Origin: a virus
IMG/VR virus record: IMGVR_UViG_3300026488_000001
Coordinates: 24,756 to 88,755 of that record
DNA: 64,000 nucleotides
Reading direction: 5' to 3' (one strand)
Position numbers and translations under genes: made by a program
In this document: in pieces, positions 1 to 64,000 of the stretch
How the letters are laid out: each line of letters starts with the position of its first letter
Numbering within the stretch: position 1 is the first letter of the stretch
Notes under the pieces: model-generated
What the model was told of the DNA's origin: nothing
Seen by the model: the letters and a program-made list of their open reading frames with translations, nothing else
Database searches by the model: none

Positions 1-52
1 TTTCTAAGTAAGTTTACTTTAGTTTAAAAAAATGTTAAAAAGGAGGTGTAAG

Positions 53-415
53 ATGACTAGAAAAGTTGATGAACTCAGAAAAGTACTTGAGAGAATTGAT
101 GAAAGTCTTGAGTCAAAGGTAAGGGAGTTTAAGACATTACTTGAAAAGTATAACGGGCTTTATGAAGAGAATGTGTATGGGGAAGAACTCTATTCAATAG
201 AGTATAGTAAACACTCTGACTATGCAAAAATAGAAGGGAAGGTGTTTCACCAGACTTGGGAGGGAGACTATGATTTTAAGAAAGGTGAGTTTCGTTTATG
301 GAAAATCTGGTTAAATGGTCAAGACCTTTATGAAGGAAAAGAAGCAATTGAGAAAGGTATTGAGTTAATAAAGTTTTGGGAAGATATTTACAATATTGGG
401 AAAAAGAGAAAATAA
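53..415 (+). CDS. hypothetical early protein
   Basis: ORF track 32..415; SD AGGAGGT precedes ATG at 53, so start moved there. Confidence 0.7.
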   Translation: MTRKVDELRKVLERIDESLESKVREFKTLLEKYNGLYEENVYGEELYSIEYSKHSDYAKIEGKVFHQTWEGDYDFKKGEFRLWKIWLNGQDLYEGKEAIEKGIELIKFWEDIYNIGKKRK

Positions 416-528
416 AAGAATGGAGTGTTAGTATTTCTCTTGTAAAGTTTCCTTTGTTAGAAGTTCACTCTTAAGGACAAATTAGTTTATAAGATAAATA
501 AAGACATTAACAGAATGAGAGGTGCGAG

Positions 529-807
529 ATGAAAGAGATAGTCACTCCATTTTGGAGATCTTGTCCTGATTGTTATGGGTATGGTGGTTATGAAGATGTT
601 ATGATTGATTATATATCAGCAATAGATAAACTAAGAGAGTATCCAGAATTTGTTGAATGTGAAAGATGTAAAGGCGATGGAGTAATAAAAGTAAGAGCAA
701 AGGTGAAATATAAATCTTTTCAAGTTCCAAAAATTAGAGATTCTAATTTCGTTTACAAAGCTATTCCTACTGCTTTATCTGAAATTGAATTTGAAACTAC
801 AATTTAA
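529..807 (+). CDS. small protein with DnaJ-type CxxCxGxG zinc-finger motifs
   Basis: CPDCYGYG and CERCKGDG; SD GAGGTG. Confidence 0.7.
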   Translation: MKEIVTPFWRSCPDCYGYGGYEDVMIDYISAIDKLREYPEFVECERCKGDGVIKVRAKVKYKSFQVPKIRDSNFVYKAIPTALSEIEFETTI

Positions 808-818
808 GGAGGTAAGGG

Positions 819-1307
819 ATGAGAAAATTATTTGGATTTGGAGTTTTAGCAGAAGAGTATAATGATAAGGTTTATCTTTATGCTAATGATTATCCTTTTA
901 TTCAAGATTATGATGAAGAAGTTAAAGTTTCCTATAACTTATCGGAAATAGGATGGATAAATAAAGATACAAAACACGCATTTTTATATCGAGAGTGTTT
1001 TTATATTATCCCCATACTGTTAGAGTATGGGGTAAGTTTAGTTGAGTTCAAAATAAAGTTTGATGTTGAGAAATGGAGGAAGTTGGGGTTTAAACCTTTT
1101 GTTTATTCTACTCTTATTAGAAAAGAACAAGAGTATGAAATAAAAATTGAAGCTCATACGGATGATATACTTGATATTGTTAAATTTATTGCTAAGTATG
1201 TTTATGGAGAAATCCTTAAACCGAATTCATTATCAGCTTATCCAGAAGACGGAGAATATTCTTTTATAGCCAAATTTGAAACTATAAGGGAGGTACAAAA
1301 TGGCTAA
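819..1307 (+). CDS. hypothetical protein
   Basis: ORF with SD AGGAGGT. Confidence 0.7.
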   Translation: MRKLFGFGVLAEEYNDKVYLYANDYPFIQDYDEEVKVSYNLSEIGWINKDTKHAFLYRECFYIIPILLEYGVSLVEFKIKFDVEKWRKLGFKPFVYSTLIRKEQEYEIKIEAHTDDILDIVKFIAKYVYGEILKPNSLSAYPEDGEYSFIAKFETIREVQNG

Positions 1308-1737
1308 AGCAGAAATCTTTGTTAAGGTTATGTATGATGTAGGAAGTATTGAAGTTAAGTTGGAGTCTTGGAAAGACTATATAGGATTAATCAATGGATT
1401 TTTCAATTCAAATAATTACTTTCTTTTTGAAACAGAAGGAGAAAGGAATTTTGTTTCACTTAAAGGAGTGAAAGCTATTTTTGTAACTTCAACTTCTTCA
1501 GTTGAATTTAAAGAAAATCTTACAGTTGTTTTTGAGACAGGAGAAATTGAGCAAATACCTATTCAAGGTAGGCAATATATGAACAAGTTTTGGGAAAGGT
1601 TTAATAAACTTCAATCTTCAATCCTTGATTTCGATCAAGCCCATTCTGTTCCAGCTATTATTGATTTGAATTCAGTATTTCATATTGTTGAAGGAGAACT
1701 GGAGAATGAATTTGATTTTGAAGAAATAAATCTTTAA
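1300..1737 (+). CDS. hypothetical protein
   Basis: ORF with SD GGAGGT, overlapping the upstream stop. Confidence 0.7.
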   Translation: MAKAEIFVKVMYDVGSIEVKLESWKDYIGLINGFFNSNNYFLFETEGERNFVSLKGVKAIFVTSTSSVEFKENLTVVFETGEIEQIPIQGRQYMNKFWERFNKLQSSILDFDQAHSVPAIIDLNSVFHIVEGELENEFDFEEINL

Positions 1738-1752
1738 CTGGAGGTTAATAAT

Positions 1753-2769
1753 ATGAAATTAAAGTATATAAAGAAAATAGCAAAAAGAGAGATTTATAAT
1801 TATTCTCCTGTAAAAGGGTTTGTAGAGTTATGGGATTTTTCTTTATCTAATCTTAATCAAGAATCAAGAGAAGAAGCTGTATCAGTAGTAGCATCAATCA
1901 GCTATGGTAATGAAATGGCTAAAAATCCTAAAAAACTTTGGAACTTTCTTATTAAGAGAGGACACAAAAGTCCATTTGAATTTATTAGATTTCCTGAAGA
2001 TGATTTAAATGGATTTGAAGATTATAGTATAAGTGAGAGTTTGAGGAATAGTGATTTTATTACATATGAAGAATTTTTGAAAGGTAATTCTTTGATAAGT
2101 TTAGATGATTTAGTCAAAATACATAAACAAACGATAGCTGTTTTTAAAATTAAAGTTCCTCTTTTTGTAAGAAGTCAATACCATCGCCATAGATGTTGTT
2201 CATATTTAGAACTTTCTCGTAGGTATGTAAAGCCTGATAAAGTAGAATTTGAGTTTTGGGGTATAATGGACTTACCTTCTCAATTGAACTATGAGATAGA
2301 TGTTTTAATAGAAAAAGCTGAAAAGGTATATAAAGGATTGGTTAAATTAGGATATAAACCAGAAGTAGCTCGTTCTGTATTACCTCAATCTCTTTATACT
2401 ATATTTTGGGTAATGAAAGATTACAAATGTGCAAGGAATTTTTATGTAGAAAGATACTCAAAACAAGCTCAAGAACAAATAAGAGAAGTAGCTAAAGCAA
2501 AACTTGAACTTTTATATAAATATCAACCTGAATTTTTAGGTCAATATGTTGAAGTTGTAGGAGATGATAAGTTAGGTTTATATGATAAAGGAGGATTTAC
2601 TATTAAAATTTTAGATATTCAAGATAAATATAAGCAAATGCAAAGTAATGGTTGGAATAAAGATGCTAAGTATGTTTATGTAGAGTATGGAGATAAAGAT
2701 TATTATGCAAGATTTAATTTGGAAGTAGGGTTGTTTGATGAGAAAATTCTTAAAGAGGAGGTAAAGTAA
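1753..2769 (+). CDS. thyX: flavin-dependent thymidylate synthase
   Basis: ThyX motif RHRxxSxxxxSxRY (RHRCCSYLELSRRY); GHKSPFE; EVARSVLP. Confidence 0.9.
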   Translation: MKLKYIKKIAKREIYNYSPVKGFVELWDFSLSNLNQESREEAVSVVASISYGNEMAKNPKKLWNFLIKRGHKSPFEFIRFPEDDLNGFEDYSISESLRNSDFITYEEFLKGNSLISLDDLVKIHKQTIAVFKIKVPLFVRSQYHRHRCCSYLELSRRYVKPDKVEFEFWGIMDLPSQLNYEIDVLIEKAEKVYKGLVKLGYKPEVARSVLPQSLYTIFWVMKDYKCARNFYVERYSKQAQEQIREVAKAKLELLYKYQPEFLGQYVEVVGDDKLGLYDKGGFTIKILDIQDKYKQMQSNGWNKDAKYVYVEYGDKDYYARFNLEVGLFDEKILKEEVK

Positions 2770-3200
2770 CGGAACTTACACAATTTTTAACAGGAGAAAT
2801 ACAAGATATACAAATTTCTTTTGAAGAAAGATTTGAAAAATTTAAAGCATCTATTCTCTTTGAAAATGGAGATTTGGAGTTAGTTTTGACACCTTCTGAT
2901 TTTATTATTTTTATGGATAGAATTATGACTATTTCTGATTATGTAGAACTTATATCTCATTTAGAAGATGATGTTTTGAATTTTTATCGTATATATGGGA
3001 CAATAAAATCAGCAATTGATTATTTAGTTTCTCCTACTGAAGTAAGAACGAGAATAGTTAATGATAGATTAGTGAGGGTTTTAGGAAAATTAATTCAAGT
3101 TTTTGTTTCTAATAGATTTGGCGAACATTCTTCCATTATATGGGATTTAATTAGGAAAGGAGATATAGTTATTTTTAGAATTGAACCTATCGAAGTTTAA
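2769..3200 (+). CDS. hypothetical protein, 143 aa, with ACG in the start position
   Basis: Frame of ORF 2874..3200 is open back to ACG at 2769, 6 nt after GAGGAGGT, in a TAACG stop/start overlap. Confidence 0.55.
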   Translation, partial: TELTQFLTGEIQDIQISFEERFEKFKASILFENGDLELVLTPSDFIIFMDRIMTISDYVELISHLEDDVLNFYRIYGTIKSAIDYLVSPTEVRTRIVNDRLVRVLGKLIQVFVSNRFGEHSSIIWDLIRKGDIVIFRIEPIEV

Positions 3201-3212
3201 GGAGGTTAATAA

Positions 3213-5651
3213 ATGGTAGGGATTGAAGTTGTAAAAAGAGACGGTCGTAAAGAACCTTTCAGTATGGATAAGATTATTAAGATGTATAACTTTTGTAGGC
3301 AAGGTTTAAACATAGACAATGAACAATTTTGGAAAGAATTTCGTTTTACTCTTAAGTCTGGTATTACTACTAAAGAAATTCAACAAAATTTAATAGCTAC
3401 TGCTAACAAACTTTCAGTATCAGATAAAGAGAGAATTAAAGATTACTCTATTCTTGCTGGTAGATTTTATTTACTTGATTGGATAAAAGATATAAGGCTA
3501 CATAGAGAAAAAGAGTATGAAACTCTTACTGATGATTATGGGTTTTTTAAGAATGCTAATGATTGGATTAATCACTTGAAGAAGTATGTAGAGTTAGGTG
3601 TTTATGATGAAAGAATACTCAAAATTTCTAATGACATTCTTAGAAAACTCTATGTGTATGCTAAAAAGGTTCAGTTAGATTATGATTATAACTTCCCTTA
3701 CTTTATGTGGAATGATTTTTACTACCAGGTAGTAAAATTTTCAAAATCATATATTTTGACTTATAACAATAAACCAATAGAAACTTTTGCTGAAGCACTC
3801 CTTTTAATTTCTATTCTTGGATTTCTTCCAGACTATAAGCAAAATAAAGAATTATTTATAAACAATGTTAAACTATTTTATAGACTATTACTTGATAGAA
3901 CGATAATTCCAGCTACTCCTCAACTTTCTAACCTTAGAAGAGCTAAAGGTAATTTATCATCTTGTAATATTCTTGATATTCATGATAATCTTGAAAGTAT
4001 TATGTATTCTTTTTGGCAAGTTGCAGAAATTAGTAAAAGAGGAGGAGGATTAGGTATTTATCTTGGAGAGATAAGACCTAATGGAAGTTATATACAAGGG
4101 AATAAAGGTAAATCAGTATCAGTATTAAAGTGGTGCAAAATACTTGATGATATGTTAGATACAATAGATCAGCTTGGAAAACGTAGAGGAGCTGGTACAG
4201 TAGCTCTTCCTATATGGCATATGGATGTATTGGACTTTATGGCTATGCGTAATCCTATTGGTGAAATCAGAATGAAAATGTTTTCCCTTTATCCTCAAGT
4301 AATAATACCAGACTTGTTTATGGAGAGGGTTAAAGAGAATAGGGATTGGACATTAATAGACCATTATGAATTGAAAATAAAATATGATATTGATTTAGTA
4401 AATTGTTGGGGTAAGGAATTTGAGGAGAATTACATAAAAGCAGAAGAGTTAGTTGAACAAGGTAAAGTAAGAGGTAAAGTTTATAAGGCAAGAGAAATTT
4501 ATAGACAATTAATTAAAAATATTCTTGCATCTGGAATGCCGTATCTATTTTTTGTAGATACAGTAAATCAATACTCTCCCTTTAAGGAACAAATTAAATG
4601 TGGAAATCTTTGCGTGGAATCCTATTCCCCATTTTCTAATACAAATCCTGAAGGGAAAAAACCTGATAATAAGATAGATAACATAGGTTATGTTCATTCT
4701 TGCAATTTACTTTCCCTTAATCTACCTGTACTATATGAACGAGGAATTTTGTTTAATAACAACAAGTTAAAACAGGTAATGTCTTTAGTTGTTAGGTATA
4801 TGGATAACATATTAGATATAGCAGGTCATCCTATAAATGAAATTAAAAGACATAACCAAGATTACAGAACTTTAGGAATAGGTTTTGTAGGACTAGCAGA
4901 TTTACTCGTTAGGAAGTCAATAGACGACAATAAGCTGTATGCCTACAGGATAACTAATAGAAATATAAATAGAGATGAGTTGTTTAACTTGCTTAAGCAG
5001 ATATTCGGTAGGATAGCATTCTATTCTATTAGAACTAGTGTAGATTTGGCTAAAGAGAGAGGTAAAGCAAATAAGTGTAATGAAACTAAATGGAGTGAGG
5101 TATTTTTAGGCCAAATCCTATTTGGAGAAGATTTTGAAGTATCTTCTGCTGTTGAATTTGATGTAGATAGAGGTGAAGTTGATGAACTGGTAAAAGATAT
5201 TCAAAAATATGGGATTAGGAATACAATGCTGTTAAATGCTCCTCCCAATACATCAACATCTATCTATGCAGGAACTACTGCAAGTATTTTCCCTCCATTC
5301 AACCTTATCCAGACTGAAAAGCAATCTACTGGAGTTTATGTAGTATTTCCAAGATATATTACAGAAGGTTGGTTTTACTATGATGAGTATTCAAAATTTA
5401 CTGAACAAGATTTGTATGATGTAATTGAGATAGTTTCATTTATCCAAAAATATATAGATTCAGGAATTTCCTTTGATTATCCAATCAACATAAGAGATGG
5501 TTTCATTCCAAAAGAAGAAGTGGGTAGGATATTAGGTCAGTTTATCTATAAAGCTTGGAAAAATGGAATAAAAGCTCTTTACTACGCTAGAATAGTAGCT
5601 AAAGCAGAAGGAGAACAAACTAAAGAAGAGTGTGTAAGTTGTGCAAATTGA
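3213..5651 (+). CDS. nrdA: class I ribonucleotide reductase alpha subunit with N-terminal ATP cone
   Basis: VVKRDGRKE ATP cone; PATP, LSSC, GNLCVE, SCNL, PNTSTS, LYY and C-terminal CxxC (CVSCAN). Confidence 0.95.
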   Translation: MVGIEVVKRDGRKEPFSMDKIIKMYNFCRQGLNIDNEQFWKEFRFTLKSGITTKEIQQNLIATANKLSVSDKERIKDYSILAGRFYLLDWIKDIRLHREKEYETLTDDYGFFKNANDWINHLKKYVELGVYDERILKISNDILRKLYVYAKKVQLDYDYNFPYFMWNDFYYQVVKFSKSYILTYNNKPIETFAEALLLISILGFLPDYKQNKELFINNVKLFYRLLLDRTIIPATPQLSNLRRAKGNLSSCNILDIHDNLESIMYSFWQVAEISKRGGGLGIYLGEIRPNGSYIQGNKGKSVSVLKWCKILDDMLDTIDQLGKRRGAGTVALPIWHMDVLDFMAMRNPIGEIRMKMFSLYPQVIIPDLFMERVKENRDWTLIDHYELKIKYDIDLVNCWGKEFEENYIKAEELVEQGKVRGKVYKAREIYRQLIKNILASGMPYLFFVDTVNQYSPFKEQIKCGNLCVESYSPFSNTNPEGKKPDNKIDNIGYVHSCNLLSLNLPVLYERGILFNNNKLKQVMSLVVRYMDNILDIAGHPINEIKRHNQDYRTLGIGFVGLADLLVRKSIDDNKLYAYRITNRNINRDELFNLLKQIFGRIAFYSIRTSVDLAKERGKANKCNETKWSEVFLGQILFGEDFEVSSAVEFDVDRGEVDELVKDIQKYGIRNTMLLNAPPNTSTSIYAGTTASIFPPFNLIQTEKQSTGVYVVFPRYITEGWFYYDEYSKFTEQDLYDVIEIVSFIQKYIDSGISFDYPINIRDGFIPKEEVGRILGQFIYKAWKNGIKALYYARIVAKAEGEQTKEECVSCAN

Positions 5652-5668
5652 GATAAAGGAGGCGAGAT

Positions 5669-6256
5669 ATGAATCCAAATCAATACATAAAAACCGGTAG
5701 TGATGAGAGTTATACTTATCCTAATTTGGTTAAGATAATTATACCTTATATAGAGAAATTTAAACAAAAAATAGGTAAGGACAATATAACAATTTGGTGT
5801 CCTTTTGATTTAGAAAGGGATATTGTAGTTAACGGTATTAGATATTATCAATCAAACTATGTTAAAATTTTTAAAGAACAAGGTTATAATGTAATAGCAA
5901 GTCACATTTTAACAGGACAAGACTTCTTTGAATATGAACCTGATGAAGAATGGGATGTTATTATTTCAAACCCACCTTTTAAGAATAAAGCTCTCTTTTT
6001 TAAAAGAGCTTTGAGTTTTAATAAACCGTTTGCTTTAGTTTCAACTGCAAGTTGGTTTAATGACGGTGGTATTAATAATGTTTTTAAAGATTATCAAGAT
6101 AATTTTGCTATTATAGTGCCTAATAGAAGAGCAAAATTTTTTAATAATAAAGGAGAAGTTATAGGGAAACAACCAAGTTTTAAAGCTATTTATTATTGTT
6201 ATAAGTTTGTTGATAAAGGAATTTATTTTGTAGAACTGGAGAAGGAGGTTATGTAA
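5669..6256 (+). CDS. phage N6-adenine-type DNA methyltransferase-like protein
   Basis: IWCPFD, GQDFF and IISNPPF (NPPF catalytic motif). Confidence 0.7.
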   Translation: MNPNQYIKTGSDESYTYPNLVKIIIPYIEKFKQKIGKDNITIWCPFDLERDIVVNGIRYYQSNYVKIFKEQGYNVIASHILTGQDFFEYEPDEEWDVIISNPPFKNKALFFKRALSFNKPFALVSTASWFNDGGINNVFKDYQDNFAIIVPNRRAKFFNNKGEVIGKQPSFKAIYYCYKFVDKGIYFVELEKEVM

Positions 6257-7026
6257 TGTCTTGGAAAGACATATTTCCTCAAGAGAATAGATATTTTGAA
6301 ACTGAGAATGGTATTCTCTATTGTGAAGACTGTTTAGAAGGTATGTCTAAGTTCCCAGAAAAAATATTTGATGCTATAATAACAGACCCGCCTTATGGAA
6401 TTACTGTATGTAAATGGGATGTAGTTATTCCTTTTGAAGATATGTGGAGAGAATTAAAAAGAATAAGGAAAGAAAGAACTCCAATTGTTTTATTTGGTAG
6501 TGAACCTTTTAGTAGTTTGTTAAGGGTAAGTAATCTAAAAGAGTTTAGATATGATTGGATATGGGAAAAAGAACAAGGTGCTAATTTTATGAATGTGAAA
6601 CATCAACCATATAAAGTTCATGAAATTATAAGTGTTTTTGGAAAAAAATCTCCTAATTATTTCCCTATAATGGGAAAAGGTAAACCTTATATATCAGGTA
6701 AAGGAACTTCAGGAGAAATTACTGGTAATGTAGTAAAAATACAAACAAAAAACAAAGGCACAAGGTATCCAAGAAGCGTAATAAAGTTTAACACAGATAA
6801 AAGGGAGTCTGTTCATCCAACACAAAAACCATTAGCATTACTAGAGTATTTAATTAAAACTTATACGAATAAAGGAGATTTGGTTTTAGACTTTACTTGT
6901 GGGAGTGGAACTACATTAGTAGCTTGTGAAAAGTTAAATAGAAGATGGATAGGAATAGAAATTAATGAAAAATATTGTGAGATAGCTAAAAGAAGAATAG
7001 AGGAGGTTAGGAAAGATGGTGAGTAG
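6256..7026 (+). CDS. N4-C/N6-A DNA methyltransferase (beta class)
   Basis: DPPY before HPTQKP and LDFTCGSGTT SAM motif. Confidence 0.9.
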   Translation: MSWKDIFPQENRYFETENGILYCEDCLEGMSKFPEKIFDAIITDPPYGITVCKWDVVIPFEDMWRELKRIRKERTPIVLFGSEPFSSLLRVSNLKEFRYDWIWEKEQGANFMNVKHQPYKVHEIISVFGKKSPNYFPIMGKGKPYISGKGTSGEITGNVVKIQTKNKGTRYPRSVIKFNTDKRESVHPTQKPLALLEYLIKTYTNKGDLVLDFTCGSGTTLVACEKLNRRWIGIEINEKYCEIAKRRIEEVRKDGE

Positions 7027-8122
7027 GTTTCCACAGGTATTTAATCCAAATGGAAATGATAACTTTAGTGAATTAATTTGGACTAATGAAGTAATAGAAA
7101 AATCTACAGGGTTAGCTAACCTTAATCTCAATAAACACTCTTATGCAATAGAATGGATTAAACAAGCTATGTCTATCCTCTGGAGACCAGAGGAAATATC
7201 TATGTCTGATGATAAAAAACAGTTTGATGATTTACCTAAAGGTATAAAAGATACTTTTGAGTATGTTATATCTTTTCTAATTCTCTTAGACTCAATAGTT
7301 CCCAACAACACTTCAACATTGTTAAGAGTAATGGCTGATGAGGAAATAAAAACAGCTCTCTATTGGCATACAGCTATTGAGTCCCTCCACAGAGAATCTT
7401 ACCAGTATATACTTAAATCAGTATTCGGAGAAGATGATAAAAAAATTAACGAAGTTTATTACAAGTTTAAGCATTTTGAACCTCTTCTTAAAAGGAATTA
7501 TGCTATAACCAGAGATTTTCAAACCCTTAATGATTTGGTTAACAAAGGAATAGTAGATGAGAATAATCTAAATCAACTTTCTTACAGACAAGAAACATTC
7601 CAAAGAGCTATTTTTAGAGCTATGGTAAATGATTTAGCTATCGAGGGAATAGTGTTCTTTACAGGGTTTAACACTTTTCATATATTTGCTTACAAGTTAG
7701 GTATTCTTCAAGGTTCTAACCAACAAATAACCCAAATTAGAAAGGATGAAACTCTCCATATTCCTTTATTTACTTACATTCTAAAAGAGTGGAGAGATAG
7801 AGGGTATTATTATAATGAAGAAGAAATTAAAGAAATATTTGGTAGAAGTGCAGAAGCAGATATTGAATTTTACACTAACTCAATAGCAGGAGAAGTTCCA
7901 TTAATGACTGAACAAAACATTAAAGATTATATTCAAACCTTAACTAATCAAAGGTTAGCTTTACTAGACATACCTCCAATATTTTCTGTTAATAGAAATC
8001 CGTTTGAAGATATAGAAAAACTCTTAACTCAAGATAAAACTTCATTTTTTGAAACTGGAGCTATTGATTATGCTCATATTCCTGTTAATGAGGAAGATAT
8101 AGATAAAATTAACTTTGATTAA
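7016..8122 (+). CDS. nrdB: class Ia ribonucleotide reductase beta subunit
   Basis: WRPEEI; ligands D (LLDS), ESLHRESY with radical Tyr, EGIVFFTGF, DETLH; C-terminal FFE...Y. Confidence 0.92.
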   Translation: MVSRFPQVFNPNGNDNFSELIWTNEVIEKSTGLANLNLNKHSYAIEWIKQAMSILWRPEEISMSDDKKQFDDLPKGIKDTFEYVISFLILLDSIVPNNTSTLLRVMADEEIKTALYWHTAIESLHRESYQYILKSVFGEDDKKINEVYYKFKHFEPLLKRNYAITRDFQTLNDLVNKGIVDENNLNQLSYRQETFQRAIFRAMVNDLAIEGIVFFTGFNTFHIFAYKLGILQGSNQQITQIRKDETLHIPLFTYILKEWRDRGYYYNEEEIKEIFGRSAEADIEFYTNSIAGEVPLMTEQNIKDYIQTLTNQRLALLDIPPIFSVNRNPFEDIEKLLTQDKTSFFETGAIDYAHIPVNEEDIDKINFD

Positions 8123-8125
8123 TTT

Positions 8126-8147
8126 GGCAGGCTTTTGCCTGCCTTTT
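8126..8147 (+). terminator. intrinsic terminator
   Basis: GGCAGGC-TTTT-GCCTGCC then TTTT just after nrdB. Confidence 0.75.
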
Positions 8148-8158
8148 AGGGGGTTATT

Positions 8159-8836
8159 ATGAGAGTAGTTCAGATAGCAGGGAGGAAAAGTTCTGGAAAA
8201 ACTTTTCTTTCTGATTTACTCTTTCATTCTTTTTCAAAAGAAGGTTATAGGATTTATAAGATTAGCTTTGCTTCTAAGTTAAAGTTTACACTTAGAAAGT
8301 TGGGTGTATCCAAATCAGGAATAGTAAAAAATTTATCTTTTGAGGATTTTTATTCAAGCTTACAAGATATATTTTTTACTTACTTTCCAAAGTATATAAG
8401 AAGTCGTTTAATAACTCAGACGATTAAATATTTTTATGAGTTAAGAGATGCTTATAACATTTTCTTTATTCAGAAAGATTTTGAGAATGGATTTAGGAAA
8501 TTAGCACAGTTGATAGGAACTGAAATAGTAAGGGAGATAGATGAAGACTTTTGGGTTAAAGAAGTAGTTAGAAGTATAAAACAAGTAGAAAAATGTGTTG
8601 ATTTTGTTTTGATAGATGACTGGCGTTTTCCTAATGAAGATTTAACTAAATATTTTCCTGAACGGAAAGTATTTAGGATTTTACTTGTAACAAAAGATGA
8701 ACAAAAAGATAATCACATTTCTGAAAACCTTGTTAATCAGTTAAGAGTGGATTTAAAAGTAGAAAGGTATGGGGATAAATATAATCCGGATTTTGAAAAG
8801 ATAATTAGGAGGGTTCGAGGTGAGGAATATACTTAG
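8159..8836 (+). CDS. deoxynucleoside monophosphate kinase (T4 gp1-like)
   Basis: P-loop IAGRKSSGKT, SFA, R..Q..GTE..R, DDWRFPNE. Confidence 0.85.
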   Translation: MRVVQIAGRKSSGKTFLSDLLFHSFSKEGYRIYKISFASKLKFTLRKLGVSKSGIVKNLSFEDFYSSLQDIFFTYFPKYIRSRLITQTIKYFYELRDAYNIFFIQKDFENGFRKLAQLIGTEIVREIDEDFWVKEVVRSIKQVEKCVDFVLIDDWRFPNEDLTKYFPERKVFRILLVTKDEQKDNHISENLVNQLRVDLKVERYGDKYNPDFEKIIRRVRGEEYT

Positions 8837-10670
8837 TCTTTTTGACGGTATTTCTTGTGGTAGGTTAGCATTGGATAGAGCTGGAATTAAATATGAAAAA
8901 TATTATGCAAGTGAAATTGATAAATATGCAATAGCGGTAACTAGGTATAATTATCCTGATACAATATTTGTCGGAGACATTAGGAATCTAAAAGGAGAAG
9001 ATTTTAAAGATATAGATTTAATAATGGGAGGAAGTCCTTGTTTTGCTGAAGGAACAAAAGTTTTGACAAAAGAAGGATATAAAAATATTGAAGATATTAA
9101 ACTAAATGATTATGTCTTAACACATAATAAAAGATTTTGTAGAGTACTAGATATAGGTTATAGATATGCTGAGACTTATATTGTAAAAGCTCAAGGAATT
9201 TTATCTATTGAAACAACTTTTAATCACCCATTTTTAGTTAGAGAAATAAGTTGGAAATGGAATAGCAAAAAAAGAACTAAAGAAAGAGTTTGGTCAGAAC
9301 CAAAATGGAAAAATGCGGAGAAGTTAACAAAAAATGATTTTATAGGAATTCCTATAATTGAAATTGAAGAACTAGCATTGTCACTACAGTTAGCAGTAAC
9401 TAAAGTTTATAAAGTTAATAGTTCTATTTATTTCTATAAAAGACCTAATAAGTATATTATTGAAGGAAGAATTGTAAATCAAAATGATACTTATTTTGTT
9501 GAATTTAGAACAGGCAATAGAAAACAGCGAAGAGCAGTAGTTATAGATGGAATAGTTTGGGTTCCTGTAAAAGAAGTAATAAAAACAGGACTATTTAAGA
9601 AAGTTTATAATTTAGAAGTAGAAAACGATAATACATATACAGCTAATAATGTTATTGTTCACAATTGTCAAAATTTTAGTTTTTCTGGTAAAAAGCAAGG
9701 AATGATAACAAAAGAGAAAATAGAAGTAACTACGCTTGAACAATATTTGGAATTAAAGGAACAAGGGTTTGAATTTGAAGGACAATCTTATCTCTTTTGG
9801 GAATTTGTAAGATTATTAAAAGAAATTAAACCTAAATGGTTTTTACTTGAAAATGTTAGAATGGCCAAAAAGTGGAGGGATGTTATTACAAATGCTTTAG
9901 AAGTAGAACCTATTGAAATTAATTCTGCTTTAGTTTCAGCTCAAAATAGAAGAAGGTTATATTGGACTAATATCCCTGTTAAGGGATTACCAAAAGATAA
10001 AGGTATTTTGTTGAAAGATATATTAGAGGATGAAGTTGATGAAAAATATTATCTTGATAAAGGGATAGAAATTTTAAATAAACAGAAAGGAGGTCTTTGT
10101 AAAGAGATTGGTAAACTTGAAATTAAAGGTTTTGATTGTATAAGAAGAGTTTATAGTCCAGAAGGAAAGTCTCCAACATTGATTGCAATGCAAGGAGGTT
10201 ATAGGCAACCTAAAATAATTGAAGAAAAGTATTACCTATCAGAGAAACATTTTAAAGCATTTTTAAAAAGTTATAAAAACTTTAGTTTAGATGATAGAAA
10301 CAGTAAATCTAAACCGTTACTCGCAACTTATTATAAACAACCACCTCATTGCCCTTATATTTTAGATAAGGACAAATCTCTTTGTATGGATGCTTGTTAT
10401 TACAAAGGTGGGAACTTAAAACAATATTTTGAGAAACATAGAAGACAACTTGTTTTTAAAGTTAATGAAGAAAATAAGGTTAGAGTTAGAAGACTTACTC
10501 CTCTTGAATGTGAAAGACTACAAACTCTTCCGGATAATTATACTCAATATGGTTTATTTGATGACGGAAAGATAAGAAAGATTTCAGACACGCAAAGGTA
10601 TAAAATGATAGGGAATGGTTGGACTGTTGATGTAATAGCTTGGATTTTCTCATTTATAAATGATGAATGA
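8820..10670 (+). CDS. C5-cytosine DNA methyltransferase containing an intein
   Basis: LSLFDGISCG, GGSP/C, ENV, QNRRRLYW, RRLTPLECERLQ, GNGW. Confidence 0.92.
   Translation: MRNILSLFDGISCGRLALDRAGIKYEKYYASEIDKYAIAVTRYNYPDTIFVGDIRNLKGEDFKDIDLIMGGSPCFAEGTKVLTKEGYKNIEDIKLNDYVLTHNKRFCRVLDIGYRYAETYIVKAQGILSIETTFNHPFLVREISWKWNSKKRTKERVWSEPKWKNAEKLTKNDFIGIPIIEIEELALSLQLAVTKVYKVNSSIYFYKRPNKYIIEGRIVNQNDTYFVEFRTGNRKQRRAVVIDGIVWVPVKEVIKTGLFKKVYNLEVENDNTYTANNVIVHNCQNFSFSGKKQGMITKEKIEVTTLEQYLELKEQGFEFEGQSYLFWEFVRLLKEIKPKWFLLENVRMAKKWRDVITNALEVEPIEINSALVSAQNRRRLYWTNIPVKGLPKDKGILLKDILEDEVDEKYYLDKGIEILNKQKGGLCKEIGKLEIKGFDCIRRVYSPEGKSPTLIAMQGGYRQPKIIEEKYYLSEKHFKAFLKSYKNFSLDDRNSKSKPLLATYYKQPPHCPYILDKDKSLCMDACYYKGGNLKQYFEKHRRQLVFKVNEENKVRVRRLTPLECERLQTLPDNYTQYGLFDDGKIRKISDTQRYKMIGNGWTVDVIAWIFSFINDE
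9039..9665 (+). mobile_element. 209-aa cis intein inserted at the catalytic Pro-Cys; no intact endonuclease evident
   Basis: CFAEGT start, TTFNHPF block B, VYNLEVENDNTY...IVHN end; +1 residue is the catalytic Cys (SP|CQNFS). Confidence 0.92.
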
Positions 10671-10678
10671 GGTAGATT

Positions 10679-10861
10679 ATGAGTTGTAATCACCAATGGG
10701 AGGAGGTTAAAGTTAAATCAAAACATTACAGATTTTGTCAAACTTGTTTTAAGATTCAGGTTTACGACAATAGATTAGGTTGGAGACTGTTAACAGATTT
10801 GGAAAAAGTAAAATTGATAAAACTCCTGAAAAAGATAATAAGGAGAAGTAAGTATGGGTAA
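10679..10861 (+). CDS. small Cys/His protein
   Basis: CNHQW...CQTC; SD GAGGT. Confidence 0.6.
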   Translation: MSCNHQWEEVKVKSKHYRFCQTCFKIQVYDNRLGWRLLTDLEKVKLIKLLKKIIRRSKYG

Positions 10862-11378
10862 GAACAAATCTAAAAACAAAGGAAAACAATTTGAAGAAAG
10901 AGTAGCTAAAATTTTTAGAGAATGTTGGCATCTTTCAAAGCATGAATGTCACCGTGCTTTATCATCAGGAACTTATCAAGTAGACTATTCAGATATTGTA
11001 TTCTCTCCAGAAACTATTGAAAGACCTCATCTAATAGTAGAATGTAAAAAACGAAAATCTGTTCCTGCTAATCAACTTTTAACTTTTACTTCAGAATTCA
11101 ACAATTGGTTAGAACAGGTAGAAGAAGCATCAGAGAAATACTTTCAGCATTTTCAAGTTTATCCGGTTTCATTAATAGTTTTTGCAGTTAATAATATGAG
11201 ACCGATAGTAATAGTTGACCAAGAATTACTCTCATTAATTCCATCTAAACCAGAATTTAATCTTTATCTGATAAAGCACCCGACTTCATTAAATTTTTAC
11301 ATAGTGAACAATAACTATATAGGAACTTGGCTTGATCTATTTTTAAACGAATGTCTTCAACCCAAGTACAGATATTAG
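10854..11378 (+). CDS. Holliday junction resolvase (Hjc-like PD-(D/E)xK)
   Basis: KGKQFEERVA...SDI...IVECK. Confidence 0.75.
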   Translation: MGKNKSKNKGKQFEERVAKIFRECWHLSKHECHRALSSGTYQVDYSDIVFSPETIERPHLIVECKKRKSVPANQLLTFTSEFNNWLEQVEEASEKYFQHFQVYPVSLIVFAVNNMRPIVIVDQELLSLIPSKPEFNLYLIKHPTSLNFYIVNNNYIGTWLDLFLNECLQPKYRY

Positions 11379-11505
11379 TAATTATGCAATAGTTTTAATC
11401 AAAATTATTATAATTTTAGAAGCTCTATCTATCTAAGTTAAATAGATATTGCTAATATTTAACTAACGAAATCAGACCCTTCTTATGTTTCCCTCCTTCA
11501 CAAAC

Positions 11506-11534
11506 AGGGAGGCTAATTTAGCCTCCCTTTTCTT
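11506..11534 (+). terminator. intrinsic terminator ending the early/middle block
   Basis: AGGGAGGCT-AATTT-AGCCTCCCT followed by a T-rich run. Confidence 0.7.
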
Positions 11535-11546
11535 AAAGAGGTAACT

Positions 11547-12026
11547 ATGAAGAAACCGATAGTGAAAGTTCAAACTGAGCTTGATAAGCAACTAACCAAT
11601 CTTAGAGATTATCTTGAAGGTAATCAAACTGAATTCAAATTAGACCCGGATTTAGATTCACTTAAACTTGAAGTAGCTTCTTTTACAAGGTTAATGATAA
11701 AGAAGTATATGTCCAGATTAATTAAACTAGGAGAAAAACTTGAAACTTTAGAAGATGAATTACTTTCCAATGCTAATTTCTCTAACTTTATAGAACAAGT
11801 AGAATTCTATAATGGTTTAGTTCAAGCCTATAATTCAGTATTCAACAACCTTAAATCCTTAGTACCAATTTTAAAAGAACTTTCCAAGCTATCTCAATCA
11901 GTAGAATTAAGAGTAGTAGAAACTGAAGAAGATTCTTCTATACTAGAACAATTAGAAATAAACCAAGAGACTAGAAACACTCTAAAAGAAATATTAAGTT
12001 CAGTAGTAGAACACTTAGAAGTGTAA
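11547..12026 (+). CDS. putative terminase small subunit
   Basis: Helical coiled-coil protein directly upstream of terL; positional inference only. Confidence 0.45.
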   Translation: MKKPIVKVQTELDKQLTNLRDYLEGNQTEFKLDPDLDSLKLEVASFTRLMIKKYMSRLIKLGEKLETLEDELLSNANFSNFIEQVEFYNGLVQAYNSVFNNLKSLVPILKELSKLSQSVELRVVETEEDSSILEQLEINQETRNTLKEILSSVVEHLEV

Positions 12027-12055
12027 TATATTAATAAACAAAATCCATTTATTAA

Positions 12056-12137
12056 GCTGGGGCAGGGTAGGAGAGCCTGAGCTGGCCACTCAGGTTAAAG
12101 GGATTCCCAGCGTCCCTTCTCCTACCCTGCAAATCCC
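12056..12137 (+). ncRNA. GC-rich three-way-junction structured element
   Basis: 13-bp outer stem 12062-12074/12118-12130 enclosing hairpins 12075-12095 and 12098-12118, whose loops are complementary. Confidence 0.6.
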
Positions 12138-12161
12138 TAACAATCTAAAAAGAGTTCAATA

Positions 12162-12566
12162 ATGCTAAACCAACTAATCAATAAACTAAAAACCTTACCT
12201 CCTAAAGAGAAGTCTATATTAAAGAGATTAATTGAAAAGTTCCAAAATGACCCCCAATCCTTACTCCAATTGTATGCTGAACTTGAAGGTTATAAAGAAG
12301 TACCAGTAGATATAATAACATTTATAGAACACCCTAAATATTTAGGCCTTTCTTTAGGGGGTAAGATATACCCAGTATGGAAAGAAGCTCTAAAAACAAT
12401 TTTCCCTAACCCATTCTACTCTCCTTATTATGAGTGCATCTACACTGGAGCAATAGGGGTTGGGAAATGTCTTGGAAATCAACAACTTATAGAAGTTTAT
12501 ATGAATGAAGAAGATATAAAGAAATATGGATTAGAAGAGTTCATAATAGAGGAAAGCAATGAGTAA
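12162..12566 (+). CDS. terL: terminase large subunit N-terminal fragment fused to 32-aa split-intein N part
   Basis: PVDIITFIEHPKYLG; Walker A GAIGVGK followed directly by CLGNQQLIEV... (Cys codon at 12468). Confidence 0.88.
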   Translation: MLNQLINKLKTLPPKEKSILKRLIEKFQNDPQSLLQLYAELEGYKEVPVDIITFIEHPKYLGLSLGGKIYPVWKEALKTIFPNPFYSPYYECIYTGAIGVGKCLGNQQLIEVYMNEEDIKKYGLEEFIIEESNE

Positions 12567-13533
12567 TCCCAAGATAGTAATAACAGAGTTTAGAAAACCT
12601 ATTATCTTCATTCATACTCTAGATGAGCTTCTTTTCCATCTAAAAGAAAAGACTAAACATTTTACCCACCCTGTTGTTCGTCTTACTCCTGAGATAATTG
12701 AATGGTTTAACTCACTTCAAGAACCTTTTTATGTTCCAAAAGGTAAATATGCTAAATTCCATACAGTAATATGGAAAGAGGTTTATGGTAAAGAGGAGTG
12801 GTTTAGCTCTCAAATAATAAGAGCAAATTTAAATCCATATTACTACTACATTAGGGGTTATACAGAAGATGAGGCTAAGGTTTTAATGGAGGAAATGCGT
12901 AAAAAGAATAGTGAAGGTGTTTCCAAAGCTTTCTCTTCTATGACTCCAGAAGAAAGAAAAGCTAAATTTGGTGTGTTTTCTGATGAATATCTGAAAAAGA
13001 AGTATGGTAAAGAAGAAGGTTATAAGAAGTGGAAAGAAAGGAATGAAAAGTGGGCTAAGACAATGTCCCAAAAAGAGAATGTTATCCCTTATGGTAGGAA
13101 TGATGAGTATATAGGATTTTCTAAAATATCACAACAACTGTTTGATAAGGTTGTTCAAAGGTTAGCTGAGTACTTCCCTATGGGAGTAATGGGAATTCAA
13201 TATGCTACTTTTAAAGAGGGTAAGAAAGTTCAGGCAAAACATTTTATGGAAAATGAGAAAAGATTTGGTACTAAGTTTGTAGACTTTTATGATGAAATAT
13301 CTAATGTTGTAATAGAGTTTGATGGTGCAGAATTCCACGATGATCCTGAAAGAGATTTAAAAAGATTGGAAGTAATTTATAATGCATCAAAAGCTTTTAT
13401 TCTTCGTATTCCAGAGGATTTACCAAGACGAGTAGGATTTGACAAACTTGCTAGAGTGATAGCAGACTACTTAATAAAAGTGAGAAACTATGGCTTTAAA
13501 GAAACTGAGAATTCCAATAGGGTTACTGTTTAA
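12559..13533 (+). CDS. free-standing Vsr/EDxHD-like homing endonuclease
   Basis: C-terminal VDFYD...VIEFDGAEFHD...RD; overlaps both terL halves. Confidence 0.72.
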   Translation: MSNPKIVITEFRKPIIFIHTLDELLFHLKEKTKHFTHPVVRLTPEIIEWFNSLQEPFYVPKGKYAKFHTVIWKEVYGKEEWFSSQIIRANLNPYYYYIRGYTEDEAKVLMEEMRKKNSEGVSKAFSSMTPEERKAKFGVFSDEYLKKKYGKEEGYKKWKERNEKWAKTMSQKENVIPYGRNDEYIGFSKISQQLFDKVVQRLAEYFPMGVMGIQYATFKEGKKVQAKHFMENEKRFGTKFVDFYDEISNVVIEFDGAEFHDDPERDLKRLEVIYNASKAFILRIPEDLPRRVGFDKLARVIADYLIKVRNYGFKETENSNRVTV

Positions 13534-15448
13534 AAAGTTAGGAATAGAACATAACCCTGATAAGGAAGAGCAAGTTCATAACCCTCCTTGCGATGTTTAT
13601 ATTTCTACTCCAGAAAACAACTTGGCTAAAGTAAATTTCTTTGTAACTAAAGAAACTGAAGTATGTGAATATGAATTAGAGAACGGTTCTACTCTTATAA
13701 CCTCAACTAAACATATAGTACTAGAGAATGGAAAAGAAACTTTCATAGATAAAGCTGAGTCAGTAGATAATGTAGATGGTAAGTCTTATAAGATATGTAC
13801 TAAGAGGTATAGAGGCAAAGAGGTAGCTTATGACTTAAGTATAGACTATCCTCACCTTTACATTACTCCTGATGGGTCTATTCATCATAATACTACGATA
13901 GCAAGAATTGTTTTGCTATATGATCTTTATAAACTTCTCTTATTAAGAGATCCTCACAAAAAATTTAACCTAATACCTACTGATAGAATAGTTATAGCTC
14001 TCTTCAACGCTACATTAGGACTAGCTGATCAGGTTTTATATGAACCATTTAAAAACCTAATAGCCAATTCAGAATTTTTCCAAGAACACTTAGATGCTGA
14101 AAATAAGAAAACATCAGAGATTAGGTTTGTTAACAACATAGGTATAGTAGCAGGTTCAAGATTTACTCATACCCTTGGTATGGCTGTATTTGGAGGTTTA
14201 TTAGACGAAGCTAATTTTGATGTAATATCTAATCAAGCTCAGGAAAGTTATAATGCACTTCTTAGAAGAATGGAATCAAGGTTTGCTCAGGCTGGTGGCA
14301 AACTTCCTGGACATCTTTGCCTTGTTTCTTCTGAAAAGAGTCCTACCGATTTTGTTTCTCAACACAGAGAAAAAGTAAGAGGAAAACAAGGAGTAATAAT
14401 CTTTCAATATCCTATATGGGAAGTTAAAAAACATTTAGGTATCTACTCAGGTAAAACCTTCAAAGTATTTATAGGAGATGAAACTACTGATCCATTCATA
14501 ATAGAAGATGAATCTCAACTACAATATATAGATGAAACCAAAGTAATAGATGTTCCAATAGAGTTAAAAGATAAATTTGAACTAGACTTACATAATGCTA
14601 TAAGAGACTTAGCTGGTTATTCAGTAGGTTCAACTCATAGAATTTTTAAATCTAAAAACATACTCATAAAACAAGCATCCGTTATTAACCCTGTTAACCA
14701 ACAGATAATAAGACTTTCCTTTAATGACAAATCAGATGTCTTAATTAACTACTTCAACATAAACTACCTAAAGAACCCACTCTTTAAAGAATGTCCAAGA
14801 GTTATCCATATAGACCTTTCTATAACAGGAGACAGAACAGGTATAGCTTCAGGTTACATAAAAGGTTACAAAACAATAGAAAGAGTTGATCCACTAACCT
14901 TAGAAAAACATATTTTCTCTGAACCAGAAGTAGTTATTGATTTTGTAACCTATATAGAACCTTTACCAGGAGAGAGAATTCCATTTTACAAGATAAGACA
15001 ATTCATAGTAGATTTATCAAGAATAGGTTACCCAGTAGCAATGGTAACTACTGACGGATTCCAATCTGAAGATATGAGACAACAGTTAACTCAAATGGGT
15101 TATAAAACTGCTTTACTATCAGTAGATAGAACTAAAGACCCTTACCTTTCCTTTAGAGATGCTATATATGAAGAAAGAGTTTGGATACCTAAACACGACT
15201 TACTGATTAAAGAACTATTACATGTAGAAGATATAGGTAAGAAGATAGACCATCCTCAAGAGTTTCCTGATGGTACTAAAGGTAGTAAGGATGGTGCTGA
15301 TGCAGTAGTAGGAGTTTACTGGAACTTGGTAACTAATAAAGATTTAATTAAACAATTAGCTTTCCAAAGAATTCATAAAACAGAAGTCAAAGAAGAAGAA
15401 CAAAGGCAAAGTGTAGCAAATCTTTTTTGGAAAGATCAAATAGATTAG
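13490..15448 (+). CDS. terL: 134-aa split-intein C part fused to terminase large subunit C-terminal fragment
   Basis: LITSTKH block B, YDLSID...SIHHN|TT; Walker B LLDEANF; nuclease motifs HIDLS and KDGADAV. Confidence 0.9.
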   Translation: MALKKLRIPIGLLFKKLGIEHNPDKEEQVHNPPCDVYISTPENNLAKVNFFVTKETEVCEYELENGSTLITSTKHIVLENGKETFIDKAESVDNVDGKSYKICTKRYRGKEVAYDLSIDYPHLYITPDGSIHHNTTIARIVLLYDLYKLLLLRDPHKKFNLIPTDRIVIALFNATLGLADQVLYEPFKNLIANSEFFQEHLDAENKKTSEIRFVNNIGIVAGSRFTHTLGMAVFGGLLDEANFDVISNQAQESYNALLRRMESRFAQAGGKLPGHLCLVSSEKSPTDFVSQHREKVRGKQGVIIFQYPIWEVKKHLGIYSGKTFKVFIGDETTDPFIIEDESQLQYIDETKVIDVPIELKDKFELDLHNAIRDLAGYSVGSTHRIFKSKNILIKQASVINPVNQQIIRLSFNDKSDVLINYFNINYLKNPLFKECPRVIHIDLSITGDRTGIASGYIKGYKTIERVDPLTLEKHIFSEPEVVIDFVTYIEPLPGERIPFYKIRQFIVDLSRIGYPVAMVTTDGFQSEDMRQQLTQMGYKTALLSVDRTKDPYLSFRDAIYEERVWIPKHDLLIKELLHVEDIGKKIDHPQEFPDGTKGSKDGADAVVGVYWNLVTNKDLIKQLAFQRIHKTEVKEEEQRQSVANLFWKDQID

Positions 15449-15559
15449 TAATACTAATTAGGTAAATAGTAATACCAAGTATCACTTCTTTTGATTGATT
15501 ATAGGAAATTTTAAATCAAGATATTACTAAGTATTACGATTTACTTAAAAAGTAATACT
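15445..15559. repeat. 115-bp internally symmetric intergenic repeat, copy 1
   Basis: Near-identical (3 mismatches) to 28555-28669; six AGTAATACT-like boxes. Confidence 0.9.
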
Positions 15560-15572
15560 ACAAAGGAAGATA

Positions 15573-17048
15573 ATGATGGGATTGCTTTCAAAAATATTAA
15601 GTGGACTCGGTTTAGACTTTTATCCTGAGCTTAACGAACAAGTTAATACTACTTCTTACCAACCTAAACAAGACCAAGTTAAATTTGATAAGTCAGATTT
15701 TAGGATTGTATCAGAACTTGTATCTAAGTATCTTGAAGTAACAAAGAACTTTCAAGGATTTTACAAGGAAATAGAAAGAGTAAGGGAAACTTACATAGCA
15801 GAAGTAATACTAGATCAATTTACTTTTGATGCTTTAACTCCAGATGTTTCATCTGACAATATAATAGATATAGTTCCTAACATTGACTCTAAGGAAATAG
15901 AAAAAGGTTTAGAAGATTTCCAAGAAAAGATAAATGTAGACAGATTAGTTCAAGATATAACTCCTGATTTAATAGCTTTTGGAACATACACAGTTAAACC
16001 TGTTATTGAAGAAGGAGAAGGATTAGTAGAAATAAAGGATGAAGAATTACCTTATGAAGTAATTCCGTTCTATAAGGGAACTGAAATTGAATTTTATCTG
16101 AAACTTAATGAGAAAGGACAACCTGAATTTTATCAACCTTATGAGTATGTAACATTTTTTGTTAATGCAAGAAGAATAAGGGTAAGGATTGATAAATCCA
16201 TAATAAGAAACTTACCACAAGATAAACTTGATAAGATTCCTACTTTCCTTAAGGTAGGAACTCCTCTCTTTACAACAGGTGTTATAAAGAAGATTAAAGA
16301 ACTTGACTTACTTGAAAAGCTAATACCTGCATCTAAAATTCAAATGCTTTCTAAAGGCAATGTAGTAGGCGTATATGTTCCACCTTCAATGTCTCCAGAT
16401 GAAGCTCTAAGTTTTGCTAAGCAACTTGAAAGGAAACTCAACTCTTTAGGTATATCAGTAGATAAAGATTTAGATCAACTCTCAATAACTGAAATACTTA
16501 AAGGTGCTGGTAGAATAAAAGTAATACCTGTTACATCAGAAAAAGGTCAAGTTACTAAACTCGATTATAAACCAGAAGAACCAAATGATTTATTAAATTC
16601 TATACAAGATTTAAGACAAGTAATCCTTACTTCCGTTGGGATACCTCCTGAACTCATATTCAATACTGGTAATAATACTAAAGGAGAAACTCTTAAGAGA
16701 TATAGCAGGTATTTAAGGAAACTGAAATATATTCAAAAAGCTATTGTAGATGGATTGAGAGAATTAGTAATGTTACATCTTATCAATAAAGGTATTTCAG
16801 TTACTCCAGAAGACTTTTCAGTTAGATTTGCTAATACTCTCGTAAACATAGATGATTTAGACAAAATTGAGTTTCAAGTTACAGTCGCTCAAAACCTTTC
16901 TGATTTGAATAGATTTGTTCAAGATTTAGGACAAGATGATAATCTTTCTCAGTATGTCGATTATGAAGGTTTTGCTGAATTCTTAAACCAAGAACTTACA
17001 AAGATTGGACTCGACAAGGTGATAAAGTTACCAGGAGAAGAACAATGA
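15573..17048 (+). CDS. portal protein
   Basis: 491 aa directly after terL; DLRQVILTSVGIPPELI helix typical of portals. Confidence 0.75.
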   Translation: MMGLLSKILSGLGLDFYPELNEQVNTTSYQPKQDQVKFDKSDFRIVSELVSKYLEVTKNFQGFYKEIERVRETYIAEVILDQFTFDALTPDVSSDNIIDIVPNIDSKEIEKGLEDFQEKINVDRLVQDITPDLIAFGTYTVKPVIEEGEGLVEIKDEELPYEVIPFYKGTEIEFYLKLNEKGQPEFYQPYEYVTFFVNARRIRVRIDKSIIRNLPQDKLDKIPTFLKVGTPLFTTGVIKKIKELDLLEKLIPASKIQMLSKGNVVGVYVPPSMSPDEALSFAKQLERKLNSLGISVDKDLDQLSITEILKGAGRIKVIPVTSEKGQVTKLDYKPEEPNDLLNSIQDLRQVILTSVGIPPELIFNTGNNTKGETLKRYSRYLRKLKYIQKAIVDGLRELVMLHLINKGISVTPEDFSVRFANTLVNIDDLDKIEFQVTVAQNLSDLNRFVQDLGQDDNLSQYVDYEGFAEFLNQELTKIGLDKVIKLPGEEQ

Positions 17049-17638
17049 AACTTATAAAAGAACTTAATCAACTTTTAGAAGACCTATCAAGTTTAGGTGT
17101 TATTCCTAATAATCCATTAGCTTTAGTAACTTATCAAGATTTTGACTTTGACCTAGATGAATTAGAACAGAGATTCCAACAAAGACTTCAATCTTTAGGT
17201 TATGACGACATACAAGTTCAAATATTGAACTTTGATCCTGATACAGGTGATTTACTAATCAAGTTTATTAATCCTGAAAACCAAGAAGATGTAGAAGTGT
17301 TATTTACAGTAACAGAAGATGGAATACTCGCTGTAGTAGTAAGTGAAGACGACGAACATATTGAAGTAAACCTTTCTAACTTGAATGTTCCATTAGTAGA
17401 ATATGTTTTACAGGTTGGTATTGATTGGGACGAACCTTTAACTTGGTTAACAAAGTCAGTATTAACAGCACTCCTTGAAGCAGGTAGATTGGTAGAATCT
17501 TATTCTCCTGTCAGAGGTAAAAGAAAAGAGAAACTTCCTCTTATAAGGAAAGGGACTTCTGAACAAGCTAAAGTTAATCTAAAAAGGATTAAGGTTAAGA
17601 AATGTGTTAGAAAAGGTAAGTTAAGGAAAAGGAAGTAA
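17045..17638 (+). CDS. head-region protein with shared leader (acidic body, basic tail)
   Basis: Starts MKLIKELNQLLE. Confidence 0.65.
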   Translation: MKLIKELNQLLEDLSSLGVIPNNPLALVTYQDFDFDLDELEQRFQQRLQSLGYDDIQVQILNFDPDTGDLLIKFINPENQEDVEVLFTVTEDGILAVVVSEDDEHIEVNLSNLNVPLVEYVLQVGIDWDEPLTWLTKSVLTALLEAGRLVESYSPVRGKRKEKLPLIRKGTSEQAKVNLKRIKVKKCVRKGKLRKRK

Positions 17639-17664
17639 CTTGATTACAACAAGAGGTTACAGAT

Positions 17665-18435
17665 GTGAAATTTGTAACTGTCAAAGAAAGTGATTCAATA
17701 GAACTTATTCCTCTTGCCGATTTGCACTTAGGTTCAGAACTTACCAACCTAAGAAGAATTCATCAAATAATTGAACACATAAGAGAAAACCCAAAAGCAA
17801 GAGTAGTTATATTAGGAGACCTACTTGAATCAGCTATTATAGGAAGTAAAGGAAATCCTTATAAAGCTAAATCAATAGATGAAGAAGTAAGATTAGCAGT
17901 TTCGGTTCTTAAACCTATTAAGGATAAGATAATAGGAATAATAAGTGGAAATCATAGTAACCGTATCTCCAAAACGATAGGGCTTGATATTTTAGCTTTA
18001 CTATCAAGAAAGTTAGGAATAGATCGGTATTATTCTCCAGATTTCTTAGTTTTAAGAATTTCTCTACCTAAAACAGCTTGGTATGTAGTATTACATCACG
18101 GAGTAGGTGGAGGAAGGTTAAAAGGAGGAAAGATAAATAACTTGCACAGATTTGGTAACATTTTTCCTAATGCAGACATAATTCTAATAGGACATACTCA
18201 CGATTTCATAATGACTGTTGATAAGAAATACATAATAGACAAGAAACACAATTCAATAAAAACTCACAAAACTTTTTACATTAATGTTCCTTCTTTAGCT
18301 ATGGAATACGGTGGGTATGCTTCTTCTTATGCATATCCTCCAAGTGTAACAGGAACGATCAAGATTTATCTTCCTAATATTCCAAATTCTAAGAAAAAGA
18401 CCTTTGAACTAAAGGTTGAACACATATTTGTCTAA
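17665..18435 (+). CDS. calcineurin-like metallophosphoesterase
   Basis: DLHLG, GDLLE, GNH, HHG, GHTH. Confidence 0.88.
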   Translation: MKFVTVKESDSIELIPLADLHLGSELTNLRRIHQIIEHIRENPKARVVILGDLLESAIIGSKGNPYKAKSIDEEVRLAVSVLKPIKDKIIGIISGNHSNRISKTIGLDILALLSRKLGIDRYYSPDFLVLRISLPKTAWYVVLHHGVGGGRLKGGKINNLHRFGNIFPNADIILIGHTHDFIMTVDKKYIIDKKHNSIKTHKTFYINVPSLAMEYGGYASSYAYPPSVTGTIKIYLPNIPNSKKKTFELKVEHIFV

Positions 18436-18455
18436 AGTATTAAAGGAGGATTCCA

Positions 18456-18713
18456 ATGGTACTTAAACCAAAACAAGGAAAAGTTATTATAAACTACAAA
18501 GGTAAGCAAATAGAACTTCCCACTAAAGCAACCAAAGAAATCCTTTCTATCCCTGCTGTAAAAACCTTTCTTTCTAAAGGTATTGTCGAGCTTGTAGAAG
18601 AAAAAGAAGATAAGCAAGAACAACCTAAAGTAACCAAAGAAGAGTTTAAATCAGAAGAAAAACCTAAGCAAGAGAATAAATCAAAAAGAGGTAGATCATC
18701 AAAGAAGAAATAA
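18456..18713 (+). CDS. small Lys/Glu-rich hypothetical protein
   Basis: SD GGAGG; ORF. Confidence 0.65.
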   Translation: MVLKPKQGKVIINYKGKQIELPTKATKEILSIPAVKTFLSKGIVELVEEKEDKQEQPKVTKEEFKSEEKPKQENKSKRGRSSKKK

Positions 18714-18725
18714 GAGGATTAAACT

Positions 18726-19319
18726 ATGACTCTACAAGAACTCTTTGACTTGATTCTTATTAGAACAGGTGAATTTCTTATAGGTGCTGATAATGTAGAA
18801 CTCGATTTACCTAAATTTGAAGCTCTTGTTGATAAATCTCTTAAAACCTATTCCAAGTATAAACCTAAAAGAGAGAAACTCTTCATTAATCTTGAGAACT
18901 ACAAGTATACTTTTACAGATGAAATACCTAACTACATATCAGATGTAACACCTTGTTATTCTACTGTATTCAATCCACTATTACAGATAGCTAGTCAATC
19001 TGGTAATATTCCATTTATAGAGTGGGAGTATAGGAAACCTACTCTTTATGCTAACTTTAATGGAAAAGCTGAAGTTGAAGCTTGGTTTGATTGGGAAATC
19101 AAAACTGATGATTCGGGTAATAAGTATATAGAACTTGAAGATGAACTTTTCATTGATTTAATAACGGCAGAGTTTTTGTTAGGGTTAGCAAGAAGTAGGA
19201 GAGCTTTTTCAATTCAAGAGCTTCCTATTACAAGTGATTCAGAAATACTTGCATCTGAAGGACAAAAACTTTATGAAGATACCATTGAAACTTTAAGACA
19301 AACTTCTATTTTAATATAA
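18726..19319 (+). CDS. putative neck/head-tail adaptor protein
   Basis: Helical N-terminus and C-terminal ILASEG...E pattern reminiscent of gp13-type adaptors; position. Confidence 0.45.
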   Translation: MTLQELFDLILIRTGEFLIGADNVELDLPKFEALVDKSLKTYSKYKPKREKLFINLENYKYTFTDEIPNYISDVTPCYSTVFNPLLQIASQSGNIPFIEWEYRKPTLYANFNGKAEVEAWFDWEIKTDDSGNKYIELEDELFIDLITAEFLLGLARSRRAFSIQELPITSDSEILASEGQKLYEDTIETLRQTSILI

Positions 19320-19344
19320 TTAAATAATAAAAAGGAGGAAGATT

Positions 19345-19707
19345 ATGAATCTTATAAACGAATTAAATCAAATTTTGGAAACTATAATTAATGTTAAAAA
19401 TACTGATGGTATTAATTTAAAGAAAGGTGATAAATTTTATTACAGGAAAGATGATGTAGTTCTTACCGTACAAGAGATAAAAGATATTTCTGGGACAAAA
19501 TATGCAGTAGTTAAATCTGAAAATGGAGAAGTTTTGAAACTCCCAGTAGCTATGTTTAATTCAAGTTATGATTTTCTTGTTCCTTATGAACAATGGAAAA
19601 AAGAGTGGGAAAGAAAGGTTAGAGCTTTTGTAAATTCTATGAAAGGTAAAATGAATGATAATCAACTTAAGGAGTTAGAAAGGCAATTATTAAGTAGAAT
19701 AAAATAA
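19345..19707 (+). CDS. leader-bearing putative internal head protein
   Basis: Starts MNLINELNQILE; LKKGDKF SH3/KOW-like strands. Confidence 0.6.
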   Translation: MNLINELNQILETIINVKNTDGINLKKGDKFYYRKDDVVLTVQEIKDISGTKYAVVKSENGEVLKLPVAMFNSSYDFLVPYEQWKKEWERKVRAFVNSMKGKMNDNQLKELERQLLSRIK

Positions 19708-19799
19708 GTATGGGTGAAATTATAAATTTATTGGGTCTCTTATTTTAATTAATTCGAAGGTTTTGTATTTTTGTTGTACTTACTATAAGGAGTAAGGTA

Positions 19800-20321
19800 A
19801 TGAGATTGATAGATGAACTTGTAGAGTTGTTTCGTTTATACGAAGAGTTAGATGATAAGAAATTGGATAAAGCAGTTAAGTGGTTTATAAGGGAAATTCT
19901 TTTCTACTTGATACCTGATTGGAAAGAAAAAGACCCTAACTTAGCTATATTCCCGAAAAAAGGAAGTAAGTATTACGAAGCTTATGTTACTATCAAGTTT
20001 ACTAAAACAAGAGGTATTTGGTTAGAATTCTCAAGTAATCCATCTATTCAATATAGAATTCTTAAAATTTGGGTAACAGCAATTGATATGGGAGATAAAA
20101 TAGACTTTTCTATTTCAGTCTTTCCAGTTGAAAGAAACATACAGAAGTATATTGATGTAAATATACCAAGAAAACTATCTTTTGACATCTATGTACCAAA
20201 AGAAGAACTTGAAAAAGGAGTTTCTTCCCTTAAGTATATTGAGCCAGTTTTAAAGGAAGTAAGAGAAACAATAAAGGAGATATATGAAGGTTTGGAAAAG
20301 TTAGTTAAAAGGAAAAAGTAA
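19800..20321 (+). CDS. leader-bearing putative internal head protein
   Basis: Starts MRLIDELVELFRLYEE; RBS and leader DNA nearly identical to those at 28064. Confidence 0.6.
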   Translation: MRLIDELVELFRLYEELDDKKLDKAVKWFIREILFYLIPDWKEKDPNLAIFPKKGSKYYEAYVTIKFTKTRGIWLEFSSNPSIQYRILKIWVTAIDMGDKIDFSISVFPVERNIQKYIDVNIPRKLSFDIYVPKEELEKGVSSLKYIEPVLKEVRETIKEIYEGLEKLVKRKK

Positions 20322-20896
20322 TGGGACTTATACAAGAGGTTAATCAATTGTTGGAGAAAGTTAATAAACCAGATCCAAGACAGATAGTAGAAGTTCCGAA
20401 AAGGTTAAGAAGAAAGAATAGAGTAACATTAAAACAGATTTATTTAAATTTCCCTTACTCCGTTTATAAGTACGATCCTATTCCTCCTCAACCTGTAAAG
20501 ATTAGAAGAATAGAACTAACTGAAGATGAATTAGTAATGACTGTTCACGCTTATGTTAAATCTGTTTCAAGACCAGGAAAGTATCATAGTTGTGTTTTAC
20601 AGTTGGCAAGACCGAATACTAATATAGATTGGAATTGGGATTTACCAGTAGCAGTAAGATGTTCTTGTGAGTCTTTTAGATATTTCCTAGCTTATGCTCT
20701 TTACTCTCATGGAGCTTTATTTGGTAGACCATCTCTCTGGAATAAAGTACCTGCTAAAATACGAAATCCTATGAACATCCCTCAAGTATGTTCCCATTTG
20801 TGCTTATTAACTGAATATTTAATCAAACATAAAATAATAAAAGGTAAGGTAATTTGGAATACCCTAAAATATAGGGATGGTGGTAGGAAAAAGTAA
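20321..20896 (+). CDS. leader-bearing SWIM-type zinc-finger protein
   Basis: MGLIQEVNQLLE; CSC...CSH SWIM ligand pattern. Confidence 0.65.
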   Translation: MGLIQEVNQLLEKVNKPDPRQIVEVPKRLRRKNRVTLKQIYLNFPYSVYKYDPIPPQPVKIRRIELTEDELVMTVHAYVKSVSRPGKYHSCVLQLARPNTNIDWNWDLPVAVRCSCESFRYFLAYALYSHGALFGRPSLWNKVPAKIRNPMNIPQVCSHLCLLTEYLIKHKIIKGKVIWNTLKYRDGGRKK

Positions 20897-22299
20897 TGTT
20901 TAAAAACAAACTTTATCAAGATAAAGATTGGCTTTACCACCAATATTGGGAATTAGGTAAATCTACCAGACAGATAGCGAAAGAATTTGGTTATGGTATT
21001 AATACAATAAGAAGGTGGATGGACAAATTTGGAATTCCAAGAAGAAGTGTTGATGAGGGAATTCAGCAAAGATTTAAAGCACCTTACAGGAATAGAGATT
21101 GGTTGTATAATGAGTTAATTATAAAAGGCAAATCAAGAATTCAAGTAGCAAGAGAGTTAGGAGTTAATAGAGAGACTATTGATAAATGGGCAAAGAAGTT
21201 TGAAATAGGTTATCCAGAGAAACTTTACCAGAATAAAGAATGGTTAGAAGAACAATATGTGAAGTTAGGAAAATCAACTATTCAGATAGCAGAAGAATTA
21301 GGAGTTTCTGAAACTGTTATATTAAAGTGGTTAAAGAGATTTGAAATACCGATAAGAAGATGGCATAAGAAAGGAAAGTATACTAACAAAGAATGGCTTT
21401 ATAATGAGTATTATGTTAAAGGAAAATCTATAAAACAAATTGCTGAAGAATGTAATGTAAAACCCTCTTCAGTTAGATATTGGTTTGATAGGTTTGGTTT
21501 TGTATCAAGAGAAAAGTTTAAACCCGTTATTGGAAAAGAGTGGTTATACCAAGAATATGTAATTAGAAAGAAGTCAATGAAAGAAATTGCAAGAGAGTTA
21601 GGAATTCATTATAAAATTGTTTCTAATTTATTAAAACAGTACGATATTCCTATAAGGAATGTAAATGAAGCCGTTTCTTCTGTTTCCAACTTTTATCACA
21701 AACTTTCAGATTATTTTAGACAAGTTCTAGATGGGTCTTTAACTAAACCAAAATCTTTGAACTCTAATTCTTGTTATCAACATACTGATAAACACAAGAA
21801 TTATATAGAATGGCTAAGGCAACAGTTTATTGATGAAAGTTTGGAGTGTGGTAAAATTTATGAAAAGGAATATAAAAAATTAAATGCTAAAGCATATTGT
21901 TTCTCTACAAGAAGATATCCTTGCTTAACAGAACAATATTATAGATGGTATTCAGATAGTAAAAAGATAATACCAGATGATTTAAAACTTACTCCAACAG
22001 TTGTTCTTCATTGGTATATTGGTGATGGGAGTCTAATTAAACCATCAAAAGGTAAACCTTTCATCCATTTCGCTACCAACTGTTTTACTTTTGAAGAGGT
22101 TAACTTTTTGGTAGATCAACTTAATGAACTTGGACTAAAAGCATATTTAAGAACTGGAACTGAATACAGAACAAAAAGGAAATTTCCTTATATAGTTTTA
22201 TCAGTAAAATCAACTTTGGATTTCTTTGATTTTATAGGTTCTTGTCCAGAACCAATTAAACAAGACTATAATTATAAATGGGAATTAATTAACCTATAA
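20896..22299 (+). CDS. LAGLIDADG homing-endonuclease-like protein with five tandem HTH repeats
   Basis: Five KxWLY..Y...GKS..QIA.E.G repeats, then LDGSL and HWYIGDGS. Confidence 0.78.
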   Translation: MFKNKLYQDKDWLYHQYWELGKSTRQIAKEFGYGINTIRRWMDKFGIPRRSVDEGIQQRFKAPYRNRDWLYNELIIKGKSRIQVARELGVNRETIDKWAKKFEIGYPEKLYQNKEWLEEQYVKLGKSTIQIAEELGVSETVILKWLKRFEIPIRRWHKKGKYTNKEWLYNEYYVKGKSIKQIAEECNVKPSSVRYWFDRFGFVSREKFKPVIGKEWLYQEYVIRKKSMKEIARELGIHYKIVSNLLKQYDIPIRNVNEAVSSVSNFYHKLSDYFRQVLDGSLTKPKSLNSNSCYQHTDKHKNYIEWLRQQFIDESLECGKIYEKEYKKLNAKAYCFSTRRYPCLTEQYYRWYSDSKKIIPDDLKLTPTVVLHWYIGDGSLIKPSKGKPFIHFATNCFTFEEVNFLVDQLNELGLKAYLRTGTEYRTKRKFPYIVLSVKSTLDFFDFIGSCPEPIKQDYNYKWELINL

Positions 22300-22334
22300 A
22301 TTAAATTTAGAAGAATACACTAAAGGGCAATCCA

Positions 22335-23270
22335 ATGATAAAGTTTAGAGACCCAAACGACAAAATATTATTCCTTTCTGAAGCAGGCTTGTTAAACCAA
22401 TATGAACCTTTTGATGATGTAGAAAAACTCTCACAGGAAGCTATCGAAGAAATCTGGCAAGGTATTATTAAACGTCGTAAACCTTTAAAGAAGAGATTAA
22501 AAGACAGGAAGCGTTCTAAGATTCAAAAACAGAATTGGAAGAAATACAAAACAAAATATCTTTTGGCTTTAAGAAAGTGGCATCGTTCTGTAAGTGGTAA
22601 AAGGTTTCATAGAGCTTTAGGTAGGTTTTTAGCTTTAAGACTAAACAGAGAATCTTATAACCTTGATGTTAATGAAAGGTTTGATTTTCTCAAGTTACTA
22701 TCCAGTCTTAAAACTCATTGGTATATAGAGGGAGTTTATTACAAACCACTCTTAGAAGAAGTAGAATATGAACTCTTTACTGAAGAAGTATTACCACTAA
22801 TAGAAGAGATTGAAAAGAAAGTTTTAATTGAGAATAAACTTGATAAAGACGATATTGAGTTTCTATTTGGTATCTTTTACGAATCTAAAGAAAGATTTGT
22901 ATTAGCGGTTCAAGAAATTGTAAACAGAATAAAACAAGGTAGGTCACTTTCCAAGAGTTGTATAAGTGATGTTATCAAGTATGTAACTGATAACAAAGAA
23001 AAACTAAGAGAAGCAATTATAGGTTGGTTAGAGGAAGAAACTTTTGGAGGTTATCATTCAGTATTGCTTTCTCAAAGTTTAAGGAAAGTAATTTATGATC
23101 CAAATGAGAAATATTTTGTTAAGAAACAAGGTGACACATTTATCTATAAGCAAGGAGATTCAGAAGTAGTTTTTAAACTAAAATACTTACTTCCTGTAAA
23201 ACACCTTTTAGCTTACTTTGAAGGTGAAATCAATAATCTTTCTGATAAAGTTTATGAAATAGTTGATTAA
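22335..23270 (+). CDS. hypothetical head-region protein with basic segment
   Basis: ORF upstream of the protease; Lys/Arg-rich residues ~45-105. Confidence 0.6.
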   Translation: MIKFRDPNDKILFLSEAGLLNQYEPFDDVEKLSQEAIEEIWQGIIKRRKPLKKRLKDRKRSKIQKQNWKKYKTKYLLALRKWHRSVSGKRFHRALGRFLALRLNRESYNLDVNERFDFLKLLSSLKTHWYIEGVYYKPLLEEVEYELFTEEVLPLIEEIEKKVLIENKLDKDDIEFLFGIFYESKERFVLAVQEIVNRIKQGRSLSKSCISDVIKYVTDNKEKLREAIIGWLEEETFGGYHSVLLSQSLRKVIYDPNEKYFVKKQGDTFIYKQGDSEVVFKLKYLLPVKHLLAYFEGEINNLSDKVYEIVD

Positions 23271-23280
23271 GAGGTTTAAA

Positions 23281-24666
23281 ATGAAAGAACAAGTAATTGA
23301 TCTTATAGAACCACAAATTCAATTTACAGTAGAAGAATCAAGTGAAGTAGATGGTATCCACATCTTAGGTAAGGTAAAAGGTCAATTCTTTGTTCCTGAC
23401 GGTTACTCCAGAAATAATCGTTTTTATCCTCGTAAACTTTGGGAAAAGGTAATATCCAATCCTGATATTCAAAAGAGACTTAAAGAAAGACGAATGTTTG
23501 GAACTATCGGTCACGATACTCCTATAAATGATAATACAATAGCAGAAGGTAAAATTTCCCACATAGTAACTAACCTTTATATCGATGAACAAGGTAGAGG
23601 TATAGGAGAAGCTCTTATCCTTAATACCCCTGCTGGTAGAGTTCTTAATACTTTGTTAAGGGCAGGAGCTAAACTTTATGTTTCATCTAGGGCTTTTGGA
23701 GAATATGAAGGTAAAGATCCTACTGGTAAAGTTCCAGCTTTAAATCCTGACAAGTATGAACTAATAGGTTTTGATTTTGTCTATGATCCGGGATTTCTTC
23801 AAGCCAATCCTAAACTTGTAGAATCTATCAGAAAAGATTTGAAGCAATGTATAGGAGACATATGTTCTTTTGTTGAAAATCAAGATAAATCCAATGAAGT
23901 AAAGGAGGATAATAGTATGGCTATGGAACAAGTTTTGGAACAACTTACCAAAGAAAAAGTAGAACTTGAAAAAGAACTTGATAAGGTTCTTAAAGAGAAT
24001 GAAGAACTCAAGAAACAAATAGAAGAGTTCAAAAAGAAAGAGGAAGAGTGGAAAACTGTTTCTGAATCTCTTTCTAAAGTAGAAGAGGAACTTAAATCAG
24101 CTAAAGAAGAACTTGCTAAATATGAGAAGCTCGGAAAACCTGAAGAAATTGAAGAAACTATTAAGAAAGCTAAAGAGCTTCTCGAACAATACAAGGAAAT
24201 AGGTTCTCCTGAAGAAATTAAGGAAAGTATTGAAGATGCTAAAAAAGTTCTTCAAGAATATCTTGAAATTGGAAAACCTGAAGAAATAAGAGAAACACTT
24301 GAGAATGCTAAAAATATTCTTAAGAAGGTTGCAGTTTTTAAAGAGGAAGTAGGAGAACTTGATGAAGTAAAAGAGTTTCTTGAGTCTATGAAAGATGTAT
24401 TTGCTAAGATGGTAGAAGAAAAAAGACAAGCTAAGGTTGAAGAACTCTCTAAAGAATTTGGTGTAGAAAAAGAAGTTGTAGAGAGACTTGCTTCCAAAAT
24501 GGAATTTGATGAAGTAAAAGAAGTCCTTTCTAAAATGGTAGAATCTGCTAAGTATGTAAACAAGTATAAAGTATCTTCTAAAGTTGAAGAAGATAAGAAA
24601 GACAATTCAACTTCTAAATTCCTCAAACCAAGAACTATAAGACTTGCTGAATCCTTCCTAAAGTAA
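23281..24666 (+). CDS. prohead protease (T4 gp21-like) fused to coiled-coil scaffold
   Basis: SRNNRFYP, GTIGH, VSSRAFG, FDFVYDPG; E/K-rich C-terminal half; SD GAGGT before ATG at 23281. Confidence 0.88.
   Translation: MKEQVIDLIEPQIQFTVEESSEVDGIHILGKVKGQFFVPDGYSRNNRFYPRKLWEKVISNPDIQKRLKERRMFGTIGHDTPINDNTIAEGKISHIVTNLYIDEQGRGIGEALILNTPAGRVLNTLLRAGAKLYVSSRAFGEYEGKDPTGKVPALNPDKYELIGFDFVYDPGFLQANPKLVESIRKDLKQCIGDICSFVENQDKSNEVKEDNSMAMEQVLEQLTKEKVELEKELDKVLKENEELKKQIEEFKKKEEEWKTVSESLSKVEEELKSAKEELAKYEKLGKPEEIEETIKKAKELLEQYKEIGSPEEIKESIEDAKKVLQEYLEIGKPEEIRETLENAKNILKKVAVFKEEVGELDEVKEFLESMKDVFAKMVEEKRQAKVEELSKEFGVEKEVVERLASKMEFDEVKEVLSKMVESAKYVNKYKVSSKVEEDKKDNSTSKFLKPRTIRLAESFLK
23917..24666 (+). 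CDS. nested in-frame scaffold protein (249 aa)
   Basis: Internal AAGGAGG SD and in-frame ATG at the protease/coiled-coil boundary. Confidence 0.7.
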   Translation: MAMEQVLEQLTKEKVELEKELDKVLKENEELKKQIEEFKKKEEEWKTVSESLSKVEEELKSAKEELAKYEKLGKPEEIEETIKKAKELLEQYKEIGSPEEIKESIEDAKKVLQEYLEIGKPEEIRETLENAKNILKKVAVFKEEVGELDEVKEFLESMKDVFAKMVEEKRQAKVEELSKEFGVEKEVVERLASKMEFDEVKEVLSKMVESAKYVNKYKVSSKVEEDKKDNSTSKFLKPRTIRLAESFLK

Positions 24667-24676
24667 GGAGTAAAAT

Positions 24677-24910
24677 ATGATTAAGGAACTTAATAAGTTA
24701 CTTGAGGAATTTCAAAGAAAAGATGAATATGCTATGAGAGTTACTGAAATTCCCAAGTTCTTTGAAAAGATTAAGAAACAACTTGATAAGGTAACTGATT
24801 TACCTGAAGACTTGTTTAAAATTGATATGATTCAGAAAGATATAGATAAAGTGAAACAAGAACTTGATAAGATTTGGCAGAAGTTTAAATCAGGCAAGTA
24901 TGAAAGATAA
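24677..24910 (+). CDS. small leader-bearing head protein
   Basis: Starts MIKELNKLLE. Confidence 0.6.
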   Translation: MIKELNKLLEEFQRKDEYAMRVTEIPKFFEKIKKQLDKVTDLPEDLFKIDMIQKDIDKVKQELDKIWQKFKSGKYER

Positions 24911-24932
24911 ATCAATACTATTTTGTTTTTCC

Positions 24933-24960
24933 TAACTAACCTGCACTATCAGGTTAGTTA
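24933..24960 (+). promoter_or_regulatory. 11-bp stem-loop upstream of the major capsid gene
   Basis: TAACTAACCTG-CACTAT-CAGGTTAGTTA. Confidence 0.5.
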
Positions 24961-25024
24961 ACCTAGAAATCTCAATAAAATCTAAATCTACAACATTATT
25001 AAGAAATTAAGGAGGTAGTTAATA

Positions 25025-26410
25025 ATGAGCGAACTCGTTATTGAAAAGAAACTCAGAGAAGTAGAATACCAAGCTGAAGATTATCTCAAAAGGTATCGTG
25101 AACAAGTAGAAACTCTTGAATCTGCAACTTTCCTTGGAAAAGTAAGGGGAGTTCAGGCTTGGGACGTAGTTCAGCTCGGTAAGCAACTTGAAAAGTGGGA
25201 AATGCTTGAATCTATGGTTAAAGAAGATGGTGGACTTGCATCTCTTGGTGCACTTCCCAAAGTAGCTTTTGATGTTATCACAGTTGCTTACGGAAACTCT
25301 GTAATTCCTTTCATAGCTTCTGTTCAAAACATTGAAGAAGAAAGAGGAAATGTTTACTTCAAAGTAATTAAAAGACAAGATACAGGAAATACTATTATTG
25401 ATCCTAGAACTGGAGCTGTTCTTCCAAGTGGACTTGCTTCCAATGTAGTTTCTGATAAAGTAGTTGCTACTGGAGATGGTTCTACAACTACTTTCAATGT
25501 TACTCTTGATTCTATCCCTGTAAGACCTGAAACTTTTGAAGTTAAAGCAGGTTCTGCTTATGGTAAGGACGATGGAAAAGGAACAATTCTTGGTGTAGGT
25601 GTATGGGGAACGATTGACTACTCCACAGGAGCTGTGGAACTCAACTTTGCTTCTGCACCTGCTTCTGGTGAAGAAATTAAGGTTGGATATCAAGTAGATA
25701 TAGAAGGTGCTAATGATCTTCCTTCTATTGGTTCTGTATTTGAATCTATACCTGTTACAGCAAGGATTTATGCTCTTAAGGGAGTAGTAGGACTTCTCCA
25801 ATCTTATGCCCTCAGGCAAAGGTTTGGAATTGTAGCTGAGGATGAACTTGCTAAAGACCTTGTAGTTGCCATTAACAATGAGATTGGTGGTGACCTTATC
25901 AGGAAGATGAATGCTAATCCTGCTGGTGGGACAATTACTTGGGATAAAACTCCTCCTTCTGGAGTAAGCTACTTTGAACATAAGCAAACAATTAAAGACA
26001 GCCTTGCTGATCTTGAAGGAAAGATTGTTAGCAATGCAGGTAGGGGAGTTATTAATGTTATCATAGCAGGTGCTAAAGTTGCTGCTATTCTTTCTACACT
26101 ACCTGGATTTGAAAAGGTAGCTGATGGTAAAGCTATGGGTGCTCATGTATTTGGAACTCTTGATGGTGTAACTGTTATCAGGGTTAATGATGCTAATGCT
26201 CTTCCTGGTAATGTAGCACTCGGTATTTACAACCCTGATAATCCGTTTGAGGGTGCTGCTGTTTATGCTCCTTATATGCCTCTTACAACAACTGAGCTTA
26301 TTCCACTTTCACCTAATCCATTGACAAATCAGAAAGCTGCTGCTGTATGGGCAGGTGTAGAAGTTCTTGTTCCTCAGTTTGTAGGTAAACTTAATGTTCA
26401 AAATGCTTAA
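25025..26410 (+). CDS. major capsid protein (T4 gp23-like) with a beta-rich insertion
   Basis: IASVQ...GNVYF, VTARIYALK, AINNEI and YAPYMPL correspond to gp23 blocks; strong SD. Confidence 0.88.
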   Translation: MSELVIEKKLREVEYQAEDYLKRYREQVETLESATFLGKVRGVQAWDVVQLGKQLEKWEMLESMVKEDGGLASLGALPKVAFDVITVAYGNSVIPFIASVQNIEEERGNVYFKVIKRQDTGNTIIDPRTGAVLPSGLASNVVSDKVVATGDGSTTTFNVTLDSIPVRPETFEVKAGSAYGKDDGKGTILGVGVWGTIDYSTGAVELNFASAPASGEEIKVGYQVDIEGANDLPSIGSVFESIPVTARIYALKGVVGLLQSYALRQRFGIVAEDELAKDLVVAINNEIGGDLIRKMNANPAGGTITWDKTPPSGVSYFEHKQTIKDSLADLEGKIVSNAGRGVINVIIAGAKVAAILSTLPGFEKVADGKAMGAHVFGTLDGVTVIRVNDANALPGNVALGIYNPDNPFEGAAVYAPYMPLTTTELIPLSPNPLTNQKAAAVWAGVEVLVPQFVGKLNVQNA

Positions 26411-26413
26411 TAT

Positions 26414-26497
26414 AACATAGTAAAGTATTTGCTATGTTCGGTAGGAGTCCTCTGGCCAAGGTAATAACCTTGTTATGCTGGGGGACTCCTACTTTTA
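26414..26497 (+). terminator. tandem hairpins/terminator after the capsid gene
   Basis: Hairpin 26414-26438, then a long bulged stem GTAGGAGTCC...GGACTCCTAC followed by TTTT. Confidence 0.65.
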
Positions 26498-26525
26498 ATA
26501 AGAAAACAATAGGAGGATTAACATA

Positions 26526-27215
26526 ATGAGTCTTATACAAGAGATAGTTCAACTTGCAGAAGAAGCAGGAATAGAACTTCCAACTAAAACTTGCATATGT
26601 CCTAATTGCGGTTATGAAATGGAAACTCCTATGGGGATTCCTTGTTCTAACTATGATTGTCCTAAATGTGGAACTCCTATGACAAGGAAAATTGGGGAAG
26701 GTTATTCTCAATCTGTAAGAGATAAGTTTATTGAGTGGGTTAAGAAATATTTTAGTAATCCGAATGGATATTATTCTTTGACTAATTATGTTTTAGATAT
26801 TTTAAGTAAGTGTAAAGATGAAGTAGACTCTCTTCTTGACGATTTTGGGACATCTGAAAAAGAATGGGAAGATAATTGGAAAGAAATAGCTGATGCATTA
26901 ATGAATTATGAATTTGATCCTTATTCAGACCAATGGACAGACTGTGTTCATAAGTTAGCTAAAAAGTATGGTTATTCGGAATCTAAGAATGAATCTAAAA
27001 CAGTAAAAGCAAAACTTGTATTTAACGGTTCAGAAGAACCTACATTTTCTCTTATAGATGAACAAGGTAATGAAATTTTTAAAGGAATAGGAAAAGTAGA
27101 TACTATTGCCAAACTTCTCCAACTTAATTCCAATCCTACTGCTGAAGATGCTGTTGTTTGTGCTATGGAAAAAGGAGAGTGTGAAGTTGAAGTAGAATTG
27201 GAGAAAGAGGGATAG
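26526..27215 (+). CDS. leader-bearing multidomain protein with zinc ribbon
   Basis: MSLIQEIVQLAE; CICPNCG...PC...CPKCG. Confidence 0.65.
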   Translation: MSLIQEIVQLAEEAGIELPTKTCICPNCGYEMETPMGIPCSNYDCPKCGTPMTRKIGEGYSQSVRDKFIEWVKKYFSNPNGYYSLTNYVLDILSKCKDEVDSLLDDFGTSEKEWEDNWKEIADALMNYEFDPYSDQWTDCVHKLAKKYGYSESKNESKTVKAKLVFNGSEEPTFSLIDEQGNEIFKGIGKVDTIAKLLQLNSNPTAEDAVVCAMEKGECEVEVELEKEG

Positions 27216-27217
27216 GG

Positions 27218-27418
27218 ATGGTTACTATTGATTATGAACTGTGTATTAATTGTTTTCTTTGTATGAAAGAATGTCCAATGTTTTGTTTTTCTGAAGTAGA
27301 TGGTAAGTTAGTTTTAACTGAATCAGGTAAGAATACTTGTATTGGATGTGGAAATTGTATTCAAAGCTGTCCTACTCTTGCTTTAGATTGGGACTATAAT
27401 CATATCAGGTATTCCTGA
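27218..27418 (+). CDS. 2x[4Fe-4S] ferredoxin
   Basis: Two CxxCxxCxxxCP motifs (CINCFLCMKECP; CIGCGNCIQSCP). Confidence 0.88.
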   Translation: MVTIDYELCINCFLCMKECPMFCFSEVDGKLVLTESGKNTCIGCGNCIQSCPTLALDWDYNHIRYS

Positions 27419-27435
27419 TAACAAAGAGGAACAAA

Positions 27436-27735
27436 ATGGCTTTGATTGATAGTTTAAAGAAAACACTTGAACAATTGGTAATAAATAATGATCCTTACTC
27501 CTTTGATAGAGCTTTGTTAGATGCTCTTCCTCCATATAAAATAACCAAAGATATTCCCCCTCTACCTAATTCAAAAAACATAAAACTTGCTCTAAGAATC
27601 AAAGGAGGATTTCTGGCTTTAACTAAAGACAATGAACTTATTATTTATCACCAGAATGGTTCTTCAGGTTCAGTTAAGATTATTTTTGATAGAAAGGATA
27701 TTAAGTATTTAAAGAAGTTTTTAAAGGAGGTTTAG
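27436..27735 (+). CDS. leader-bearing putative internal head protein
   Basis: Starts MALIDSLKKTLE. Confidence 0.6.
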   Translation: MALIDSLKKTLEQLVINNDPYSFDRALLDALPPYKITKDIPPLPNSKNIKLALRIKGGFLALTKDNELIIYHQNGSSGSVKIIFDRKDIKYLKKFLKEV

Positions 27736-27738
27736 ATA

Positions 27739-28059
27739 ATGGCTCTTATAGATGAGCTTAAACTTACAATAGAGAGTTGTAAATCCAAGAAAGAGTTTAA
27801 AGAAGCTCTTACTAAAGAACTTTATGATAAGATTGGAATAATACTTAGGGAATCAGCTTACTTTGATTTTGATCCTATTGATGAAGAACAAGGTACATAT
27901 ATGATTTCTATTAATGTAGCAGGCAAAGAAATAATTCAGATTAATACTAAGAAAGATGGAGAAAATATAGTTTATGATTCTTATGAGATTGATGAAGGTG
28001 GTCTTAAAGCAATGATTGAATTTATTGAGAACAAAGCTAAAGAACTTTCTAAGGAGTAA
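27739..28059 (+). CDS. leader-bearing putative internal head protein
   Basis: Starts MALIDELKLTIE. Confidence 0.6.
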   Translation: MALIDELKLTIESCKSKKEFKEALTKELYDKIGIILRESAYFDFDPIDEEQGTYMISINVAGKEIIQINTKKDGENIVYDSYEIDEGGLKAMIEFIENKAKELSKE

Positions 28060-28063
28060 GGTT

Positions 28064-28558
28064 ATGAGATTGATAGATGAACTTTATTCTCTTCTCTATC
28101 AACTTGATGAGGAACAATGGATAGACAAAGTTAAGCCCAAGTGGCATCCTCCTGAAGGGTTATTTACCAAAGACCCTGAAACAATAGCTAAAACAGTTGC
28201 AAAAGCATCTAAAGATTATAAACAAGCAGTAGCAAGAGTTAATTTCTTCTATAATAGGTATGGTTGTTCTGGTGATAGAAAAGGAGATGAGATTTGTAAG
28301 AAAAGGGAAAAGGTTTTACAACTTCTTAGAAAACTTTTTAAGGTAAAAGAAGAGGAAGCAACTAAAGTAATCATTACTTATGATGGAGAAACTTTTGATG
28401 TAGTTTATCCGAGTGGAAATGTAGAATCTTTCCAAGATGAAGTTTCTTTCCTTCAGTTTATTAGGCAAAAGAATATTAAAGGTAAAAACGGTGTAACAGA
28501 CCAGCAACTTGTAGATTGGGTTAAGGAATCTGGTTATATAGAAGCATTTTTGGGTTAG
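28064..28558 (+). CDS. leader-bearing protein with a DUF3175-like domain
   Basis: SD AAGGAG before ATG at 28064; MRLIDEL...; GLFTKDPETIA...NFFYNRYG resembles DUF3175 (from memory). Confidence 0.6.
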   Translation: MRLIDELYSLLYQLDEEQWIDKVKPKWHPPEGLFTKDPETIAKTVAKASKDYKQAVARVNFFYNRYGCSGDRKGDEICKKREKVLQLLRKLFKVKEEEATKVIITYDGETFDVVYPSGNVESFQDEVSFLQFIRQKNIKGKNGVTDQQLVDWVKESGYIEAFLG

Positions 28559-28669
28559 TAATACTAATTAGGTAAATAGTATTACCAAGTATCACTTCTT
28601 TTGATTGATTATAGGAAATTTTAAATCAAGATATTACTAAGTATTACGATTTATCTAAAAAGTAATACT
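28555..28669. repeat. 115-bp internally symmetric intergenic repeat, copy 2
   Basis: Direct repeat of 15445-15559. Confidence 0.9.
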
Positions 28670-28683
28670 GATAGGAAAGAATT

Positions 28684-28878
28684 ATGAATAAGCAGACTAT
28701 AATCAAAACCATTCTAAGACTTTCAACTTATGAACCTGATCTATATGTTATAGAAGCTAATCAACTTCTGAATTCTGCTTTGTTAATAATTGAAGAAGAC
28801 CCAATAACAGCATCTATCCTTTACAGTAGAGCTGAAAAACTCCTAACTAAGAGAAAATCTAAACTCAAGGAAAAATAG
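28684..28878 (+). CDS. hypothetical protein
   Basis: ORF directly after repeat copy 2. Confidence 0.55.
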   Translation: MNKQTIIKTILRLSTYEPDLYVIEANQLLNSALLIIEEDPITASILYSRAEKLLTKRKSKLKEK

Positions 28879-28880
28879 AT

Positions 28881-29309
28881 ATGTCAACTGTAATAGAGAA
28901 AGTTCTTTCTACAATAGGTAAAGTAACAGCTATTAGGTTAAAAGTTCTTGCTAATATCTTAGGTTTTCCTGCCGAAATTTACTATCCACAACAGTATGAC
29001 TCTCTGTTAGACGATGATGCAAAGATAACTTATAATTCTACTCCTGATGAAGTTAAGAATGTTCTTATAGCAGGAGTTTATAACAGTCCTTTTCTTTCAC
29101 CAGGTATTTTTAATTCTTTTGAAGAGTCTTTTTCTCAAGATGAAGAAATCGTTTGGTATTTATCGGGGGAGGACAATCCTCCTCCAATCGGTTCTAAAGT
29201 TGTTTTAACTATTAACAACAAGAAAATGAGTTTTCAGGTTTCTTATGTTAGAGAAGATGTAACAAGGAATGGTGCTTATTATGAAGTTTACCTAACTCCA
29301 ATGAGGTAA
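28881..29309 (+). CDS. putative head closure protein
   Basis: Position and beta-rich 142-aa size. Confidence 0.4.
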   Translation: MSTVIEKVLSTIGKVTAIRLKVLANILGFPAEIYYPQQYDSLLDDDAKITYNSTPDEVKNVLIAGVYNSPFLSPGIFNSFEESFSQDEEIVWYLSGEDNPPPIGSKVVLTINNKKMSFQVSYVREDVTRNGAYYEVYLTPMR

Positions 29310-29311
29310 GA

Positions 29312-29959
29312 ATGTTTACCAATCTAATCCTATTTGGAATTCTTAATGAAATTCAAGATTATCTCGAATCTGATTTTTCTTTCCCTTTGTTAAATTCAAC
29401 ATATAATATGAACGGAAAAACATTTCAGAAATGTTACTATTACTCGCAAGACTTGCAGTTTGAACCTGATTTGTTAAAAAGAATAGGAATATCTGATAAA
29501 CAAGAGTTCTTTGCTTTATTATTCAGAAGAAACTCTATTCAGTTGGAAAACTATCGAAGTTTTACTATAAGAGCTTATGACAAAGAATTTATCCAAACTT
29601 TAGTTGATTCAGGTTTACTTCCTAAAGACTATTCAGGAAAGGTTAGAATGGTTAATCTAACACTTCAAGTTAAACCTTATTCTAATGTAACAAGATATGT
29701 TTATGAATTTGAGGAAAACTTTTTACTTGATTGGGTAGGACACGGAAGCATCGATATTAATATTCCACTTAATAGTGAAGTAACTTTAACTACTAAGTTA
29801 GGTTACTCTTGTGAACCTTTCCAAGAGATATTAAAAGAAAATCCGTCTAAGAAAGTTTTTACAGGTAGTTTTGAAATTAATCTTGAATTTCCTTTGGTAA
29901 AACTTTCTGCTGAAAAGTATCCTTTGATTAAGGATATAAATGAAATTGTTTATGCTTAA
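29312..29959 (+). CDS. putative tail terminator/completion protein
   Basis: Position before the sheath gene. Confidence 0.4.
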   Translation: MFTNLILFGILNEIQDYLESDFSFPLLNSTYNMNGKTFQKCYYYSQDLQFEPDLLKRIGISDKQEFFALLFRRNSIQLENYRSFTIRAYDKEFIQTLVDSGLLPKDYSGKVRMVNLTLQVKPYSNVTRYVYEFEENFLLDWVGHGSIDINIPLNSEVTLTTKLGYSCEPFQEILKENPSKKVFTGSFEINLEFPLVKLSAEKYPLIKDINEIVYA

Positions 29960-29971
29960 TAGGAGGAAATA

Positions 29972-30148
29972 ATGGCTAAAAAAGAATCCAAATCAAAATC
30001 TGTTTTTCTTGTTAATCCTAACAATTTTCCTGTTACGGTTGAGTATGACGGTAAGTCAATAGTAATTTCTCCTAAACAGAAAGTAAAGGTTAGTGATGAA
30101 TCTAAAGTAGGTAAATCTACTGGAAAACTAATTAAAGTCAATGCTTAA
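29972..30148 (+). CDS. 58-aa protein missing from the ORF track
   Basis: SD AGGAGG; MAKKESKSKSVFLVNPNNFPVTVEYDGKSIVISPKQKVKV... Confidence 0.7.
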   Translation: MAKKESKSKSVFLVNPNNFPVTVEYDGKSIVISPKQKVKVSDESKVGKSTGKLIKVNA

Positions 30149-30175
30149 TAGAATGCTTATTAGGAGGTAAAAATA

Positions 30176-31789
30176 ATGTCTGCTCCTTTTGTTAATGTAG
30201 TAGAATGGGATTTGTCTCAAAGAGTTCCAGGTTTTCCTGGTGTTTATGGTGCAATGGTAATACCTGCTAAAAGAGGTGTAGTTGGAAAACCTGTTCTTAT
30301 GACTTCTCAAACTCAATACCTTAAAACTTATACTTGGAAAGAAACAGTAGAAGTTGGAGATACAACAGCTCACTTTAGTGCTTTATCTTACCTTGAAGCG
30401 TCTAATAAACTTTGGGTAATAAGAGTAGCAAACCAAGCTAAATATGGTGGTGCTTTAATTTCTACTGGCCAAGATTTAGATGGTTCTGGTTCTCCAGAAA
30501 CTACAACTGCTCTAACTTCTGGAGTTGAAGATCCTTTTGCATTCACTTTTCCTTCTAATGACTATGCTTTTGCTATATTTGGAGCTAATCCAGGAGAATG
30601 GAATAATAAAGTAGGGATTAAGATTTTTAACTATTCTACTTATCCTGATAAGGTTAAAGTTCCTAATGCTTTTCTTATAGAAGTATATGAGGAAGGAGAT
30701 GAAGTTAATCCGGTAGAAACTTTTGTATGTTCAAGAGACCCTAATGCTAAAGACGGTTATGGAAGAAATATTTATATTGAAGAAGCTCTTAAATCTTCCA
30801 ACTACATTCAAGCAGTAGATAACCTTGCAGTAGATAAGTCAATTAATCCTGAAGATGTTACTACCATACTTTGGCTTGGTGGTGGAGATGATGGACTTGC
30901 TGTAACTGATGCTGATATAGTTACAGCTCTTCAAACTCTCAAAAATCCTGATGACATACCTGTAACACTTCTTATGGATGCAGGTTGGGCAACTCCTGCT
31001 GTCCAACTCGAAATGCTCAAAATAGCAGAAGAAAGACAAGATTGTGTAGCTATTCTTTCTACACCTTATAGTGCTGAAGATTCAGCTAATTACCTTAATG
31101 AAATAGTAAATTATAGAAAGACCACTCTCAATGCTAATTCTTCTTATGGTGCTATTTATACTTCTCATGTTAAAATACTTGATAGATTTAACAATAGAGA
31201 AATTTACATTGATCCTACTGGATTTGTAGGTGGAATTATCTCTAAAACCGCTATGCAATTTGAAATTTGGTATCCACCTGCTGGTTGGAGAAGAGGAATT
31301 CTTAATGTTCTTGATGTAAGAAGAAGGTTTAGCAGAGGAGAAATGGATTATCTTTATGACAATGGAATTAACCCAATTAGGTTTAGACCTGGATATGGTA
31401 TAGCTGTATGGGGTCAAAAGACTCTTCAAACTCTTCCATCTGCACTTGATAGGCTTAATGTCAGACTTCTTCTTATTGTTATTGAACCTGCTATTAAGAA
31501 AGCACTTGAATCTTTTGTATTTGAATTTAACGATGAAACTACAAGACTTCTTGTTAAATCTATGCTTGAGTCTTACTTGCAAAACATTAAGGCAAGAAGA
31601 GGTATTTACGACTTTATGGTTAAGTGTGATGAGGAGAATAACACCCCTGAAGATATAGATAACTATAGGTTAAATGTTTGGGTATTTATTCAACCAACCA
31701 AGTCTGCTGAATTTATCAAAGTTCCTATTATCATAACAAGGACTGGAGCTAATTTTGGTCAAATAGCTTCTACTCTTCTAGGAGGTTAA
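30176..31789 (+). CDS. contractile tail sheath protein (gp18-like)
   Basis: WYPPAGWRRG, LYDNGINPI, WGQKTL, RLNVRLL, FEFND, CDEENN. Confidence 0.95.
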   Translation: MSAPFVNVVEWDLSQRVPGFPGVYGAMVIPAKRGVVGKPVLMTSQTQYLKTYTWKETVEVGDTTAHFSALSYLEASNKLWVIRVANQAKYGGALISTGQDLDGSGSPETTTALTSGVEDPFAFTFPSNDYAFAIFGANPGEWNNKVGIKIFNYSTYPDKVKVPNAFLIEVYEEGDEVNPVETFVCSRDPNAKDGYGRNIYIEEALKSSNYIQAVDNLAVDKSINPEDVTTILWLGGGDDGLAVTDADIVTALQTLKNPDDIPVTLLMDAGWATPAVQLEMLKIAEERQDCVAILSTPYSAEDSANYLNEIVNYRKTTLNANSSYGAIYTSHVKILDRFNNREIYIDPTGFVGGIISKTAMQFEIWYPPAGWRRGILNVLDVRRRFSRGEMDYLYDNGINPIRFRPGYGIAVWGQKTLQTLPSALDRLNVRLLLIVIEPAIKKALESFVFEFNDETTRLLVKSMLESYLQNIKARRGIYDFMVKCDEENNTPEDIDNYRLNVWVFIQPTKSAEFIKVPIIITRTGANFGQIASTLLGG

Positions 31790-31792
31790 TAG

Positions 31793-31819
31793 GGGTAGGA
31801 ATGTCCTACCCTTTTCTTT
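31793..31819 (+). terminator. hairpin/terminator between sheath and tube genes
   Basis: GGGTAGGA-ATG-TCCTACCC then TTTTCTTT. Confidence 0.6.
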
Positions 31820-31844
31820 AACTTGAAAAATGGAGGTTTAAATA

Positions 31845-32366
31845 ATGGCAAGACCTACTCTTTCCCAACTAAGAGCTTTACCTGATAAAAGAACAACCTA
31901 CCAATGGAATCTTACTTTTGAAACTTTTCCTTCTGCTGTTTCAACTAACTTATCATCTGAAGATATAAATCTTAGATGTATTTCTACAACAGCTCCCTCT
32001 AAGGAAGTTCAGAAGATTGAATATAACATAAGAGGATTCACACTTCACCAACCTGGAACTTATACAGTAAACTCCCCTATCGAATTTACTTTCATATCTC
32101 CTGTTGATATGAAGATTGAAGAATTCTTTAGGAATTGGAGAGAAGCCTGCACAGCTACTGATACAATGAATCATAAATCTATGGAAGAAGTTACTTGTAA
32201 TATCATTATTACCCTCCTTGATAGAGAAGATAAGCCGATATGGAAGTATAAGCTGATTGGTTGTTGGCTTTCTAAATATGAAACAGGAGATTTAAATGCT
32301 GATAATGCAGTAGCTAATACTACTGCAACTATTGAATTTATAGATTTTGAAGATGGGGCTGTATAA
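31845..32366 (+). CDS. tail tube protein (gp19-like)
   Basis: Follows the sheath; FFRNW...LLDR...YKLIGCW pattern. Confidence 0.85.
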   Translation: MARPTLSQLRALPDKRTTYQWNLTFETFPSAVSTNLSSEDINLRCISTTAPSKEVQKIEYNIRGFTLHQPGTYTVNSPIEFTFISPVDMKIEEFFRNWREACTATDTMNHKSMEEVTCNIIITLLDREDKPIWKYKLIGCWLSKYETGDLNADNAVANTTATIEFIDFEDGAV

Positions 32367-32378
32367 GAGGGATAAGAT

Positions 32379-32873
32379 ATGAGACTTTCGATTTCTAAGT
32401 TGAGAGGGTTTATACCCTCTCGTTCTTATAAATGGGATATAAAATTTCAATCGTTACCTAATTCCAAAGTTCCTAATCCTCCTGACCCTTTTTCTGATTG
32501 GTTTCCTGCTGTGTCTTGTGAAGTAGATGAACAAAATTTTAGTGAGGGAGATTTTTCAGTAGGAGGATTTTCTTTTAGTTACCCATCAAATATTAGTCTG
32601 GGTTCAGTTTCATTATCTTTTATACCAGATGAAGAAGAGAAAATAGTTGATTGGTTAAAATATCAAGAAGATTTAAGAAAACAAGGTTATCTACTATCTG
32701 ACTTAATAGTAGGATTGTATATTGTAAAGTATTCAGGTGATAATCAAATAGTTAGGTCTTATAATTTAATCGTATTTTTATCCTCAAATATAAAAAGGAG
32801 TTGGAATTCAGATAATAGTGTAGAAGTTATCCCAGTAGAATTCAAGATAGCTGGATTTCTTCAAAAGAAATGA
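32379..32873 (+). CDS. tube-fold baseplate/tube initiator protein
   Basis: Tube-like pattern (RSYKWDIKF) and position. Confidence 0.5.
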   Translation: MRLSISKLRGFIPSRSYKWDIKFQSLPNSKVPNPPDPFSDWFPAVSCEVDEQNFSEGDFSVGGFSFSYPSNISLGSVSLSFIPDEEEKIVDWLKYQEDLRKQGYLLSDLIVGLYIVKYSGDNQIVRSYNLIVFLSSNIKRSWNSDNSVEVIPVEFKIAGFLQKK

Positions 32874-32890
32874 TTGGGATGAGGTTTTAG

Positions 32891-33652
32891 ATGAAAGCAT
32901 ACACTAAAGAGGAATTTGTTAATCAAAAATCAATTCAACCGAGATTACCAGAATACAAAGTAAAAGATTTACCATCTAAGGGTATTTTCTATCCAAAAGG
33001 GTTTTCTATCAAGATTAGACCATATACATACGGGGAGATAAAATATATATCCCAATCTGATATTGGATTAAAAGACAAAATTAGGTTTATACTTGAGGGG
33101 GTAGTTACAGAAAATCTTGATAAAGAAGATTTAACTTTTTATGATTTCATCTTTCTCGGATTGCTTAGAAGATTATACTCTTTTGGAACTGAAGAATTAA
33201 AAATTACGATTACTTGTGAATGCGGTAACAGGATTGAAAAAGTTTTTGTTACTGAAGACATAGAATTTGAAGATATAAGTGTTAGTTCTTATAAGCCTAT
33301 TAAGGTAGAGTATAACGGACAAATTTTGTTAATAGATGTCTTTAGGATAAAAGATATACTGAATTCAGATTACTCTTTTGATTCTTTATCAGAGGAAGAC
33401 CAATTAGCTTTTCATATCAAGTCTTTACCATTTCAACAAGCTAAAGAATTTATATCCAATCTAATTCCTTTTGACTTACAAGAACTTGATAAAATTATTT
33501 CGAGTAGATTTTTCCATTACATAAAACCTTTCCAAATTAAATGTGACAAGTGCGGTAAAATAAATCAAGTTGACTTGATAGATGGGGTGGATTTAATTAC
33601 TCCCTTTCGTAGAAGTGAAAGAACTTCTTCATTTAGAATACTTGACGATTAA
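32891..33652 (+). CDS. tail/baseplate hub assembly chaperone (gp26-like, Zn ribbons)
   Basis: LPSKG.FYP, IRPYTYGE, CECG and CDKCG; upstream of the tape measure gene. Confidence 0.7.
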   Translation: MKAYTKEEFVNQKSIQPRLPEYKVKDLPSKGIFYPKGFSIKIRPYTYGEIKYISQSDIGLKDKIRFILEGVVTENLDKEDLTFYDFIFLGLLRRLYSFGTEELKITITCECGNRIEKVFVTEDIEFEDISVSSYKPIKVEYNGQILLIDVFRIKDILNSDYSFDSLSEEDQLAFHIKSLPFQQAKEFISNLIPFDLQELDKIISSRFFHYIKPFQIKCDKCGKINQVDLIDGVDLITPFRRSERTSSFRILDD

Positions 33653-33755
33653 ATTTGGTTTTGCTGATGCTTATACTATTAACTTTCTTGACTATGCTAC
33701 TCTTCTTTTCTTACACAAATTAGAGGCCGAATACAATGAAAAGAATAAGTCTTAG
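33602..33755 (+). other. putative +1 programmed frameshift site (CCC TTT C) and 48-codon extension
   Basis: +1 frame is open from 33606 to TAG at 33755 with no SD of its own; the -1 frame stops immediately. Confidence 0.62.
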
Positions 33756-35532
33756 TAAACTCATACCAGAAACTACATCTTTGATAGTAAGGGAAACAAA
33801 AATAGTAATTGATAGGTTGATAGGAAAATCTGAAACAGAGAACCTTCATAGGCAGTTAGAACAGATTGCTTATAAGAACAAAGCTCTAATATCAGTTATT
33901 AAAGAACTTAAACTTTCTAAAGAACAAAGAGAAACAGTTAACAAAATCATACCTATTCTTGATAAGGTTTCTACAAATATTCTCAACCGAGAGAGGATTT
34001 CTAAGGAGGAAGCTGACAAATACATAAAAGCTACTGATAAACTCGTTCAAGTTCTTAATGAGCTTCCTGATAACCTATCAGCTTCTCTAAATCCTATTAT
34101 CAGAACTCTTACTGAAGTTTTAAAGAATAGTAAAGTAAGCATTGAAACTAAATATCAAGTTTTTAAGGACACTTTAGATTCTCTTGTTGAACTTAATAAA
34201 CTACCTAAAGAGCTTGAAAAGTATCGTGGAATTGATAAGGATACTTTTCTGAAGTATCAGAAGGATATTATCAAAACCCTTGCTGATAAAAGTCTTCTTC
34301 AACAGTTTAAACAAGAGGAAAAATTTAATGATTTGATAGCTAAGTTTGATGAGTTAACTAAATCGAAAGAATTATTTGAGAAGAAGAAAGATGAAAAGTC
34401 TTTAGCTCAAAAGTTTCTTGAAAGACCTTTACAACTTGCAAGAGGAAGAGGATTTCTTAGTGGAGCAGTTGAACTTGGTTTTTCAATGCTTGGAATGCCC
34501 GGAGTAGGGCAGTTAGTTGGAGATTTGTTAGAAGGAACGATAGGAGATTACTTATTCAAAGGTTTAGGAAAAGGGTTAAGGTTTGGAGGTAAGTTATTAA
34601 AACTTGGAGGAAACAAGTTATTAGGGAAAGTAGGAGGTAGGTTAGCATTATCTACATTACCTTCCTTGCTTCCATCTATTCCTGCATTAGCTAATAGTGG
34701 AATAGGGTTATTATCTAAAGGAGTTGGATTATTAGGAGGTGCTTCAAGAATACTACCTGGAGTAGGTTTATTAGCTACTGCTGGATATTCTCTTTACAAA
34801 GGGTTTAAAGGATGGCAAAGAGCTAATGAAATATTCGGAACTGATAAAGCTACTCTTGGCCAAAAAACTTCAGCTGGTATAGGAGGAGCTTTATCAGGTT
34901 TAACTTTTGGTCTTCTTCCTGAAGATACAGTTGCTAAGTTTGTTTACAAAATAGGGGATTTAGGAGTTGAGTTTTTCAAGAAAGTATTTGACTTTAACCC
35001 TATTTTACTAACAACTAAAGTTAGCAAGTATCTTTTTAACAAAGTTCAGGATTTTGGTTCAAGTATAGCTAATGGTTTATCTTCAGTAAAAGATTTTCTA
35101 TGGAATAAGTTTACTTCAATAGGTAAGTGGTTAGAAAACACTTTCTATTTACCAAAAATACCTTCTTTACTTGAATTGATAAAGAATTTTTTAGGAAAGT
35201 TTTTACCTGGATTTAACCTGTTTGAAACTGCAAGTAAGGGTGTTAATTCTCTTCTTTCAAAAGGTATTTCTTCTGTAAAGTCATTCTTTGGGTTTGATAA
35301 TGATAATAAGAATGAACCTAAAGCAGAAGTAGTTAATCATAAGTCAACTTCTACAGTAACTCAATCTGAAAAGGTTTATGTAGAAAAGTCAAAATCTTCT
35401 GAATCTAAAGTAACTCAACCAATTGTAGTTCAACAATCACAACAAGAGAAAAAAGAAACTCCAACTATACCAACTCAAAAAGAAATTGATAGTTATGGAA
35501 TAGCATTTACTAATGCTTTGCTTTTTGATTAG
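33736..35532 (+). CDS. tape measure protein
   Basis: Helical N-terminal half plus Gly/Leu-rich hydrophobic segment; position. Confidence 0.75.
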   Translation: MKRISLSKLIPETTSLIVRETKIVIDRLIGKSETENLHRQLEQIAYKNKALISVIKELKLSKEQRETVNKIIPILDKVSTNILNRERISKEEADKYIKATDKLVQVLNELPDNLSASLNPIIRTLTEVLKNSKVSIETKYQVFKDTLDSLVELNKLPKELEKYRGIDKDTFLKYQKDIIKTLADKSLLQQFKQEEKFNDLIAKFDELTKSKELFEKKKDEKSLAQKFLERPLQLARGRGFLSGAVELGFSMLGMPGVGQLVGDLLEGTIGDYLFKGLGKGLRFGGKLLKLGGNKLLGKVGGRLALSTLPSLLPSIPALANSGIGLLSKGVGLLGGASRILPGVGLLATAGYSLYKGFKGWQRANEIFGTDKATLGQKTSAGIGGALSGLTFGLLPEDTVAKFVYKIGDLGVEFFKKVFDFNPILLTTKVSKYLFNKVQDFGSSIANGLSSVKDFLWNKFTSIGKWLENTFYLPKIPSLLELIKNFLGKFLPGFNLFETASKGVNSLLSKGISSVKSFFGFDNDNKNEPKAEVVNHKSTSTVTQSEKVYVEKSKSSESKVTQPIVVQQSQQEKKETPTIPTQKEIDSYGIAFTNALLFD

Positions 35533-35540
35533 GAGTAGTT

Positions 35541-36176
35541 ATGTTAGAAATAGAAAAACTATATTCTGATCTTAAATATACAGTCCAGATTATAGCTCCT
35601 GGTCTTGGGAGCTATCTTTTTCTTTATTCTGGTCAGTTTACTTTTTCTGGTAGTGCTGAATTTACCACTATGTTTCAATCATCAAGAATAAATCAAATTA
35701 AGCAAATAGGAATTCAAGCTCAGCAAATAGCATCTGAGTTAGGTGTAAAAAATGCAAGTCAGTTAGGAGTAATAGAGACTGTTAATCAAACTTTGGCAAT
35801 TTTTACAGGATATTCCAAACCAACTATTACAGTTCAGGTTTTAGATTATGCATATTCAAAAGATCACAATCCAGTAACAAGACTTAAACAACTTTTAAGG
35901 GCTGTTTATCCTGAAGTTGTTAATGAAGTAACAATTTCTAAACCATTTAACTATCAACCTGATCTTAAAAATCCTAAAAGTGCTAAAGGATTAGTAGGAG
36001 TTAGGGTTTCTACTTTCTTTGAAGCTCATTCTTTCTTTGTTATAAGAAATGTAAATCTATCCTTTTCACAAGAAATTTCTAAATATGGATTTCCAATTTA
36101 TGGGACTGCTGAAATAACATTTGAACCTTACAAGTTACCTTCTTTTAGTGAAGTTCAATCTTGGTTCAAGTTTTAG
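35541..36176 (+). CDS. baseplate tube-initiator-like protein
   Basis: Follows the tape measure gene; C-terminal GFPIYGTAEITF. Confidence 0.5.
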   Translation: MLEIEKLYSDLKYTVQIIAPGLGSYLFLYSGQFTFSGSAEFTTMFQSSRINQIKQIGIQAQQIASELGVKNASQLGVIETVNQTLAIFTGYSKPTITVQVLDYAYSKDHNPVTRLKQLLRAVYPEVVNEVTISKPFNYQPDLKNPKSAKGLVGVRVSTFFEAHSFFVIRNVNLSFSQEISKYGFPIYGTAEITFEPYKLPSFSEVQSWFKF

Positions 36177-36185
36177 GAGAAAAAG

Positions 36186-36533
36186 ATGTATTTTATTAAT
36201 CTCAACTATCAAGGAACACCTAAATATTCATTGGGGAGATTTTGTGAATATTTAGATGACTTATACGACGTCATTCCAAGTTATTTTCTTCAAAGATTAA
36301 GAAATTTACCTGTCAAAGGGTATCTAACAATAACTCCTGATTTGGAGTTTAGACCAGACTTACTTTCCTATAACCTTTATGGTGAAACTCAATATTGGTG
36401 GTTATTACTTTTCTATAACGATTTAATTAGTTTTGAAGATTTAGTTTCAGGGTTGGAAATAAAGTATTTTGATTTGGTTGATTTGGAATCTCTTTATCTC
36501 TCTTTGAAACCTTTAGAGTTAACCAGAGGATAA
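36186..36533 (+). CDS. baseplate wedge protein (gp53/LysM-like)
   Basis: RPDLLSYNLYG..QYWWLLL..N. Confidence 0.8.
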   Translation: MYFINLNYQGTPKYSLGRFCEYLDDLYDVIPSYFLQRLRNLPVKGYLTITPDLEFRPDLLSYNLYGETQYWWLLLFYNDLISFEDLVSGLEIKYFDLVDLESLYLSLKPLELTRG

Positions 36534-36537
36534 TTCT

Positions 36538-37647
36538 ATGATAAGACTTGAAAAACAGCAGTTTCTAAAGTTTGAATTAAAGGGTAATGATTTTATTGAT
36601 ACAGAAAACTTTATTAAGTTTGTAGTAATAGAAGAAGCAGGAAATTACTTACCCTCTTTTGAACTTGAATTCCTTACTCAAGATTTAGAGCTTCTAAAAG
36701 AATTCAAAGAAACTACTCCGATTAACCTTACTTTTGGATTTGATATTTCGGAATCTCTCCAATCTCAATTCTTAATATTGGAAAAAGAATATTCAAAAGT
36801 TGGTAATGCTTACAAAGTAAATGTTAAAGGAATATACAATTGTCCGAGTTACCTTTATCAATCAAGAATTAACTATTATGAAGATACTTCGATTAATGTT
36901 ATAAAACAAGTTGTTTCAACTTCATTCAAAGAATCAGAATTTTCAACTCTTTCTTCAAAGGATAAGCAAGTATGGATTCAATACAATATTCCAGATAGAA
37001 AGTTTATAACTGAGGTTTGGTTACACTCTTACTTATCAGAAGACAATTTCCTATTAATAGGAATTACATCTTTTGGAAAGTTTAAATGTTTATCGTTTAA
37101 GGAGATTATTCAGAAACAACCTTGGAAAGCTTATGGAATTAACAAAACAAATCTATCAGAAAGAGAATTCATTTTTGATAGTGATATAAGAATAGAATCT
37201 AAAACAGGATTCATAAACAAACTTATAACCAATAGGGAAATAGTTACTTATGATAAACTTCAAAACTCTTATTCAAATGAAACATTACAGTTTCAACCTT
37301 TACTCGGTTTAACGACTGATATTGATTCTTCAACTCAACCCAAGTTTCAATCTTATAACCAAGTAGATACTGATAATGTTCATCCTAATTTCCCAAAAGC
37401 ATATGAAAGGAACTTGGCTAATCTTCTATTACTAAGCAGAACTCAAATTGAATTATCTTATACAGCAACTTTTTATCCTCATGAAGTATTAGATCCTGTG
37501 TATGTAATTGATAGTCATCCTAAAACTAAAGGTTTTGAAGATTTGTATGCTGGACTATACATAGTAAGCAAGGTTGTAAGGATTTTTGCTAACAAGTCAA
37601 TGAGAACAACTTTAACTTTAGTTAGAGATACTTTAAACCTTGACTAA
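36538..37647 (+). CDS. baseplate hub protein (gp27-like)
   Basis: Position before the spike; C-terminal GLYIVSKV...TTLTL. Confidence 0.65.
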   Translation: MIRLEKQQFLKFELKGNDFIDTENFIKFVVIEEAGNYLPSFELEFLTQDLELLKEFKETTPINLTFGFDISESLQSQFLILEKEYSKVGNAYKVNVKGIYNCPSYLYQSRINYYEDTSINVIKQVVSTSFKESEFSTLSSKDKQVWIQYNIPDRKFITEVWLHSYLSEDNFLLIGITSFGKFKCLSFKEIIQKQPWKAYGINKTNLSEREFIFDSDIRIESKTGFINKLITNREIVTYDKLQNSYSNETLQFQPLLGLTTDIDSSTQPKFQSYNQVDTDNVHPNFPKAYERNLANLLLLSRTQIELSYTATFYPHEVLDPVYVIDSHPKTKGFEDLYAGLYIVSKVVRIFANKSMRTTLTLVRDTLNLD

Positions 37648-37760
37648 AACAATCTCTCTCGTAAACATATTTGGCCATTATCAGACTTTCTACCCAATCT
37701 AAAGGGGTTATACTTAATTCAATCAAAACTCTCTTAAATCGGAAATATATTAACGGATAG
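37646..37760. repeat. intergenic repeat A, copy 1
   Basis: Shares AAAACAATCTCT, AACATATTTGGCCATTATC, AATCTAAAGGG and AAATATATTAAC with 39187-39300. Confidence 0.8.
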
Positions 37761-37770
37761 GAAAGCAGAT

Positions 37771-38379
37771 ATGCTAATTAAACTCTACGATATTCTGCAA
37801 AAGAATGATTTACTCAGTAGGTTATGGATTGGTAAAGTTGTAAACAACAATGATCCAAAGAAACTTGGTAGAATCAAAGTTCAAATTCCACCACTCTTTC
37901 AAGGAATACCTACTGACAAACTTCCTTGGATTTCTCCAGTTAGACCTATTCTATTAGGAGGTAAATCTGATACTTCAAGTTTTAGTATTCCAGAACTAAA
38001 CTCTTATGTAATAGTTAAGTTTGAAAAATCAATCTACAATGCTTATTACTTGGGAGAAATTCAATCTTTAGATACTCATCAATCTTTATTCAATGAAAAC
38101 TACCCTTTCACTTATGGTTTTCTTGATTCAACAGGAACTTATCTTAAAATCAATAAGCAAACTAAAGTTACTGAATTTTATCACACTTCAGGAACTAAGA
38201 TTACAATAGATGCTCAAGGTAATGTTACCATCAATATTCCATCTAACCAAACTATAACAGTAGGTAAAGATTCAAATATTACTATTCAAGGTAACTGTAA
38301 TATATCTGTATCTGGTAATACTAATATTTCATCAGGAGGAGATATAACAATATCAGGTAGTTCCATTAACCTTAATTAA
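37771..38379 (+). CDS. baseplate central spike (gp5/gpV OB-fold plus beta-helix)
   Basis: GKVVNNNDPKKLGRIKV, LPW, HTSGT, beta-helix repeats. Confidence 0.9.
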   Translation: MLIKLYDILQKNDLLSRLWIGKVVNNNDPKKLGRIKVQIPPLFQGIPTDKLPWISPVRPILLGGKSDTSSFSIPELNSYVIVKFEKSIYNAYYLGEIQSLDTHQSLFNENYPFTYGFLDSTGTYLKINKQTKVTEFYHTSGTKITIDAQGNVTINIPSNQTITVGKDSNITIQGNCNISVSGNTNISSGGDITISGSSINLN

Positions 38380-38448
38380 CTTCTATTTTCAGTAGGTTTT
38401 ACTTGATTTACAATACTTATTAGAGTTTCATAAAACTCAGAGGAATAT
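38380..38448. repeat. intergenic repeat B, copy 1
   Basis: ATTTTCAGTAGGTTTTA...TTACAATA.TTATTAGA shared with 38740-38818. Confidence 0.75.
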
Positions 38449-38739
38449 ATGAAAATAGCAAGAGTAGATGATATATTTGAAGGTTACTGTAAGATATGTG
38501 ATACTAACGTAACAGGAAGAATAATAACAGGTTCTGATAATGTATTTGTTAATTCAAAAAGAGTAGCAAGAATAGATGATATAGTTCAAGCTACTTGTGG
38601 TCATATAGGAAGAATAATAACAGGTTCTAACTCTGTTAAGGTTAATGGTAGATATATAGCAATAAAAGGTTCTCAAGTAGATGGTGATATAGCTGGTTAT
38701 ATAGTAACAGGTTCTGATAATGTTTTCACTAATAGTTAA
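38449..38739 (+). CDS. PAAR-like spike tip protein
   Basis: ARVDD/ARIDD, three ITGS..V repeats, CGH. Confidence 0.85.
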   Translation: MKIARVDDIFEGYCKICDTNVTGRIITGSDNVFVNSKRVARIDDIVQATCGHIGRIITGSNSVKVNGRYIAIKGSQVDGDIAGYIVTGSDNVFTNS

Positions 38740-38818
38740 CTCTCTCCATTTTCAGTAGGTTTTATAAGTATTACAATATTTATTAGAAGTTTATGAAATA
38801 TTAATAGAGAGAAGAGAA
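38740..38818. repeat. intergenic repeat B, copy 2
   Basis: Shares the blocks listed for copy 1 (38380-38448). Confidence 0.75.
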
Positions 38819-39184
38819 ATGGAAAAGGTTATATACAAGGATTTAAACAATAAAGCTAATCCTAATAATCCAACTTTAACTAATGAATATGCTGTATTTC
38901 AAGCATTAGATAATCTTCTCCTTACTAACATAGGAGAAAGACTGTTCTTACCAGAGTTTGGTTGTAAGTTAGAAGAGTTATTATTTCAACCAATAGATGA
39001 AATAACAGCTTTTGAGATTAAACATTACATTATAGAAGCTGTAAGGAGATGGGAACAAAGGGTAGAGTTAATATCTACTGAAGTAATTCCTAAACCAGAT
39101 GATAATGCTTACGAGATAAGATTGATATTTAAGATAGTTGGATTGGAAGGTGAATATAAGTGGGAAAGGATAATACAAAGGTAA
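38819..39184 (+). CDS. baseplate wedge gp25-like protein
   Basis: LLTNIGERLFLPEFG...LLF...RWEQRV. Confidence 0.92.
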   Translation: MEKVIYKDLNNKANPNNPTLTNEYAVFQALDNLLLTNIGERLFLPEFGCKLEELLFQPIDEITAFEIKHYIIEAVRRWEQRVELISTEVIPKPDDNAYEIRLIFKIVGLEGEYKWERIIQR

Positions 39185-39186
39185 CC

Positions 39187-39300
39187 AAAACAATCTCTGA
39201 GATTAACATATTTGGCCATTATCGGATTTTCTATCTAATCTAAAGGGTTTGTATTAGAGAATGGTTTTCTTCCCATATTCGCCAAATATATTAACGATAG
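39187..39300. repeat. intergenic repeat A, copy 2
   Basis: Shares blocks with copy 1; internal inverted repeat TTAACATATTTGGC...GCCAAATATATTAA. Confidence 0.8.
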
Positions 39301-39311
39301 AGGGATGAGGT

Positions 39312-40622
39312 ATGATTAACCCAACTTCCGTTTCATATGAGGAAATTAAACAAGATTTACAAGACTACATTAATCAACTTTCTCAAACTGACTCATCTTG
39401 GAAAGACTTTTTTGAAACTTCTTCAGGACAAATCTTGATTGAATTGTTAGCAGGTTTTGGAGCTTTCCTTTTACACAAAACATATATAGCAAGAAGGGAA
39501 GCATATCTACATCAAGCCAAACTTCTCTCATCAGTAACTTCAATTGCAGAAGGTTTGTCTTATCCGGTTTATAAAGGAATTCCTCCTAAATTAGTTATAA
39601 CAGTAACACCATCGGAAACTATTTCTTTTCCTAAATATTCAGTAATAGGTAATTTGGGAGATTATGACATTCTTTTAGGAGAAGACTTAGTTGCTAATGC
39701 AGGAGATACAGTTCAAGTAACAGCTTACATAGGTAAGTATGTAGAGGAAACTAAAAACATTCAAGTATCGTCTGACACAAGGAAATACATTTTTGTTAGG
39801 TTTACTCAACCTGTTTCAGAAGTATTTGACTTTGTAGTCAATGATACTCAAATCGAGTTTTCAACTAAAATTAAAGATTTAAGAGAGAAATGGGTATTGT
39901 TAACAAACTCTGAATTTAGCATTGATGCATTCAACCTTAATCTAAACGGAACTTATACATCATCTGATACAGTAACAATTAAAGGAATTTACTTTGACTA
40001 CAAATCAATAGATTTTTCAAAAGCTAAACTTTATTATGACTATATGCGTATAACTGAAACTTTCAAAGCAACACCAAGAGATTCTGTTTCTACAATTCAA
40101 ACAGTAGCTCCTTATTATGCTGATACTTCATTAATAGTGAGGGCAAGAGAAGATTATAAAAAACTCTTTTTAATCAAGTTCCCATACTTGAGAGATGTGG
40201 TAACTCACGATGACGAAACCAATCCTGGTATTGTTTATGTAACTTACTTAAAACAAGATTTATCTTTACTGACTGATTCAGAAAAAGATGAATTCCTTAA
40301 TTATGTAGATGAATTAAGACCTATGGGAATTCCTCTACCTGAAATAGTTGATCCTTCAGAAATTCAAGTAAATCTTACTTTTAACATAAAACTTTCTTAT
40401 CCTGTTTCTGATACATTGGTAAGAGAAGCAATAGAAAACTGTATTGAAACTTACTCAAAGTATTTAGGGAAAGACCTGAATCTTTACGATATGGAAAACT
40501 ATCTTGAATCAAGGTATGACTTCATAAAAATAGCAAGAGTAACAAATAATGATGCAGGAACTTATACAGTAGATTGGAATAACTACATAAAAGTAGTTAA
40601 TTACACTTTAAACTACATCTAG
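39312..40622 (+). CDS. baseplate wedge gp6/J-like protein
   Basis: WKDF..SSG..LIELLA...EAYL..A; VRAREDY. Confidence 0.85.
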   Translation: MINPTSVSYEEIKQDLQDYINQLSQTDSSWKDFFETSSGQILIELLAGFGAFLLHKTYIARREAYLHQAKLLSSVTSIAEGLSYPVYKGIPPKLVITVTPSETISFPKYSVIGNLGDYDILLGEDLVANAGDTVQVTAYIGKYVEETKNIQVSSDTRKYIFVRFTQPVSEVFDFVVNDTQIEFSTKIKDLREKWVLLTNSEFSIDAFNLNLNGTYTSSDTVTIKGIYFDYKSIDFSKAKLYYDYMRITETFKATPRDSVSTIQTVAPYYADTSLIVRAREDYKKLFLIKFPYLRDVVTHDDETNPGIVYVTYLKQDLSLLTDSEKDEFLNYVDELRPMGIPLPEIVDPSEIQVNLTFNIKLSYPVSDTLVREAIENCIETYSKYLGKDLNLYDMENYLESRYDFIKIARVTNNDAGTYTVDWNNYIKVVNYTLNYI

Positions 40623-40632
40623 GGATTGAACA

Positions 40633-41262
40633 ATGATTAGTTCAAAAAAGTTTTTGCCTGAAAATTTACAAGACCAAGAGCTTTTTCAAAAATTTACTAC
40701 TTTACTTGATCAGGTAATACAAAAAGAAGACGAACTAATAAAACCACTTTTAAACAAACTTGATCCTGAAATAAGTAAAGAAGACATAGAAGATATATAC
40801 AAGGAATTCGGATTTGATTACATTACTGATTTGTTATCGGTAGAAGAAACATCTGAAATCCTGGCAATTTACTTCTCTTTAATAAGAGCTTATAAAGGAA
40901 AAAGATCAGGACTTGAGCTTTTCTTTCAACTATTAGGGTGGAAGTATGAAATAAAAGAGTGGTGGGAATACGATCCTCCTAAAACTCCTTATACAGCAAA
41001 TATTAATGTAGTTTTTAATATTGGTGATTTGAATTACAATCCTGATAGAACTCCAGTAGGAAAACTTCTTTACTTTATAAGAAACTATGTTTATCCTTTA
41101 GTTCACTTCACCATAACATTCTTACTTCAACCGCTAAACTATGGAATAGCATCAGCAGGAACTACAAATAGAAGATTTGAAGCTCTGAGAATAGATCAAC
41201 TTGCATTAATCTTGAATGCAAGTTCTTCAAAAGTAACTTATTTGTCTGTTTTGGAGGGATAA
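40633..41262 (+). CDS. baseplate wedge gp7/tail-I-like protein
   Basis: YKGKRSGLE...IKEWWEY. Confidence 0.7.
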   Translation: MISSKKFLPENLQDQELFQKFTTLLDQVIQKEDELIKPLLNKLDPEISKEDIEDIYKEFGFDYITDLLSVEETSEILAIYFSLIRAYKGKRSGLELFFQLLGWKYEIKEWWEYDPPKTPYTANINVVFNIGDLNYNPDRTPVGKLLYFIRNYVYPLVHFTITFLLQPLNYGIASAGTTNRRFEALRIDQLALILNASSSKVTYLSVLEG

Positions 41263-42966
41263 ATGGCTATTACAGGAATTATAACTAATGAAGGTTTATC
41301 TAAAGCCATACAGGCTTCTGGTAATCAAGGTTGGTATATAAAGTTAGGAAAGTTTTATGTTTCTGATGTTTTAGGTGAGTTGGATACTAACAGAACTATA
41401 TCTGATATGAATCCAACTTGGTATTCTGCTGAAATATCAGCAATTGATGTTTTGTCTCCCCAAGTTCTTCAACTTCACTTAACTATACCTGTTAATGTTA
41501 CTACCGAAGTAAAAAACATTGCTGAGATTTACATTACTGCTTTTAATCCTGATACATCTGAGGAATTTCTCTTTTCTATTCAGCAAGCTAATCCTCAAAT
41601 TCAATATGATCCATCCGGTTCAATATCAATACTTACTCAGATTAAAATTCAGAACTTAGACTTAACAGATGTATTTGAATTTACCTTTACTTATGCTCAA
41701 GATATAGAGGATCATAACTCTGATCCAAATGCCCATCCTCATATAAGGAATGCTCTAAAGAAAGCAGGTATATTCATTAATAACTCTGAAGATTATTCAA
41801 GTTTTACTTATGTAGGTCAGTTTTGGGATGAAAAAGCTGTATTTGATTCATCTGTAACTGACGGAATGTTAGTTTATAGAGGAACAGACGGTAAGTATTA
41901 TCCAGCTATTGCTGATGGAACAGAAAAGTCAAAAGTAGTAGGATATGCTGATGTAACAAACGGAAAAGTTATTGTATCTGGTTTAATTCAAACTTCATTG
42001 ACTTATAATGCAGGAACTGATCTTTATCTTTCTGATTCCAATCTCGGCCAGTTTACGAATAGTCCTACTCCTGTAAAAGTAGGTCTTTCACTTGGAAACG
42101 GTTTAATTCTACTTGGAACTGTTGGAGGTTCAGGGCAAGGAGGAAAAGGAGATGTAACTTTTGAAGATTTAGAGTATTATTCTCTCCTCTTAGATTCACC
42201 TTTTCAAGATATGTACTATGATAAGTTAACCGAAGATTCTCTTAATGTGGTTAGTGGTAATGCCAGTTATGATAAGTATAATGATAAATATATTGTTCAA
42301 TCAGGAACAACATTAGAAACTGATAACTTATTAAATCTTGATGAAAATGATTATAGGTTTTTAGTTCATATTGATTCAACCGAAACTCCAAGCAATGTAG
42401 AATATTCAATAGATGACGGTGTAACTTGGAATACTTGTGAACCTGATAAAATTGTTACCGTATCAACAGGATTTAAGAGAATCAAATTTAGATTTATTTT
42501 TGACAAGGATTGTGAATTAAATAGCTATGGTGTTCTCTATCATTATGGAATACCTGAAGATGCATATTCTTCTGATACAAGAATGTTTGAGATTCTAAAT
42601 GTAGATGAAGATAAACCTGAAAATACTGTTATTACTTTACCTAATGGAGCTACTTACACTCCTGATGGAAAATCTCTTGAAGTTTACCTTAACCGCGCGC
42701 GATTAATTCCTAATATCGATTATGAAGAAGTGGATAATAGAAAAGTTAAATTTAAACTTCCTTTACATAAAGATGATACAATTGTCTTTACTGAAAAATT
42801 TGGTTATGTTGATGTTTCAGAAGAAAACCACACCAAACTTCAACACCTAACACCAAGTTGGACCGATAATTATGCTGATTATATTGTATTAAGGGATCAA
42901 TCAACAGGTAAACTTTACAAGATATACATTGATAATGATAACTTGAAATTTGAACCTTTAGAATAA
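41263..42966 (+). CDS. proximal tail fibre/baseplate anchor protein
   Basis: IITNEG N-terminus and H..DPNAH motif typical of fibre anchors. Confidence 0.7.
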   Translation: MAITGIITNEGLSKAIQASGNQGWYIKLGKFYVSDVLGELDTNRTISDMNPTWYSAEISAIDVLSPQVLQLHLTIPVNVTTEVKNIAEIYITAFNPDTSEEFLFSIQQANPQIQYDPSGSISILTQIKIQNLDLTDVFEFTFTYAQDIEDHNSDPNAHPHIRNALKKAGIFINNSEDYSSFTYVGQFWDEKAVFDSSVTDGMLVYRGTDGKYYPAIADGTEKSKVVGYADVTNGKVIVSGLIQTSLTYNAGTDLYLSDSNLGQFTNSPTPVKVGLSLGNGLILLGTVGGSGQGGKGDVTFEDLEYYSLLLDSPFQDMYYDKLTEDSLNVVSGNASYDKYNDKYIVQSGTTLETDNLLNLDENDYRFLVHIDSTETPSNVEYSIDDGVTWNTCEPDKIVTVSTGFKRIKFRFIFDKDCELNSYGVLYHYGIPEDAYSSDTRMFEILNVDEDKPENTVITLPNGATYTPDGKSLEVYLNRARLIPNIDYEEVDNRKVKFKLPLHKDDTIVFTEKFGYVDVSEENHTKLQHLTPSWTDNYADYIVLRDQSTGKLYKIYIDNDNLKFEPLE

Positions 42967-42977
42967 GGAGTTAGAAG

Positions 42978-43448
42978 ATGAGCACAGTTGCAAAGAATGA
43001 TTTAACAAATGTAGATAAACATACAATTTATGATAAGATTCAGGACTTGTTAGATTTTGCAAAAGTGGATCTAAGTAATGTTAATGATTCTGATATTCTT
43101 AACAAACTTAAAAATGTTGATGGTGAGGGAAGTGGACTCGATGCCGACCTGTTGAGAGGATTGCCCGCTGATTTTAGTTGTGATTTAAGTGAAAATGGTT
43201 ATACGAGGCTGCCTAATGGGTTGATTATTCAATGGGGATATTATAGTAGCGATTCTAGTGGAACATTTATTGTAACGTTACCTATCGCATTTCCAAACGA
43301 ATGTTTATTTGTCTTAGGTTACTCTGGAACAGCACTTCCAGATACAGAAGATACATATTCTGGGTCTGCAAGTAAATACAGTAACAGCCAGATAAAGGTT
43401 ACTGTTGATGACGGTTATCCCACAGCATGGTTAGCAATAGGTTATTAG
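42978..43448 (+). CDS. short tail fibre tip protein
   Basis: DGEGSGLDADLL, NGYTRLPNGLIIQWG, terminal WLAIGY. Confidence 0.8.
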   Translation: MSTVAKNDLTNVDKHTIYDKIQDLLDFAKVDLSNVNDSDILNKLKNVDGEGSGLDADLLRGLPADFSCDLSENGYTRLPNGLIIQWGYYSSDSSGTFIVTLPIAFPNECLFVLGYSGTALPDTEDTYSGSASKYSNSQIKVTVDDGYPTAWLAIGY

Positions 43449-43458
43449 GGAGGCAAAA

Positions 43459-44160
43459 ATGAAATACGCAATTTTCGACGAAAAAGGCTTACCGAAAGGT
43501 TTTTATTCTCCCGATATTCACTCAAATATACCTGAGAACGCAGTTGAAATAACCGATGAACAATGGAGAGAATTTATAAACAATCAAGGCAAAAGAGCTT
43601 GGGATTTTAAAACTAAACAGGTTATTGATATAACTGATAAAGTTTGGGACGATGAAAACAAACAATGGCGTGATAAAACGGAACAAGAAATTATAGCTGA
43701 AAAGAAAAACATCCTCCTTAACCAACTTAATAGTAACACAACTTCATATATTCTCCAACATTACCCTGATATTAAACAAAAGTCTGATTTAGCTGATAAG
43801 GAATTCTATACAACATTACTCATCAACAAACTATCATTAACTGCAAATGAAATTGCGAACAGAGTTTATAATGCATCTGCCAACATTCTATCAGGAATTT
43901 CAACCTTGCAAGATGAAGTAGAAAAGTTATCAAAAGATAAAGATGGCAATGAAATTACCTTTGATTGGAATGGTCAAACTGTATCAACAAAACTACCTTG
44001 GGAACAACTCATAAAAGTTGGAGTAAGAACAGGTTGGGTTCAATTAGTTAAACAAAAGTATTATGAGATTAAGAGACAAATTGAAGATATGTCAAGCTTA
44101 AAGGAATTAGAGAAATTTAACTTGGGTGATATTGAATTCCCTGAATTTCCAAAATTTTAA
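43459..44160 (+). CDS. tail fibre assembly chaperone-like protein
   Basis: GFY...IPENAVEITDEQW; C-terminal half paralogous to 51858..52271. Confidence 0.7.
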   Translation: MKYAIFDEKGLPKGFYSPDIHSNIPENAVEITDEQWREFINNQGKRAWDFKTKQVIDITDKVWDDENKQWRDKTEQEIIAEKKNILLNQLNSNTTSYILQHYPDIKQKSDLADKEFYTTLLINKLSLTANEIANRVYNASANILSGISTLQDEVEKLSKDKDGNEITFDWNGQTVSTKLPWEQLIKVGVRTGWVQLVKQKYYEIKRQIEDMSSLKELEKFNLGDIEFPEFPKF

Positions 44161-44185
44161 TATTTTGACTTTGAGGGAGTAAAAG

Positions 44186-45277
44186 ATGAATAAGTTAGAT
44201 AGTAGGTTTATAGTTACCCCTAACCAATTTAAAAATAGAATTATAAACGGTGATTTTCAAATATGGCAGAGAGGTACTTCTTTTAGTTTTGAAAGTAGTA
44301 GTTCTGATAATACTGCAACTATTGGATATACTGCTGATAGGATTGAGAGTTTTAATGTATCAGCTGGGGGTAGATTTACTGTTACTAAAGGTAATTTAGG
44401 TGGATTTAATTCATTTAAAGTTACTGTAGATACTCCTCCTGATAACTTATCATCAGATGGTGGTGTTACTAGATATTGGGTTCCTTTTATATATACATTT
44501 GAAGGCCAGCACTTATATGATTTAGCAAGTAATAAGAAAGTTGTTACTATAAGTTTTTTATTTAAATCTAATGTGTCAGGGAATTTTAGTGTATCATTAA
44601 GAAATTTAAGTTATTATGGTCAAACTGGAAGTTGGGATACCACAAAGAATGATTACTATGTTACATACTTTACCTATGACGGCTCAGAAACTCCTAAAAA
44701 AGTGATTATAACAATTCCATTAAATTATAATTGGACTTATGGTATTTTTAATGATGAAAAAGCTGGCTTCGATTTAACTATTGCACCAATAGGCGATTAT
44801 GCTAAAACATCTACAATAAATACTTGGTTTACTGGTTCTACTCACGATACTTATATTTATGAAAATTATACAAATTGGGCATCGCAAGCTGGTAATTATA
44901 TTGAAATTACCCAACTTCAACTTGAAGAAGGTTCAGAAGCAACTGACTTTGAGTATGTTCCATATGATATTCAGCTATTAAGGTGTATGAGGTATTATGA
45001 AAAAATAAAATGCGAGAATTCTATTGCTGTTAGTGGTGAAGTAAATAATCAATGGCAAACACAAGTGTTTTCTTTTAAAGTTAAAAAAAGAACTATACCA
45101 AGCGTTTCTCTTTTAACAGTTACATTTGATACAAGTAATTCAAAGTTTACATTTGATATTATTGAAGCGACTACTGATGGAGTTTCTTTTCTTACAAATT
45201 CGGGCCCAGATAGCTCATCAAAACCAGTTGACATAATAGAAGGACCTATTATTATCGAAGCAGACGCAGAACTTTAA
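44186..45277 (+). CDS. tail-associated carbohydrate-binding/receptor-binding protein
   Basis: KNRIINGDFQIWQRGTS...QLEEGSEATDFE...RCMRYY...ADAEL. Confidence 0.72.
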   Translation: MNKLDSRFIVTPNQFKNRIINGDFQIWQRGTSFSFESSSSDNTATIGYTADRIESFNVSAGGRFTVTKGNLGGFNSFKVTVDTPPDNLSSDGGVTRYWVPFIYTFEGQHLYDLASNKKVVTISFLFKSNVSGNFSVSLRNLSYYGQTGSWDTTKNDYYVTYFTYDGSETPKKVIITIPLNYNWTYGIFNDEKAGFDLTIAPIGDYAKTSTINTWFTGSTHDTYIYENYTNWASQAGNYIEITQLQLEEGSEATDFEYVPYDIQLLRCMRYYEKIKCENSIAVSGEVNNQWQTQVFSFKVKKRTIPSVSLLTVTFDTSNSKFTFDIIEATTDGVSFLTNSGPDSSSKPVDIIEGPIIIEADAEL

Positions 45278-45316
45278 CTTTCTTGTTACTAAACAATACT
45301 TTTTGGAGGATTAATA

Positions 45317-45925
45317 ATGAACTCTTCCCAAATCCTTTCAGTTAAGGAAGTTAGAGATATAGTTTGTCAATTCAAAACAATTATCCTTGAAGACGGTTCA
45401 ACTAAAAAAGTTTTTGAGAAATTTTCAGACTTGAAAGGTTATAAACTTGTTATAAAACAAGGTAACCAAGAAGTAACCTACTTTGTTCCTATTGATTCTA
45501 CAAATTCTCATTATCAACTAATCCAGCAATGGATAAAAGAAGGTAACACACCTGAACCTGCCTATACCGATGAGGAAATTTTACAAGAAGTTAGAAACAG
45601 AAAGATTAAAGAACTTAAAAGAATTCGCCAGCAAAAAGTTGATAGCATAGTTGTTACCCTTAATTCAGGTGAAGTTCTTGACGGTGATGAGGTTTCCCAA
45701 GATAGAATGAATAGGGCGGTTGCAGGGTTACCTGATGATAAAACCGAATTACCTTGGATTGACCACAACAATAATTTAATCAAATTAACCAAACCTAAAT
45801 TCCTTGAAGCTCTCCAAAAAGCAGGTCAAGCTATGACCGAAATTTATGTTATATATCAAAAGTTAAGAGATAAAGTTAATTCAGCTAGAACACCTGAAGA
45901 AGTTGTTGCAATAGAATGGGAATAA
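45317..45925 (+). CDS. fibre chaperone (DUF4376-like)
   Basis: QWIKEGNTPEPA, DGDEVSQDRM, W...NN, terminal AIEW. Confidence 0.65.
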   Translation: MNSSQILSVKEVRDIVCQFKTIILEDGSTKKVFEKFSDLKGYKLVIKQGNQEVTYFVPIDSTNSHYQLIQQWIKEGNTPEPAYTDEEILQEVRNRKIKELKRIRQQKVDSIVVTLNSGEVLDGDEVSQDRMNRAVAGLPDDKTELPWIDHNNNLIKLTKPKFLEALQKAGQAMTEIYVIYQKLRDKVNSARTPEEVVAIEWE

Positions 45926-45940
45926 TTTTGGAGGGTATAA

Positions 45941-47062
45941 ATGTTCATTAAAAAAGAAGGCAAGAAGCTATCAAAAGTTTACATAAAGAAAGAAGTTGAG
46001 TTAAAAGGTGAAATATGTTGTATGGCAGATTTGATACCTAGACCTGTTTTTGAATCACCTGTTGATGGTTCTTCAGGTTTCAAAGGAGCATTAAAACTAA
46101 AATCCTTTTCTTCCTCTTCATTTCTGGATGCTAAACTTGAGGCTACTGATTGGGAGATATCATCTGACTATGACTTTAAAAATATTATAGCTTCAAGTTA
46201 CAATGATAAAGGTAATTTGTTAACTTTCTCAATACCCAATATTGAACCTAACAAAACATATTTTGCAAGAGCAAGATTTAGATTTTCACATCATCTATCA
46301 GGTTGGTCAAGACCTGTTAGGTTTACAACGGCAAATTCTTTTATTGAAACACCTGTTATTACCTGTCTTAATAATTCTCCTAATGCAGAATTCAAACTTT
46401 CACCTTTTAGAGCTATCGGATTCTCTGATGAATGGGATTATACGGAATGGCAAATAACAGATACTCTAGATGCTTTTACGAGTTCAACATCTACTTCATC
46501 AGGATTTTTCTATGGTTCTGGAGGTTCACCAACTTTTATAAGCGGTACTGTAGGTGAAGGTGAAAACCCTCAATTATTTAAAGTAACTGATGATTTTGTT
46601 TTGTCCCCAAATAAAACTTATTATGTAAGAGCGAAGTATCACGGGAAAAGTGGAGAAGTATCAGAATGGTCTCCGATTTATGTTTTGAAAACAAGACTTT
46701 ATCGTTTAGATGACAATTTACCAAATCAAGTTACAGAAAACTCAATTTTAAGGATAAAAGTAACCCGTGAGGGTGGTAGTGAATTCTGTCCTGATTATTA
46801 TGATTTAAAAGTAGAAGTATCTCAAGGTGATGTTAAGATTCACAATGATATGTCTTTCACTTGGTTTATTCCTGAAGGCGTTAATAAAGTTACCATAAGT
46901 GTATGGGTAAACAACAAAGATACTGGTTTAATAATGTCTGAAAAGTTAACAAAAACTATTACTGTCGTAAACCTTGAAGAGCTTAAAGGCGATACAGCTG
47001 TTAGCGTTTCGAATTTTAAAGATGCTACCGAATACAACGATGGTTGGGATTTAACTGCATAA
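45941..47062 (+). CDS. virion protein with FN3/Ig-like repeats
   Basis: Repeated PNKTY(F/Y).RA...S.WS. Confidence 0.65.
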   Translation: MFIKKEGKKLSKVYIKKEVELKGEICCMADLIPRPVFESPVDGSSGFKGALKLKSFSSSSFLDAKLEATDWEISSDYDFKNIIASSYNDKGNLLTFSIPNIEPNKTYFARARFRFSHHLSGWSRPVRFTTANSFIETPVITCLNNSPNAEFKLSPFRAIGFSDEWDYTEWQITDTLDAFTSSTSTSSGFFYGSGGSPTFISGTVGEGENPQLFKVTDDFVLSPNKTYYVRAKYHGKSGEVSEWSPIYVLKTRLYRLDDNLPNQVTENSILRIKVTREGGSEFCPDYYDLKVEVSQGDVKIHNDMSFTWFIPEGVNKVTISVWVNNKDTGLIMSEKLTKTITVVNLEELKGDTAVSVSNFKDATEYNDGWDLTA

Positions 47063-47081
47063 ACTAAACTGGAGGATTCCT

Positions 47082-49970
47082 ATGAAAGCACTTAAAGGTG
47101 GTTGGAAATCCCTTTACATAATAACTTCAAAAACAACAAAAGATGATTTGTATGTTTTCGATAAAATTACTACTGAAGATAAGTTAGTTGCTGATTCTGA
47201 TGGTTTTGTTGAGTTTACTCCTTCGAGTGTGGATGTTTCGGATTTTTTAAATACTCTTGATATTTTTGGTGACGGTAGTTGTATAGCTTGTTATACCTTT
47301 GATGGTAATGCGAATGATCTTTCAGGAAACTATAATGGGACTTGGAACGGTAATGAGCAATATGATATAGGGAAATTTGGGCAAGCAGCAAAATTTGATG
47401 GAAGTAGTTATATAAACACTGGTTTAGATTTGAATGATAATTTGGTGTCTTTATCTTTTTGGATTAATACGATAGAATACAAAGACCAATTTATTATGGG
47501 AACTGATGATAACTCATCAACGACAAGAAATTTCAGAATACTTTTATGGTCAAGTAATGGAATTGATAATGAATTACAAATATGGTTTGGAGGTGATACT
47601 GATTGCAAAGAATACTATACACATTTCCAAATTGTTCCTAAAAATTGGTATCATATTTACTTTGTTGTTGATGTAAACAATTCAGTTTCAAAAATTTATG
47701 TTAATGGAAATTTAGTAAAAACTATGAATGATATTTATTCTGGTTTTGATACTTTAGTTATTGGGGATGCAGGAACAGCATCATCATCGTACAAACTTTC
47801 AGGTCTTATCGACCAAGTTCGCATATTTAACCGAGCTTTAATCGAAGAAGAAATCAAAATTCTTTACAATGGCGAAAAATATTATCATTGTCAACTTCCT
47901 TCTTCTTTAAACAAAGCACCAACTAAAGTATTTAAGAAAGCATCTCCATCTATTTGGGTTTCTAAAGTTTTTGAGCAAGAATCTGGTGAAAATGATTGGT
48001 ATCAGTATCAAGCAGAAGTTAAAGAAAAACCTGAAGAAGTCAAAATAATTTCAGCAACAAAAGATGAAATTAAAACCCCTGAAATTATCATAAAAGGTGA
48101 GAAACTTTTACTTTACTCTGATGAAAAAATTGTTGAAAAGAGTGTAGATAGTTATCCTGAAACTATTAATACCGTTAATGTTTTAGATATTTTTGGTGAT
48201 GGTAGCTGTATAGCTTGCTATCCTTTTAATGGTAATGCGAATGATTTAGGTGGTAATTACAATGGAAGTTGGAGTGGGAATGAGCAATATAGTAGTGGAA
48301 AATTTGGGCAAGCAGCAAAGTTTGATGGAACATCTGGAACTGGTGTAATTATACCTCCTCCTACTACTTCCTTTAATTTTTCTATATCTTTTTGGGTAAA
48401 AACTTCAAATGCAGAGGTTGGAGATTTAGATGCAACTAATACTATAATAGGATTGGATAAAAACGCCCAATACACTAATGATTTCTGTGTAGGGTTAGCT
48501 AAAGGAAAACTAAAAGTATGTGTTGAGACAAATACTGATGGTGATAAAGTTTTCGATACTGGAAAATTTATTGCGAACAACGAGTGGCATCTTGTTGTTG
48601 TTAATTTTAATGTTGCTAAAGATGGAAGTTTTGATGTTTTTGTAGACGGTGTTTGGGTATATTCAAATAGTGTTACAGCAACACCTTCTATGGAATCTTA
48701 TAATTGGGGTATAGGTTGTTTGGCACAAGATGGATCAGTATATACTGGACAAAATTCGACTTTTCACGGTCTCATTGACCAAGTCAGAATATTCAACAAA
48801 CCTTTAACTGAAGATGAGATAAAAGCCCTTTACAATGAAAAACTTTATAAAGTGAACATCTCCTCCTTCAACCTTACTAATCCTCCTGAAAAAGCGTGGA
48901 AAGAACCAACAAAAGTTTATGTAGCTATGGAATCTACGCCTGATAGATGTTTATGGAAAGATGAAGACTTATCTGACCAAATTCTAAATTCAACAACAGA
49001 TTCTATTGAAGTTGTTGATAGTAGGAAGAATATAATTCTACCCAAAGACATCATTATAATTGATAGTGATAAGGAAATTGAGGTTGAAAATGTAACTTTA
49101 ACTGATTCAACTCAAATCCTTGATATTTTTGGTGATGGAAGTTGTATCGCAACATACACATTTGATGGAAACGCAGATGACCTTTCAGGAAACTATAATG
49201 GGAGTTGGAATGGTAATGAACAGTATGATGTAGGGAAATTTGGTCAATCAGCAAAGTTTGATGGGAATAGTTATATAAACACCAATATCAGTAATTTCCC
49301 ATCAACAGTAACACTTTCATTATGGTTTAAACAAAGTGCAATTGATACATCTACTCATCATTGTTTATTCTGTTTTTCTAAAGATGGCAAAAATACTTTG
49401 AATTTGTGGCAGTATGCTACTGATACTAAGAAGAAAATGTATTTTGATATTAATGATAGTCATATCGAATCTCTTCCCAAATTCTACGAAGATAATATAT
49501 GGCATCATTTAGTTATCGTTTCATCAGGTAAGGTTTACATAGATGGTGAAAAAGTTTTAGATATACCTTCAGTTGACTTATCAGTTGTAAATAAGCCTTT
49601 ATTAATTGGAGCTGATTGGGACTCTGATAAAGATAATCCTAATGATTTTGTCAGTTCAGGGACTTATATAGACCAAATTAGAATCTTTAACCGTGCTTTA
49701 TCAGAAAAAGAAGTTAAAATTCTCTACAATGAAGGCTACAAACACCTTATCAATATTCCAACTCAATCTTCTGCACCAACAAAACTTATCGTTCCCGATA
49801 GAACAATTGAACAAACTCTCTTAACTAGAGAGTATGATGAAACAAACAATATCATTAAATCTACTTACAAGACTGCTAGGAAGAATGGAAGAGCAATTAG
49901 AGTAAAACTTGAAGGTAACAAAGATACATTAGTAAATAATTTAAAAGTTAACCTGTGGACAGGTGAGTAA
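47082..49970 (+). CDS. virion protein with three LamG/concanavalin-A-like domains
   Basis: Three LDIFGDGSCIA.Y.F.GNA.D...GKFGQ.AKFDG...IDQ.RIFN units. Confidence 0.85.
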   Translation: MKALKGGWKSLYIITSKTTKDDLYVFDKITTEDKLVADSDGFVEFTPSSVDVSDFLNTLDIFGDGSCIACYTFDGNANDLSGNYNGTWNGNEQYDIGKFGQAAKFDGSSYINTGLDLNDNLVSLSFWINTIEYKDQFIMGTDDNSSTTRNFRILLWSSNGIDNELQIWFGGDTDCKEYYTHFQIVPKNWYHIYFVVDVNNSVSKIYVNGNLVKTMNDIYSGFDTLVIGDAGTASSSYKLSGLIDQVRIFNRALIEEEIKILYNGEKYYHCQLPSSLNKAPTKVFKKASPSIWVSKVFEQESGENDWYQYQAEVKEKPEEVKIISATKDEIKTPEIIIKGEKLLLYSDEKIVEKSVDSYPETINTVNVLDIFGDGSCIACYPFNGNANDLGGNYNGSWSGNEQYSSGKFGQAAKFDGTSGTGVIIPPPTTSFNFSISFWVKTSNAEVGDLDATNTIIGLDKNAQYTNDFCVGLAKGKLKVCVETNTDGDKVFDTGKFIANNEWHLVVVNFNVAKDGSFDVFVDGVWVYSNSVTATPSMESYNWGIGCLAQDGSVYTGQNSTFHGLIDQVRIFNKPLTEDEIKALYNEKLYKVNISSFNLTNPPEKAWKEPTKVYVAMESTPDRCLWKDEDLSDQILNSTTDSIEVVDSRKNIILPKDIIIIDSDKEIEVENVTLTDSTQILDIFGDGSCIATYTFDGNADDLSGNYNGSWNGNEQYDVGKFGQSAKFDGNSYINTNISNFPSTVTLSLWFKQSAIDTSTHHCLFCFSKDGKNTLNLWQYATDTKKKMYFDINDSHIESLPKFYEDNIWHHLVIVSSGKVYIDGEKVLDIPSVDLSVVNKPLLIGADWDSDKDNPNDFVSSGTYIDQIRIFNRALSEKEVKILYNEGYKHLINIPTQSSAPTKLIVPDRTIEQTLLTREYDETNNIIKSTYKTARKNGRAIRVKLEGNKDTLVNNLKVNLWTGE

Positions 49971-49983
49971 CTCTCACCTGTCC
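49957..49983 (+). terminator. hairpin over the LamG gene stop
   Basis: GGACAGGTGAG-TAACT-CTCACCTGTCC. Confidence 0.5.
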
Positions 49984-50010
49984 TTCCTATTACAAATTTG
50001 GGGGACAATA

Positions 50011-50418
50011 ATGGCTTTTAAAATAGAAAAGAAACAAGTTAAACCTTTTATGTTCAAAAAAGTTATCAAAGAAATCCCAGATGAAAAACCTTATAGTCAT
50101 AAGAAATATCAACTACGTTACAAAATAAATGAAGAAGTTTTTGATATACATGATTCAGTTGCTGATAATGCCAAAATGATTTCACTTATATTTGCTTTAC
50201 TTACCAGAATTTGGGAAGCTATTCCTAATGATATTAAAGATAAAATGGATAAAGAAACAAGAGAAATGGTTGAATATGCATTCCAGAAATACCATTCCAT
50301 TCAAACTAGAGCTGATGTCGAATTTTTGATAAATGGTAAAGAATTGATAGATAAGCTTATGGATAGGCAAGATAAGATTGGTAAGCTCTTTAAAGAGATT
50401 TATGGTATTGAGAAGTAA
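50011..50418 (+). CDS. hypothetical protein
   Basis: ATG at 50011 after a GGGGGA SD, within ORF 49963..50418. Confidence 0.6.
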   Translation: MAFKIEKKQVKPFMFKKVIKEIPDEKPYSHKKYQLRYKINEEVFDIHDSVADNAKMISLIFALLTRIWEAIPNDIKDKMDKETREMVEYAFQKYHSIQTRADVEFLINGKELIDKLMDRQDKIGKLFKEIYGIEK

Positions 50419-50483
50419 TAAGTATAAGTTTGCAAATAAAGATTAGATAATTCATTTCGTAAATATCATAAATGAGGTAAGCT

Positions 50484-51848
50484 ATGAGTCTTGGACAGTT
50501 TTTCTTTAAAAATAGCTCAAGAAGCAGTAGTGTTTCTTTACCAGAAGGTGTAAAATTTGCTCCAGATGGGTCTATTAGATTTGTAGGTAATGCTACAGTA
50601 TTTTCAGATCAAGTTACTCATAACATAACTCCAAACAATGAAGTTGTTGAATATGTACTTTCAGCTTCTGAAACTGAGGTAAATGTTGATTATGGTATAC
50701 TTGATAATAAGGTTTATGTTAAGGTAAAAGGATTAAACCCTGGAGAAAAGATTTATTATTATTTTACTAAGTCAAATTCGGGGAAACCTAGAAATGATAA
50801 AGTCTTTTTCTGGTATGATGACTTTGAGAGTTATAATACTACTGATGACTTGAAAAAGAGATACTCTACAGGTGGACATAAACCTTGGCTTGTAGATACA
50901 AATATAAGGTATACTGGAACTAGATCAGTATGTTCTGATCCTAGCATAACAGACAATCAAAATAGTTATCTTCAATTTTCAATAGATATACCAGAAGATG
51001 CAATAATTTCTTTTTATCAAAAAGTAAGTTCAGAGCGTAGTTATGACTATCTCAGATTCTATATAGACAATAGTCAAATTTTAGCTATTTCAGGAGAAGT
51101 AAACTGGACTAAGTTTGAAAATCAAGTAAATAAAGGAATGCATACATTTAAATGGATGTATACTAAAGACGGTTCAGTTACTAGAGGTGCAGATAAAGGT
51201 TGGATTGACAACTTGGTTATTCGTTCAGCTTTAGATTCTCTATATACTGAAGTTAAAGAACTTTCTCCAGGACAATATGAAGTAACAATAATAAATGACA
51301 CTTCTGAAATTATTAGTGATGCTCAAATCAAGATACCAGGTTTACCTGTTGATAATTATATGGTTATAATGAAATCCATAACTCCAGCATTAACAACTAT
51401 AGCATTTCCTCCAGATAAGATTTCTTCTATTCAGTTCTATACACAGTTTTCCCACGACATAAGAATAGGAAGCTCTTGTAGATTCCATTTACATACTTTT
51501 ATTCCACCTGATGCTACTCCAGGTAAGGTTAAACTTCAACTTGAGTGGAAAACTTTACCTGTAGAAAGAGTTATTGGAGATGAAAGGATTACTAAAGGAA
51601 ATTTCTCAACTTCTACTCATAAAATTACTAAAGTATTTGAGATAACTGAAGATGATATAGGTAAACATATAGTTCTAAATTTTGGTGAAATAGATAAAGT
51701 ATTTTCTATTTCACAGATAATTTTTCATAGACTAACAAGACTTGGAACTCATGAGGAAGATACTTTTGACTATGAAATACCTATACTATTTGTTGATTGG
51801 CATACTGAGATAGACTCACTTGGTTCTCAGGATGAATTCATAAAGTGA
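50484..51848 (+). CDS. virion beta-sandwich/carbohydrate-binding protein
   Basis: VFFWYDDFE, SSERSYDYLRFYID, GMHTFKW.Y.KD, WIDNL. Confidence 0.6.
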   Translation: MSLGQFFFKNSSRSSSVSLPEGVKFAPDGSIRFVGNATVFSDQVTHNITPNNEVVEYVLSASETEVNVDYGILDNKVYVKVKGLNPGEKIYYYFTKSNSGKPRNDKVFFWYDDFESYNTTDDLKKRYSTGGHKPWLVDTNIRYTGTRSVCSDPSITDNQNSYLQFSIDIPEDAIISFYQKVSSERSYDYLRFYIDNSQILAISGEVNWTKFENQVNKGMHTFKWMYTKDGSVTRGADKGWIDNLVIRSALDSLYTEVKELSPGQYEVTIINDTSEIISDAQIKIPGLPVDNYMVIMKSITPALTTIAFPPDKISSIQFYTQFSHDIRIGSSCRFHLHTFIPPDATPGKVKLQLEWKTLPVERVIGDERITKGNFSTSTHKITKVFEITEDDIGKHIVLNFGEIDKVFSISQIIFHRLTRLGTHEEDTFDYEIPILFVDWHTEIDSLGSQDEFIK

Positions 51849-51857
51849 GGTGTTGAA

Positions 51858-52271
51858 ATGACTGAAAGAGAATCTATCTTATCTCAACTTACTACAAGTT
51901 TTATCCATCGTTATTATCCAGAATGGAAACAAAGGAGTGATAATACAGATTGGAAACTTCATACTACAAGATTAGTTACATATTCGGAAGGTAAGCTTAC
52001 TACTGATCAAATAGGTAAGCTCATATACATATCTTCTGCTAAAATTCTTGAAGGAAAATCTGATTTTAAAACTGAACTTGATAACCTTTGTCAAGAATTC
52101 AATTTAAGAGAAAGTTGGGAACAGTTGCTTAAAGTTGGAATTAGAACAGGTTGGGTAAACATTATTAAACAAATGCATTATAGAATTCTCAATGATCTAT
52201 CAATACCAGATACAAAACTTTACTTTGCTGTAAGACAATCTTATATCCCTCTTACCAAGTTTCTACCTTAA
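51858..52271 (+). CDS. paralogue of the fibre-chaperone C-terminal domain
   Basis: WEQLLKVGIRTGWV versus WEQLIKVGVRTGWV in 43459..44160. Confidence 0.65.
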   Translation: MTERESILSQLTTSFIHRYYPEWKQRSDNTDWKLHTTRLVTYSEGKLTTDQIGKLIYISSAKILEGKSDFKTELDNLCQEFNLRESWEQLLKVGIRTGWVNIIKQMHYRILNDLSIPDTKLYFAVRQSYIPLTKFLP

Positions 52272-52283
52272 TGGGAGGTTATT

Positions 52284-52649
52284 ATGATTCAAGTTTTTAA
52301 TAAAAATGGTGAAAAAATTGCTGAATCCGATAGTAGTATTTCAGTAGAAATAGAAAATTCTAGAAGGGATTGTATGGTCTACATTGATTATATTAAAGGT
52401 AGTGAAGATTCTATTACTGTTTCTTTTGGAGCTAAAGAAGTTACCACAGGTGAAATATTTCCTATTCAGCAAGATGATGGTTCAAAACTAATTAACTATG
52501 AGAGAATTTTAGATCGTGGGAAATATAGAATTTATATTCCTATGGCAGAAAATGAAGAAGCTTTACAGGTTAATATAACTATGAATGGTGATTTGTCTTC
52601 TGAAGGAAATGTTAAGGTATGGGTTATTCCAATATATCAAACTTTCTAA
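52284..52649 (+). CDS. hypothetical beta-rich protein
   Basis: ORF with SD GGAGGT. Confidence 0.6.
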   Translation: MIQVFNKNGEKIAESDSSISVEIENSRRDCMVYIDYIKGSEDSITVSFGAKEVTTGEIFPIQQDDGSKLINYERILDRGKYRIYIPMAENEEALQVNITMNGDLSSEGNVKVWVIPIYQTF

Positions 52650-52658
52650 GAGGTTAAA

Positions 52659-53114
52659 ATGTCTTTTTTGCTGAAATTGCTTTTTAGTAGAACTGGTATA
52701 GCTTTGCTTTCATCATTGTTTATTTGGGCTGAATTGACTTACTTTAAAGTTAAGACTGAGTATCTTCAAAACAAGATTATTACTCTTAAATCTGAGATAA
52801 AACAGAAACAAACTCTTATTAACAACTTGAATTCTCAAATTGAGCTTATTCAAGCTCAGCTTTCATCTTGTTACTCTACTTATGAATCATATAAACAATC
52901 TTGTGAAAAAATTTTAAGGGAAAGAGATAACTTGATTACTAAATTGGCTAAACTTAAGTCAACTGTTCATAGGTTAGAACATACCAATAAAGTTTTAAGA
53001 AATCAAATTATCAAGGTAGAAGTGAATCCTACTGATGAGGTTTCTAATGTCTTACAGTTCAAGAATATTTATGACAATTCTATTTCTGTTGATAGTAATA
53101 CTAATGTTAAGTAG
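52659..53114 (+). CDS. i-spanin (Rz-like)
   Basis: N-terminal TM helix plus coiled coil, overlapped by a lipoprotein gene. Confidence 0.7.
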   Translation: MSFLLKLLFSRTGIALLSSLFIWAELTYFKVKTEYLQNKIITLKSEIKQKQTLINNLNSQIELIQAQLSSCYSTYESYKQSCEKILRERDNLITKLAKLKSTVHRLEHTNKVLRNQIIKVEVNPTDEVSNVLQFKNIYDNSISVDSNTNVK

Positions 53115-53379
53115 TTGTGGAAGTGTTCAACAACCACAAGTTATCTATAAAACTAAAGTTGTTTATAAGTGTGACTTACCCAAACTTCCTAATCCTCCCA
53201 AACCTCCAAAGGTAAACCTGTATAAAGTTGAAAACCAAAATAAGATTTACTATTGCTATGATTCTGATTCTGCTACCGAAGTTGCTAAATACTTAACAGT
53301 CTTACTTGAATATGTAAAAACCTGTCATCTTATCACTCAACAAGGAGTATCAAATGGAACTGATAGATTTTCTCGATAA
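53047..53379 (+). CDS. o-spanin (Rz1-like lipoprotein)
   Basis: Signal peptide with lipobox LSSC and Pro-rich linker; SD GAGG before ATG at 53047. Confidence 0.75.
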   Translation: MSYSSRIFMTILFLLIVILMLSSCGSVQQPQVIYKTKVVYKCDLPKLPNPPKPPKVNLYKVENQNKIYYCYDSDSATEVAKYLTVLLEYVKTCHLITQQGVSNGTDRFSR

Positions 53380-53758
53380 AGCTATCAATGAGTATCCCAC
53401 TTGGAAACTAATGGTAGTTTCTCTTAGTATAGGAATAGGTGGAGTAATCGGATTTCTTATTACAAGAACTTTTTATTCTTTCATAGTTAAGTTGTTTACA
53501 ATGAAACCTAAATCTGAAGACCACTCAGATAAAGTTATTGATTTGCAGTTTAAAAATCTTGAAACTCTTATCAACAGTTTAGAAGAACTTATCAAGTCCA
53601 AAGAAAAACTTGACAATAAAAGTAATGAACTCATATTAGAAAAGTTGAATGAGATAAAAAAACTTGCTGAGAAACTTCATGAAAAATTTGACAAAGAATT
53701 TCACACTAAACTTGATGAGATATCCGACAAAATCAACAATATCTCCTGGAGGAGCTAA
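53354..53758 (+). CDS. single-TM coiled-coil protein (holin/antiholin candidate)
   Basis: One hydrophobic helix; located in the lysis cluster. Confidence 0.45.
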   Translation: MELIDFLDKAINEYPTWKLMVVSLSIGIGGVIGFLITRTFYSFIVKLFTMKPKSEDHSDKVIDLQFKNLETLINSLEELIKSKEKLDNKSNELILEKLNEIKKLAEKLHEKFDKEFHTKLDEISDKINNISWRS

Positions 53759-54537
53759 TGTCCTGTTCTAAATCCTGTAACTTGGACTTCTGTTCTGCAA
53801 CTGATATTACTAACATAGTCAAGCAAATTCATTTTCCACCTATTCCTAATACTGATAATTTTACTAAAGTTGACCAAGATTTAAGGTTAACAACAGCAGG
53901 TTCAAGGTGGCTGTCAATAATAGCTAAAACGATTAGTAATATTCTACTCGAACTTAGATATTGCAAGATAAAATTCCATCCTACTACTTATATGATAATA
54001 AGAGTTAAGTATTCTCTTTGGAGTCTTTGGTATCATCAAATAATGAATTACTTTTCTACACTTACTTATTATCCTTGTGATGGTTATCCTGAAGTGATTT
54101 TACAATCAGCTAAAGATATAGAGAAAAGATATACTGAGGAGTTGGTAAAACAAGATGGGGAAATTGTAAAATACTTTTTAGAATTGCATAGTCAAATATT
54201 CAAAGTATTTTACAAGAGAATAGACGAAATTCTAAATAAAGATTTACCTAAAGATGAAATTCTTGACAATATAGGGATGCTTTTATCAGGAGGATTAGCA
54301 TATTCAGTATGCGAAGCGACTTCAATAGACACTTTCATACAAGATTGTCCTCATATCTTTATACTACCTGAAGTATTTTACCTAAATAAAGAAATTAACA
54401 TATTTAAACTTTTACACAAGTCTTTCCCGAATCAAAAGTTTAAGATATACTATATCAATCCGAGTCCTGAAACTCGAACAATTGTTAAGTGGTATTTGGA
54501 ACAAGAGAATTTACTTGATTATGCAGTAACTTATTAA
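53758..54537 (+). CDS. hypothetical protein
   Basis: ORF coupled to upstream gene by TAATG overlap. Confidence 0.6.
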   Translation: MSCSKSCNLDFCSATDITNIVKQIHFPPIPNTDNFTKVDQDLRLTTAGSRWLSIIAKTISNILLELRYCKIKFHPTTYMIIRVKYSLWSLWYHQIMNYFSTLTYYPCDGYPEVILQSAKDIEKRYTEELVKQDGEIVKYFLELHSQIFKVFYKRIDEILNKDLPKDEILDNIGMLLSGGLAYSVCEATSIDTFIQDCPHIFILPEVFYLNKEINIFKLLHKSFPNQKFKIYYINPSPETRTIVKWYLEQENLLDYAVTY

Positions 54538-54548
54538 AGGAGACAGTT

Positions 54549-54800
54549 ATGGAAAACCTTAATCCTATTGAAATGTTAACTATTTCTAAACTACTTGGAT
54601 TAGTCTTGTTTATTATTACAGCTCTTACTACTGTATTTTTAACAAGGTTGGCAGTTCTTTCAATCTTTAAGAAAGAATTTGAGATTATTCATAAGAAAGT
54701 TTTCGAAGAAGGAAATATCGCAGTAGCTATTTATTCAGGATTAATCATAGGATTGATAGCTTTAGGATTAATCTATGCTTTCACAAACTTTATGCTTTAG
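54549..54800 (+). CDS. two-TM membrane protein (DUF350-like), holin candidate
   Basis: Two TM helices with GNIAVAI; directly upstream of the endolysin. Confidence 0.55.
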   Translation: MENLNPIEMLTISKLLGLVLFIITALTTVFLTRLAVLSIFKKEFEIIHKKVFEEGNIAVAIYSGLIIGLIALGLIYAFTNFML

Positions 54801-54810
54801 GTAGAAAGTT

Positions 54811-55395
54811 ATGAGAAAGTCAATTCTAATCTTTCTTATTTGGCTGTTTATGGGATTTTTCAATATTTCTCAAGGGTTAACTATTGACCAAGTAATAAAC
54901 AACCATAAATACGATATATATTTCCAAAGGTATGGTAAAAGATATTTCTGGTGGTTGGATTGGAGATGGTTTAAAGCTCAGGCAATTCAAGAAAGTTTAT
55001 TAAACCCTAAAGCTAAGAGTTATGTAGGTGCTTTAGGATTAATGCAAATAATGCCTGAAACGGGAAAATGGTTAGGTATTAAAAACCCTAATCTTCTCCT
55101 TATTCCAGAAATAAATATAGCAACTGGTATTAAATATAATTGGATAATTGCGAAGTGGTGGAGGAAGAGATTTAGAAGACTTGAATACTTAGAAAAACTT
55201 AATTACATATTTGCTTCTTATAATGCAGGAATGGGTTGGGTTTACAAATCGTGGAAAGATGCTGGAAGACCTTATTATTGGAGGGAGTTTAGAGACAATT
55301 TATGTAAGTTTACTGGTAGGCATTGTAGGGAAACTATTACCTATGTGAATAGAATTAATTACTACTATTGGTTTAAATTGAGGAGTATAAAATGA
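54811..55395 (+). CDS. SLT-family lytic transglycosylase (endolysin) with N-terminal signal/anchor
   Basis: QES, GLMQIMP, SYNAG, ETITYV. Confidence 0.88.
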   Translation: MRKSILIFLIWLFMGFFNISQGLTIDQVINNHKYDIYFQRYGKRYFWWLDWRWFKAQAIQESLLNPKAKSYVGALGLMQIMPETGKWLGIKNPNLLLIPEINIATGIKYNWIIAKWWRKRFRRLEYLEKLNYIFASYNAGMGWVYKSWKDAGRPYYWREFRDNLCKFTGRHCRETITYVNRINYYYWFKLRSIK

Positions 55396-55991
55396 AGTGT
55401 TTAACTCATTTTAGTTTCTTTCTTATTAGACTTCCTTTCACCCCAATTAAAAAGATTTTGAGTTTCCTTTTGTTTCCATTGGTATACCCTCTTAGGTATA
55501 CCATTTGGAGGTCCACTAATGCTTATACTGAAACAAGATGGGAAATTGAAAAAGTAGTCAAGTATAATAAAGGAATCAAACTTTTCATTTGGTTTTTCTT
55601 TGATGACTCTATTTATAGTGATTATGGAGTTGATTTCCATCCTACAAAGCATAAGTCAAGATTAGTAGAGTTATTGTGTAAGTATATTTTTAGAGAGAAT
55701 AAAACGATTTGTAACTTTCTAAGGTCTTGGTATTGGGCAGGATGGAGAAACTCGTCTAATAATCTTAGTCATTATCTTGCTGAAGTTTGGATAGGAAAAT
55801 ACAAAGGTTTAGCTAAAAACTGTATTAAGAATAAATACATTACTTATGAAATTCGAAAATTTACTTATACTGAAAGACCTTACCTTGAAATAAGGTTTAG
55901 AATAGGTAAAAGAAAATGTTATGCAAATATAGGATGGTTAAAATCAGGCAAATTTGAAGGTATTAAACTGAGGTGTAAAAATGAAACTTAA
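55392..55991 (+). CDS. hypothetical membrane-associated protein
   Basis: Hydrophobic N-terminus; W...WRN motif. Confidence 0.55.
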   Translation: MKCLTHFSFFLIRLPFTPIKKILSFLLFPLVYPLRYTIWRSTNAYTETRWEIEKVVKYNKGIKLFIWFFFDDSIYSDYGVDFHPTKHKSRLVELLCKYIFRENKTICNFLRSWYWAGWRNSSNNLSHYLAEVWIGKYKGLAKNCIKNKYITYEIRKFTYTERPYLEIRFRIGKRKCYANIGWLKSGKFEGIKLRCKNET

Positions 55992-56544
55992 AACACCACA
56001 ACTTCAACAAGTTTTAAAATTCTCTTCAGAACCTTACCAAATTAGAGTAATATTTTTTGAGGGATTATCATTAATATCTAAACTAATTAGATGGTTTACA
56101 AGAAGTAAATTCTCTCATGTAGGATTTGACTTAGACAATTATTACAGAGTGGAAGCCTGGGAAAATACACGAAATAAAAGATTTGGTATATTTGGAGCTA
56201 AATGGCAACTTACTACTTCCAGTTTTCATACCAGAGGAACACCTTACACTATTCTTGCAAAAGAAGTAAAATTTGATTTGTATATAGAATATCTAAAGGT
56301 ATTGGATTTTATTTGTCAAGCAGGATTACCTTATGACTGGATGGAAATAATTAAATTTATTACCAAAGGTAAAGAATCTGAACCAAACGGCAAATTTGTA
56401 TGTTCTACTGGAACTTGTTTTATTCTTCAGTACTTAGATGTTTTACCAAGTGAAATCCCTTACTGGAGACAATCTCCAGAAGATGTTTATGAGTTATGTT
56501 TAGCTAATGGATTTAGAGTAATTGAAAAAGGAAAGATTAGTTAA
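55981..56544 (+). CDS. permuted papain-like NlpC/P60 enzyme
   Basis: IRWFTRSKFSHVG His motif, PYDW, late VCS Cys. Confidence 0.7.
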   Translation: MKLKTPQLQQVLKFSSEPYQIRVIFFEGLSLISKLIRWFTRSKFSHVGFDLDNYYRVEAWENTRNKRFGIFGAKWQLTTSSFHTRGTPYTILAKEVKFDLYIEYLKVLDFICQAGLPYDWMEIIKFITKGKESEPNGKFVCSTGTCFILQYLDVLPSEIPYWRQSPEDVYELCLANGFRVIEKGKIS

Positions 56545-56590
56545 ATCTAACTATATTAGTTTTACTAACTAAAAACAAAAGGGAGGAATA

Positions 56591-57058
56591 ATGAACTTCA
56601 AAGAATTACTTAAAAAAGCAAAGAAATATGTTAAAAAGCCAATTCCAATTAAAGCTATTCAAATGGAACAAGATTTTGAAGTGGAAACTTTAGAAGGATT
56701 AATGAAAGGAAGAGCTGGTGATTATTTGGTGGAGGGTGTAGATGGAGAGTTATATCCTTGCAGGAGGGAAATATTTGAAGAGACATATATCTGTGTAGAT
56801 GAATATAAGAAAGGATTCATTTTTCTTAATGATGAGGATATGTCAATATTAAATTTGCCTTTTATAGCTAAGTATTTCCTTAGAATTGGAGACAATGGGT
56901 ATAATCATTTTTATATTGAAGTTTCTGTGAATGGAAATGTTTATAAACTTGACTTCTTTTATCCTGATAAAGTACCAATGCTTCAAGATAAAGAATTTGT
57001 AAGAATTATGATAGCTAGGTATTTTAGAAATCAAGTAATGGATGAAAGTAAAGAATGA
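56591..57058 (+). CDS. hypothetical protein with PGDYG-like domain
   Basis: TLEG...GDYLVEGVDGELYPC..EIFE.TY. Confidence 0.65.
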   Translation: MNFKELLKKAKKYVKKPIPIKAIQMEQDFEVETLEGLMKGRAGDYLVEGVDGELYPCRREIFEETYICVDEYKKGFIFLNDEDMSILNLPFIAKYFLRIGDNGYNHFYIEVSVNGNVYKLDFFYPDKVPMLQDKEFVRIMIARYFRNQVMDESKE

Positions 57059-57082
57059 AGAATTGGTTTTGTTTAGGTAATT

Positions 57083-57112
57083 AAAGAGGCCGAAACCTAA
57101 TCGGCCTCTTTT
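57083..57112. terminator. bidirectional terminator at the strand switch
   Basis: AAAGAGGCCGA...TCGGCCTCTTT between convergent genes. Confidence 0.8.
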
Positions 57113-57119
57113 CCAAAGT

Positions 57120-57800
57120 TTAACTTATATCCTTAATAATATCTCTTACTTTCCTAATTTTTCTTAAAACCATTTTCCTATACTTCTTTCCAAACCAATC
57201 TTTTCCGTAATATCTTTCAATTGCCTTTTCCCAACTCCCCTCTTTTTCATAGTAATATCTAAGTATATATGTACCTACTTCTATATTTATTTGAGGATAC
57301 CACAATACTTCTTCTGGAATGTTAAGTTTCTTAGTCCATACTTCAGGGTTAATTTGCATTATTCCAATACAACCTGCACTTGAAACAACATTTACTTTAA
57401 AATGACTCTCTTGCCAGGCTACTGCTAGTATTACTTCAACAGGAACTGAATACTTGTTAGATGATTGTATAATAGTTTTAGATATGACTTTAACTAAATG
57501 ATTGGGAAGATAAGGGTTAACTTCTTTTATAAAGAGACTCAATTTCTTAGTTTTATTCTCTTGTTTAATAAGATAATTTACTTGTTTCTTTACATCTTCT
57601 ATTGAACTTGAAATCTTGTCAATCTTATTAGATAATTCTTCAACCTTTTGTTCAATATTATTAGCTTTAATTTCATTAGTTGTTCTATAAACTTCAATCT
57701 TGTTAGTGATAATAAAAATATGGTGAAGGAGAACAAAAACAATAACAAAAATCATAACTAATCCAACTGTTTCAAAATCTACATTCCTACCCTCTCTCAT
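57120..57800 (-). CDS. membrane-anchored SLT lytic transglycosylase
   Basis: TM helix plus coiled coil; QESHF, GIMQIN, NIEVGT..L. Confidence 0.82.
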   Translation of the reverse strand: MREGRNVDFETVGLVMIFVIVFVLLHHIFIITNKIEVYRTTNEIKANNIEQKVEELSNKIDKISSSIEDVKKQVNYLIKQENKTKKLSLFIKEVNPYLPNHLVKVISKTIIQSSNKYSVPVEVILAVAWQESHFKVNVVSSAGCIGIMQINPEVWTKKLNIPEEVLWYPQINIEVGTYILRYYYEKEGSWEKAIERYYGKDWFGKKYRKMVLRKIRKVRDIIKDIS

Positions 57801-57808
57801 TCTCACCT

Positions 57809-58564
57809 CTAAGGAGTAAGACTTTTCATCTTTTCAATAATCATATCAATCCCTTCATCAAAATTCTCCTCTATTAGCCTCTTCCTTCCCCAAGGATTGG
57901 ATAAACTAATAACAATATTACCTACCTGATATTTATCATAACCAGCTTCAATAAACTCTTGCCTTTTTTGGTTGAAAATCTCCCTGAGTTCCATTAACTT
58001 ATTAGCTCTTTCTTGTCTTAGAGCTAATCCTTCTGAAAGATGAACATTTTCAGCTTTATCAATCTTCTTAATCAGATTGTAGAAAGTAGAAGCTGGGAAA
58101 CGACTGTCCATAGCATAACAAAGTCCAAAGGTTACTAGGCACATTTCTCCAATAGTATCTTCCACTATAAATTCAGTTTCATTAGGTATAGTTTTGATAA
58201 ACTCTTTATAGACCTTTAAAGCTTCTATTGACTTATCTTTAACATTAGGAGCTTTCTCAATGTTCATGTCAAGGATATACTTAGTATCTTCAAATGGAAT
58301 TACTAAAACAGGTATTTCTCCACTAACTCCCAACTTCTTTAGAGCCATTAGTCTATGCTGACCATTAACAATCCAGTACTTACCATTGCTTTCATATCCA
58401 ATAAGAGGGTCTAGAAAACCTAGCTTGGTCATTGATTTAACTAAGTTATCAACATGTTTTTCACTAATTTCCCTTTGTAAGGGAGAAGGTTCTACCAAGT
58501 TGATATCAACTAACTTAATAATTCTTTCCTTACCACTTACAGGTTCGGTATACTTCAGTTCCAT
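57809..58564 (-). CDS. ParB/Srx-like domain protein
   Basis: PSPLQRE, GFLDPL, IVNGQHRLMAL. Confidence 0.78.
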   Translation of the reverse strand: MELKYTEPVSGKERIIKLVDINLVEPSPLQREISEKHVDNLVKSMTKLGFLDPLIGYESNGKYWIVNGQHRLMALKKLGVSGEIPVLVIPFEDTKYILDMNIEKAPNVKDKSIEALKVYKEFIKTIPNETEFIVEDTIGEMCLVTFGLCYAMDSRFPASTFYNLIKKIDKAENVHLSEGLALRQERANKLMELREIFNQKRQEFIEAGYDKYQVGNIVISLSNPWGRKRLIEENFDEGIDMIIEKMKSLTP

Positions 58565-58587
58565 CCTAACCCTCCTTTTAGAGGATT

Positions 58588-58929
58588 TTAATTATATCTG
58601 TTTGCCATATTCTTTGCGAAGGTAAATGCCTTACTAATTCCTGTCTTTCCTCTAAAGAGAAAAACCTTTTTCATAGAAGGGTCATAATACAGAGCATAAT
58701 ATGGTGAAGCAACAACAAGAATAGGAAGAATTTCCCCACCCCAAATTGACCGTCTTCCATACTCATACACTTTTATGTGAGTATTAGGAGGTTGCAAAAT
58801 CGGATACTGTGTATCAGATTCATAATCATAAAAGAAGGATATCTTTTCTCTAGTTCTAGGAGTTACTACTTCTACTGGGTTCCAATCTTTCTTTTTAGAA
58901 AGGTACCAATTATTTACTCTTTCTTTCAT
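58588..58929 (-). CDS. hypothetical early protein
   Basis: SD GGAGGTG before ATG at 58929. Confidence 0.65.
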   Translation of the reverse strand: MKERVNNWYLSKKKDWNPVEVVTPRTREKISFFYDYESDTQYPILQPPNTHIKVYEYGRRSIWGGEILPILVVASPYYALYYDPSMKKVFLFRGKTGISKAFTFAKNMANRYN

Positions 58930-58957
58930 CTTCACACCTCCTAATCCGTTTTCTCTA

Positions 58958-58986
58958 AATATAGCCAGATTAGGAGGAAATGTCAA
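58958..58986 (-). promoter_or_regulatory. sigma70-type promoter
   Basis: TTGACA-17 nt-TATATT on the minus strand. Confidence 0.75.
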
Positions 58987-58995
58987 CCCTTTTTC

Positions 58996-59190
58996 TTAAA
59001 ATCTACCTTGTTTTTCCTCTATTTCGCTTGATCCAACTGAAGGGTATATTTCAGCTAGTTCAAGTGGAATAATTTCTCTGAAATACAAATTCAATATTTT
59101 CCCACTCTTCTTAAAGTTGAAAAAGAATTGGATAAAGACACCTGTTATGCCAAGTTCAGCTTTTCTGATTACTGTTACCTTTCCAGCCGT
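58996..59190 (-). CDS. 64-aa ORF with ACG in the start position (not in ORF track)
   Basis: AGGAGG, 6 nt, then ACG GCT GGA AAG..., open to TAA at 58996. Confidence 0.5.
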   Translation of the reverse strand, partial: TAGKVTVIRKAELGITGVFIQFFFNFKKSGKILNLYFREIIPLELAEIYPSVGSSEIEEKQGRF

Positions 59191-59237
59191 CCTACGCCTC
59201 CTAATTTATATAAGTTGTTTGGGGAATTTTACTTACT

Positions 59238-59495
59238 TTAAAGCACTCTAAGTTCCTTAACAAAGTTATTAAGAACTTCCCTTTCTTCCCAAGTTAGGGA
59301 AGTTAAACACTCTCCTTTCTTCCTAGTATAGAGAACCTCAGACCAATCTTTACCTACCATAGCTAACACTTCCCAACTAACTCTGTCAGAAGCCTTGACT
59401 TCAAACAAAACTTCAGAATATTCCTTACCTTCTTGGATTTCCTTAACGATAGCATTAAACTTTCTTAGTATCCCCTCCAACCTTGTCTTACCCAT
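59238..59495 (-). CDS. hypothetical protein
   Basis: SD AAGGAGG. Confidence 0.65.
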   Translation of the reverse strand: MGKTRLEGILRKFNAIVKEIQEGKEYSEVLFEVKASDRVSWEVLAMVGKDWSEVLYTRKKGECLTSLTWEEREVLNNFVKELRVL

Positions 59496-59559
59496 AGTAC
59501 CCTCCTTCTAACTATAAAAATAGTAACTTTATCAAATTAAAGTCAAAAGGATTAGAAAT

Positions 59560-60238
59560 TTAGGTTAGAATCTCCAAAATCCTTTTCTTAGCTATTTCAC
59601 AATATTTCTCATTAATTTCTATTCCTATCAATTTCTATTCCTATCCATCTCCTATTTAACTTTTCACAAGCTACTCCAACCGTCCCAGCTCCAAAATAAG
59701 GGTCTAATACAATATCCTGATTACTGAAAGTCAACTTAGAAATAAAGAACTCCGCCCATTGTTCGCTTTGTTGCCATTTATGGTATTCTTTTTTAATGCC
59801 ATCAGGTTTTGTAATTTTCAACATATCTTTTATAAAACCTCTACCATTAGGATAGGCTCTTTTTACATACCATAAAACAGGTTTCCACACAACTTCTATT
59901 CCCATAGCCATTCTTGAATGCTTACCATCCTCCTGATTCATACAAAAACACCACCTATATTTCAGCTTTCCATCAAAAATTTTTATAATATCAGGTAAGG
60001 CATAATGACCTACAATCATTAATAATGATGTTCCATCTTTCATTAATTTTGGACAATAATCAGCAAGGTAGTTATAAGTATATTGATACTTCCTAGGGTA
60101 AGGAGGGTCTGTTAATACTAAATCAATACTTTCATCAGGTAACTGTTGTAATATTTCGCTTGCATCTCCACAATAGAGAATCCCATTTTCAGTCTCAAAA
60201 TATCTATTCTCTTGAGGAAATATGTCTTTCCAACTCAT
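59560..60238 (-). pseudogene. N4-C/N6-A DNA methyltransferase with its C-terminus frameshifted by a 16-bp duplication
   Basis: DPPY and LDPYFGAGT; tandem copies 59614-59629/59630-59645 shift off NEKYCEIAKKRILEILT. Confidence 0.75.
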
Positions 60239-60250
60239 TACATAACCCCT

Positions 60251-61858
60251 TTAAGGTATATTTTGATACTGTGAAATTCCATCAACCTTTTCCACTTCTA
60301 TAACATTAGAAACCATTTCTTTTAACATTTCATTGTGAGTAATAATGAATACTGATTTCTCTCCTTCAAAACCTGTAAACAACTCTACTGCAAACTGAAG
60401 GTTCTCTAAATCCAATGCATCAAAAATTTCATCCACTACTAAAAGGTTGGTTCTAATTCCTCCTATCCTTTCCATTAATTGCTGTAAAGCTAAAAGAATA
60501 ACAATACTAACCTTTCTTCTTTCCCCTCCTGAGAGTTGTTTTAAATCTAATATCTGGTTATTTCTCTTAATCTCTAAATCCAATCCTCTACCTAACTTGA
60601 ATCTAATTTCAAACTCAATAGGAAAATCTGCTAGAATCGTGTTAAGAGCTTCTACATACCTATTAAGCAAATTAGTTCTGAACTGAGAAGAAGGCTTAAG
60701 TAAATCTATAACATAATTAAGAAATTCTATATCAGATTCCAATTCATTTTGCTTAGTTTGAAAACCTTCTAACTCAGCTTGAACTAACTCTAATTCTTTG
60801 GTTATCTCTTCTAGCTTACCTTTAACATCATTTTGAGATTTATCTATTGCCTCTTTAAGAGAGTTTATCCTTCTCATAAGGGTTTGGTATTGAGTAAGTA
60901 AATTTTGTCTTTTATAGGCGATTTCTCTTTGAGATTCTAACTGAGACTTGAGTTGTTTTAGCTTAATGATACTATCCTTAAGAACTTTTAATCTCTCCTC
61001 AACTTGTTTAATTAACATATCAGGATAAGGTTGACCACAGGTTGGACATATACCAGACTGTATGATGGAAAACTTTTCTTGGTATTCTTTTTGGAATAAG
61101 GTTAACTTCCTTTCTAGTTGGGAAAGCTGGTTTTGGATAGAGGTAAGCTCTATATCAGGTAGGTTATTGAGTTCTGATTCTATCTTAGACTTAGTAGATT
61201 CAGTTTCAGAAAGCTCTTGTTTAATAGAGTCTAAACCAGTTTGATTTTCTAATTCCTCTAACTTACCTTGCAGGTAGTTTTGCTTATTCTCAAGGTTAGA
61301 GATTTCCAATAGAATTTGGTTAAGTTGAGCTTGAACTTCTTTAAGTTTCTTTTGCAACTTTTCCTTCCACTTATCCCAGTAAGCTATACCTATTAGCTCT
61401 TCAAAAACCACTTTTCTGGTAGTAGGAGTAAGGGAAGTAAAGTCGTAAGGCAAACCTTGAGTAAGGATAACACAGGACTGGAAGAGTTCATAACTACCTA
61501 TAAGCTCTTCAATCTTCTTGTTAGCTTCCCTAATAGTATGTAATATCAAATCTTGACCGTCTATCTTTATTCTAACAGTAGAACCATATTCAGGATGATT
61601 CTTATATCTAGAAATAACAATTGGTTTGTCATTAATGAAAAGCTCTACACTACCACAACAGTAAGCTGAACCTTGCCTAATAAAGTTATTAGTTCTGGCT
61701 TTGCCATAGAGAATCCAAATTAATCCTTCAAACATAGAAGACTTACCTGAACCATTTTTACCTACTACACAGTAAACTTTGTTGGTATCAAGATTAACAG
61801 AGAGTTCCTTAATAGATTGGAAGTTTTCTATGTAGTAGCTTTGAAACTTAACTATCAT
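60251..61858 (-). CDS. SbcC/Rad50-like ATPase (T4 gp46-like)
   Basis: GKNGSGKS, Q-loop LTQG, Zn hook CPTCG, LSGGE, LLVVDE; SD AAGGAG before ATG at 61858. Confidence 0.92.
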   Translation of the reverse strand: MIVKFQSYYIENFQSIKELSVNLDTNKVYCVVGKNGSGKSSMFEGLIWILYGKARTNNFIRQGSAYCCGSVELFINDKPIVISRYKNHPEYGSTVRIKIDGQDLILHTIREANKKIEELIGSYELFQSCVILTQGLPYDFTSLTPTTRKVVFEELIGIAYWDKWKEKLQKKLKEVQAQLNQILLEISNLENKQNYLQGKLEELENQTGLDSIKQELSETESTKSKIESELNNLPDIELTSIQNQLSQLERKLTLFQKEYQEKFSIIQSGICPTCGQPYPDMLIKQVEERLKVLKDSIIKLKQLKSQLESQREIAYKRQNLLTQYQTLMRRINSLKEAIDKSQNDVKGKLEEITKELELVQAELEGFQTKQNELESDIEFLNYVIDLLKPSSQFRTNLLNRYVEALNTILADFPIEFEIRFKLGRGLDLEIKRNNQILDLKQLSGGERRKVSIVILLALQQLMERIGGIRTNLLVVDEIFDALDLENLQFAVELFTGFEGEKSVFIITHNEMLKEMVSNVIEVEKVDGISQYQNIP

Positions 61859-62003
61859 CTTTTTCTCCTTTAATTTCTTCAATTAGAAAGACTAAAGTTT
61901 TCAGTTCTTCAAATTTTTTCTCATTATTATAAAGCTTATAAAACTCTAATTTTCTAATATCATCCCAAAGTTGAATCATATCTATAATATCTTGAACATC
62001 CAT
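61848..62003 (-). CDS. 51-aa hypothetical protein (not in ORF track)
   Basis: SD GGAGGTG; MDVQDIIDMIQLWDD... Confidence 0.55.
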   Translation of the reverse strand: MDVQDIIDMIQLWDDIRKLEFYKLYNNEKKFEELKTLVFLIEEIKGEKDDS

Positions 62004-62118
62004 TTTCACCTTACACCTCCTTCACAGATTTGATTAGCTCTAAACATTTCTCTATCATTATATTTACTCAATCTTGCTGAGCGAACCATTTATAAATATT
62101 ATTATTTCCATAAAAATA

Positions 62119-62156
62119 TAACCCCCTGTTACCTTCTAGAAGGTAACAGGGGGTTA
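62119..62156. repeat. perfect 38-bp palindrome
   Basis: TAACCCCCTGTTACCTTCT|AGAAGGTAACAGGGGGTTA. Confidence 0.9.
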
Positions 62157-62217
62157 AGGAAGGTGATAGGGCTTGGATGGCGTTATTAAATATAGTTTCT
62201 CAATTTGTCTTTGTCAA

Positions 62218-62649
62218 CTATGTCCCAAAACATTCCTCTTGTAGACGTTCTGTTAAATTAATTATATCTTCGATGATATGCAGGCCTTCACGCAACGAAG
62301 ATTTTGTTGATAGTTCTTTCGCTTTCTTCACAATCAGTTCTTCAATTCTTTTCCTTTTCCATTCACAGTATCCGTTTTTATCATTAAACGCTTCCCAAAA
62401 CACCTCTTCGACCTTACGAGCAACTTCTGGATACTCTTTCTCATCAACATCTATTTTGACATCAACAACCACATTCTCAAAATATTTGTCATAGTAAAAC
62501 CCATCTATTTCAGGCACTTTTGTCGTTACTTGTTCGCAAACATAATTGTAAAATGAAAAAGGAAACTCACGATTCTCATAACTTGAATAAGCCAAGTCAA
62601 ACATAACGCTTATCAGGTCGTTTGACAAGAACCTCTCTACACTCATCAT
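62218..62649 (-). CDS. hypothetical acidic protein
   Basis: SD AGGAGGTG before ATG at 62649. Confidence 0.65.
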   Translation of the reverse strand: MMSVERFLSNDLISVMFDLAYSSYENREFPFSFYNYVCEQVTTKVPEIDGFYYDKYFENVVVDVKIDVDEKEYPEVARKVEEVFWEAFNDKNGYCEWKRKRIEELIVKKAKELSTKSSLREGLHIIEDIINLTERLQEECFGT

Positions 62650-62722
62650 TTCACCTCCTATCATAGATGATAATTAAAATTGTTTAATCTTTATACTGTT
62701 GTTTACCAATAGATGATTAGGA

Positions 62723-63070
62723 TTAAAGATAATCACAATATCTTACTTCAAAGAGTAAACGATAAAGCTCATAATCAAGATAGACTTCTTTTAAATTCAT
62801 AAAATCTATAAAATCAGCTTTCATTATATCTTCATCATCTGGTAATAATTTTCCAGTTAAATTAAACCCTTTATTAATCGCATATAAATAAATTATTGAA
62901 GCCTCCTCATCTATAAGCTCCTCTATTCCTTCTTCCCTACAAGTACTACAAATTTTCTCATTAATAATTGTACAATTTTGTGATCTAACTCACAATAACA
63001 ACCACAAGAAAAATAAACTTTTGTAGTTGGCAAAAGTTCAACAAGATTTTTTGTCTAAATGTAAAATCAT
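62723..63070 (-). pseudogene. probable frameshifted gene remnant
   Basis: Strong SD GAGGAGG and ATG but stop after 10 codons; a long open coding-like frame downstream has no start of its own. Confidence 0.35.
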
Positions 63071-63158
63071 CTATTCCTCCTCAACTTGGTTTGTTAGTTA
63101 TAACTATAAACCTATATTTGGAAATGTTATAGTATCTTCACAATTAATTCTTTTCCTT

Positions 63159-64000
63159 TTATCTAAGAAGTTCTTTCAATATCCTAACTTTATCAGGATA
63201 AAGTTCCTTAATTTCATTTTCCAATAACTCAATAGGAGATTGGAAGCTATCTAACTCATATTCAACTGGAATTTCTTTAATATCTTGTTTCACTAACTTA
63301 ACTTGAATGTCCACTCCATTAGGTAATTTGTCTGGAAGTTGAGAAGTTTCTAAAATGAATCCAGTATTATCCTTATCATACTTATCTATTTCCTCCAACC
63401 TACTAATCTTAACGATTTGCTTACCTACCGGATTTTGGATAAATCTAAACTTTCCATTTTCTTCTATATAAACACCATGCTTAGTCCCTTCTACCCAATT
63501 CAATTGAACTAAACTTCCTACATAGAGAAATTCAGGCGTTTCTTGAGGAATGTGAACATGACCGGAAATAGCCTTAACTCCTCTAGGTAGAGTTAACCCT
63601 TGTATTCTAATCTTACCTACATCAGCTCCATTAAAAGCTAAGTGAGTTATAACTTTCTTAGGTTCCCTTAATAGGATTTCCTCATAAGCTTTAGCTTCAT
63701 CTGTAAAGTAAGGTAAGTATAAAGTATTATCCTCATAAACAGGTTCATAGAAAACTCTATCAAAAAATCCTTCCAACACTCTAATAGAATAGATAGCGTT
63801 GTTATACTTACCATAGTAATCATGATTTCCTGGAATAAGCCAATGTTCAACTCCCAATCGTTTACAAGTTTCTTTTAGCTGAGAAAACGCTAAACCAGAA
63901 GCATCAAGTGTAGGGGATGATTGGATTACCAAATTGTTGAATATATCTCCTAAGCAAAGTAATAAATCAGGTTTTTCAACCTCTACAATCTCTGATAACC
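63159..64000 (-). CDS. SbcD/Mre11-like nuclease (T4 gp47-like), 5'-truncated by the window edge
   Basis: Frame open to 64000 (PDLLLCLGDIF); PGNHD, THL, SGHVH, YVGS. Confidence 0.88.
   Translation of the reverse strand, partial: LSEIVEVEKPDLLLCLGDIFNNLVIQSSPTLDASGLAFSQLKETCKRLGVEHWLIPGNHDYYGKYNNAIYSIRVLEGFFDRVFYEPVYEDNTLYLPYFTDEAKAYEEILLREPKKVITHLAFNGADVGKIRIQGLTLPRGVKAISGHVHIPQETPEFLYVGSLVQLNWVEGTKHGVYIEENGKFRFIQNPVGKQIVKISRLEEIDKYDKDNTGFILETSQLPDKLPNGVDIQVKLVKQDIKEIPVEYELDSFQSPIELLENEIKELYPDKVRILKELLR

Follow-up and report, generated by a model that had tools for sequence, protein, structure and literature searches.

A candidate structured RNA element upstream of the large terminase gene in a small lineage of hydrothermal-vent phages

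Introduction

The intercistronic RNase III sites of T7 (e.g., R18.5), which are single irregular hairpins with an internal loop, and the 5' stabiliser hairpins of Bacillus and SP82 define mRNA ends and stabilise the adjoining cistron. The phi29 pRNA is a separate transcript of 120-174 nt that comes from the genome end of small phi29-like podoviruses and carries two complementary loops, and the antitermination RNA EAR is found between cistrons, near the beginning of a long operon. At the level of DNA, the cohesive-end or pac regions of AT-rich phages are typically GC-rich islands near the terminase genes. Candidate structured RNAs (csRNAs) have been reported directly upstream of large-terminase genes in IMG/VR phages; 14 of these motifs lie upstream of psiM2_ORF9-type terminases and are presumed to be cis-regulatory, their function being predicted (PMC10690425). 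Here, we describe a GC-rich, Y-shaped element that lies before the large terminase gene (terL) of a vent phage, and we weigh what it may be.

Results

The locus and its genomic setting

The window, by which we mean the whole stretch of 64,000 nucleotides analysed here, comprises bases 24756-88755 of a complete 88.7-kb virus record (G000), whose DNA was found in hydrothermal-vent metagenome runs from several studies, with no RNA run among those listed. From position 32 to 57058 of the window nearly every sizeable ORF lies on the plus strand. The 'direct terminal repeat' given for the record is an exact overlap of 77 bp, the size of an assembler k-mer, and such overlaps are a typical artefact when a circular or permuted genome is assembled from k-mers; the record therefore gives no information on the physical genome termini. 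The features around the element are collected in Table 1.

A sequence-only reading of this DNA had described the element as lying between the terminase genes. The downstream gene is indeed the N-terminal piece of TerL; the upstream 159-aa ORF matched none of the terminase small subunit families, so that it is 'terS' by position only. Over residues 1-102, which end at the Walker A motif GAIGVGK, the TerL piece is 94% identical to the same residues of the intact 621-aa TerL of a relative (L002), and the insertion of ~1.4 kb in the window's terL is absent from L002 and from a second relative, L003. The element ends 31 nt before the terL start codon. On the plus strand of 12027-12161 we found no ATG, GTG or TTG, which excludes a leader peptide in this spacer. 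The intrinsic terminator on the other side of the terS-position ORF lies 18 nt upstream of it and has an equivalent hairpin in a third relative (L004, at 4319-4342); given this terminator, the packaging genes seem to need read-through or antitermination to be expressed.

Table 1. Features of the terL locus in window coordinates
Feature	Position	Strand	Details
C-5 cytosine DNA methyltransferase with intein	8820-10670		Pfam Intein_splicing, Hint_2 and Hom_end_hint at residues ~73-282
PDDEXK/RusA-like nuclease	10854-11378		
Canonical intrinsic terminator	11506-11528	+	10-bp hairpin AGGGAGGCTAATTTAGCCTCCCT, then TTTCTT
159-aa helical ORF, terS position	11547-12026	+	Without family assignment
Spacer between terS-position gene and terL	12027-12161		135 nt, contains the element
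AT-rich spacer upstream of the element	12027-12055	+	41-43% identity, with indels, to relatives
5' flank GCTGGG	12056-12061	+	Candidate pseudoknot strand, complement of L3 CCCAGC (12106-12111)
P1 5' arm GCAGGGTAGGAGA	12062-12074	+	13 nt
P2 hairpin	12075-12095	+	7-bp stem 12075-12081/12089-12095, GCCTGAG/CTCAGGT, closing G.T (G.U)
L2 loop CTGGCCA	12082-12088	+	7 nt; C/U-UGGCCA across three sequences
J2/3 (TAA)	12096-12098	+	Sole unpaired strand at the junction
P3 hairpin	12099-12117	+	6-7 bp stem; 12099-12104/12112-12117, AGGGAT/GTCCCT, top pair T.G
L3 loop TCCCAGC	12105-12111	+	7 nt
P1 3' arm TCTCCTACCCTGC	12118-12130	+	13 nt
terL leader, A-rich, mostly unpaired	12131-12161	+	Shine-Dalgarno-like AAGAG at 12150-12154
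TerL N-terminal piece	12162-12566	+	Residues 1-102 plus a 32-aa tail
324-aa ORF, other frame	12559-13533		Weak DUF559 endonuclease-like match
Remainder of TerL	13490-15448		ORF residues 135-652 = residues 103-621 of the intact L002 TerL

Predicted fold of the element

Folding of 12040-12150 with RNAfold gave, as both the MFE and the centroid structure, a Y-shaped three-way junction at 12062-12130 (-45.2 kcal/mol; z = -4.2, with 1 of 200 dinucleotide shuffles equally stable), and the same Y shape was recovered independently by RNAalifold on three sequences. The predicted fold of the 69-nt core was unchanged from 37 to 85°C and retained -9.5 kcal/mol at 85°C. In base composition, the element is the 60-nt GC maximum not only of the 64-kb window but of the entire 88,755-bp genome (63% against a median of 32%; genome GC: 31%). 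The two arms of P1 form a 100% complementary inverted repeat with 43 nt between them, and coaxial stacking of P1 on P2 or on P3 gives 19-20 bp.

Most of this architecture had been proposed by the sequence-only reading, whose P1, P2, L2, TGGCCA palindrome and absent U-tail were all borne out when we re-read the sequence; its P3, given as AAGGGA/TCCCTT, is the same helix one pair over and in that register competes with P1 for T12118. Two tertiary contacts had also been put forward. Pairing of the 5' flank with L3 in a pseudoknot gained support, as the two strands are complementary in the window and a G-C pair is replaced by a compensated A-U pair in relatives (duplex energies: -10.1 and -8.4 kcal/mol); the 5' flank of the element is probably tied to L3 by a 6-bp helix, which, with linkers of 0-2 nt, would suit only a geometry like that of kissing loops. 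Kissing of L2 with L3 fared less well: the 4-bp complementarity of L2 CTGG to L3 CCAG is present in the window, but a C-to-U change weakens it to a U.G pair in the relatives. The TGGCCA palindrome of L2 could also pair with itself (self-duplex: -9.1 kcal/mol).

Conservation and compensated pairs

A TerL search of IMG/VR provided relatives for comparison (L002, L003, L004, L005 and ~75 loci at no more than 41% identity). In L002 (record G001) and L003 (record G002), TerL is uninterrupted and 93% identical to that of the window, and the element is found at the same place. Between the window and these two relatives the element is 90-91% identical and the leader stretch 12138-12161 is 92-96% identical, in comparison to 64-78% identity at third codon positions of the flanking genes; at third-position rates, the probability of 8 or fewer differences in 83 columns is P = 2e-3 to 4e-8.

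Six of the 8 substituted columns make up three compensated pairs, one each in P1, P3 and the flank-L3 pairing. At 12065/12127 in P1, the window has G-C, L003 has G-U and L002 has A-U; at the top of P3, U.G of the window corresponds to G-C of the relatives; and the flank-L3 strands GCUGGG/CCCAGC of the window read ACUGGG/CCCAGU in the relatives (G12056 to A, partner C to U). The last of these was read off the alignment, in which MAFFT sets the partner one column apart, so that the covariation tool omits it. When 8 substitutions were placed at random, at least 3 doubly hit pairs arose with P about 4e-4. The covariation tool's own shuffle control (111/500) was not significant, a control that is weak because it had only three full sequences, all closely related; each compensated pair, in this sample of three close relatives, is a single event. 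The L2 palindrome UGGCCA is invariant in 3 of 3 sequences, and the sole substitution in L2 falls at the only non-palindromic position of the loop.

The wobble pairs carry information about the strand. The G20.U40 pair is present in the window and in L002 (its partner column is a gap in L003), and this pair, the U.G of P3 and the G-U of P1 in L003 are wobbles on the plus strand that would be A.C mismatches on the minus strand. Since such pairs are workable on the plus (sense) strand only, they favour an RNA over a duplex or cruciform DNA site. Conservation above the neutral level together with compensatory changes, the generic marks of a conserved structured RNA, were both seen among the three sequences and argue that the element is one; conservation and covariation in relatives had been named beforehand as a check on the sequence-only reading, and the two relatives show 90-91% identity and three compensated pairs.

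Relatives with and without the element

L004 (record G003) encodes a TerL that is 81% identical to the window's and 86% identical to that of L002, and an upstream protein that is 72% identical, and yet it is without the element: only 3 nt separate the stop of the upstream ORF from the terL start. As a relative with an 86% identical TerL does without it, the element is not essential to this terminase. A covariance model (R1) that was built from the window and the two element-bearing relatives, and run against 80 terL loci and the full records of four relatives, matched only the window, G001 and G002; there was no match in the ~75 more distant terL loci or anywhere in the G003 record (58.8 kb, 66% complete). 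The L005 locus is truncated upstream. No GC island preceded terL in the AT-rich distant loci, and in about half of the distant loci the upstream gap was <25 nt.

Contigs carrying the element were found in the vent runs X2, X3, X4 and X6. Those of X2, X3 and X6 are of the L002/L003 type, and the X4 contig belongs to a ~89%-identical lineage in which the element is retained, with no indel inside it among the differences listed. A scan of the upstream-protein alignment against metagenomes and IMG/VR returned the three known contigs only; the proteins P0003 and P0004 are 76% identical to the upstream protein. The element probably arose or was kept only in this small phage lineage.

Database, pattern and class tests

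Rfam searches at the gathering score gave no match in the whole window or in the first 26 kb of the genome, and at E<=10 the region 11950-12250 returned six chance-level miRNA/lncRNA matches, none of them to pRNA (RF00044); the Rfam search that had been suggested for this element thus yielded no family, even at this permissive threshold. With blastn, 11500-13000 had no match in 50,697 phage records. The pattern GCCTGAGNTGGCCACTCAGG recovered the same two relatives from IMG/VR. Its matches among 185,579 prokaryote genomes, in two GC-rich MAG contigs of Gammaproteobacteria and to the P2 hairpin alone, were dismissed as chance, as were the two extra IMG/VR contigs, both GC-rich coding sequence, that matched the pattern TCCCAG N1-4 TCCCTTCTCCTACC. 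The element is single-copy in the genome, its flanks hold no direct repeat and the matches to the scanned patterns outside the clade are chance ones, all of which speaks against a mobile element.

Several known classes gained no support. An intrinsic terminator is excluded, as P1 is followed by AAATCCCTAAC with no U-tract, and the terminator scan calls only 11506-11528 in the region; bona fide terminators of this phage carry T-runs. A terminator on the minus strand is unlikely, with no T-run beside the stem and no minus-strand gene nearby. ARAGORN found no tRNA in the window, and a tRNA-like element was rejected for want of a cloverleaf by ARAGORN and of a UUC-type T-loop in L3 of the relatives. 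None of the small self-cleaving ribozyme families (hammerhead, twister, pistol, hatchet, HDV-like) matched, and the 3 unpaired nt at the junction leave no strands that resemble a catalytic core; the suggestion of a ribozyme-like element is therefore unsupported. The Shine-Dalgarno (SD) sequence and AUG of terL had unpaired probabilities of 0.48-0.84 at 37 and 65°C, and a riboswitch or thermometer is unsupported, as no alternative fold occludes the SD/AUG or forms a terminator. The recurring AAATCCATTTA of the upstream spacer was considered as a promoter motif and discarded, its other copies being intracoding and in mixed orientation.

Other structured and selfish features of the genome

Directly behind the gene for the major head protein (25025-26410, phrog_138) there is a long hairpin at 26440-26492 (-37.4 kcal/mol, z -6.3), with TTTT after it. 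At this position G001, G002 and G003 have a plain short hairpin, the extended version being specific to this genome, and from the sequences an exchange between this hairpin and the terL element is possible. A perfect 19+19-nt palindrome (TAACCCCCTGTTACCTTCT/AGAAGGTAACAGGGGGTTA) at 62119-62156 separates a minus-strand gene from a plus-strand one and ranks with the most stable folds at 75°C.

Outside the window, the minus strand encodes a 444-aa TnpB (G000:C1 19190-20625; L099 1190-2625) with matches to OrfB_IS605 (6e-27) and Cas12f1-like TNB (9e-14). The next two GC-rich islands of the genome flank this gene: one of ~150 nt covers its 3' end and the other, upstream, is a hairpin, GCGGTC...GACCGC. 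Their positions suggest an omega-RNA (3') and an element-end hairpin (upstream), and no Rfam family matched at either island; if this reading is true, GC-rich islands are a sign of structured nucleic acid in the genome of this phage. Within the head module, a 467-aa ORF (20896-22299) has strong matches to HNH, LAGLIDADG homing-endonuclease and DNA-binding PHROG families and, judged by these matches, is another selfish element. Palindromic tetramers are strongly avoided in the genome (observed/expected: GCGC, 2/53; GATC, 85/256; GGCC, 19/53). Nine of the 19 GGCC sites lie within TGGCCA, and three of these are in a repeated intergenic unit (genome positions 21707, 62427 and 63968).

Discussion

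A cis-acting element of the terL leader

Judged from sequence comparison, we put at about even the chance that the element is a cis-acting, plus-strand RNA element of the terL leader. A leader regulating terL was among the options offered by the sequence-only reading, and it is the one that best fits the data, with a conserved, compensated fold and an open ribosome site. The structure, the open leader and terL's own SD are conserved together and are inserted where a relative couples the two genes, which is what leads us to a cis-acting module of the late mRNA.

As a thermostable structured domain of the sense RNA in the spacer between the terS-position gene and terL, the element would act in cis on the late message. 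The lineage would in this way uncouple terL from the upstream gene, which L004, with its 3-nt gap, would couple translationally, and the level of TerL could then be set independently of the upstream protein. A nuclease-proof, base-paired structure would head the terL segment: cleavage may occur in the upstream spacer, which as an AU-rich and freely evolving stretch would be a natural endonuclease target, or RNase III may cut the stack of P1 on P2, which is 20 bp long. The resulting terL mRNA would begin with paired first nucleotides, which the pseudoknot would bury, and be shielded from 5'-end-dependent decay. At ~20 bp, or about two turns of dsRNA, P1+P2 or P1+P3 falls in the size class of RNase III substrates, where cleavage is a prediction only, and the sequence contains no specific pointer to cleavage by RNase III, E or J. 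That the element is transcribed and processed and stabilises its message is what we infer; the specific processing and stability mechanism is the likeliest that we see for such an element, but is put forward tentatively, as possible rather than probable.

Alternative explanations

The compensated inverted repeats could instead preserve a symmetric protein-binding site in DNA. The nested GC-rich repeats would then be a pac or cos recognition or cleavage site that is bound by the small terminase, perhaps as an extruded hairpin or cruciform, and we consider this unlikely. Such a site would be expected where the element is, adjoining terL and the gene in the terS position; the genome, given its k-mer overlap of 77 bp, may be permuted or of the cos type; and symmetric half-sites would likewise evolve by paired changes. 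The three G.T pairs of the plus strand, however, correspond to A.C on the other strand and are disfavoured in a cruciform or symmetric duplex, and the compensated flank-L3 pairing lacks the inverted-repeat symmetry by which a dimer could read it. The element is also absent from G003, at the junction and elsewhere in that partial record, in spite of the similarity of its TerL and upstream protein, and the contigs of G001 and G002 continue across it. Of the pac-associated DNA structure that the sequence-only reading had entertained, the position beside terL is thus what fits, and the strand-specific G.U/G.T pairs are what speaks against it.

Two further explanations seem to us improbable, and to a similar degree. 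One is a processive antitermination RNA, akin to HK022 put or EAR, that would read polymerase through the terminators of the ~45-kb plus-strand late array. The element is a compact, stable and autonomous fold, and the co-directional array near whose start it lies is very long, with a strong intrinsic terminator inside it at 26440-26492 and another shortly ahead of the terS-position gene. This support is positional only, however: there is no Rfam similarity to known antitermination RNAs, the element lies downstream and not upstream of the first terminator (11506-11528), and L004 has equivalent terminators without the element.

The other is a selfish or neutral insertion without dedicated function: a mobile element of miniature size and palindromic build, or a terminator hairpin that was duplicated or has decayed. 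Compared with L004, the 135-nt spacer is an indel, and the short gaps in about half of the distant terL loci agree with an insertion; the 13-bp arms resemble terminal inverted repeats, selfish elements abound in the genome (inteins, homing endonucleases and the TnpB element), and the hairpin at 26440-26492 has GGTAGGAG, CTGGCCA, GCTGGGG and CTCCTAC in common with the element. Against this, there is one copy in the genome, the two IMG/VR pattern scans and the 185,579 prokaryote genomes gave matches in the same clade or by chance, no target-site duplication is present at the element ends, and conservation well above that of synonymous sites with compensated changes points to purifying selection and is unexpected of neutral DNA.

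Quite improbable, in our estimate, is a new class of thermostable, pseudoknotted Y-shaped RNA that is freed from the late transcript and serves either as a trans RNA, which would dimerise through UGGCCA and be the counterpart of pRNA for a TerL-type motor, acting on its terminase or prohead, or as a mechanical block to a 5'-3' exoribonuclease. In the latter version the flank-L3 pseudoknot would hide the 5' end, and the element would be a bacterial counterpart of the viral exoribonuclease-resistant RNAs.

We regard as very unlikely a trans-acting small RNA that oligomerises via the L2 palindrome and acts on the packaging motor like phi29 pRNA, which the sequence-only reading had raised. In its favour are a three-way junction of ~70-80 nt beside terL and the sequence UGGCCA, which fills L2, is unchanged in all three sequences and can form a self-duplex. 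No match to pRNA or another Rfam family appears even when E<=10 is allowed; the element is placed within the operon, before terL, with no promoter or terminator to delimit a discrete small RNA; a close relative whose motor is nearly identical (86% identical TerL) lacks it, as do ~75 terL loci; this phage encodes a classical TerL, with a gene in the terS position, in place of the gp16 system of the phi29 type; and TGGCCA is common elsewhere, at 9 of the 19 GGCC sites of the genome. A packaging RNA of the phi29 type is not supported.

Least likely of all is a ligand- or temperature-sensing switch on terL translation (a tuning fork like that of purine riboswitches, or an RNA thermometer), for which P2 and P3 of ~7 bp each with 7-nt loops able to kiss and the position 31 nt 5' of the start codon could be cited, but whose junction has only 3 unpaired nt and so no ligand pocket, whose SD/AUG is open at 37 and 65°C with a constant fold from 37 to 85°C, and which has neither a terminator platform nor a match to a riboswitch family.

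Comparison with known systems

The P2 and P3 helices of ~7 bp and the mutually complementary 7-nt loops are shared with the purine riboswitch aptamer; the element differs in a junction that leaves almost nothing unpaired, in the lack of an expression platform and in a loop-loop pairing that is not kept in relatives. HK022 put and Bacillus EAR are, like the cis-acting leader element proposed here, compact folds of the nascent RNA that act in cis early in long operons, but there is no homology to them, the architecture is another (put consists of two stem-loops) and the element lies downstream of the first terminator. With phi29 pRNA the element has in common a three-way junction linked to packaging and loops capable of intermolecular pairing. 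It differs from pRNA in being intra-operon, in an 88.7-kb phage with a classical TerL, in having one palindromic loop and in being dispensable in a close relative; it provides no evidence that pRNA-like packaging RNAs occur beyond the phi29 group and reveals no new principle.

Closer to the reading as a cis-acting terL leader element are the RNase III sites of T7 and the stabilisers of Bacillus and SP82, which are likewise stable intercistronic structures in long polycistronic phage RNAs. In comparison to the T7 sites, the element is a three-way junction with a pseudoknot, and its cleavage is proposed by analogy only. Relative to curated families it is probably a new RNA element, confined so far to one small lineage of vent phages, and it offers a case for RNA structure built for vent temperatures in a genome of 31% GC.

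The csRNAs resemble the element in being conserved intergenic structures immediately 5' of terL that were found by comparative analysis of uncultivated phage contigs (PMC10690425). The element ends 31 nt from the start codon, outside the 25-nt criterion of that study, and is known from three contigs. Since bulk predictions of structured RNAs upstream of terL exist (PMC10690425), the kind of element is already known. None of those predicted has a known function; the present one is small and clean, has compensated changes in its helices and in its pseudoknot, and comes with a natural control in a close relative that has the same two genes head to tail without it. The clean fold and the element-less relative thus make this locus a convenient case for studying how phages adjust the amount of packaging ATPase separately from that of its partner.

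Follow-up and report, generated by a model that had tools for sequence, protein, structure and literature searches.

The large terminase (TerL) gene of an 89-kb phage (complete genome, 88.7 kb) from hydrothermal-vent metagenomes is very probably a fractured gene, in which a class-1 intein (Cys1 ... His-Asn/Thr+1) at the classic P-loop Lys/Thr site appears to have been broken at S1 by a free-standing EDxHD/Vsr-like endonuclease gene. The boundaries, catalytic residues, family, presence/absence polymorphism and split position of the element can be read from the sequence and its comparison with relatives. The analysis was performed on a window of 64,000 nucleotides, the whole stretch of phage DNA that was studied, and positions are those of the window unless given for the genome. 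An upstream ORF (12162-12566, 134 aa) and a downstream ORF (13490-15448, 652 aa) flank and overlap a third one, so that the locus consists of the following features:

12162..12467, + strand: TerL N-extein, residues 1-102, ending in Walker A G-A-I-G-V-G-K (Lys codon 12465-12467)
12468..12566, + strand: IntN, 32 aa and stop codon, with Cys1 at 12468-12470
12559..13533, + strand: putative free-standing EDxHD (Vsr-like, DUF559) homing endonuclease, 324 aa, assigned by weak scores
13490..13891, + strand: IntC, 134 aa, placed by DnaE intein alignments and by homologs with the identical start residue
13892..15448, + strand: TerL C-extein, residues 103-620 (518 aa) and stop codon, with Thr+1 at 13892-13894, placed by TerL homology

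Logan contigs from three sequencing runs cover the upstream ORF, the endonuclease and IntC with 0 differences (X2 record 12, 12144-14514), and the locus is no assembly artefact, since these independent contigs agree. No tRNAs were found. The ribosome-binding site ahead of IntC is weak (AAAGTGAGAAACTATG). A scan for promoters and terminators returned sites no more numerous than in shuffles, and the top site upstream of IntC (13356-13383) is no evidence. A weak IntC-like tblastn match elsewhere in the genome (22579-22656) was dismissed as chance, its ORF being without intein features. The window holds a second intein, within a methylase (CFAEGTKVLTKEGYKNIEDIKLNDYVLT).

The two ORFs encode adjoining parts of one terminase. 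In tblastn searches of phage records, residue 102 of the upstream ORF and residue 1 of the C-extein fell on adjacent codons of uninterrupted TerLs (62099/62100 in IME392 and 57049/57050 in Thermus phage phiLo, likewise in EP_H11 and Ab1-TPeters), the exteins thus meeting exactly at K/T in the TerLs of cultured phages. Alignments of the upstream ORF to TerL N-termini stopped precisely at residue 102-103, and the N-extein was aligned to residues 5-91 of the IME392 TerL, ending GLGK/S. The C-extein, aligned by tblastn to the TerLs of RP13, IME392, phiLo and Rhizobium phages (41% identity, E 8e-100), comprises the remainder of the ATPase and the nuclease domain, and its Thr+1 completes Walker A as GK-TT. 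An initial annotation had proposed that trans-splicing would rebuild Walker A in a 620-aa TerL (102+518), and the contiguity of the exteins in uninterrupted TerLs bears this out. PHROG terminase matches exist, yet Pfam and PHROGs barely detect either TerL or the intein in the window's ORFs, and detection of both needed tblastn and profiles. In a fold search, the AF2 model of a fused relative (P0005) resembled the large terminases of HK97, T4, D6E and Sf6.

An intein-less allele was found in contigs of the same vent metagenomes, where a relative lacks exactly 1424 nt (12468-13891). The joint (12346 to 13950) spans 179 letters, made up of 121 nt of N-extein and 58 nt of C-extein. This allele is far commoner than the interrupted one, with a word depth of 132 (X2) and 963 (X3) versus about 32-48 for the split-intein phage; its contig in run X3 measures 1622 nt. 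Together, these comparisons support the ORF pair as a genuine fractured TerL gene, its predicted class-1 intein being naturally and atypically split at Walker A GK/T.

The intein halves carry the residues of class-1 inteins: Cys1, the block B T-x-x-H motif, the block F and G residues and Thr+1. We reproduced the features that the initial annotation had listed, namely an upstream ORF ending GAIGVGK and continuing into a 32-aa acidic IntN (Cys first, net charge -7), and a downstream ORF with a basic start, a block B TSTKH (residues 71-75) and an intein end at SIHHN/TTIAR. In IntC, the block B residues T71-x-x-H75 (13700-13714) align to TKDH of Npu DnaE, block F provides D115 and H122, and the C-terminal His133-Asn134 is followed by Thr+1. 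H75, D115, H122, H133 and N134 vary little or not at all among 126-150 relatives (H75 is invariant in all 150). IntC residues 53-134 align to residues 53-136 of the Npu DnaE intein, with E 2.6e-5 for the single sequence and 2.2e-7 for the family profile. Pfam Intein_splicing matches 65 of the 126 family members, the window's IntC itself falling below thresholds. Structure prediction points to a HINT fold: a Foldseek search with the AF2 model of P0005, which is poorly confident near both splice junctions (residues 73-101 and 254-269), returned the mini-inteins 5bkh, 5o9i, 7oec, 4e2t, 8cpo and 4kl5 at E 1e-5 to 7e-4.

The charge complementarity proposed earlier is real here and also occurs in relatives. 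IntC starts MALKKLRIPIG, with a charge of +4 over its first 20 aa, and this basic head bears beta3-alpha1 (KLRIPIGLLFKKL); in relatives, IntN has a net charge of -5 to -8 and the IntC head of +1 to +5. Modeling of IntN with IntC gave an ipSAE of 0.74 against 0.45 for the best control, a score that indicates likeness rather than binding, because split-domain halves can pass by resembling solved inteins. The runs shared at least 85% of contacts, with partner pLDDT of at least 59; the mark was attained by 51 of 78 solved complexes and by 2 of 108 mismatched pairs.

The position of the break within the fold was assessed from insert-free relatives, docking contacts and the profile register, which place it at the beta2/beta3 turn, the predicted S1 site. 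Two contiguous relatives without an insert (P0060 and P0071) run ...GK/C-beta1-beta2-turn-(L/I)xIxxL(F/Y), and the TerL branch carries a 20-30-aa insert in the beta2/beta3 turn, with the break inside this insert. Because of this position, IntN is to be read as about 12 canonical residues of beta1-beta2 (CLGNQQLIEVYM) followed by a conserved acidic helix-strand extension (NEEDIKKYGLEEFIIEESNE). A later, S2/S3-like break is unlikely, although it has a basis in the sequence. In that reading the IntN tail, EEDIKKY-GLEEFIIE, would be canonical alpha1 and beta3, and the IntC head (KLRIPIGLLFKKL ... CDVYIST) an extra, duplicated helix-strand module. Counted from Cys1, the tail indeed gives a gapless fit to canonical block A spacing (turn 13, I17-x-x-hydrophobic20, G/x-x-x-hydrophobic25-27), a spacing exemplified by the methylase intein of the window (CFAEGTKVLTKEGYKNIEDIKLNDYVLT), and the helix-strand modules of the IntN tail and the IntC head are both conserved across the family. 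However, in P0060 and P0071 beta2 leads directly into the (L/I)-x-I-x-x-L-(F/Y) element with which IntC begins; the docking model pairs IntN beta2 with IntC residues 4-8 and 35-38 and leaves I26-I27 merely as an edge strand; in the family profile, IntC positions 27-80 fall in register with Ssp DnaE residues about 24-80; and relatives differ in the length of the loop, which ranges from 0 to about 70 aa. These observations favor a break at S1.

A 324-aa ORF occupies the space between the halves and overlaps both of them, a feature absent from the initial annotation. The ATG of this ORF and the IntN stop overlap (ATGAGTAA), the final 44 nt are shared with the beginning of IntC, and its frame differs from those of its neighbours. 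Low-scoring matches (E 0.006-0.0075) suggest an EDxHD/Vsr-like homing endonuclease. The ORF matched Pfam DUF559 at E 0.0075, below the cut-off, which its homologs P0010-P0012 pass. A family profile built from four sequences matched only 3R3P (I-Bth0305I, E 0.006) in the PDB, where a single-sequence phmmer search gave nothing meaningful. D242, E253, H260 and D266 are invariant in the family alignment, and they align with D196, H213 and D222 in I-Bth0305I. In its N-terminal half the protein shows homology (E 6e-12) to the ORF that occupies this place in the relative L004, and the catalytic region is collinear with the endonuclease of L011; the AF2 model, with a pLDDT of 40, was unusable. The arrangement is that of a fractured gene, with contiguous exteins in same-strand ORFs and an unfused endonuclease gene between the intein halves.

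The locus would thus yield three products: TerL(1-102)-IntN(32), the endonuclease and IntC(134)-TerL(103-620). We infer that the intein halves dock and splice and that the endonuclease is active in homing. The basic IntC head would capture the acidic IntN tail, and IntN beta2 would slot between IntC beta3 and beta4, completing the HINT fold. An N-S acyl shift at Cys1, transesterification to Thr+1, cyclisation of Asn134 and an O-N shift would then release a 620-aa TerL of about 71 kDa with an intact P-loop, GAIGVGKTT. DNA packaging should depend on this protein trans-splicing, as had been suggested earlier, because the complete genome encodes one TerL only; a search for a second one within it found none. 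The endonuclease would most likely cleave intein-less terL alleles of co-infecting relatives, and repair would copy the whole IntN-endonuclease-IntC cassette.

Two further readings concern the splicing step. The initial annotation had itself named joining at the RNA level by an intron as the alternative that would overturn its proposal. TerL genes of SPO1-like phages are known as intron hosts. EDxHD endonucleases occur also in group I introns (I-Bth0305I, PMC3239194), which makes a group I or II intron carrying the endonuclease ORF worth weighing here. Against it, an Rfam search of 11500-16000 at E<=1 gave zero matches, introns included, and no non-coding core is left, because the endonuclease ORF overlaps both flanking ORFs. 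Moreover, intein blocks border the break, the exteins are exactly contiguous, and spacers at this point range among relatives from 0 nt (fused) through 106 nt to 3.4 kb; the chance of removal at the RNA level is therefore negligible. We also regard it as very unlikely that the halves associate without splicing, TerL being a non-covalent two-chain enzyme, or that the gene is dead and the phage defective. Non-covalent reconstitution through split-intein halves is conceivable, splicing itself being a prediction, but the full set of class-1 splicing residues is invariant among relatives at 36-60% identity, and an unspliced HINT domain of 166 aa would occupy the P-loop between Lys and Thr. A defective phage is at odds with a complete genome that carries a full head and packaging module and a single TerL, and with a depth of 16-48 in three runs. 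Trans-splicing of a fractured TerL accordingly stays the preferred reading.

Relatives of the element share its layout. Three of them (L004, L007 and L008) have IntN ORFs of 26-27 aa together with IntC ORFs, and Cys1 and the IntN motif are kept in these and in P0005, a fused, contiguous version that is 75% identical to the split P0007. The L008 spacer has no likeness to the linker of P0005. In L011, the same cassette fractures a clamp-loader gene. The element belongs to a large metagenomic family of S1-split inteins that lie at Walker A in TerL, clamp loaders, DnaB, RecA/UvsX and PhoH. At 50% identity the family forms no fewer than 280 clusters, and of 156 inspected, 116 start with an IntC of roughly 134 aa. 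Among split relatives, 87 have T as the +1 residue, 27 have S and 2 have C. A search of the contigs of 185,579 species genomes with the IntC profile returned no relative. We tentatively consider it possible that the intein in the window is one visible member of a very large, barely published family of natural S1-split Walker-A inteins, which would move with EDxHD genes among the P-loops of unrelated phage ATPases (TerL, gp44-type clamp loader, DnaB, RecA/UvsX, PhoH and SF2 helicases), the acidic IntN extension being a capture element in the TerL branch. If so, the vent-phage copy could find use in ligation as an orthogonal tool that tolerates heat.

Few inteins with a natural atypical split have been characterised (AceL-TerL, GOS-TerL, VidaL, PolB16), and they are in demand because their short IntN is accessible to peptide synthesis. 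To these the locus adds a Cys1/Thr+1 intein with well-defined bounds and an S1 split, from a phage of hydrothermal vents, and nature supplies comparators (relatives that are split, one that is fused, others that are contiguous and insert-free, and an allele that lacks the intein) that separate core residues from the proposed capture extension. Some of the appeal claimed for it earlier did not hold. By current standards of 15-16 aa, an IntN of 32 aa is not short, only about 12 of its residues being canonical HINT; the Thr nucleophile is not special, since Cys1/Thr+1 at the P-loop is a 'classic' intein site (PMC5050341); and the suggested thermostability is backed by nothing beyond the vent-metagenome origin and a noisy composition index. 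This IVYWREL index gave about 67 C for the phage and about 52 C for a control locus from a coliphage; its noise and its bias from AT-richness make it unfit to support thermophily. S1-split P-loop inteins with EDxHD endonucleases, common in phage metagenomes, bear on how inteins become split, and for phage biology the locus would represent another essential packaging motor held hostage by a selfish element.

Among known systems, the mention of an atypically split TerL intein in the initial annotation stands for the natural atypical split, and falls for the implied kinship with AceL-TerL, GOS-TerL and the consensus Cat (PDB 6DSL). These inteins share with ours a large-terminase host, a metagenomic phage origin, a short IntN (theirs 25-37 aa) and tool value. 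However, they carry Cys+1 and are split downstream of helix alpha1, at S2, whereas the window's intein has Thr+1, lies at Walker A and is split at S1; AceL and GOS were set apart by published description. The Cat structure 6DSL gave no phmmer or hmmsearch match at E<=1 or E<=10, while DnaE inteins were matched at 2e-7 with the IntC profile. Close kinship or allelism is ruled out by Thr+1, the S1 split and the absent 6DSL match.

VidaL and PolB16 OarG show a natural S1 split right after beta2 (PMC13014065, PMC10189870), and they are alike in their short IntN and long IntC of 130-170 aa. Their IntN measures 15-16 aa, against 32 aa here and 26-27 aa in relatives, and ours is longer by the conserved acidic helix-strand stretch that comes after beta2. 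PolB16 is a Ser1/Ser+1 intein within a PolB gene, in contrast to Cys1/Thr+1 within TerL; its structures (8cpn/8cpo) were one among many mini-intein Foldseek matches, with no sequence match to the IntC profile. The comparison with VidaL draws on its published description. The 'classic P-loop' inteins of mycobacteriophage TerL1-a (Kelley et al. 2016, PMC5050341) likewise separate the invariant Lys of the TerL Walker A motif from the nucleophilic Thr, but they are contiguous and reside in Terminase_1-type TerLs of actinophages, whereas the present intein is split, belongs to another TerL lineage and is accompanied by a free-standing endonuclease.

I-Bth0305I, the EDxHD homing endonuclease prototype, is encoded in a group I intron of recA (PDB 3R3P, PMC3239194). 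It is alike in its C-terminal Vsr-like catalytic domain (Asp/Glu/His/Asp) and N-terminal repeated short helix motifs, with a weak similarity (E 0.006), and differs in being intron-borne, the endonuclease here being free-standing between intein halves. The closest precedent in organization is the set of fractured genes, mostly from phages and with one terminase locus among them, described by Dassa, London, Stoddard, Schueler-Furman and Pietrokovski in 2009 (PMC2677866). In these, too, the host gene is divided over two ORFs of one strand that carry split-intein halves at the break, and a free-standing gene of the Vsr-like (later EDxHD) or GIY-YIG type lies between them. Unlike in those genes, the break here is near the N end, at S1, and their terminase locus is gp17-like, while ours lies at the Walker A K/T of a different TerL lineage. 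The element is thus well supported as an already known kind, the fractured gene of Dassa et al., of which the vent-phage copy is a new example.

The locus at 12162-15448 comprises three overlapping open reading frames (ORFs), all on the plus strand, in the arrangement of a textbook 'fractured gene':

ORF A, 12162-12566, plus strand: 134 aa; TerL residues 1-102 closing on the Walker A string ...GAIGVGK, then Cys and 31 residues (IntN)
ORF B, 12559-13533, plus strand: 324 aa; predicted endonuclease
ORF C, 13490-15448, plus strand: 652 aa; IntC, with the basic opening MALKKLRIPIG, and TerL residues 103-620

The ORF B ATG overlaps the ORF A stop (ATGAGTAA), and ORF B ends 44 nt inside ORF C. The tail of ORF A after Walker A is Glu/Asp-rich, with a net charge of -7, and ORF C contains TSTKH at residues 71-75 and ...SIHHN|TTIAR at residue 134/135. 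The initial annotation had read the sequence accurately. An assembly error is excluded by Logan contigs identical to the window, which run through ORFs A and B into the beginning of ORF C (record 12 of the vent sequencing run X2).

On sequence evidence of three kinds (TerL homology, codon-exact abutment and an intein-less allele), the intein/extein boundaries are real. The 518 residues past Asn134 match large terminases, with 41% identity (E 8e-100) to Ralstonia phage RP13 and similar scores for coliphage IME392, Thermus phage phiLo and Rhizobium phages; residues 1-102 of ORF A match the same TerL genes. In uninterrupted TerLs, both extein matches adjoin to the codon (IME392 62099|62100, phiLo 57049|57050, EP_H11, Ab1-TPeters), the IME392 sequence at the junction being GGIGLGK|STAAK. 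Among the Logan contigs from the three hydrothermal-vent metagenomes in which the window's phage occurs is a diverged relative (~85% identity). Its alignment breaks off at 12346 and resumes at 13950 after 179 letters, exactly 121 nt of N-extein plus 58 nt of C-extein; the 1424 nt at 12468-13891 are therefore precisely missing from it. A second joint, from 12441 to 13919, agrees with an empty allele. The extein abutment and this allele bear out the initial placement of the fracture inside Walker A. The intein-less allele has a word depth of 963 in the vent run X3 and 132 in X2, against ~32-48 for the window's phage. With its uninterrupted terL, the relative is 3-30 times commoner in these vent metagenomes (X2, X3) than the window's phage, and forms a natural population with an 'empty site' for homing.

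IntC residues 53-134 align as a single sequence to residues 53-136 of the Npu DnaE intein (E 2.6e-5), and a six-sequence family profile retrieved Npu DnaE at 2.2e-7, together with the Ssp DnaE, gp41-1 and Pho RadA inteins. The set of splicing residues is complete: Cys1, the block B Thr/His, Asp115/His122 in block F, His133-Asn134 and Thr+1, each invariant or nearly so across up to 150 relatives. There is also a natural fused relative, the 796-aa protein P0005, which shares 75% identity with the split P0007 and has a contiguous intein of 175 aa in the same K|T position. Its AF2 model (pLDDT 74) matches the large terminases of HK97 (6z6d, 4.6e-12), T4, D6E and Sf6, as well as the mini-inteins 5bkh, 5o9i, 7oec, 4e2t, 8cpo and 4kl5. 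DnaE homology, splicing residues and the fused relative thus support the core of the initial interpretation, a putative trans-splicing split intein in TerL. No RNA family matched across the terL/cassette region, and ORF B fills the gap, leaving no non-coding space for an intron core.

The same fractured TerL was found in IMG/VR loci L004-L009. In these loci ...G(I/T)GK|C is followed, at the end of the N-ORF, by 26-27 residues that contain a conserved S/N-E/D-E-D-I-x-x-x-x-L-E-E-F/Y motif, and the IntC ORFs all start M-K-K-I-K-I-P-I-G-x-L-F/Y. The content between the intein halves varies, from the endonuclease in the window to 106 nt in L008 and nothing in P0005. In L004 (2214-6001) the halves lie 3.4 kb apart and enclose a related, larger endonuclease-like ORF (628 aa), the remnant of another IntN tail (4504-4674, ...KIVYSMSDEDIEKYELSEYMED) and a gene for a DUF285 repeat protein; the same spot looks to have been invaded repeatedly. 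Directly upstream of the IntC ORF, four loci share a conserved 91-95-aa ORF (L004:5646-5924, L005:922-1206, L006:334-621, L007:5725-6000), which matched no Pfam family, is missing from the window and L008, and may be a passenger or a mobile-cassette remnant.

An IntC profile search of 1.84 billion cluster representatives returned 280 matches at E<=1e-3, 93 of them at E<=1e-10. Among 156 inspected sequences, IntC stands at the start in 116 (median 134 aa) and internally in 22; position +1 holds Thr in 87 sequences, Ser in 27 and Cys in two. The exteins of the family are P-loop NTPases: AAA/gp44 clamp loaders, DnaB, ResIII/DEAD helicases, RecA/UvsX, PhoH and ClpB-like proteins. One non-TerL member was examined in its genomic context: at L011:1217-4176, an unrelated IMG/VR phage carries a gp44-type clamp-loader gene whose Walker A is broken by a cassette of the same type. 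Its N-ORF, ending GVGK|C, includes a 28-aa IntN and is followed by a gene for an EDxHD endonuclease of 492 aa and then by the IntC ORF. For this clamp loader, about 45 relatives match only from residue 119 onward and so appear to be without the intein.

The split point was located by comparison within the family. The internal, contiguous inteins of P0060 and P0071 read GK|C-L-D-x-x-E-x-I-x-I-K-I-(turn)-x-x-(L/I)-x-I-x-(D/E)-(L/I)-(F/Y), the canonical beta1-beta2-turn-beta3-alpha1 pattern, like CLSYETEILTVEYGLLPIGKIV of Npu DnaE. Other members have 10-70 additional residues in the beta2/beta3 turn; in the TerL branch the insert is 20-30 aa, and the gene break falls inside it. The contiguous members thereby settle the predicted topology as a split in this turn (S1), with an IntN of ~12 canonical residues followed by an acidic helix-strand extension. 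Were the IntN tail instead the canonical alpha1-beta3, the motif spacing would fit but the comparative data would not, and we regard this register as improbable. The S1 split also agrees with a docking model, in which IntN E9-M12 pair with IntC K4-I8 and D35-I38, and IntN I26-I27 form an edge strand alongside IntC residues 5-8; the runs have at least 85% of contacts in common, with partner pLDDT of at least 59. The docking score was 0.74 against 0.45 for the best control, a mark attained by 51 of 78 solved complexes and two of 108 mismatches, but since split-domain halves resemble solved inteins, this indicates likeness and is no proof of binding.

Judged by its sequence, ORF B probably belongs to the Vsr-like family of endonucleases that Dassa et al. 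2009 (PMC2677866) reported in half of the fractured-gene loci they described. It matches DUF559 weakly (E 0.0075), and three database homologs pass both DUF559 and REase_MTES_1575. A profile of these four gave a single PDB match, 3R3P (E 0.006), the catalytic domain of the EDxHD homing endonuclease prototype I-Bth0305I. Asp242, Glu253, His260 and Asp266 are invariant in ORF B and its homologs; the invariant residues align with D196, H213 and D222 of I-Bth0305I, mutated or named catalytic by Taylor et al. (PMC3239194). The ORF at the same position in L004 is a homolog of the N-terminal half (E 6e-12), and collinearity with the L011 enzyme, though weak, extends over the entire protein. In the three endonucleases (window 12559-13533, L004:2679-4565, L011:1514-2992), the N-terminal halves share a short repeated aromatic-(W/Y)-x-x-(R/K)-G-(Y/F/L)-(S/T)-E/D-x-E/D-A motif, probably a NUMOD-like DNA-binding repeat.

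We propose that ORFs A, B and C are probably co-transcribed; a scan for internal promoters and terminators found none convincing. The two TerL fragments would assemble via the intein halves, and standard class-1 splicing would yield a TerL of 620 aa with GAIGVGKTT restored. The target of the endonuclease would be the empty terL allele, demonstrably present in the same samples as the window's phage, and repair copying after the cut would spread the cassette. The 88,755-bp genome (GC 31%), of which the window covers 24756-88755, ends with a repeat of its first 77 nt, which marks it as a complete phage genome, circularly permuted or terminally redundant. As it holds no other TerL, DNA packaging should depend on the predicted trans-splicing. 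The window has no tRNA. The phage carries a second intein within its 89 kb: a C5 cytosine DNA methyltransferase (8820-10670) contains a contiguous 210-aa intein at about 9039-9668, inserted after GGSP and before the motif IV Cys (C|FAEGTK ... VIVHN|CQNFS), and Pfam matches Intein_splicing as well as DNA_methylase, the latter in two parts. The ORF at 10854-11378, two genes upstream of terL, matches PDDEXK_15 (phage putative PD-(D/E)XK endonuclease, E 5.5e-17).

While the observation and core interpretation of the initial annotation stand, its special features and proposed kinship were partly wrong or overstated. Thermostability draws its sole support from the 'hydrothermal vent metagenome' label of three 2018 runs, possibly one campaign; the composition index is thermophile-like for the window's phage, but a coliphage control overshoots too. 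Kinship with the known atypically split TerL inteins does not hold, and the window's intein is no member of the AceL/GOS/Cat group: AceL, GOS and Cat have Cys+1 and a split after helix alpha1 (S2), whereas the window's intein has Thr+1 and an S1 split, and 6DSL was matched neither by the IntC single sequence nor by the family profile. TerL is also fractured in the cultured Bacillus phage HSE3 (L002:3436-6909) and Streptococcus phage GXN1 (L003:3944-4882), whose pieces GenBank names 'intein splicing region protein', 'terminase' or 'hypothetical'; unlike in the window, the break is at another site (...DVF|C) and the intein is canonically split. The HSE3 dCTP deaminase gene also has a mini-intein. 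At the insertion site described here, the 'classic' P-loop K|T position, contiguous TerL inteins of mycobacteriophages had already been reported (PMC5050341). What is worth keeping is the S1 split with its conserved acidic extension, together with the family of S1-split P-loop inteins, for its size and host range. In nature, S1 has so far been reported only for VidaL and PolB16, AceL- and GOS-TerL being split at S2 (PMC13014065, 2026), and the split type found here is the one common to VidaL and PolB16.

Follow-up and report, generated by a model that had tools for sequence, protein, structure and literature searches.

Why do nine small and otherwise unrelated proteins of one phage begin with the same short helix, and why are their genes all found among the head genes? 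We followed this question in the complete, 88,755-bp genome of an uncultured phage (IMG/VR record IMGVR_UViG_3300026488_000001), in which a window of 64,000 nucleotides (positions 24,756 to 88,755 of the record) had been described from its sequence. That earlier note had proposed a distinct targeting code that loads a panel of possibly anti-defence effectors into the head. The coordinates given below are positions in the window unless stated otherwise, and leader proteins are referred to by the first position of their genes.

A shared N-terminal leader on nine proteins of the head module

Nine small ORFs in the head-gene block between the portal and neck genes share a 12-residue N-terminal helix that ends in Glu (a slash marks the end of a leader or propeptide):

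17045..17638, + strand: leader protein 1, 197 aa; leader MKLIKELNQLLE, acidic alpha/beta domain and very basic Lys/Arg tail
19345..19707, + strand: leader protein 2, 120 aa; leader MNLINELNQILE; accessory
19800..20321, + strand: leader protein 3, 173 aa; long-form leader MRLIDELVELFRLYE/E
20321..20896, + strand: leader protein 4, 191 aa; leader MGLIQEVNQLLE and SWIM-like C-terminal region
24677..24910, + strand: leader protein 5, 77 aa; shortened leader MIKELNKLLE; helical; accessory
26526..27215, + strand: leader protein 6, 229 aa; leader MSLIQEIVQLAE; two CxxC pairs (Zn-ribbon-like); acidic
27436..27735, + strand: leader protein 7, 99 aa; leader MALIDSLKKTLE; accessory
27739..28059, + strand: leader protein 8, 106 aa; leader MALIDELKLTIE; conserved in the four-genome clade
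28064..28558, + strand: leader protein 9, 164 aa; long-form leader MRLIDELYSLLYQLDE/E, DUF3175-like helical domain and C-terminal alpha/beta domain

All nine were found at the starts and with the N-termini that the earlier note had assigned to them, including the last one, for which RBS and orthologues concur on ATG 28064 and not the upstream TTG 28016, and every leader gene in the window lies within the head module as claimed. The consensus is M-x-L-I-x-E-[LIV]-x-x-[LIT]-[LIA]-E. Position 4 is I/V and position 7 is L/V/I in eight of the nine leaders (the exception, 24677, has a register two residues shorter), and conservation among the hydrophobic residues is highest at I4 and L7. The proposed hydrophobic-Glu ending takes the form of hydrophobic-x-Glu in all nine (LLE, ILE, LLE, LLE, LAE, TLE, TIE, LYE, and LDE, all of which fit [LIT]-x-E, with Thr and not Leu/Ile at P3 in 27436 and 27739), but in 19800 and 28064 it comes one helical turn past position 12, so that these leaders comprise 15-16 residues and end in L-x-E (L-Y-E and L-D-E).

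This similarity is well above chance. Across the whole genome, the expression M-x-L-I-x-[ES]-[LIV] matched 9 ORF N-termini against 0.07 expected from composition, with 8 of the 9 inside the 17045-28558 span, and the core motif without Met occurred inside proteins at chance level (6 internal matches against 8 expected). Pairwise comparison of N-termini de novo gave 18 pairs above the 99.9th percentile of the shuffled null where 0.38 were expected. Behind the leader, no significant pairwise similarity was found between the mature parts (best BLASTP E = 0.013, in a 10-sequence database), which bears out the claim that they are unrelated; six of the mature proteins are basic and three acidic, with masses of 8-25 kDa. 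In AF2 models of the 17045 and 28064 proteins, the leader forms an isolated helix (residues 2-16 and 3-17, respectively) that is followed by a low-confidence linker.

The conserved Leu, Ile, and Glu are encoded by differing synonymous codons, which indicates that selection acts on the leader at the protein level. Among orthologues, positions 2, 5, 6, 8, and 9 drift while the terminal Glu is unchanged throughout, and 13 of 14 matches to a leader HMM (at least 5 bits) in three close relatives fall at a Met start.

A further leader-like N-terminus, the tenth, MELIRELLDLLDQLEE, was seen in the early region outside the window (L001:8328-8774, minus strand). It belongs to a paralogous early-region family of proteins of about 150 aa, and its membership in the leader set is uncertain for this reason.

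A gp21-like protease fused to a scaffold

The same module encodes a portal, a protease fused to a scaffold, and a major capsid protein:

15573..17048, + strand: portal protein; matches the portal annotated in Rhizobium phage RHph_TM30 (34% identity, E = 5e-86)
23263..24666, + strand: prohead protease (S77, gp21-like) fused to a coiled-coil scaffold; PF03420, phrog_207
25025..26410, + strand: major capsid protein (gp23-like); PF07068, E = 1.9e-14

The portal ORF had no Pfam or PHROG match. The presence of a gp21-like protease, as the earlier note had it, is well founded. The ORF scores 35.4 bits against PF03420 (Pfam gathering score, 27) and E = 3e-32 against phrog_207, its protease profile matches the T4 gp21 structure 5JBL, the triad His84, Ser141, and Asp171 is intact here and invariant in 54 homologues, and the gene adjoins leader genes. 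The earlier note had placed the scaffold at 23917..24666. It does have a strong RBS (AAAGGAGG, 8 nt 5' of ATG 23917 and inside the protease ORF), and a nested start at 23917 is probable from this signal, but it is the in-frame C-terminal part of ORF 23263-24666. Its coiled coil carries conserved Y-x-x-L-G-x-P-E-E-I repeats.

Potential cut sites of the leader type are also present in these proteins. LIE-16 and RLAE-463 are candidate self-cleavage sites of the protease-scaffold ORF, and T4 gp21 carries LIE-9 as the counterpart of LIE-16 (PMC9026906). The major capsid protein, whose closest relatives are those of Rhizobium Kleczkowskaviridae phages (49% identity), probably has an N-terminal propeptide ending in ..QVETLE/S, as judged from a TLE/S site that is kept in relatives and reads SLE/S in the Rhizobium phage.

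The leader as a probable capsid-targeting propeptide

The T4 capsid-targeting sequence (CTS) is MKTYQEFIAE (PMC8442874), and the T-even internal proteins that bear it are diverse and have the CTS alone in common (PMC3012670). In the CTS of T4 IPIII, residues 4 and 7 serve targeting and residues 8 and 10 serve processing (PMC9026906). Both systems place a short N-terminal leader on otherwise unrelated proteins, encode a gp21-family serine protease and a gp23-family capsid protein in the same genome, and vary their cargo between close relatives. The CTS has 10 residues and the leader 12 (or 15-16; M-x-L-I-x-E-L-x-x-L-L-E), yet both have M1, a hydrophobic residue at position 4, E6, a hydrophobic residue at position 7, and a terminal hydrophobic-x-E, though with a two-residue change in length and in peptides whose shortness precludes a statistical test of homology. 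Since the leader retains the positions for targeting and processing, we consider it a variant of the known code with two extra residues and not the distinct code that had been suggested. The two systems differ in that T4 has dispersed ip loci and separate genes 21 and 22, whereas here nine tagged genes lie within the head-gene block and the protease is fused to the scaffold; moreover, the phage is far from T4.

Giant phages offer a second comparison. In phiKZ, 201phi2-1, and SPN3US, gp21-related proteases cut propeptides of head and ejection proteins after (A/S/G)-x-Glu (PMC10052503, PMC5694885). As proposed here, many head proteins thus carry N-terminal propeptides that are cut after Glu by a diverged gp21 homologue, and the paralogues gp53 and gp54 even have an identical N-terminus. 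However, these propeptides mostly span 111-254 residues (only two have about 20), no single short tag is found on unrelated proteins, and P3 is preferably Ala and not Leu/Ile as in our leaders.

By analogy with T4, we think it likely that the leader is a capsid-targeting propeptide that loads its protein into the head and is then clipped off; packaging and cleavage are what we infer from the leader and protease sequences. In such a pathway, the hydrophobic face of the helix (positions 3, 4, 7, 10, and 11) would dock the new protein onto a prohead core made of the scaffold part of the protease-scaffold fusion. Closure of the gp23-like shell would be followed by cleavage after the terminal hydrophobic-x-Glu by the S77 serine protease; the leader peptide would exit, and the mature proteins would remain in the head with the DNA, from where some may be ejected into the host.

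A leader that docks but is retained, or cut elsewhere, could likewise gather these proteins during assembly. The heptad-like hydrophobic pattern of the leader and the coiled-coil repeats of the scaffold would suit a docking helix that binds the scaffold, the portal, or its own kind. A T4 leader with Asp at P1 still targets without being cleaved (PMC9026906), and Glu stands exactly at position 12 in only about 44% of leaders of the wider clade. Nevertheless, we regard pure docking as unlikely: the terminal hydrophobic-x-Glu is the most conserved leader feature across orthologues and lineages, fits the specificity of the protease family, and recurs in the capsid protein and the protease.

Properties of the leader proteins

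If the leader does direct proteins into the head, as we favour, what would it bring there? The idea of anti-defence effectors is unsupported, as none of the nine proteins matches a defence-related or other curated family above threshold and five of them are conserved throughout the four-genome clade (the other four are accessory). In addition, the 20321 protein (phrog_18980) is homologous to a leaderless "SWIM-type zinc finger protein" in the head module of Vibrio phage Va2 (hhalign 96.9%). This conservation and the leaderless homologue make it more likely that several of the nine are structural proteins of the prohead core or head interior. The five clade-conserved ones are probably core or internal head components, and the four accessory ones resemble the internal proteins of T-even phages.

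The individual domain assignments of the earlier note fared unevenly: the SWIM-like call is supported by homology only and the DUF3175-like call by intermediate homologues, and Zn ribbon and SH3-like had only sub-threshold matches. The 20321 protein itself has no Pfam match, PF04434 included, and its SWIM-annotated Vibrio phage homologues reach 16-19 bits against a cut-off of 19.6; within the family, the C-x-C and His of the SWIM motif C-x-C-x(n)-C-x-H are invariant and the third Cys is not conserved. Its orthologues combine a variable leader with a highly conserved mature part. For 28064, there was no direct Pfam match to PF11373, and homology to DUF3175 rests on intermediates: phmmer found 313 representative homologues (E<=1e-3), and among 10 that were scanned, 4 scored above the PF11373 cut-off and 2 just below. 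Its AF2 model (mean pLDDT 89.7) matched only uncharacterised phage proteins in a fold search. In DUF3175-like homologues, Glu stands at a fixed distance of about 2 residues ahead of a conserved Trp, and because of this spacing the leader-end Glu of these proteins could be part of the domain and not a cut site.

The 17045 protein is conserved throughout the four-genome clade and beyond, and its AF2 model had no fold match in the PDB. In contrast, the 19345 protein was not found in the three close relatives and has only sub-threshold Pfam matches, to CpcD and SH3_13. The long-form leader of 19800 is replaced in its relatives' orthologue by the short form MGRLIDNLNLLLE/E.

Lineage-specific leaders in uncultured relatives

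What is newly found here is that lineage-specific versions of the leader are spread among uncultured relatives on mature parts nearly without homology. Related protease-scaffold fusions occur in about 50 further IMG/VR loci, and 13 of these contain leader clusters of 3-33 ORFs each, with M-S-K-A-x-E-L-L-x-L-L-E as the most frequent form; only one pair of homologous mature parts was found across all 13 clusters. Among 140 leader ORFs of the clade, position 7 is hydrophobic in 93% and a hydrophobic-x-Glu with Glu at 10-14 is present in 66%, compared to 17% of other ORFs of the same loci. The leader of our window is thus one dialect common to a large uncultured clade, which again speaks against a distinct code.

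Homologous cargo bears the leader of its own genome, which amounts to concerted evolution of the leader within genomes. This was seen for 17045, whose homologues elsewhere carry the leader of their own lineage (leader similarity scores are 0-11 between homologues and average 26 with unrelated proteins from the same genome), and for a homologue of 26526 in locus L080. Judged from such comparisons, the leader is a separable module, because the Vibrio homologue of 20321 lacks it and DUF3175-like homologues of 28064 occur with and without leader-like extensions. Among cultured phages with a protease of this type, the nearest relatives (Rhizobium RHph_TM30, E. coli IME392, and Vibrio Va2) have no leader clusters, so the protease can do without them.

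A broader reading, which we put forward tentatively, is that the leaders are address tags of a system that spans the clade and co-evolves within genomes. Uncultured myoviruses with an S77 protease fused to a scaffold of Y-x-x-L-G-x-P-E-E-I repeats would each use the leader version of their lineage, made uniform across 3 to more than 30 unrelated genes, among them those for AAA ATPases, zincin peptidases, and zeta-toxin-like kinases. If true, the sequence itself would reveal which proteins are packaged (and possibly injected), and leader and scaffold would form a matched, portable loading module.

Some of the cargo in relatives, an AAA ATPase and (in one of them) a DnaJ domain, would be unusual as capsid contents. 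The DnaJ domain and a 4Fe-4S ferredoxin gene within the leader-gene cluster of our window (27218-27418) would be compatible with a recognition tag that serves a different machine, for instance a chaperone, a RiPP/radical-SAM-style modifying enzyme, or a membrane or export factor. We consider this quite improbable: no radical-SAM (PF04055) match was found in the complete 88.7-kb genome by a search that matched 14 of 14 control genomes, the leaders contain no signal-peptide-like hydrophobic stretch, all leader genes of the window lie between portal and neck genes, and the leader is found along with the S77 protease-scaffold family and has the cut motif of that family at its end.

Possible exchange of leader DNA

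Two leader genes share more than the amino acid pattern, and the earlier note had seen a portable cassette in this:

19786..19820 and 28050..28084, + strand: RBS and leader DNA, 35 nt, two copies, 97% identical

The identity of this stretch in 19800 and 28064 is real, but near-identical DNA was found in this one pair only. T4-type phages are reportedly home to mobile regulatory cassettes that shuffle genes. With this precedent, the 35-nt stretch, and an RBS (TAAGGAGTAA) common to three genes, the likeness could be a by-product of RBS and first codons being exchanged by recombination or gene conversion, favoured for late translation initiation or module shuffling, with a functionless peptide; yet we consider this quite improbable as well, given that beyond the one pair synonymous sites differ while the amino acid pattern stays, that the upstream 20 nt of leader genes are only 25-70% identical, and that the pattern including the terminal Glu holds over lineages with proteases of only 35-47% identity. 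Broader support for an exchange of leaders comes from their concerted evolution at the level of protein sequence and not from shared DNA.

Nine ORFs of the head module share an N-terminal leader

The phage genome is complete at 88,755 bp and has direct terminal repeats and a G+C content of 31%; the window covers its bases 24,756-88,755. Its head module contains the following genes (window coordinates):

13490-15448, large terminase, first in order
15573-17048, portal, 34% identical to the annotated portal of Rhizobium phage RHph_TM30
23263-24666, prohead protease (Pfam S77) fused to a coiled-coil scaffold (PF03420, 35.4 bits at a cut-off of 27; phrog_207, E = 3e-32)
25025-26410, gp23-type major capsid protein
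from 30176, tail sheath

Scattered among these head genes, together with a metallophosphoesterase, a LAGLIDADG homing endonuclease and a small ferredoxin, are nine ORFs that begin with a shared amphipathic helix ending in Glu (the leader) and are named here by their starts (17045, 19345, 19800, 20321, 24677, 26526, 27436, 27739 and 28064), all of which proved to be as an earlier note had placed them when checked on the sequence. Across the whole genome, 9 predicted N-termini carry the core M-x-L-I-x-[ES]-[LIV] versus 0.07 expected from composition, and the same core without the Met is found 6 times inside proteins versus 8 expected. A pair test of residues 2-12 over all ORF pairs (BLOSUM62, with the 99.9th percentile of a shuffled null as threshold) gave 18 pairs above threshold in the phage versus 0.38 expected. 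Once the leaders are removed, no similarity is detectable between any two of the nine proteins, in line with the claim that the mature parts are unrelated, and Pfam and PHROGs searches returned nothing above threshold for them except a match of 20321 to phrog_18980 (function unknown).

Seven of the leaders have 12 residues (10 in 24677, a form shorter by two) and end in LLE, ILE, LAE, TLE or TIE; those of 19800 and 28064 extend by one more helical turn, ending in L-Y-E and L-D-E. Positions 3, 4, 7, 10 and 11 are hydrophobic and fall on a single helix face. AlphaFold models of 28064 (mean pLDDT 89.7) and 17045 (79.6) place an isolated leader helix before a low-confidence linker and a well-folded domain. 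The reported 35-nt identity of ribosome-binding site plus leader between 19800 and 28064 is genuine (97%). The other leaders vary at synonymous sites (CTT/TTG/TTA, GAA/GAG, ATA/ATT) with the residues retained, and selection therefore acts on the peptide.

The calcineurin-like metallophosphoesterase (17665-18435; phrog_7339, annotated 'DNA repair exonuclease') directly follows the portal-adjacent tagged gene; relatives L003 and L005 have it upstream of the portal. The homing endonuclease (20896-22299) contains four or five HTH repeats and is encoded midway through the head module; it has counterparts of differing lengths at the corresponding site in both relatives (L003 4617-5543, L005 6326-7585), and the 66-aa 4Fe-4S dicluster ferredoxin amid the tagged genes (27218-27418) is kept there as well (L003 11880-12071, L005 13181-13372). 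The major capsid gene of L005 is broken after about residue 319 by some 1.3 kb with a 307-aa ORF (10957-12244) and picks up again at 12244; a possible explanation is an intron or the insertion of a homing element.

The leader resembles the capsid-targeting sequence of T4

In phage T4, internal proteins carry the capsid-targeting sequence (CTS) MKTYQEFIAE (PMC8442874), which is removed by the prohead protease gp21. Suppressor analysis assigned targeting chiefly to residues 4 and 7 and processing to residues 8 and 10, with Asp at position 10 blocking cutting but not targeting, and gp21 carries a LIE-9 of its own (PMC9026906). The internal proteins of T-even phages are highly diverse, with the CTS as their sole common feature (PMC3012670). 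The leader matches this layout in its hydrophobic positions 4 and 7, Glu at 6 and a terminal hydrophobic-x-Glu, but has two extra residues in between. Because of these matches it appears to follow the T4 CTS design, although the peptides are too short to prove homology, and the earlier proposal of a distinct targeting code does not hold given this layout. Altogether, the feature is real and most likely represents a T4-type capsid-targeting and processing leader.

The protease encoded nearby is of the corresponding kind: the profile of its N-terminal domain matches the T4 gp21 structure 5JBL (E = 7e-4), and His84, Ser141 and Asp171, which align to the positions of the T4 triad, do not vary across 54 homologues. 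Candidate cut sites are a conserved ..QVETLE/S about 32 residues into the capsid protein as well as LIE at residue 16 of the protease and RLAE four residues from its C-terminus. The scaffold that the earlier note had named is an in-frame part of the protease ORF with a nested start, an ATG at 23917 with AAAGGAGG 8 nt upstream; this start probably yields a separate scaffold protein. The scaffold part also contains three tandem repeats of 69 nt (24100-24320), which encode a helix-turn unit (..Y-x-x-L-G-x-P-E-E-I..) conserved in the consensus of the 54 homologues; the leaders may dock on this unit. Co-folding of the protease-scaffold with residues 1-40 of the 17045 family gave ipSAE values of 0.00-0.01 without controls, which weighs neither way on binding.

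Leaders are shared within genomes and differ between lineages

Three IMG/VR contigs encode capsid proteins 79-87% identical to that of the phage. Their leaders (e.g., MKLIQQLNQMLE, MNLSQEVLRLLE, MAKIHEIISLLE, MALVHELKMLLE and MRLVDKVKTLLQKLE) drift at positions 2, 5, 6, 8 and 9 and invariably keep the terminal Glu, and 13 of 14 matches of at least 5 bits to a leader HMM among all their ORFs lie at a Met start. Families 17045, 20321, 26526, 27739 and 28064 occur in all four genomes and 19800 in two of the three relatives, while 19345, 24677 and 27436 are confined to this genome; the relatives own additional tagged genes, such as one for a 242-aa protein with weak zincin-peptidase matches. Scanning 2.9 million IMG/VR contigs with the exact back-translated leader gave 27 single matches, which is chance level and mostly off ORF starts, and no further contig with a cluster, and scanning metagenomes with the capsid protein led back to these three relatives. 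The exact dialect is therefore confined to these four genomes.

Homologues of the protease-scaffold fusion number more than 150 (34-47% identity), and we put the loci around about 50 of these in IMG/VR through the same pair test. A large excess of similar N-termini was found in 13 loci, with clusters of 3-33 ORFs each (including 33/49 at a locus of a 237-kb contig, 18/34 and 13/26) and just one pair of homologous mature parts across all 13. The 140 leader ORFs of this clade have the consensus M-[SNT]-K-A-x-[EKD]-[LIFV]-[LI]-x-[LMF]-[LIFV]-E-E; 66% of them show hydrophobic-x-Glu with the Glu at 10-14 versus 17% of other ORFs in the same loci, and they are shorter (median 106 versus 185 aa). Two loci (L073 and L099) use a dialect near that of the window. 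Of the cultured phages, Vibrio phage 150E35-1 shows a mild version, in which three or four head-module ORFs carry ..LLEICE, and no version of the leader was found in Vibrio phage Va2, Rhizobium phage RHph_TM30 or E. coli phage IME392.

Homologues of 17045 in five other lineages bear the leader of their own lineage (e.g., MSKAQKLLEQF, MGKFKDLLEQI or MSRAKSLLNTF), as do the homologues of 26526 and 28064 at locus L080. The 17045 leader scores 0-11 in similarity to those of its homologues versus a mean of 26 to those of unrelated tagged proteins encoded in the same genome, and overall similarity averages 15.9 within a locus versus 7.2 between loci. Untagged conserved head proteins (18726 and 22335 families) have family-specific N-termini across lineages. 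The leader thus tracks the genome and not the protein family, which argues for one shared reader per genome; by analogy with T4, the prohead core and protease would be the obvious candidates, and concerted evolution within genomes offers a testable handle on the prohead component that reads the leader. What is new, judging from these comparisons, is a system that appears widespread, expandable and evolving in concert within an uncultured clade.

Three other readings can be set against this. The leader may be a docking helix that stays uncleaved. A tag for a radical-SAM enzyme is not supported and was dropped, as the complete genome encodes no such enzyme. The synonymous variation among leaders and a residue pattern that lasts over deep divergence both contradict a cassette purely at the DNA level. 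If the tag works as in T4, a short removable leader for cargo loading would be a general strategy, open to expansion, of a large and mostly uncultured group of myoviruses instead of a peculiarity of T-even phages, and a leader search on sequence alone could predict virion-internal proteins. The T4 CTS has already been used to load foreign proteins into phage heads, and in that case the clade could supply natural matched tag-scaffold pairs for this purpose.

Tagged proteins and the leader as a separable module

The leader is a separable module. The SWIM-like C-terminal region of 20321 is homologous to a leaderless head-module protein of Vibrio phage Va2 (hhalign 96.9%), and a large DUF3175-like family with 313 representatives includes the helical domain of 28064 (PF11373 is matched above cut-off by 4 of the 10 representatives scanned and just under it by 2). 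Among 89 members with the domain starting close to the N-terminus, 11 lack an extension and 78 carry one of 8 residues or more, ending in hydrophobic-x-Glu in 64 of the 78 and usually two residues before a conserved Trp; given this fixed spacing, the Glu could be part of the DUF3175-like domain itself. Many small metagenomic proteins (P0126-P0275) combine such a domain with a short amphipathic N-terminal extension that ends in hydrophobic-x-Glu, and one of them (P0269) starts with MKLIKELTQLNE, near-identical to the window's leader.

The mature proteins measure 8-25 kDa, with six of the nine basic (pI 8.7-10) and the other three acidic. In the most widely conserved family, 17045, an acidic alpha/beta domain is joined to a long Lys/Arg tail, which suggests a DNA-associated internal protein. 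ESM Atlas held no usable match to 17045, PDB sequence and Foldseek searches with both models (17045 and 28064) found no significant match to a solved fold, and BFVD returned uncharacterised phage proteins only. Nothing backs the anti-defence label suggested earlier for the nine proteins of the window. Tagged proteins of relatives include AAA ATPases (one intein-interrupted), SprT-like zincins, a DnaJ domain and a zeta-toxin-like kinase. Of the window's nine, the accessory ones alone resemble T-even internal proteins, and in turnover only; if the targeting reading is true, the accessory fast-turnover tagged genes would be candidate sources of injected factors for host takeover or counter-defence. 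The interrupted ATPase (L098 4005-6851; 948 aa, leader-bearing) is split by Hint and homing-endonuclease domains.

Other leader-like N-termini

Three further candidates in the window were rejected as members. ORF 18726 (MTLQELFDLILIRTGEF) encodes a conserved structural protein whose family-specific N-terminus is found in leaderless phages too, and 32379 is a false positive of the pair test. ORF 53354-53758 starts with MELIDFLDKAINE, which is leader-like only superficially, and encodes a 134-aa membrane protein with a transmembrane segment; the surrounding ORFs (52659-55991) likewise encode membrane or signal-peptide proteins and may form a lysis cassette. A possible further member lies beyond the window in the early region of the genome (positions 8328-8774, minus strand): this protein of 148 aa starts with MELIRELLDLLDQLEE and has three paralogues with leader-like starts (MKLVEELKSLLDLLYE, MKRLVEELMELIQE) in relative G001.
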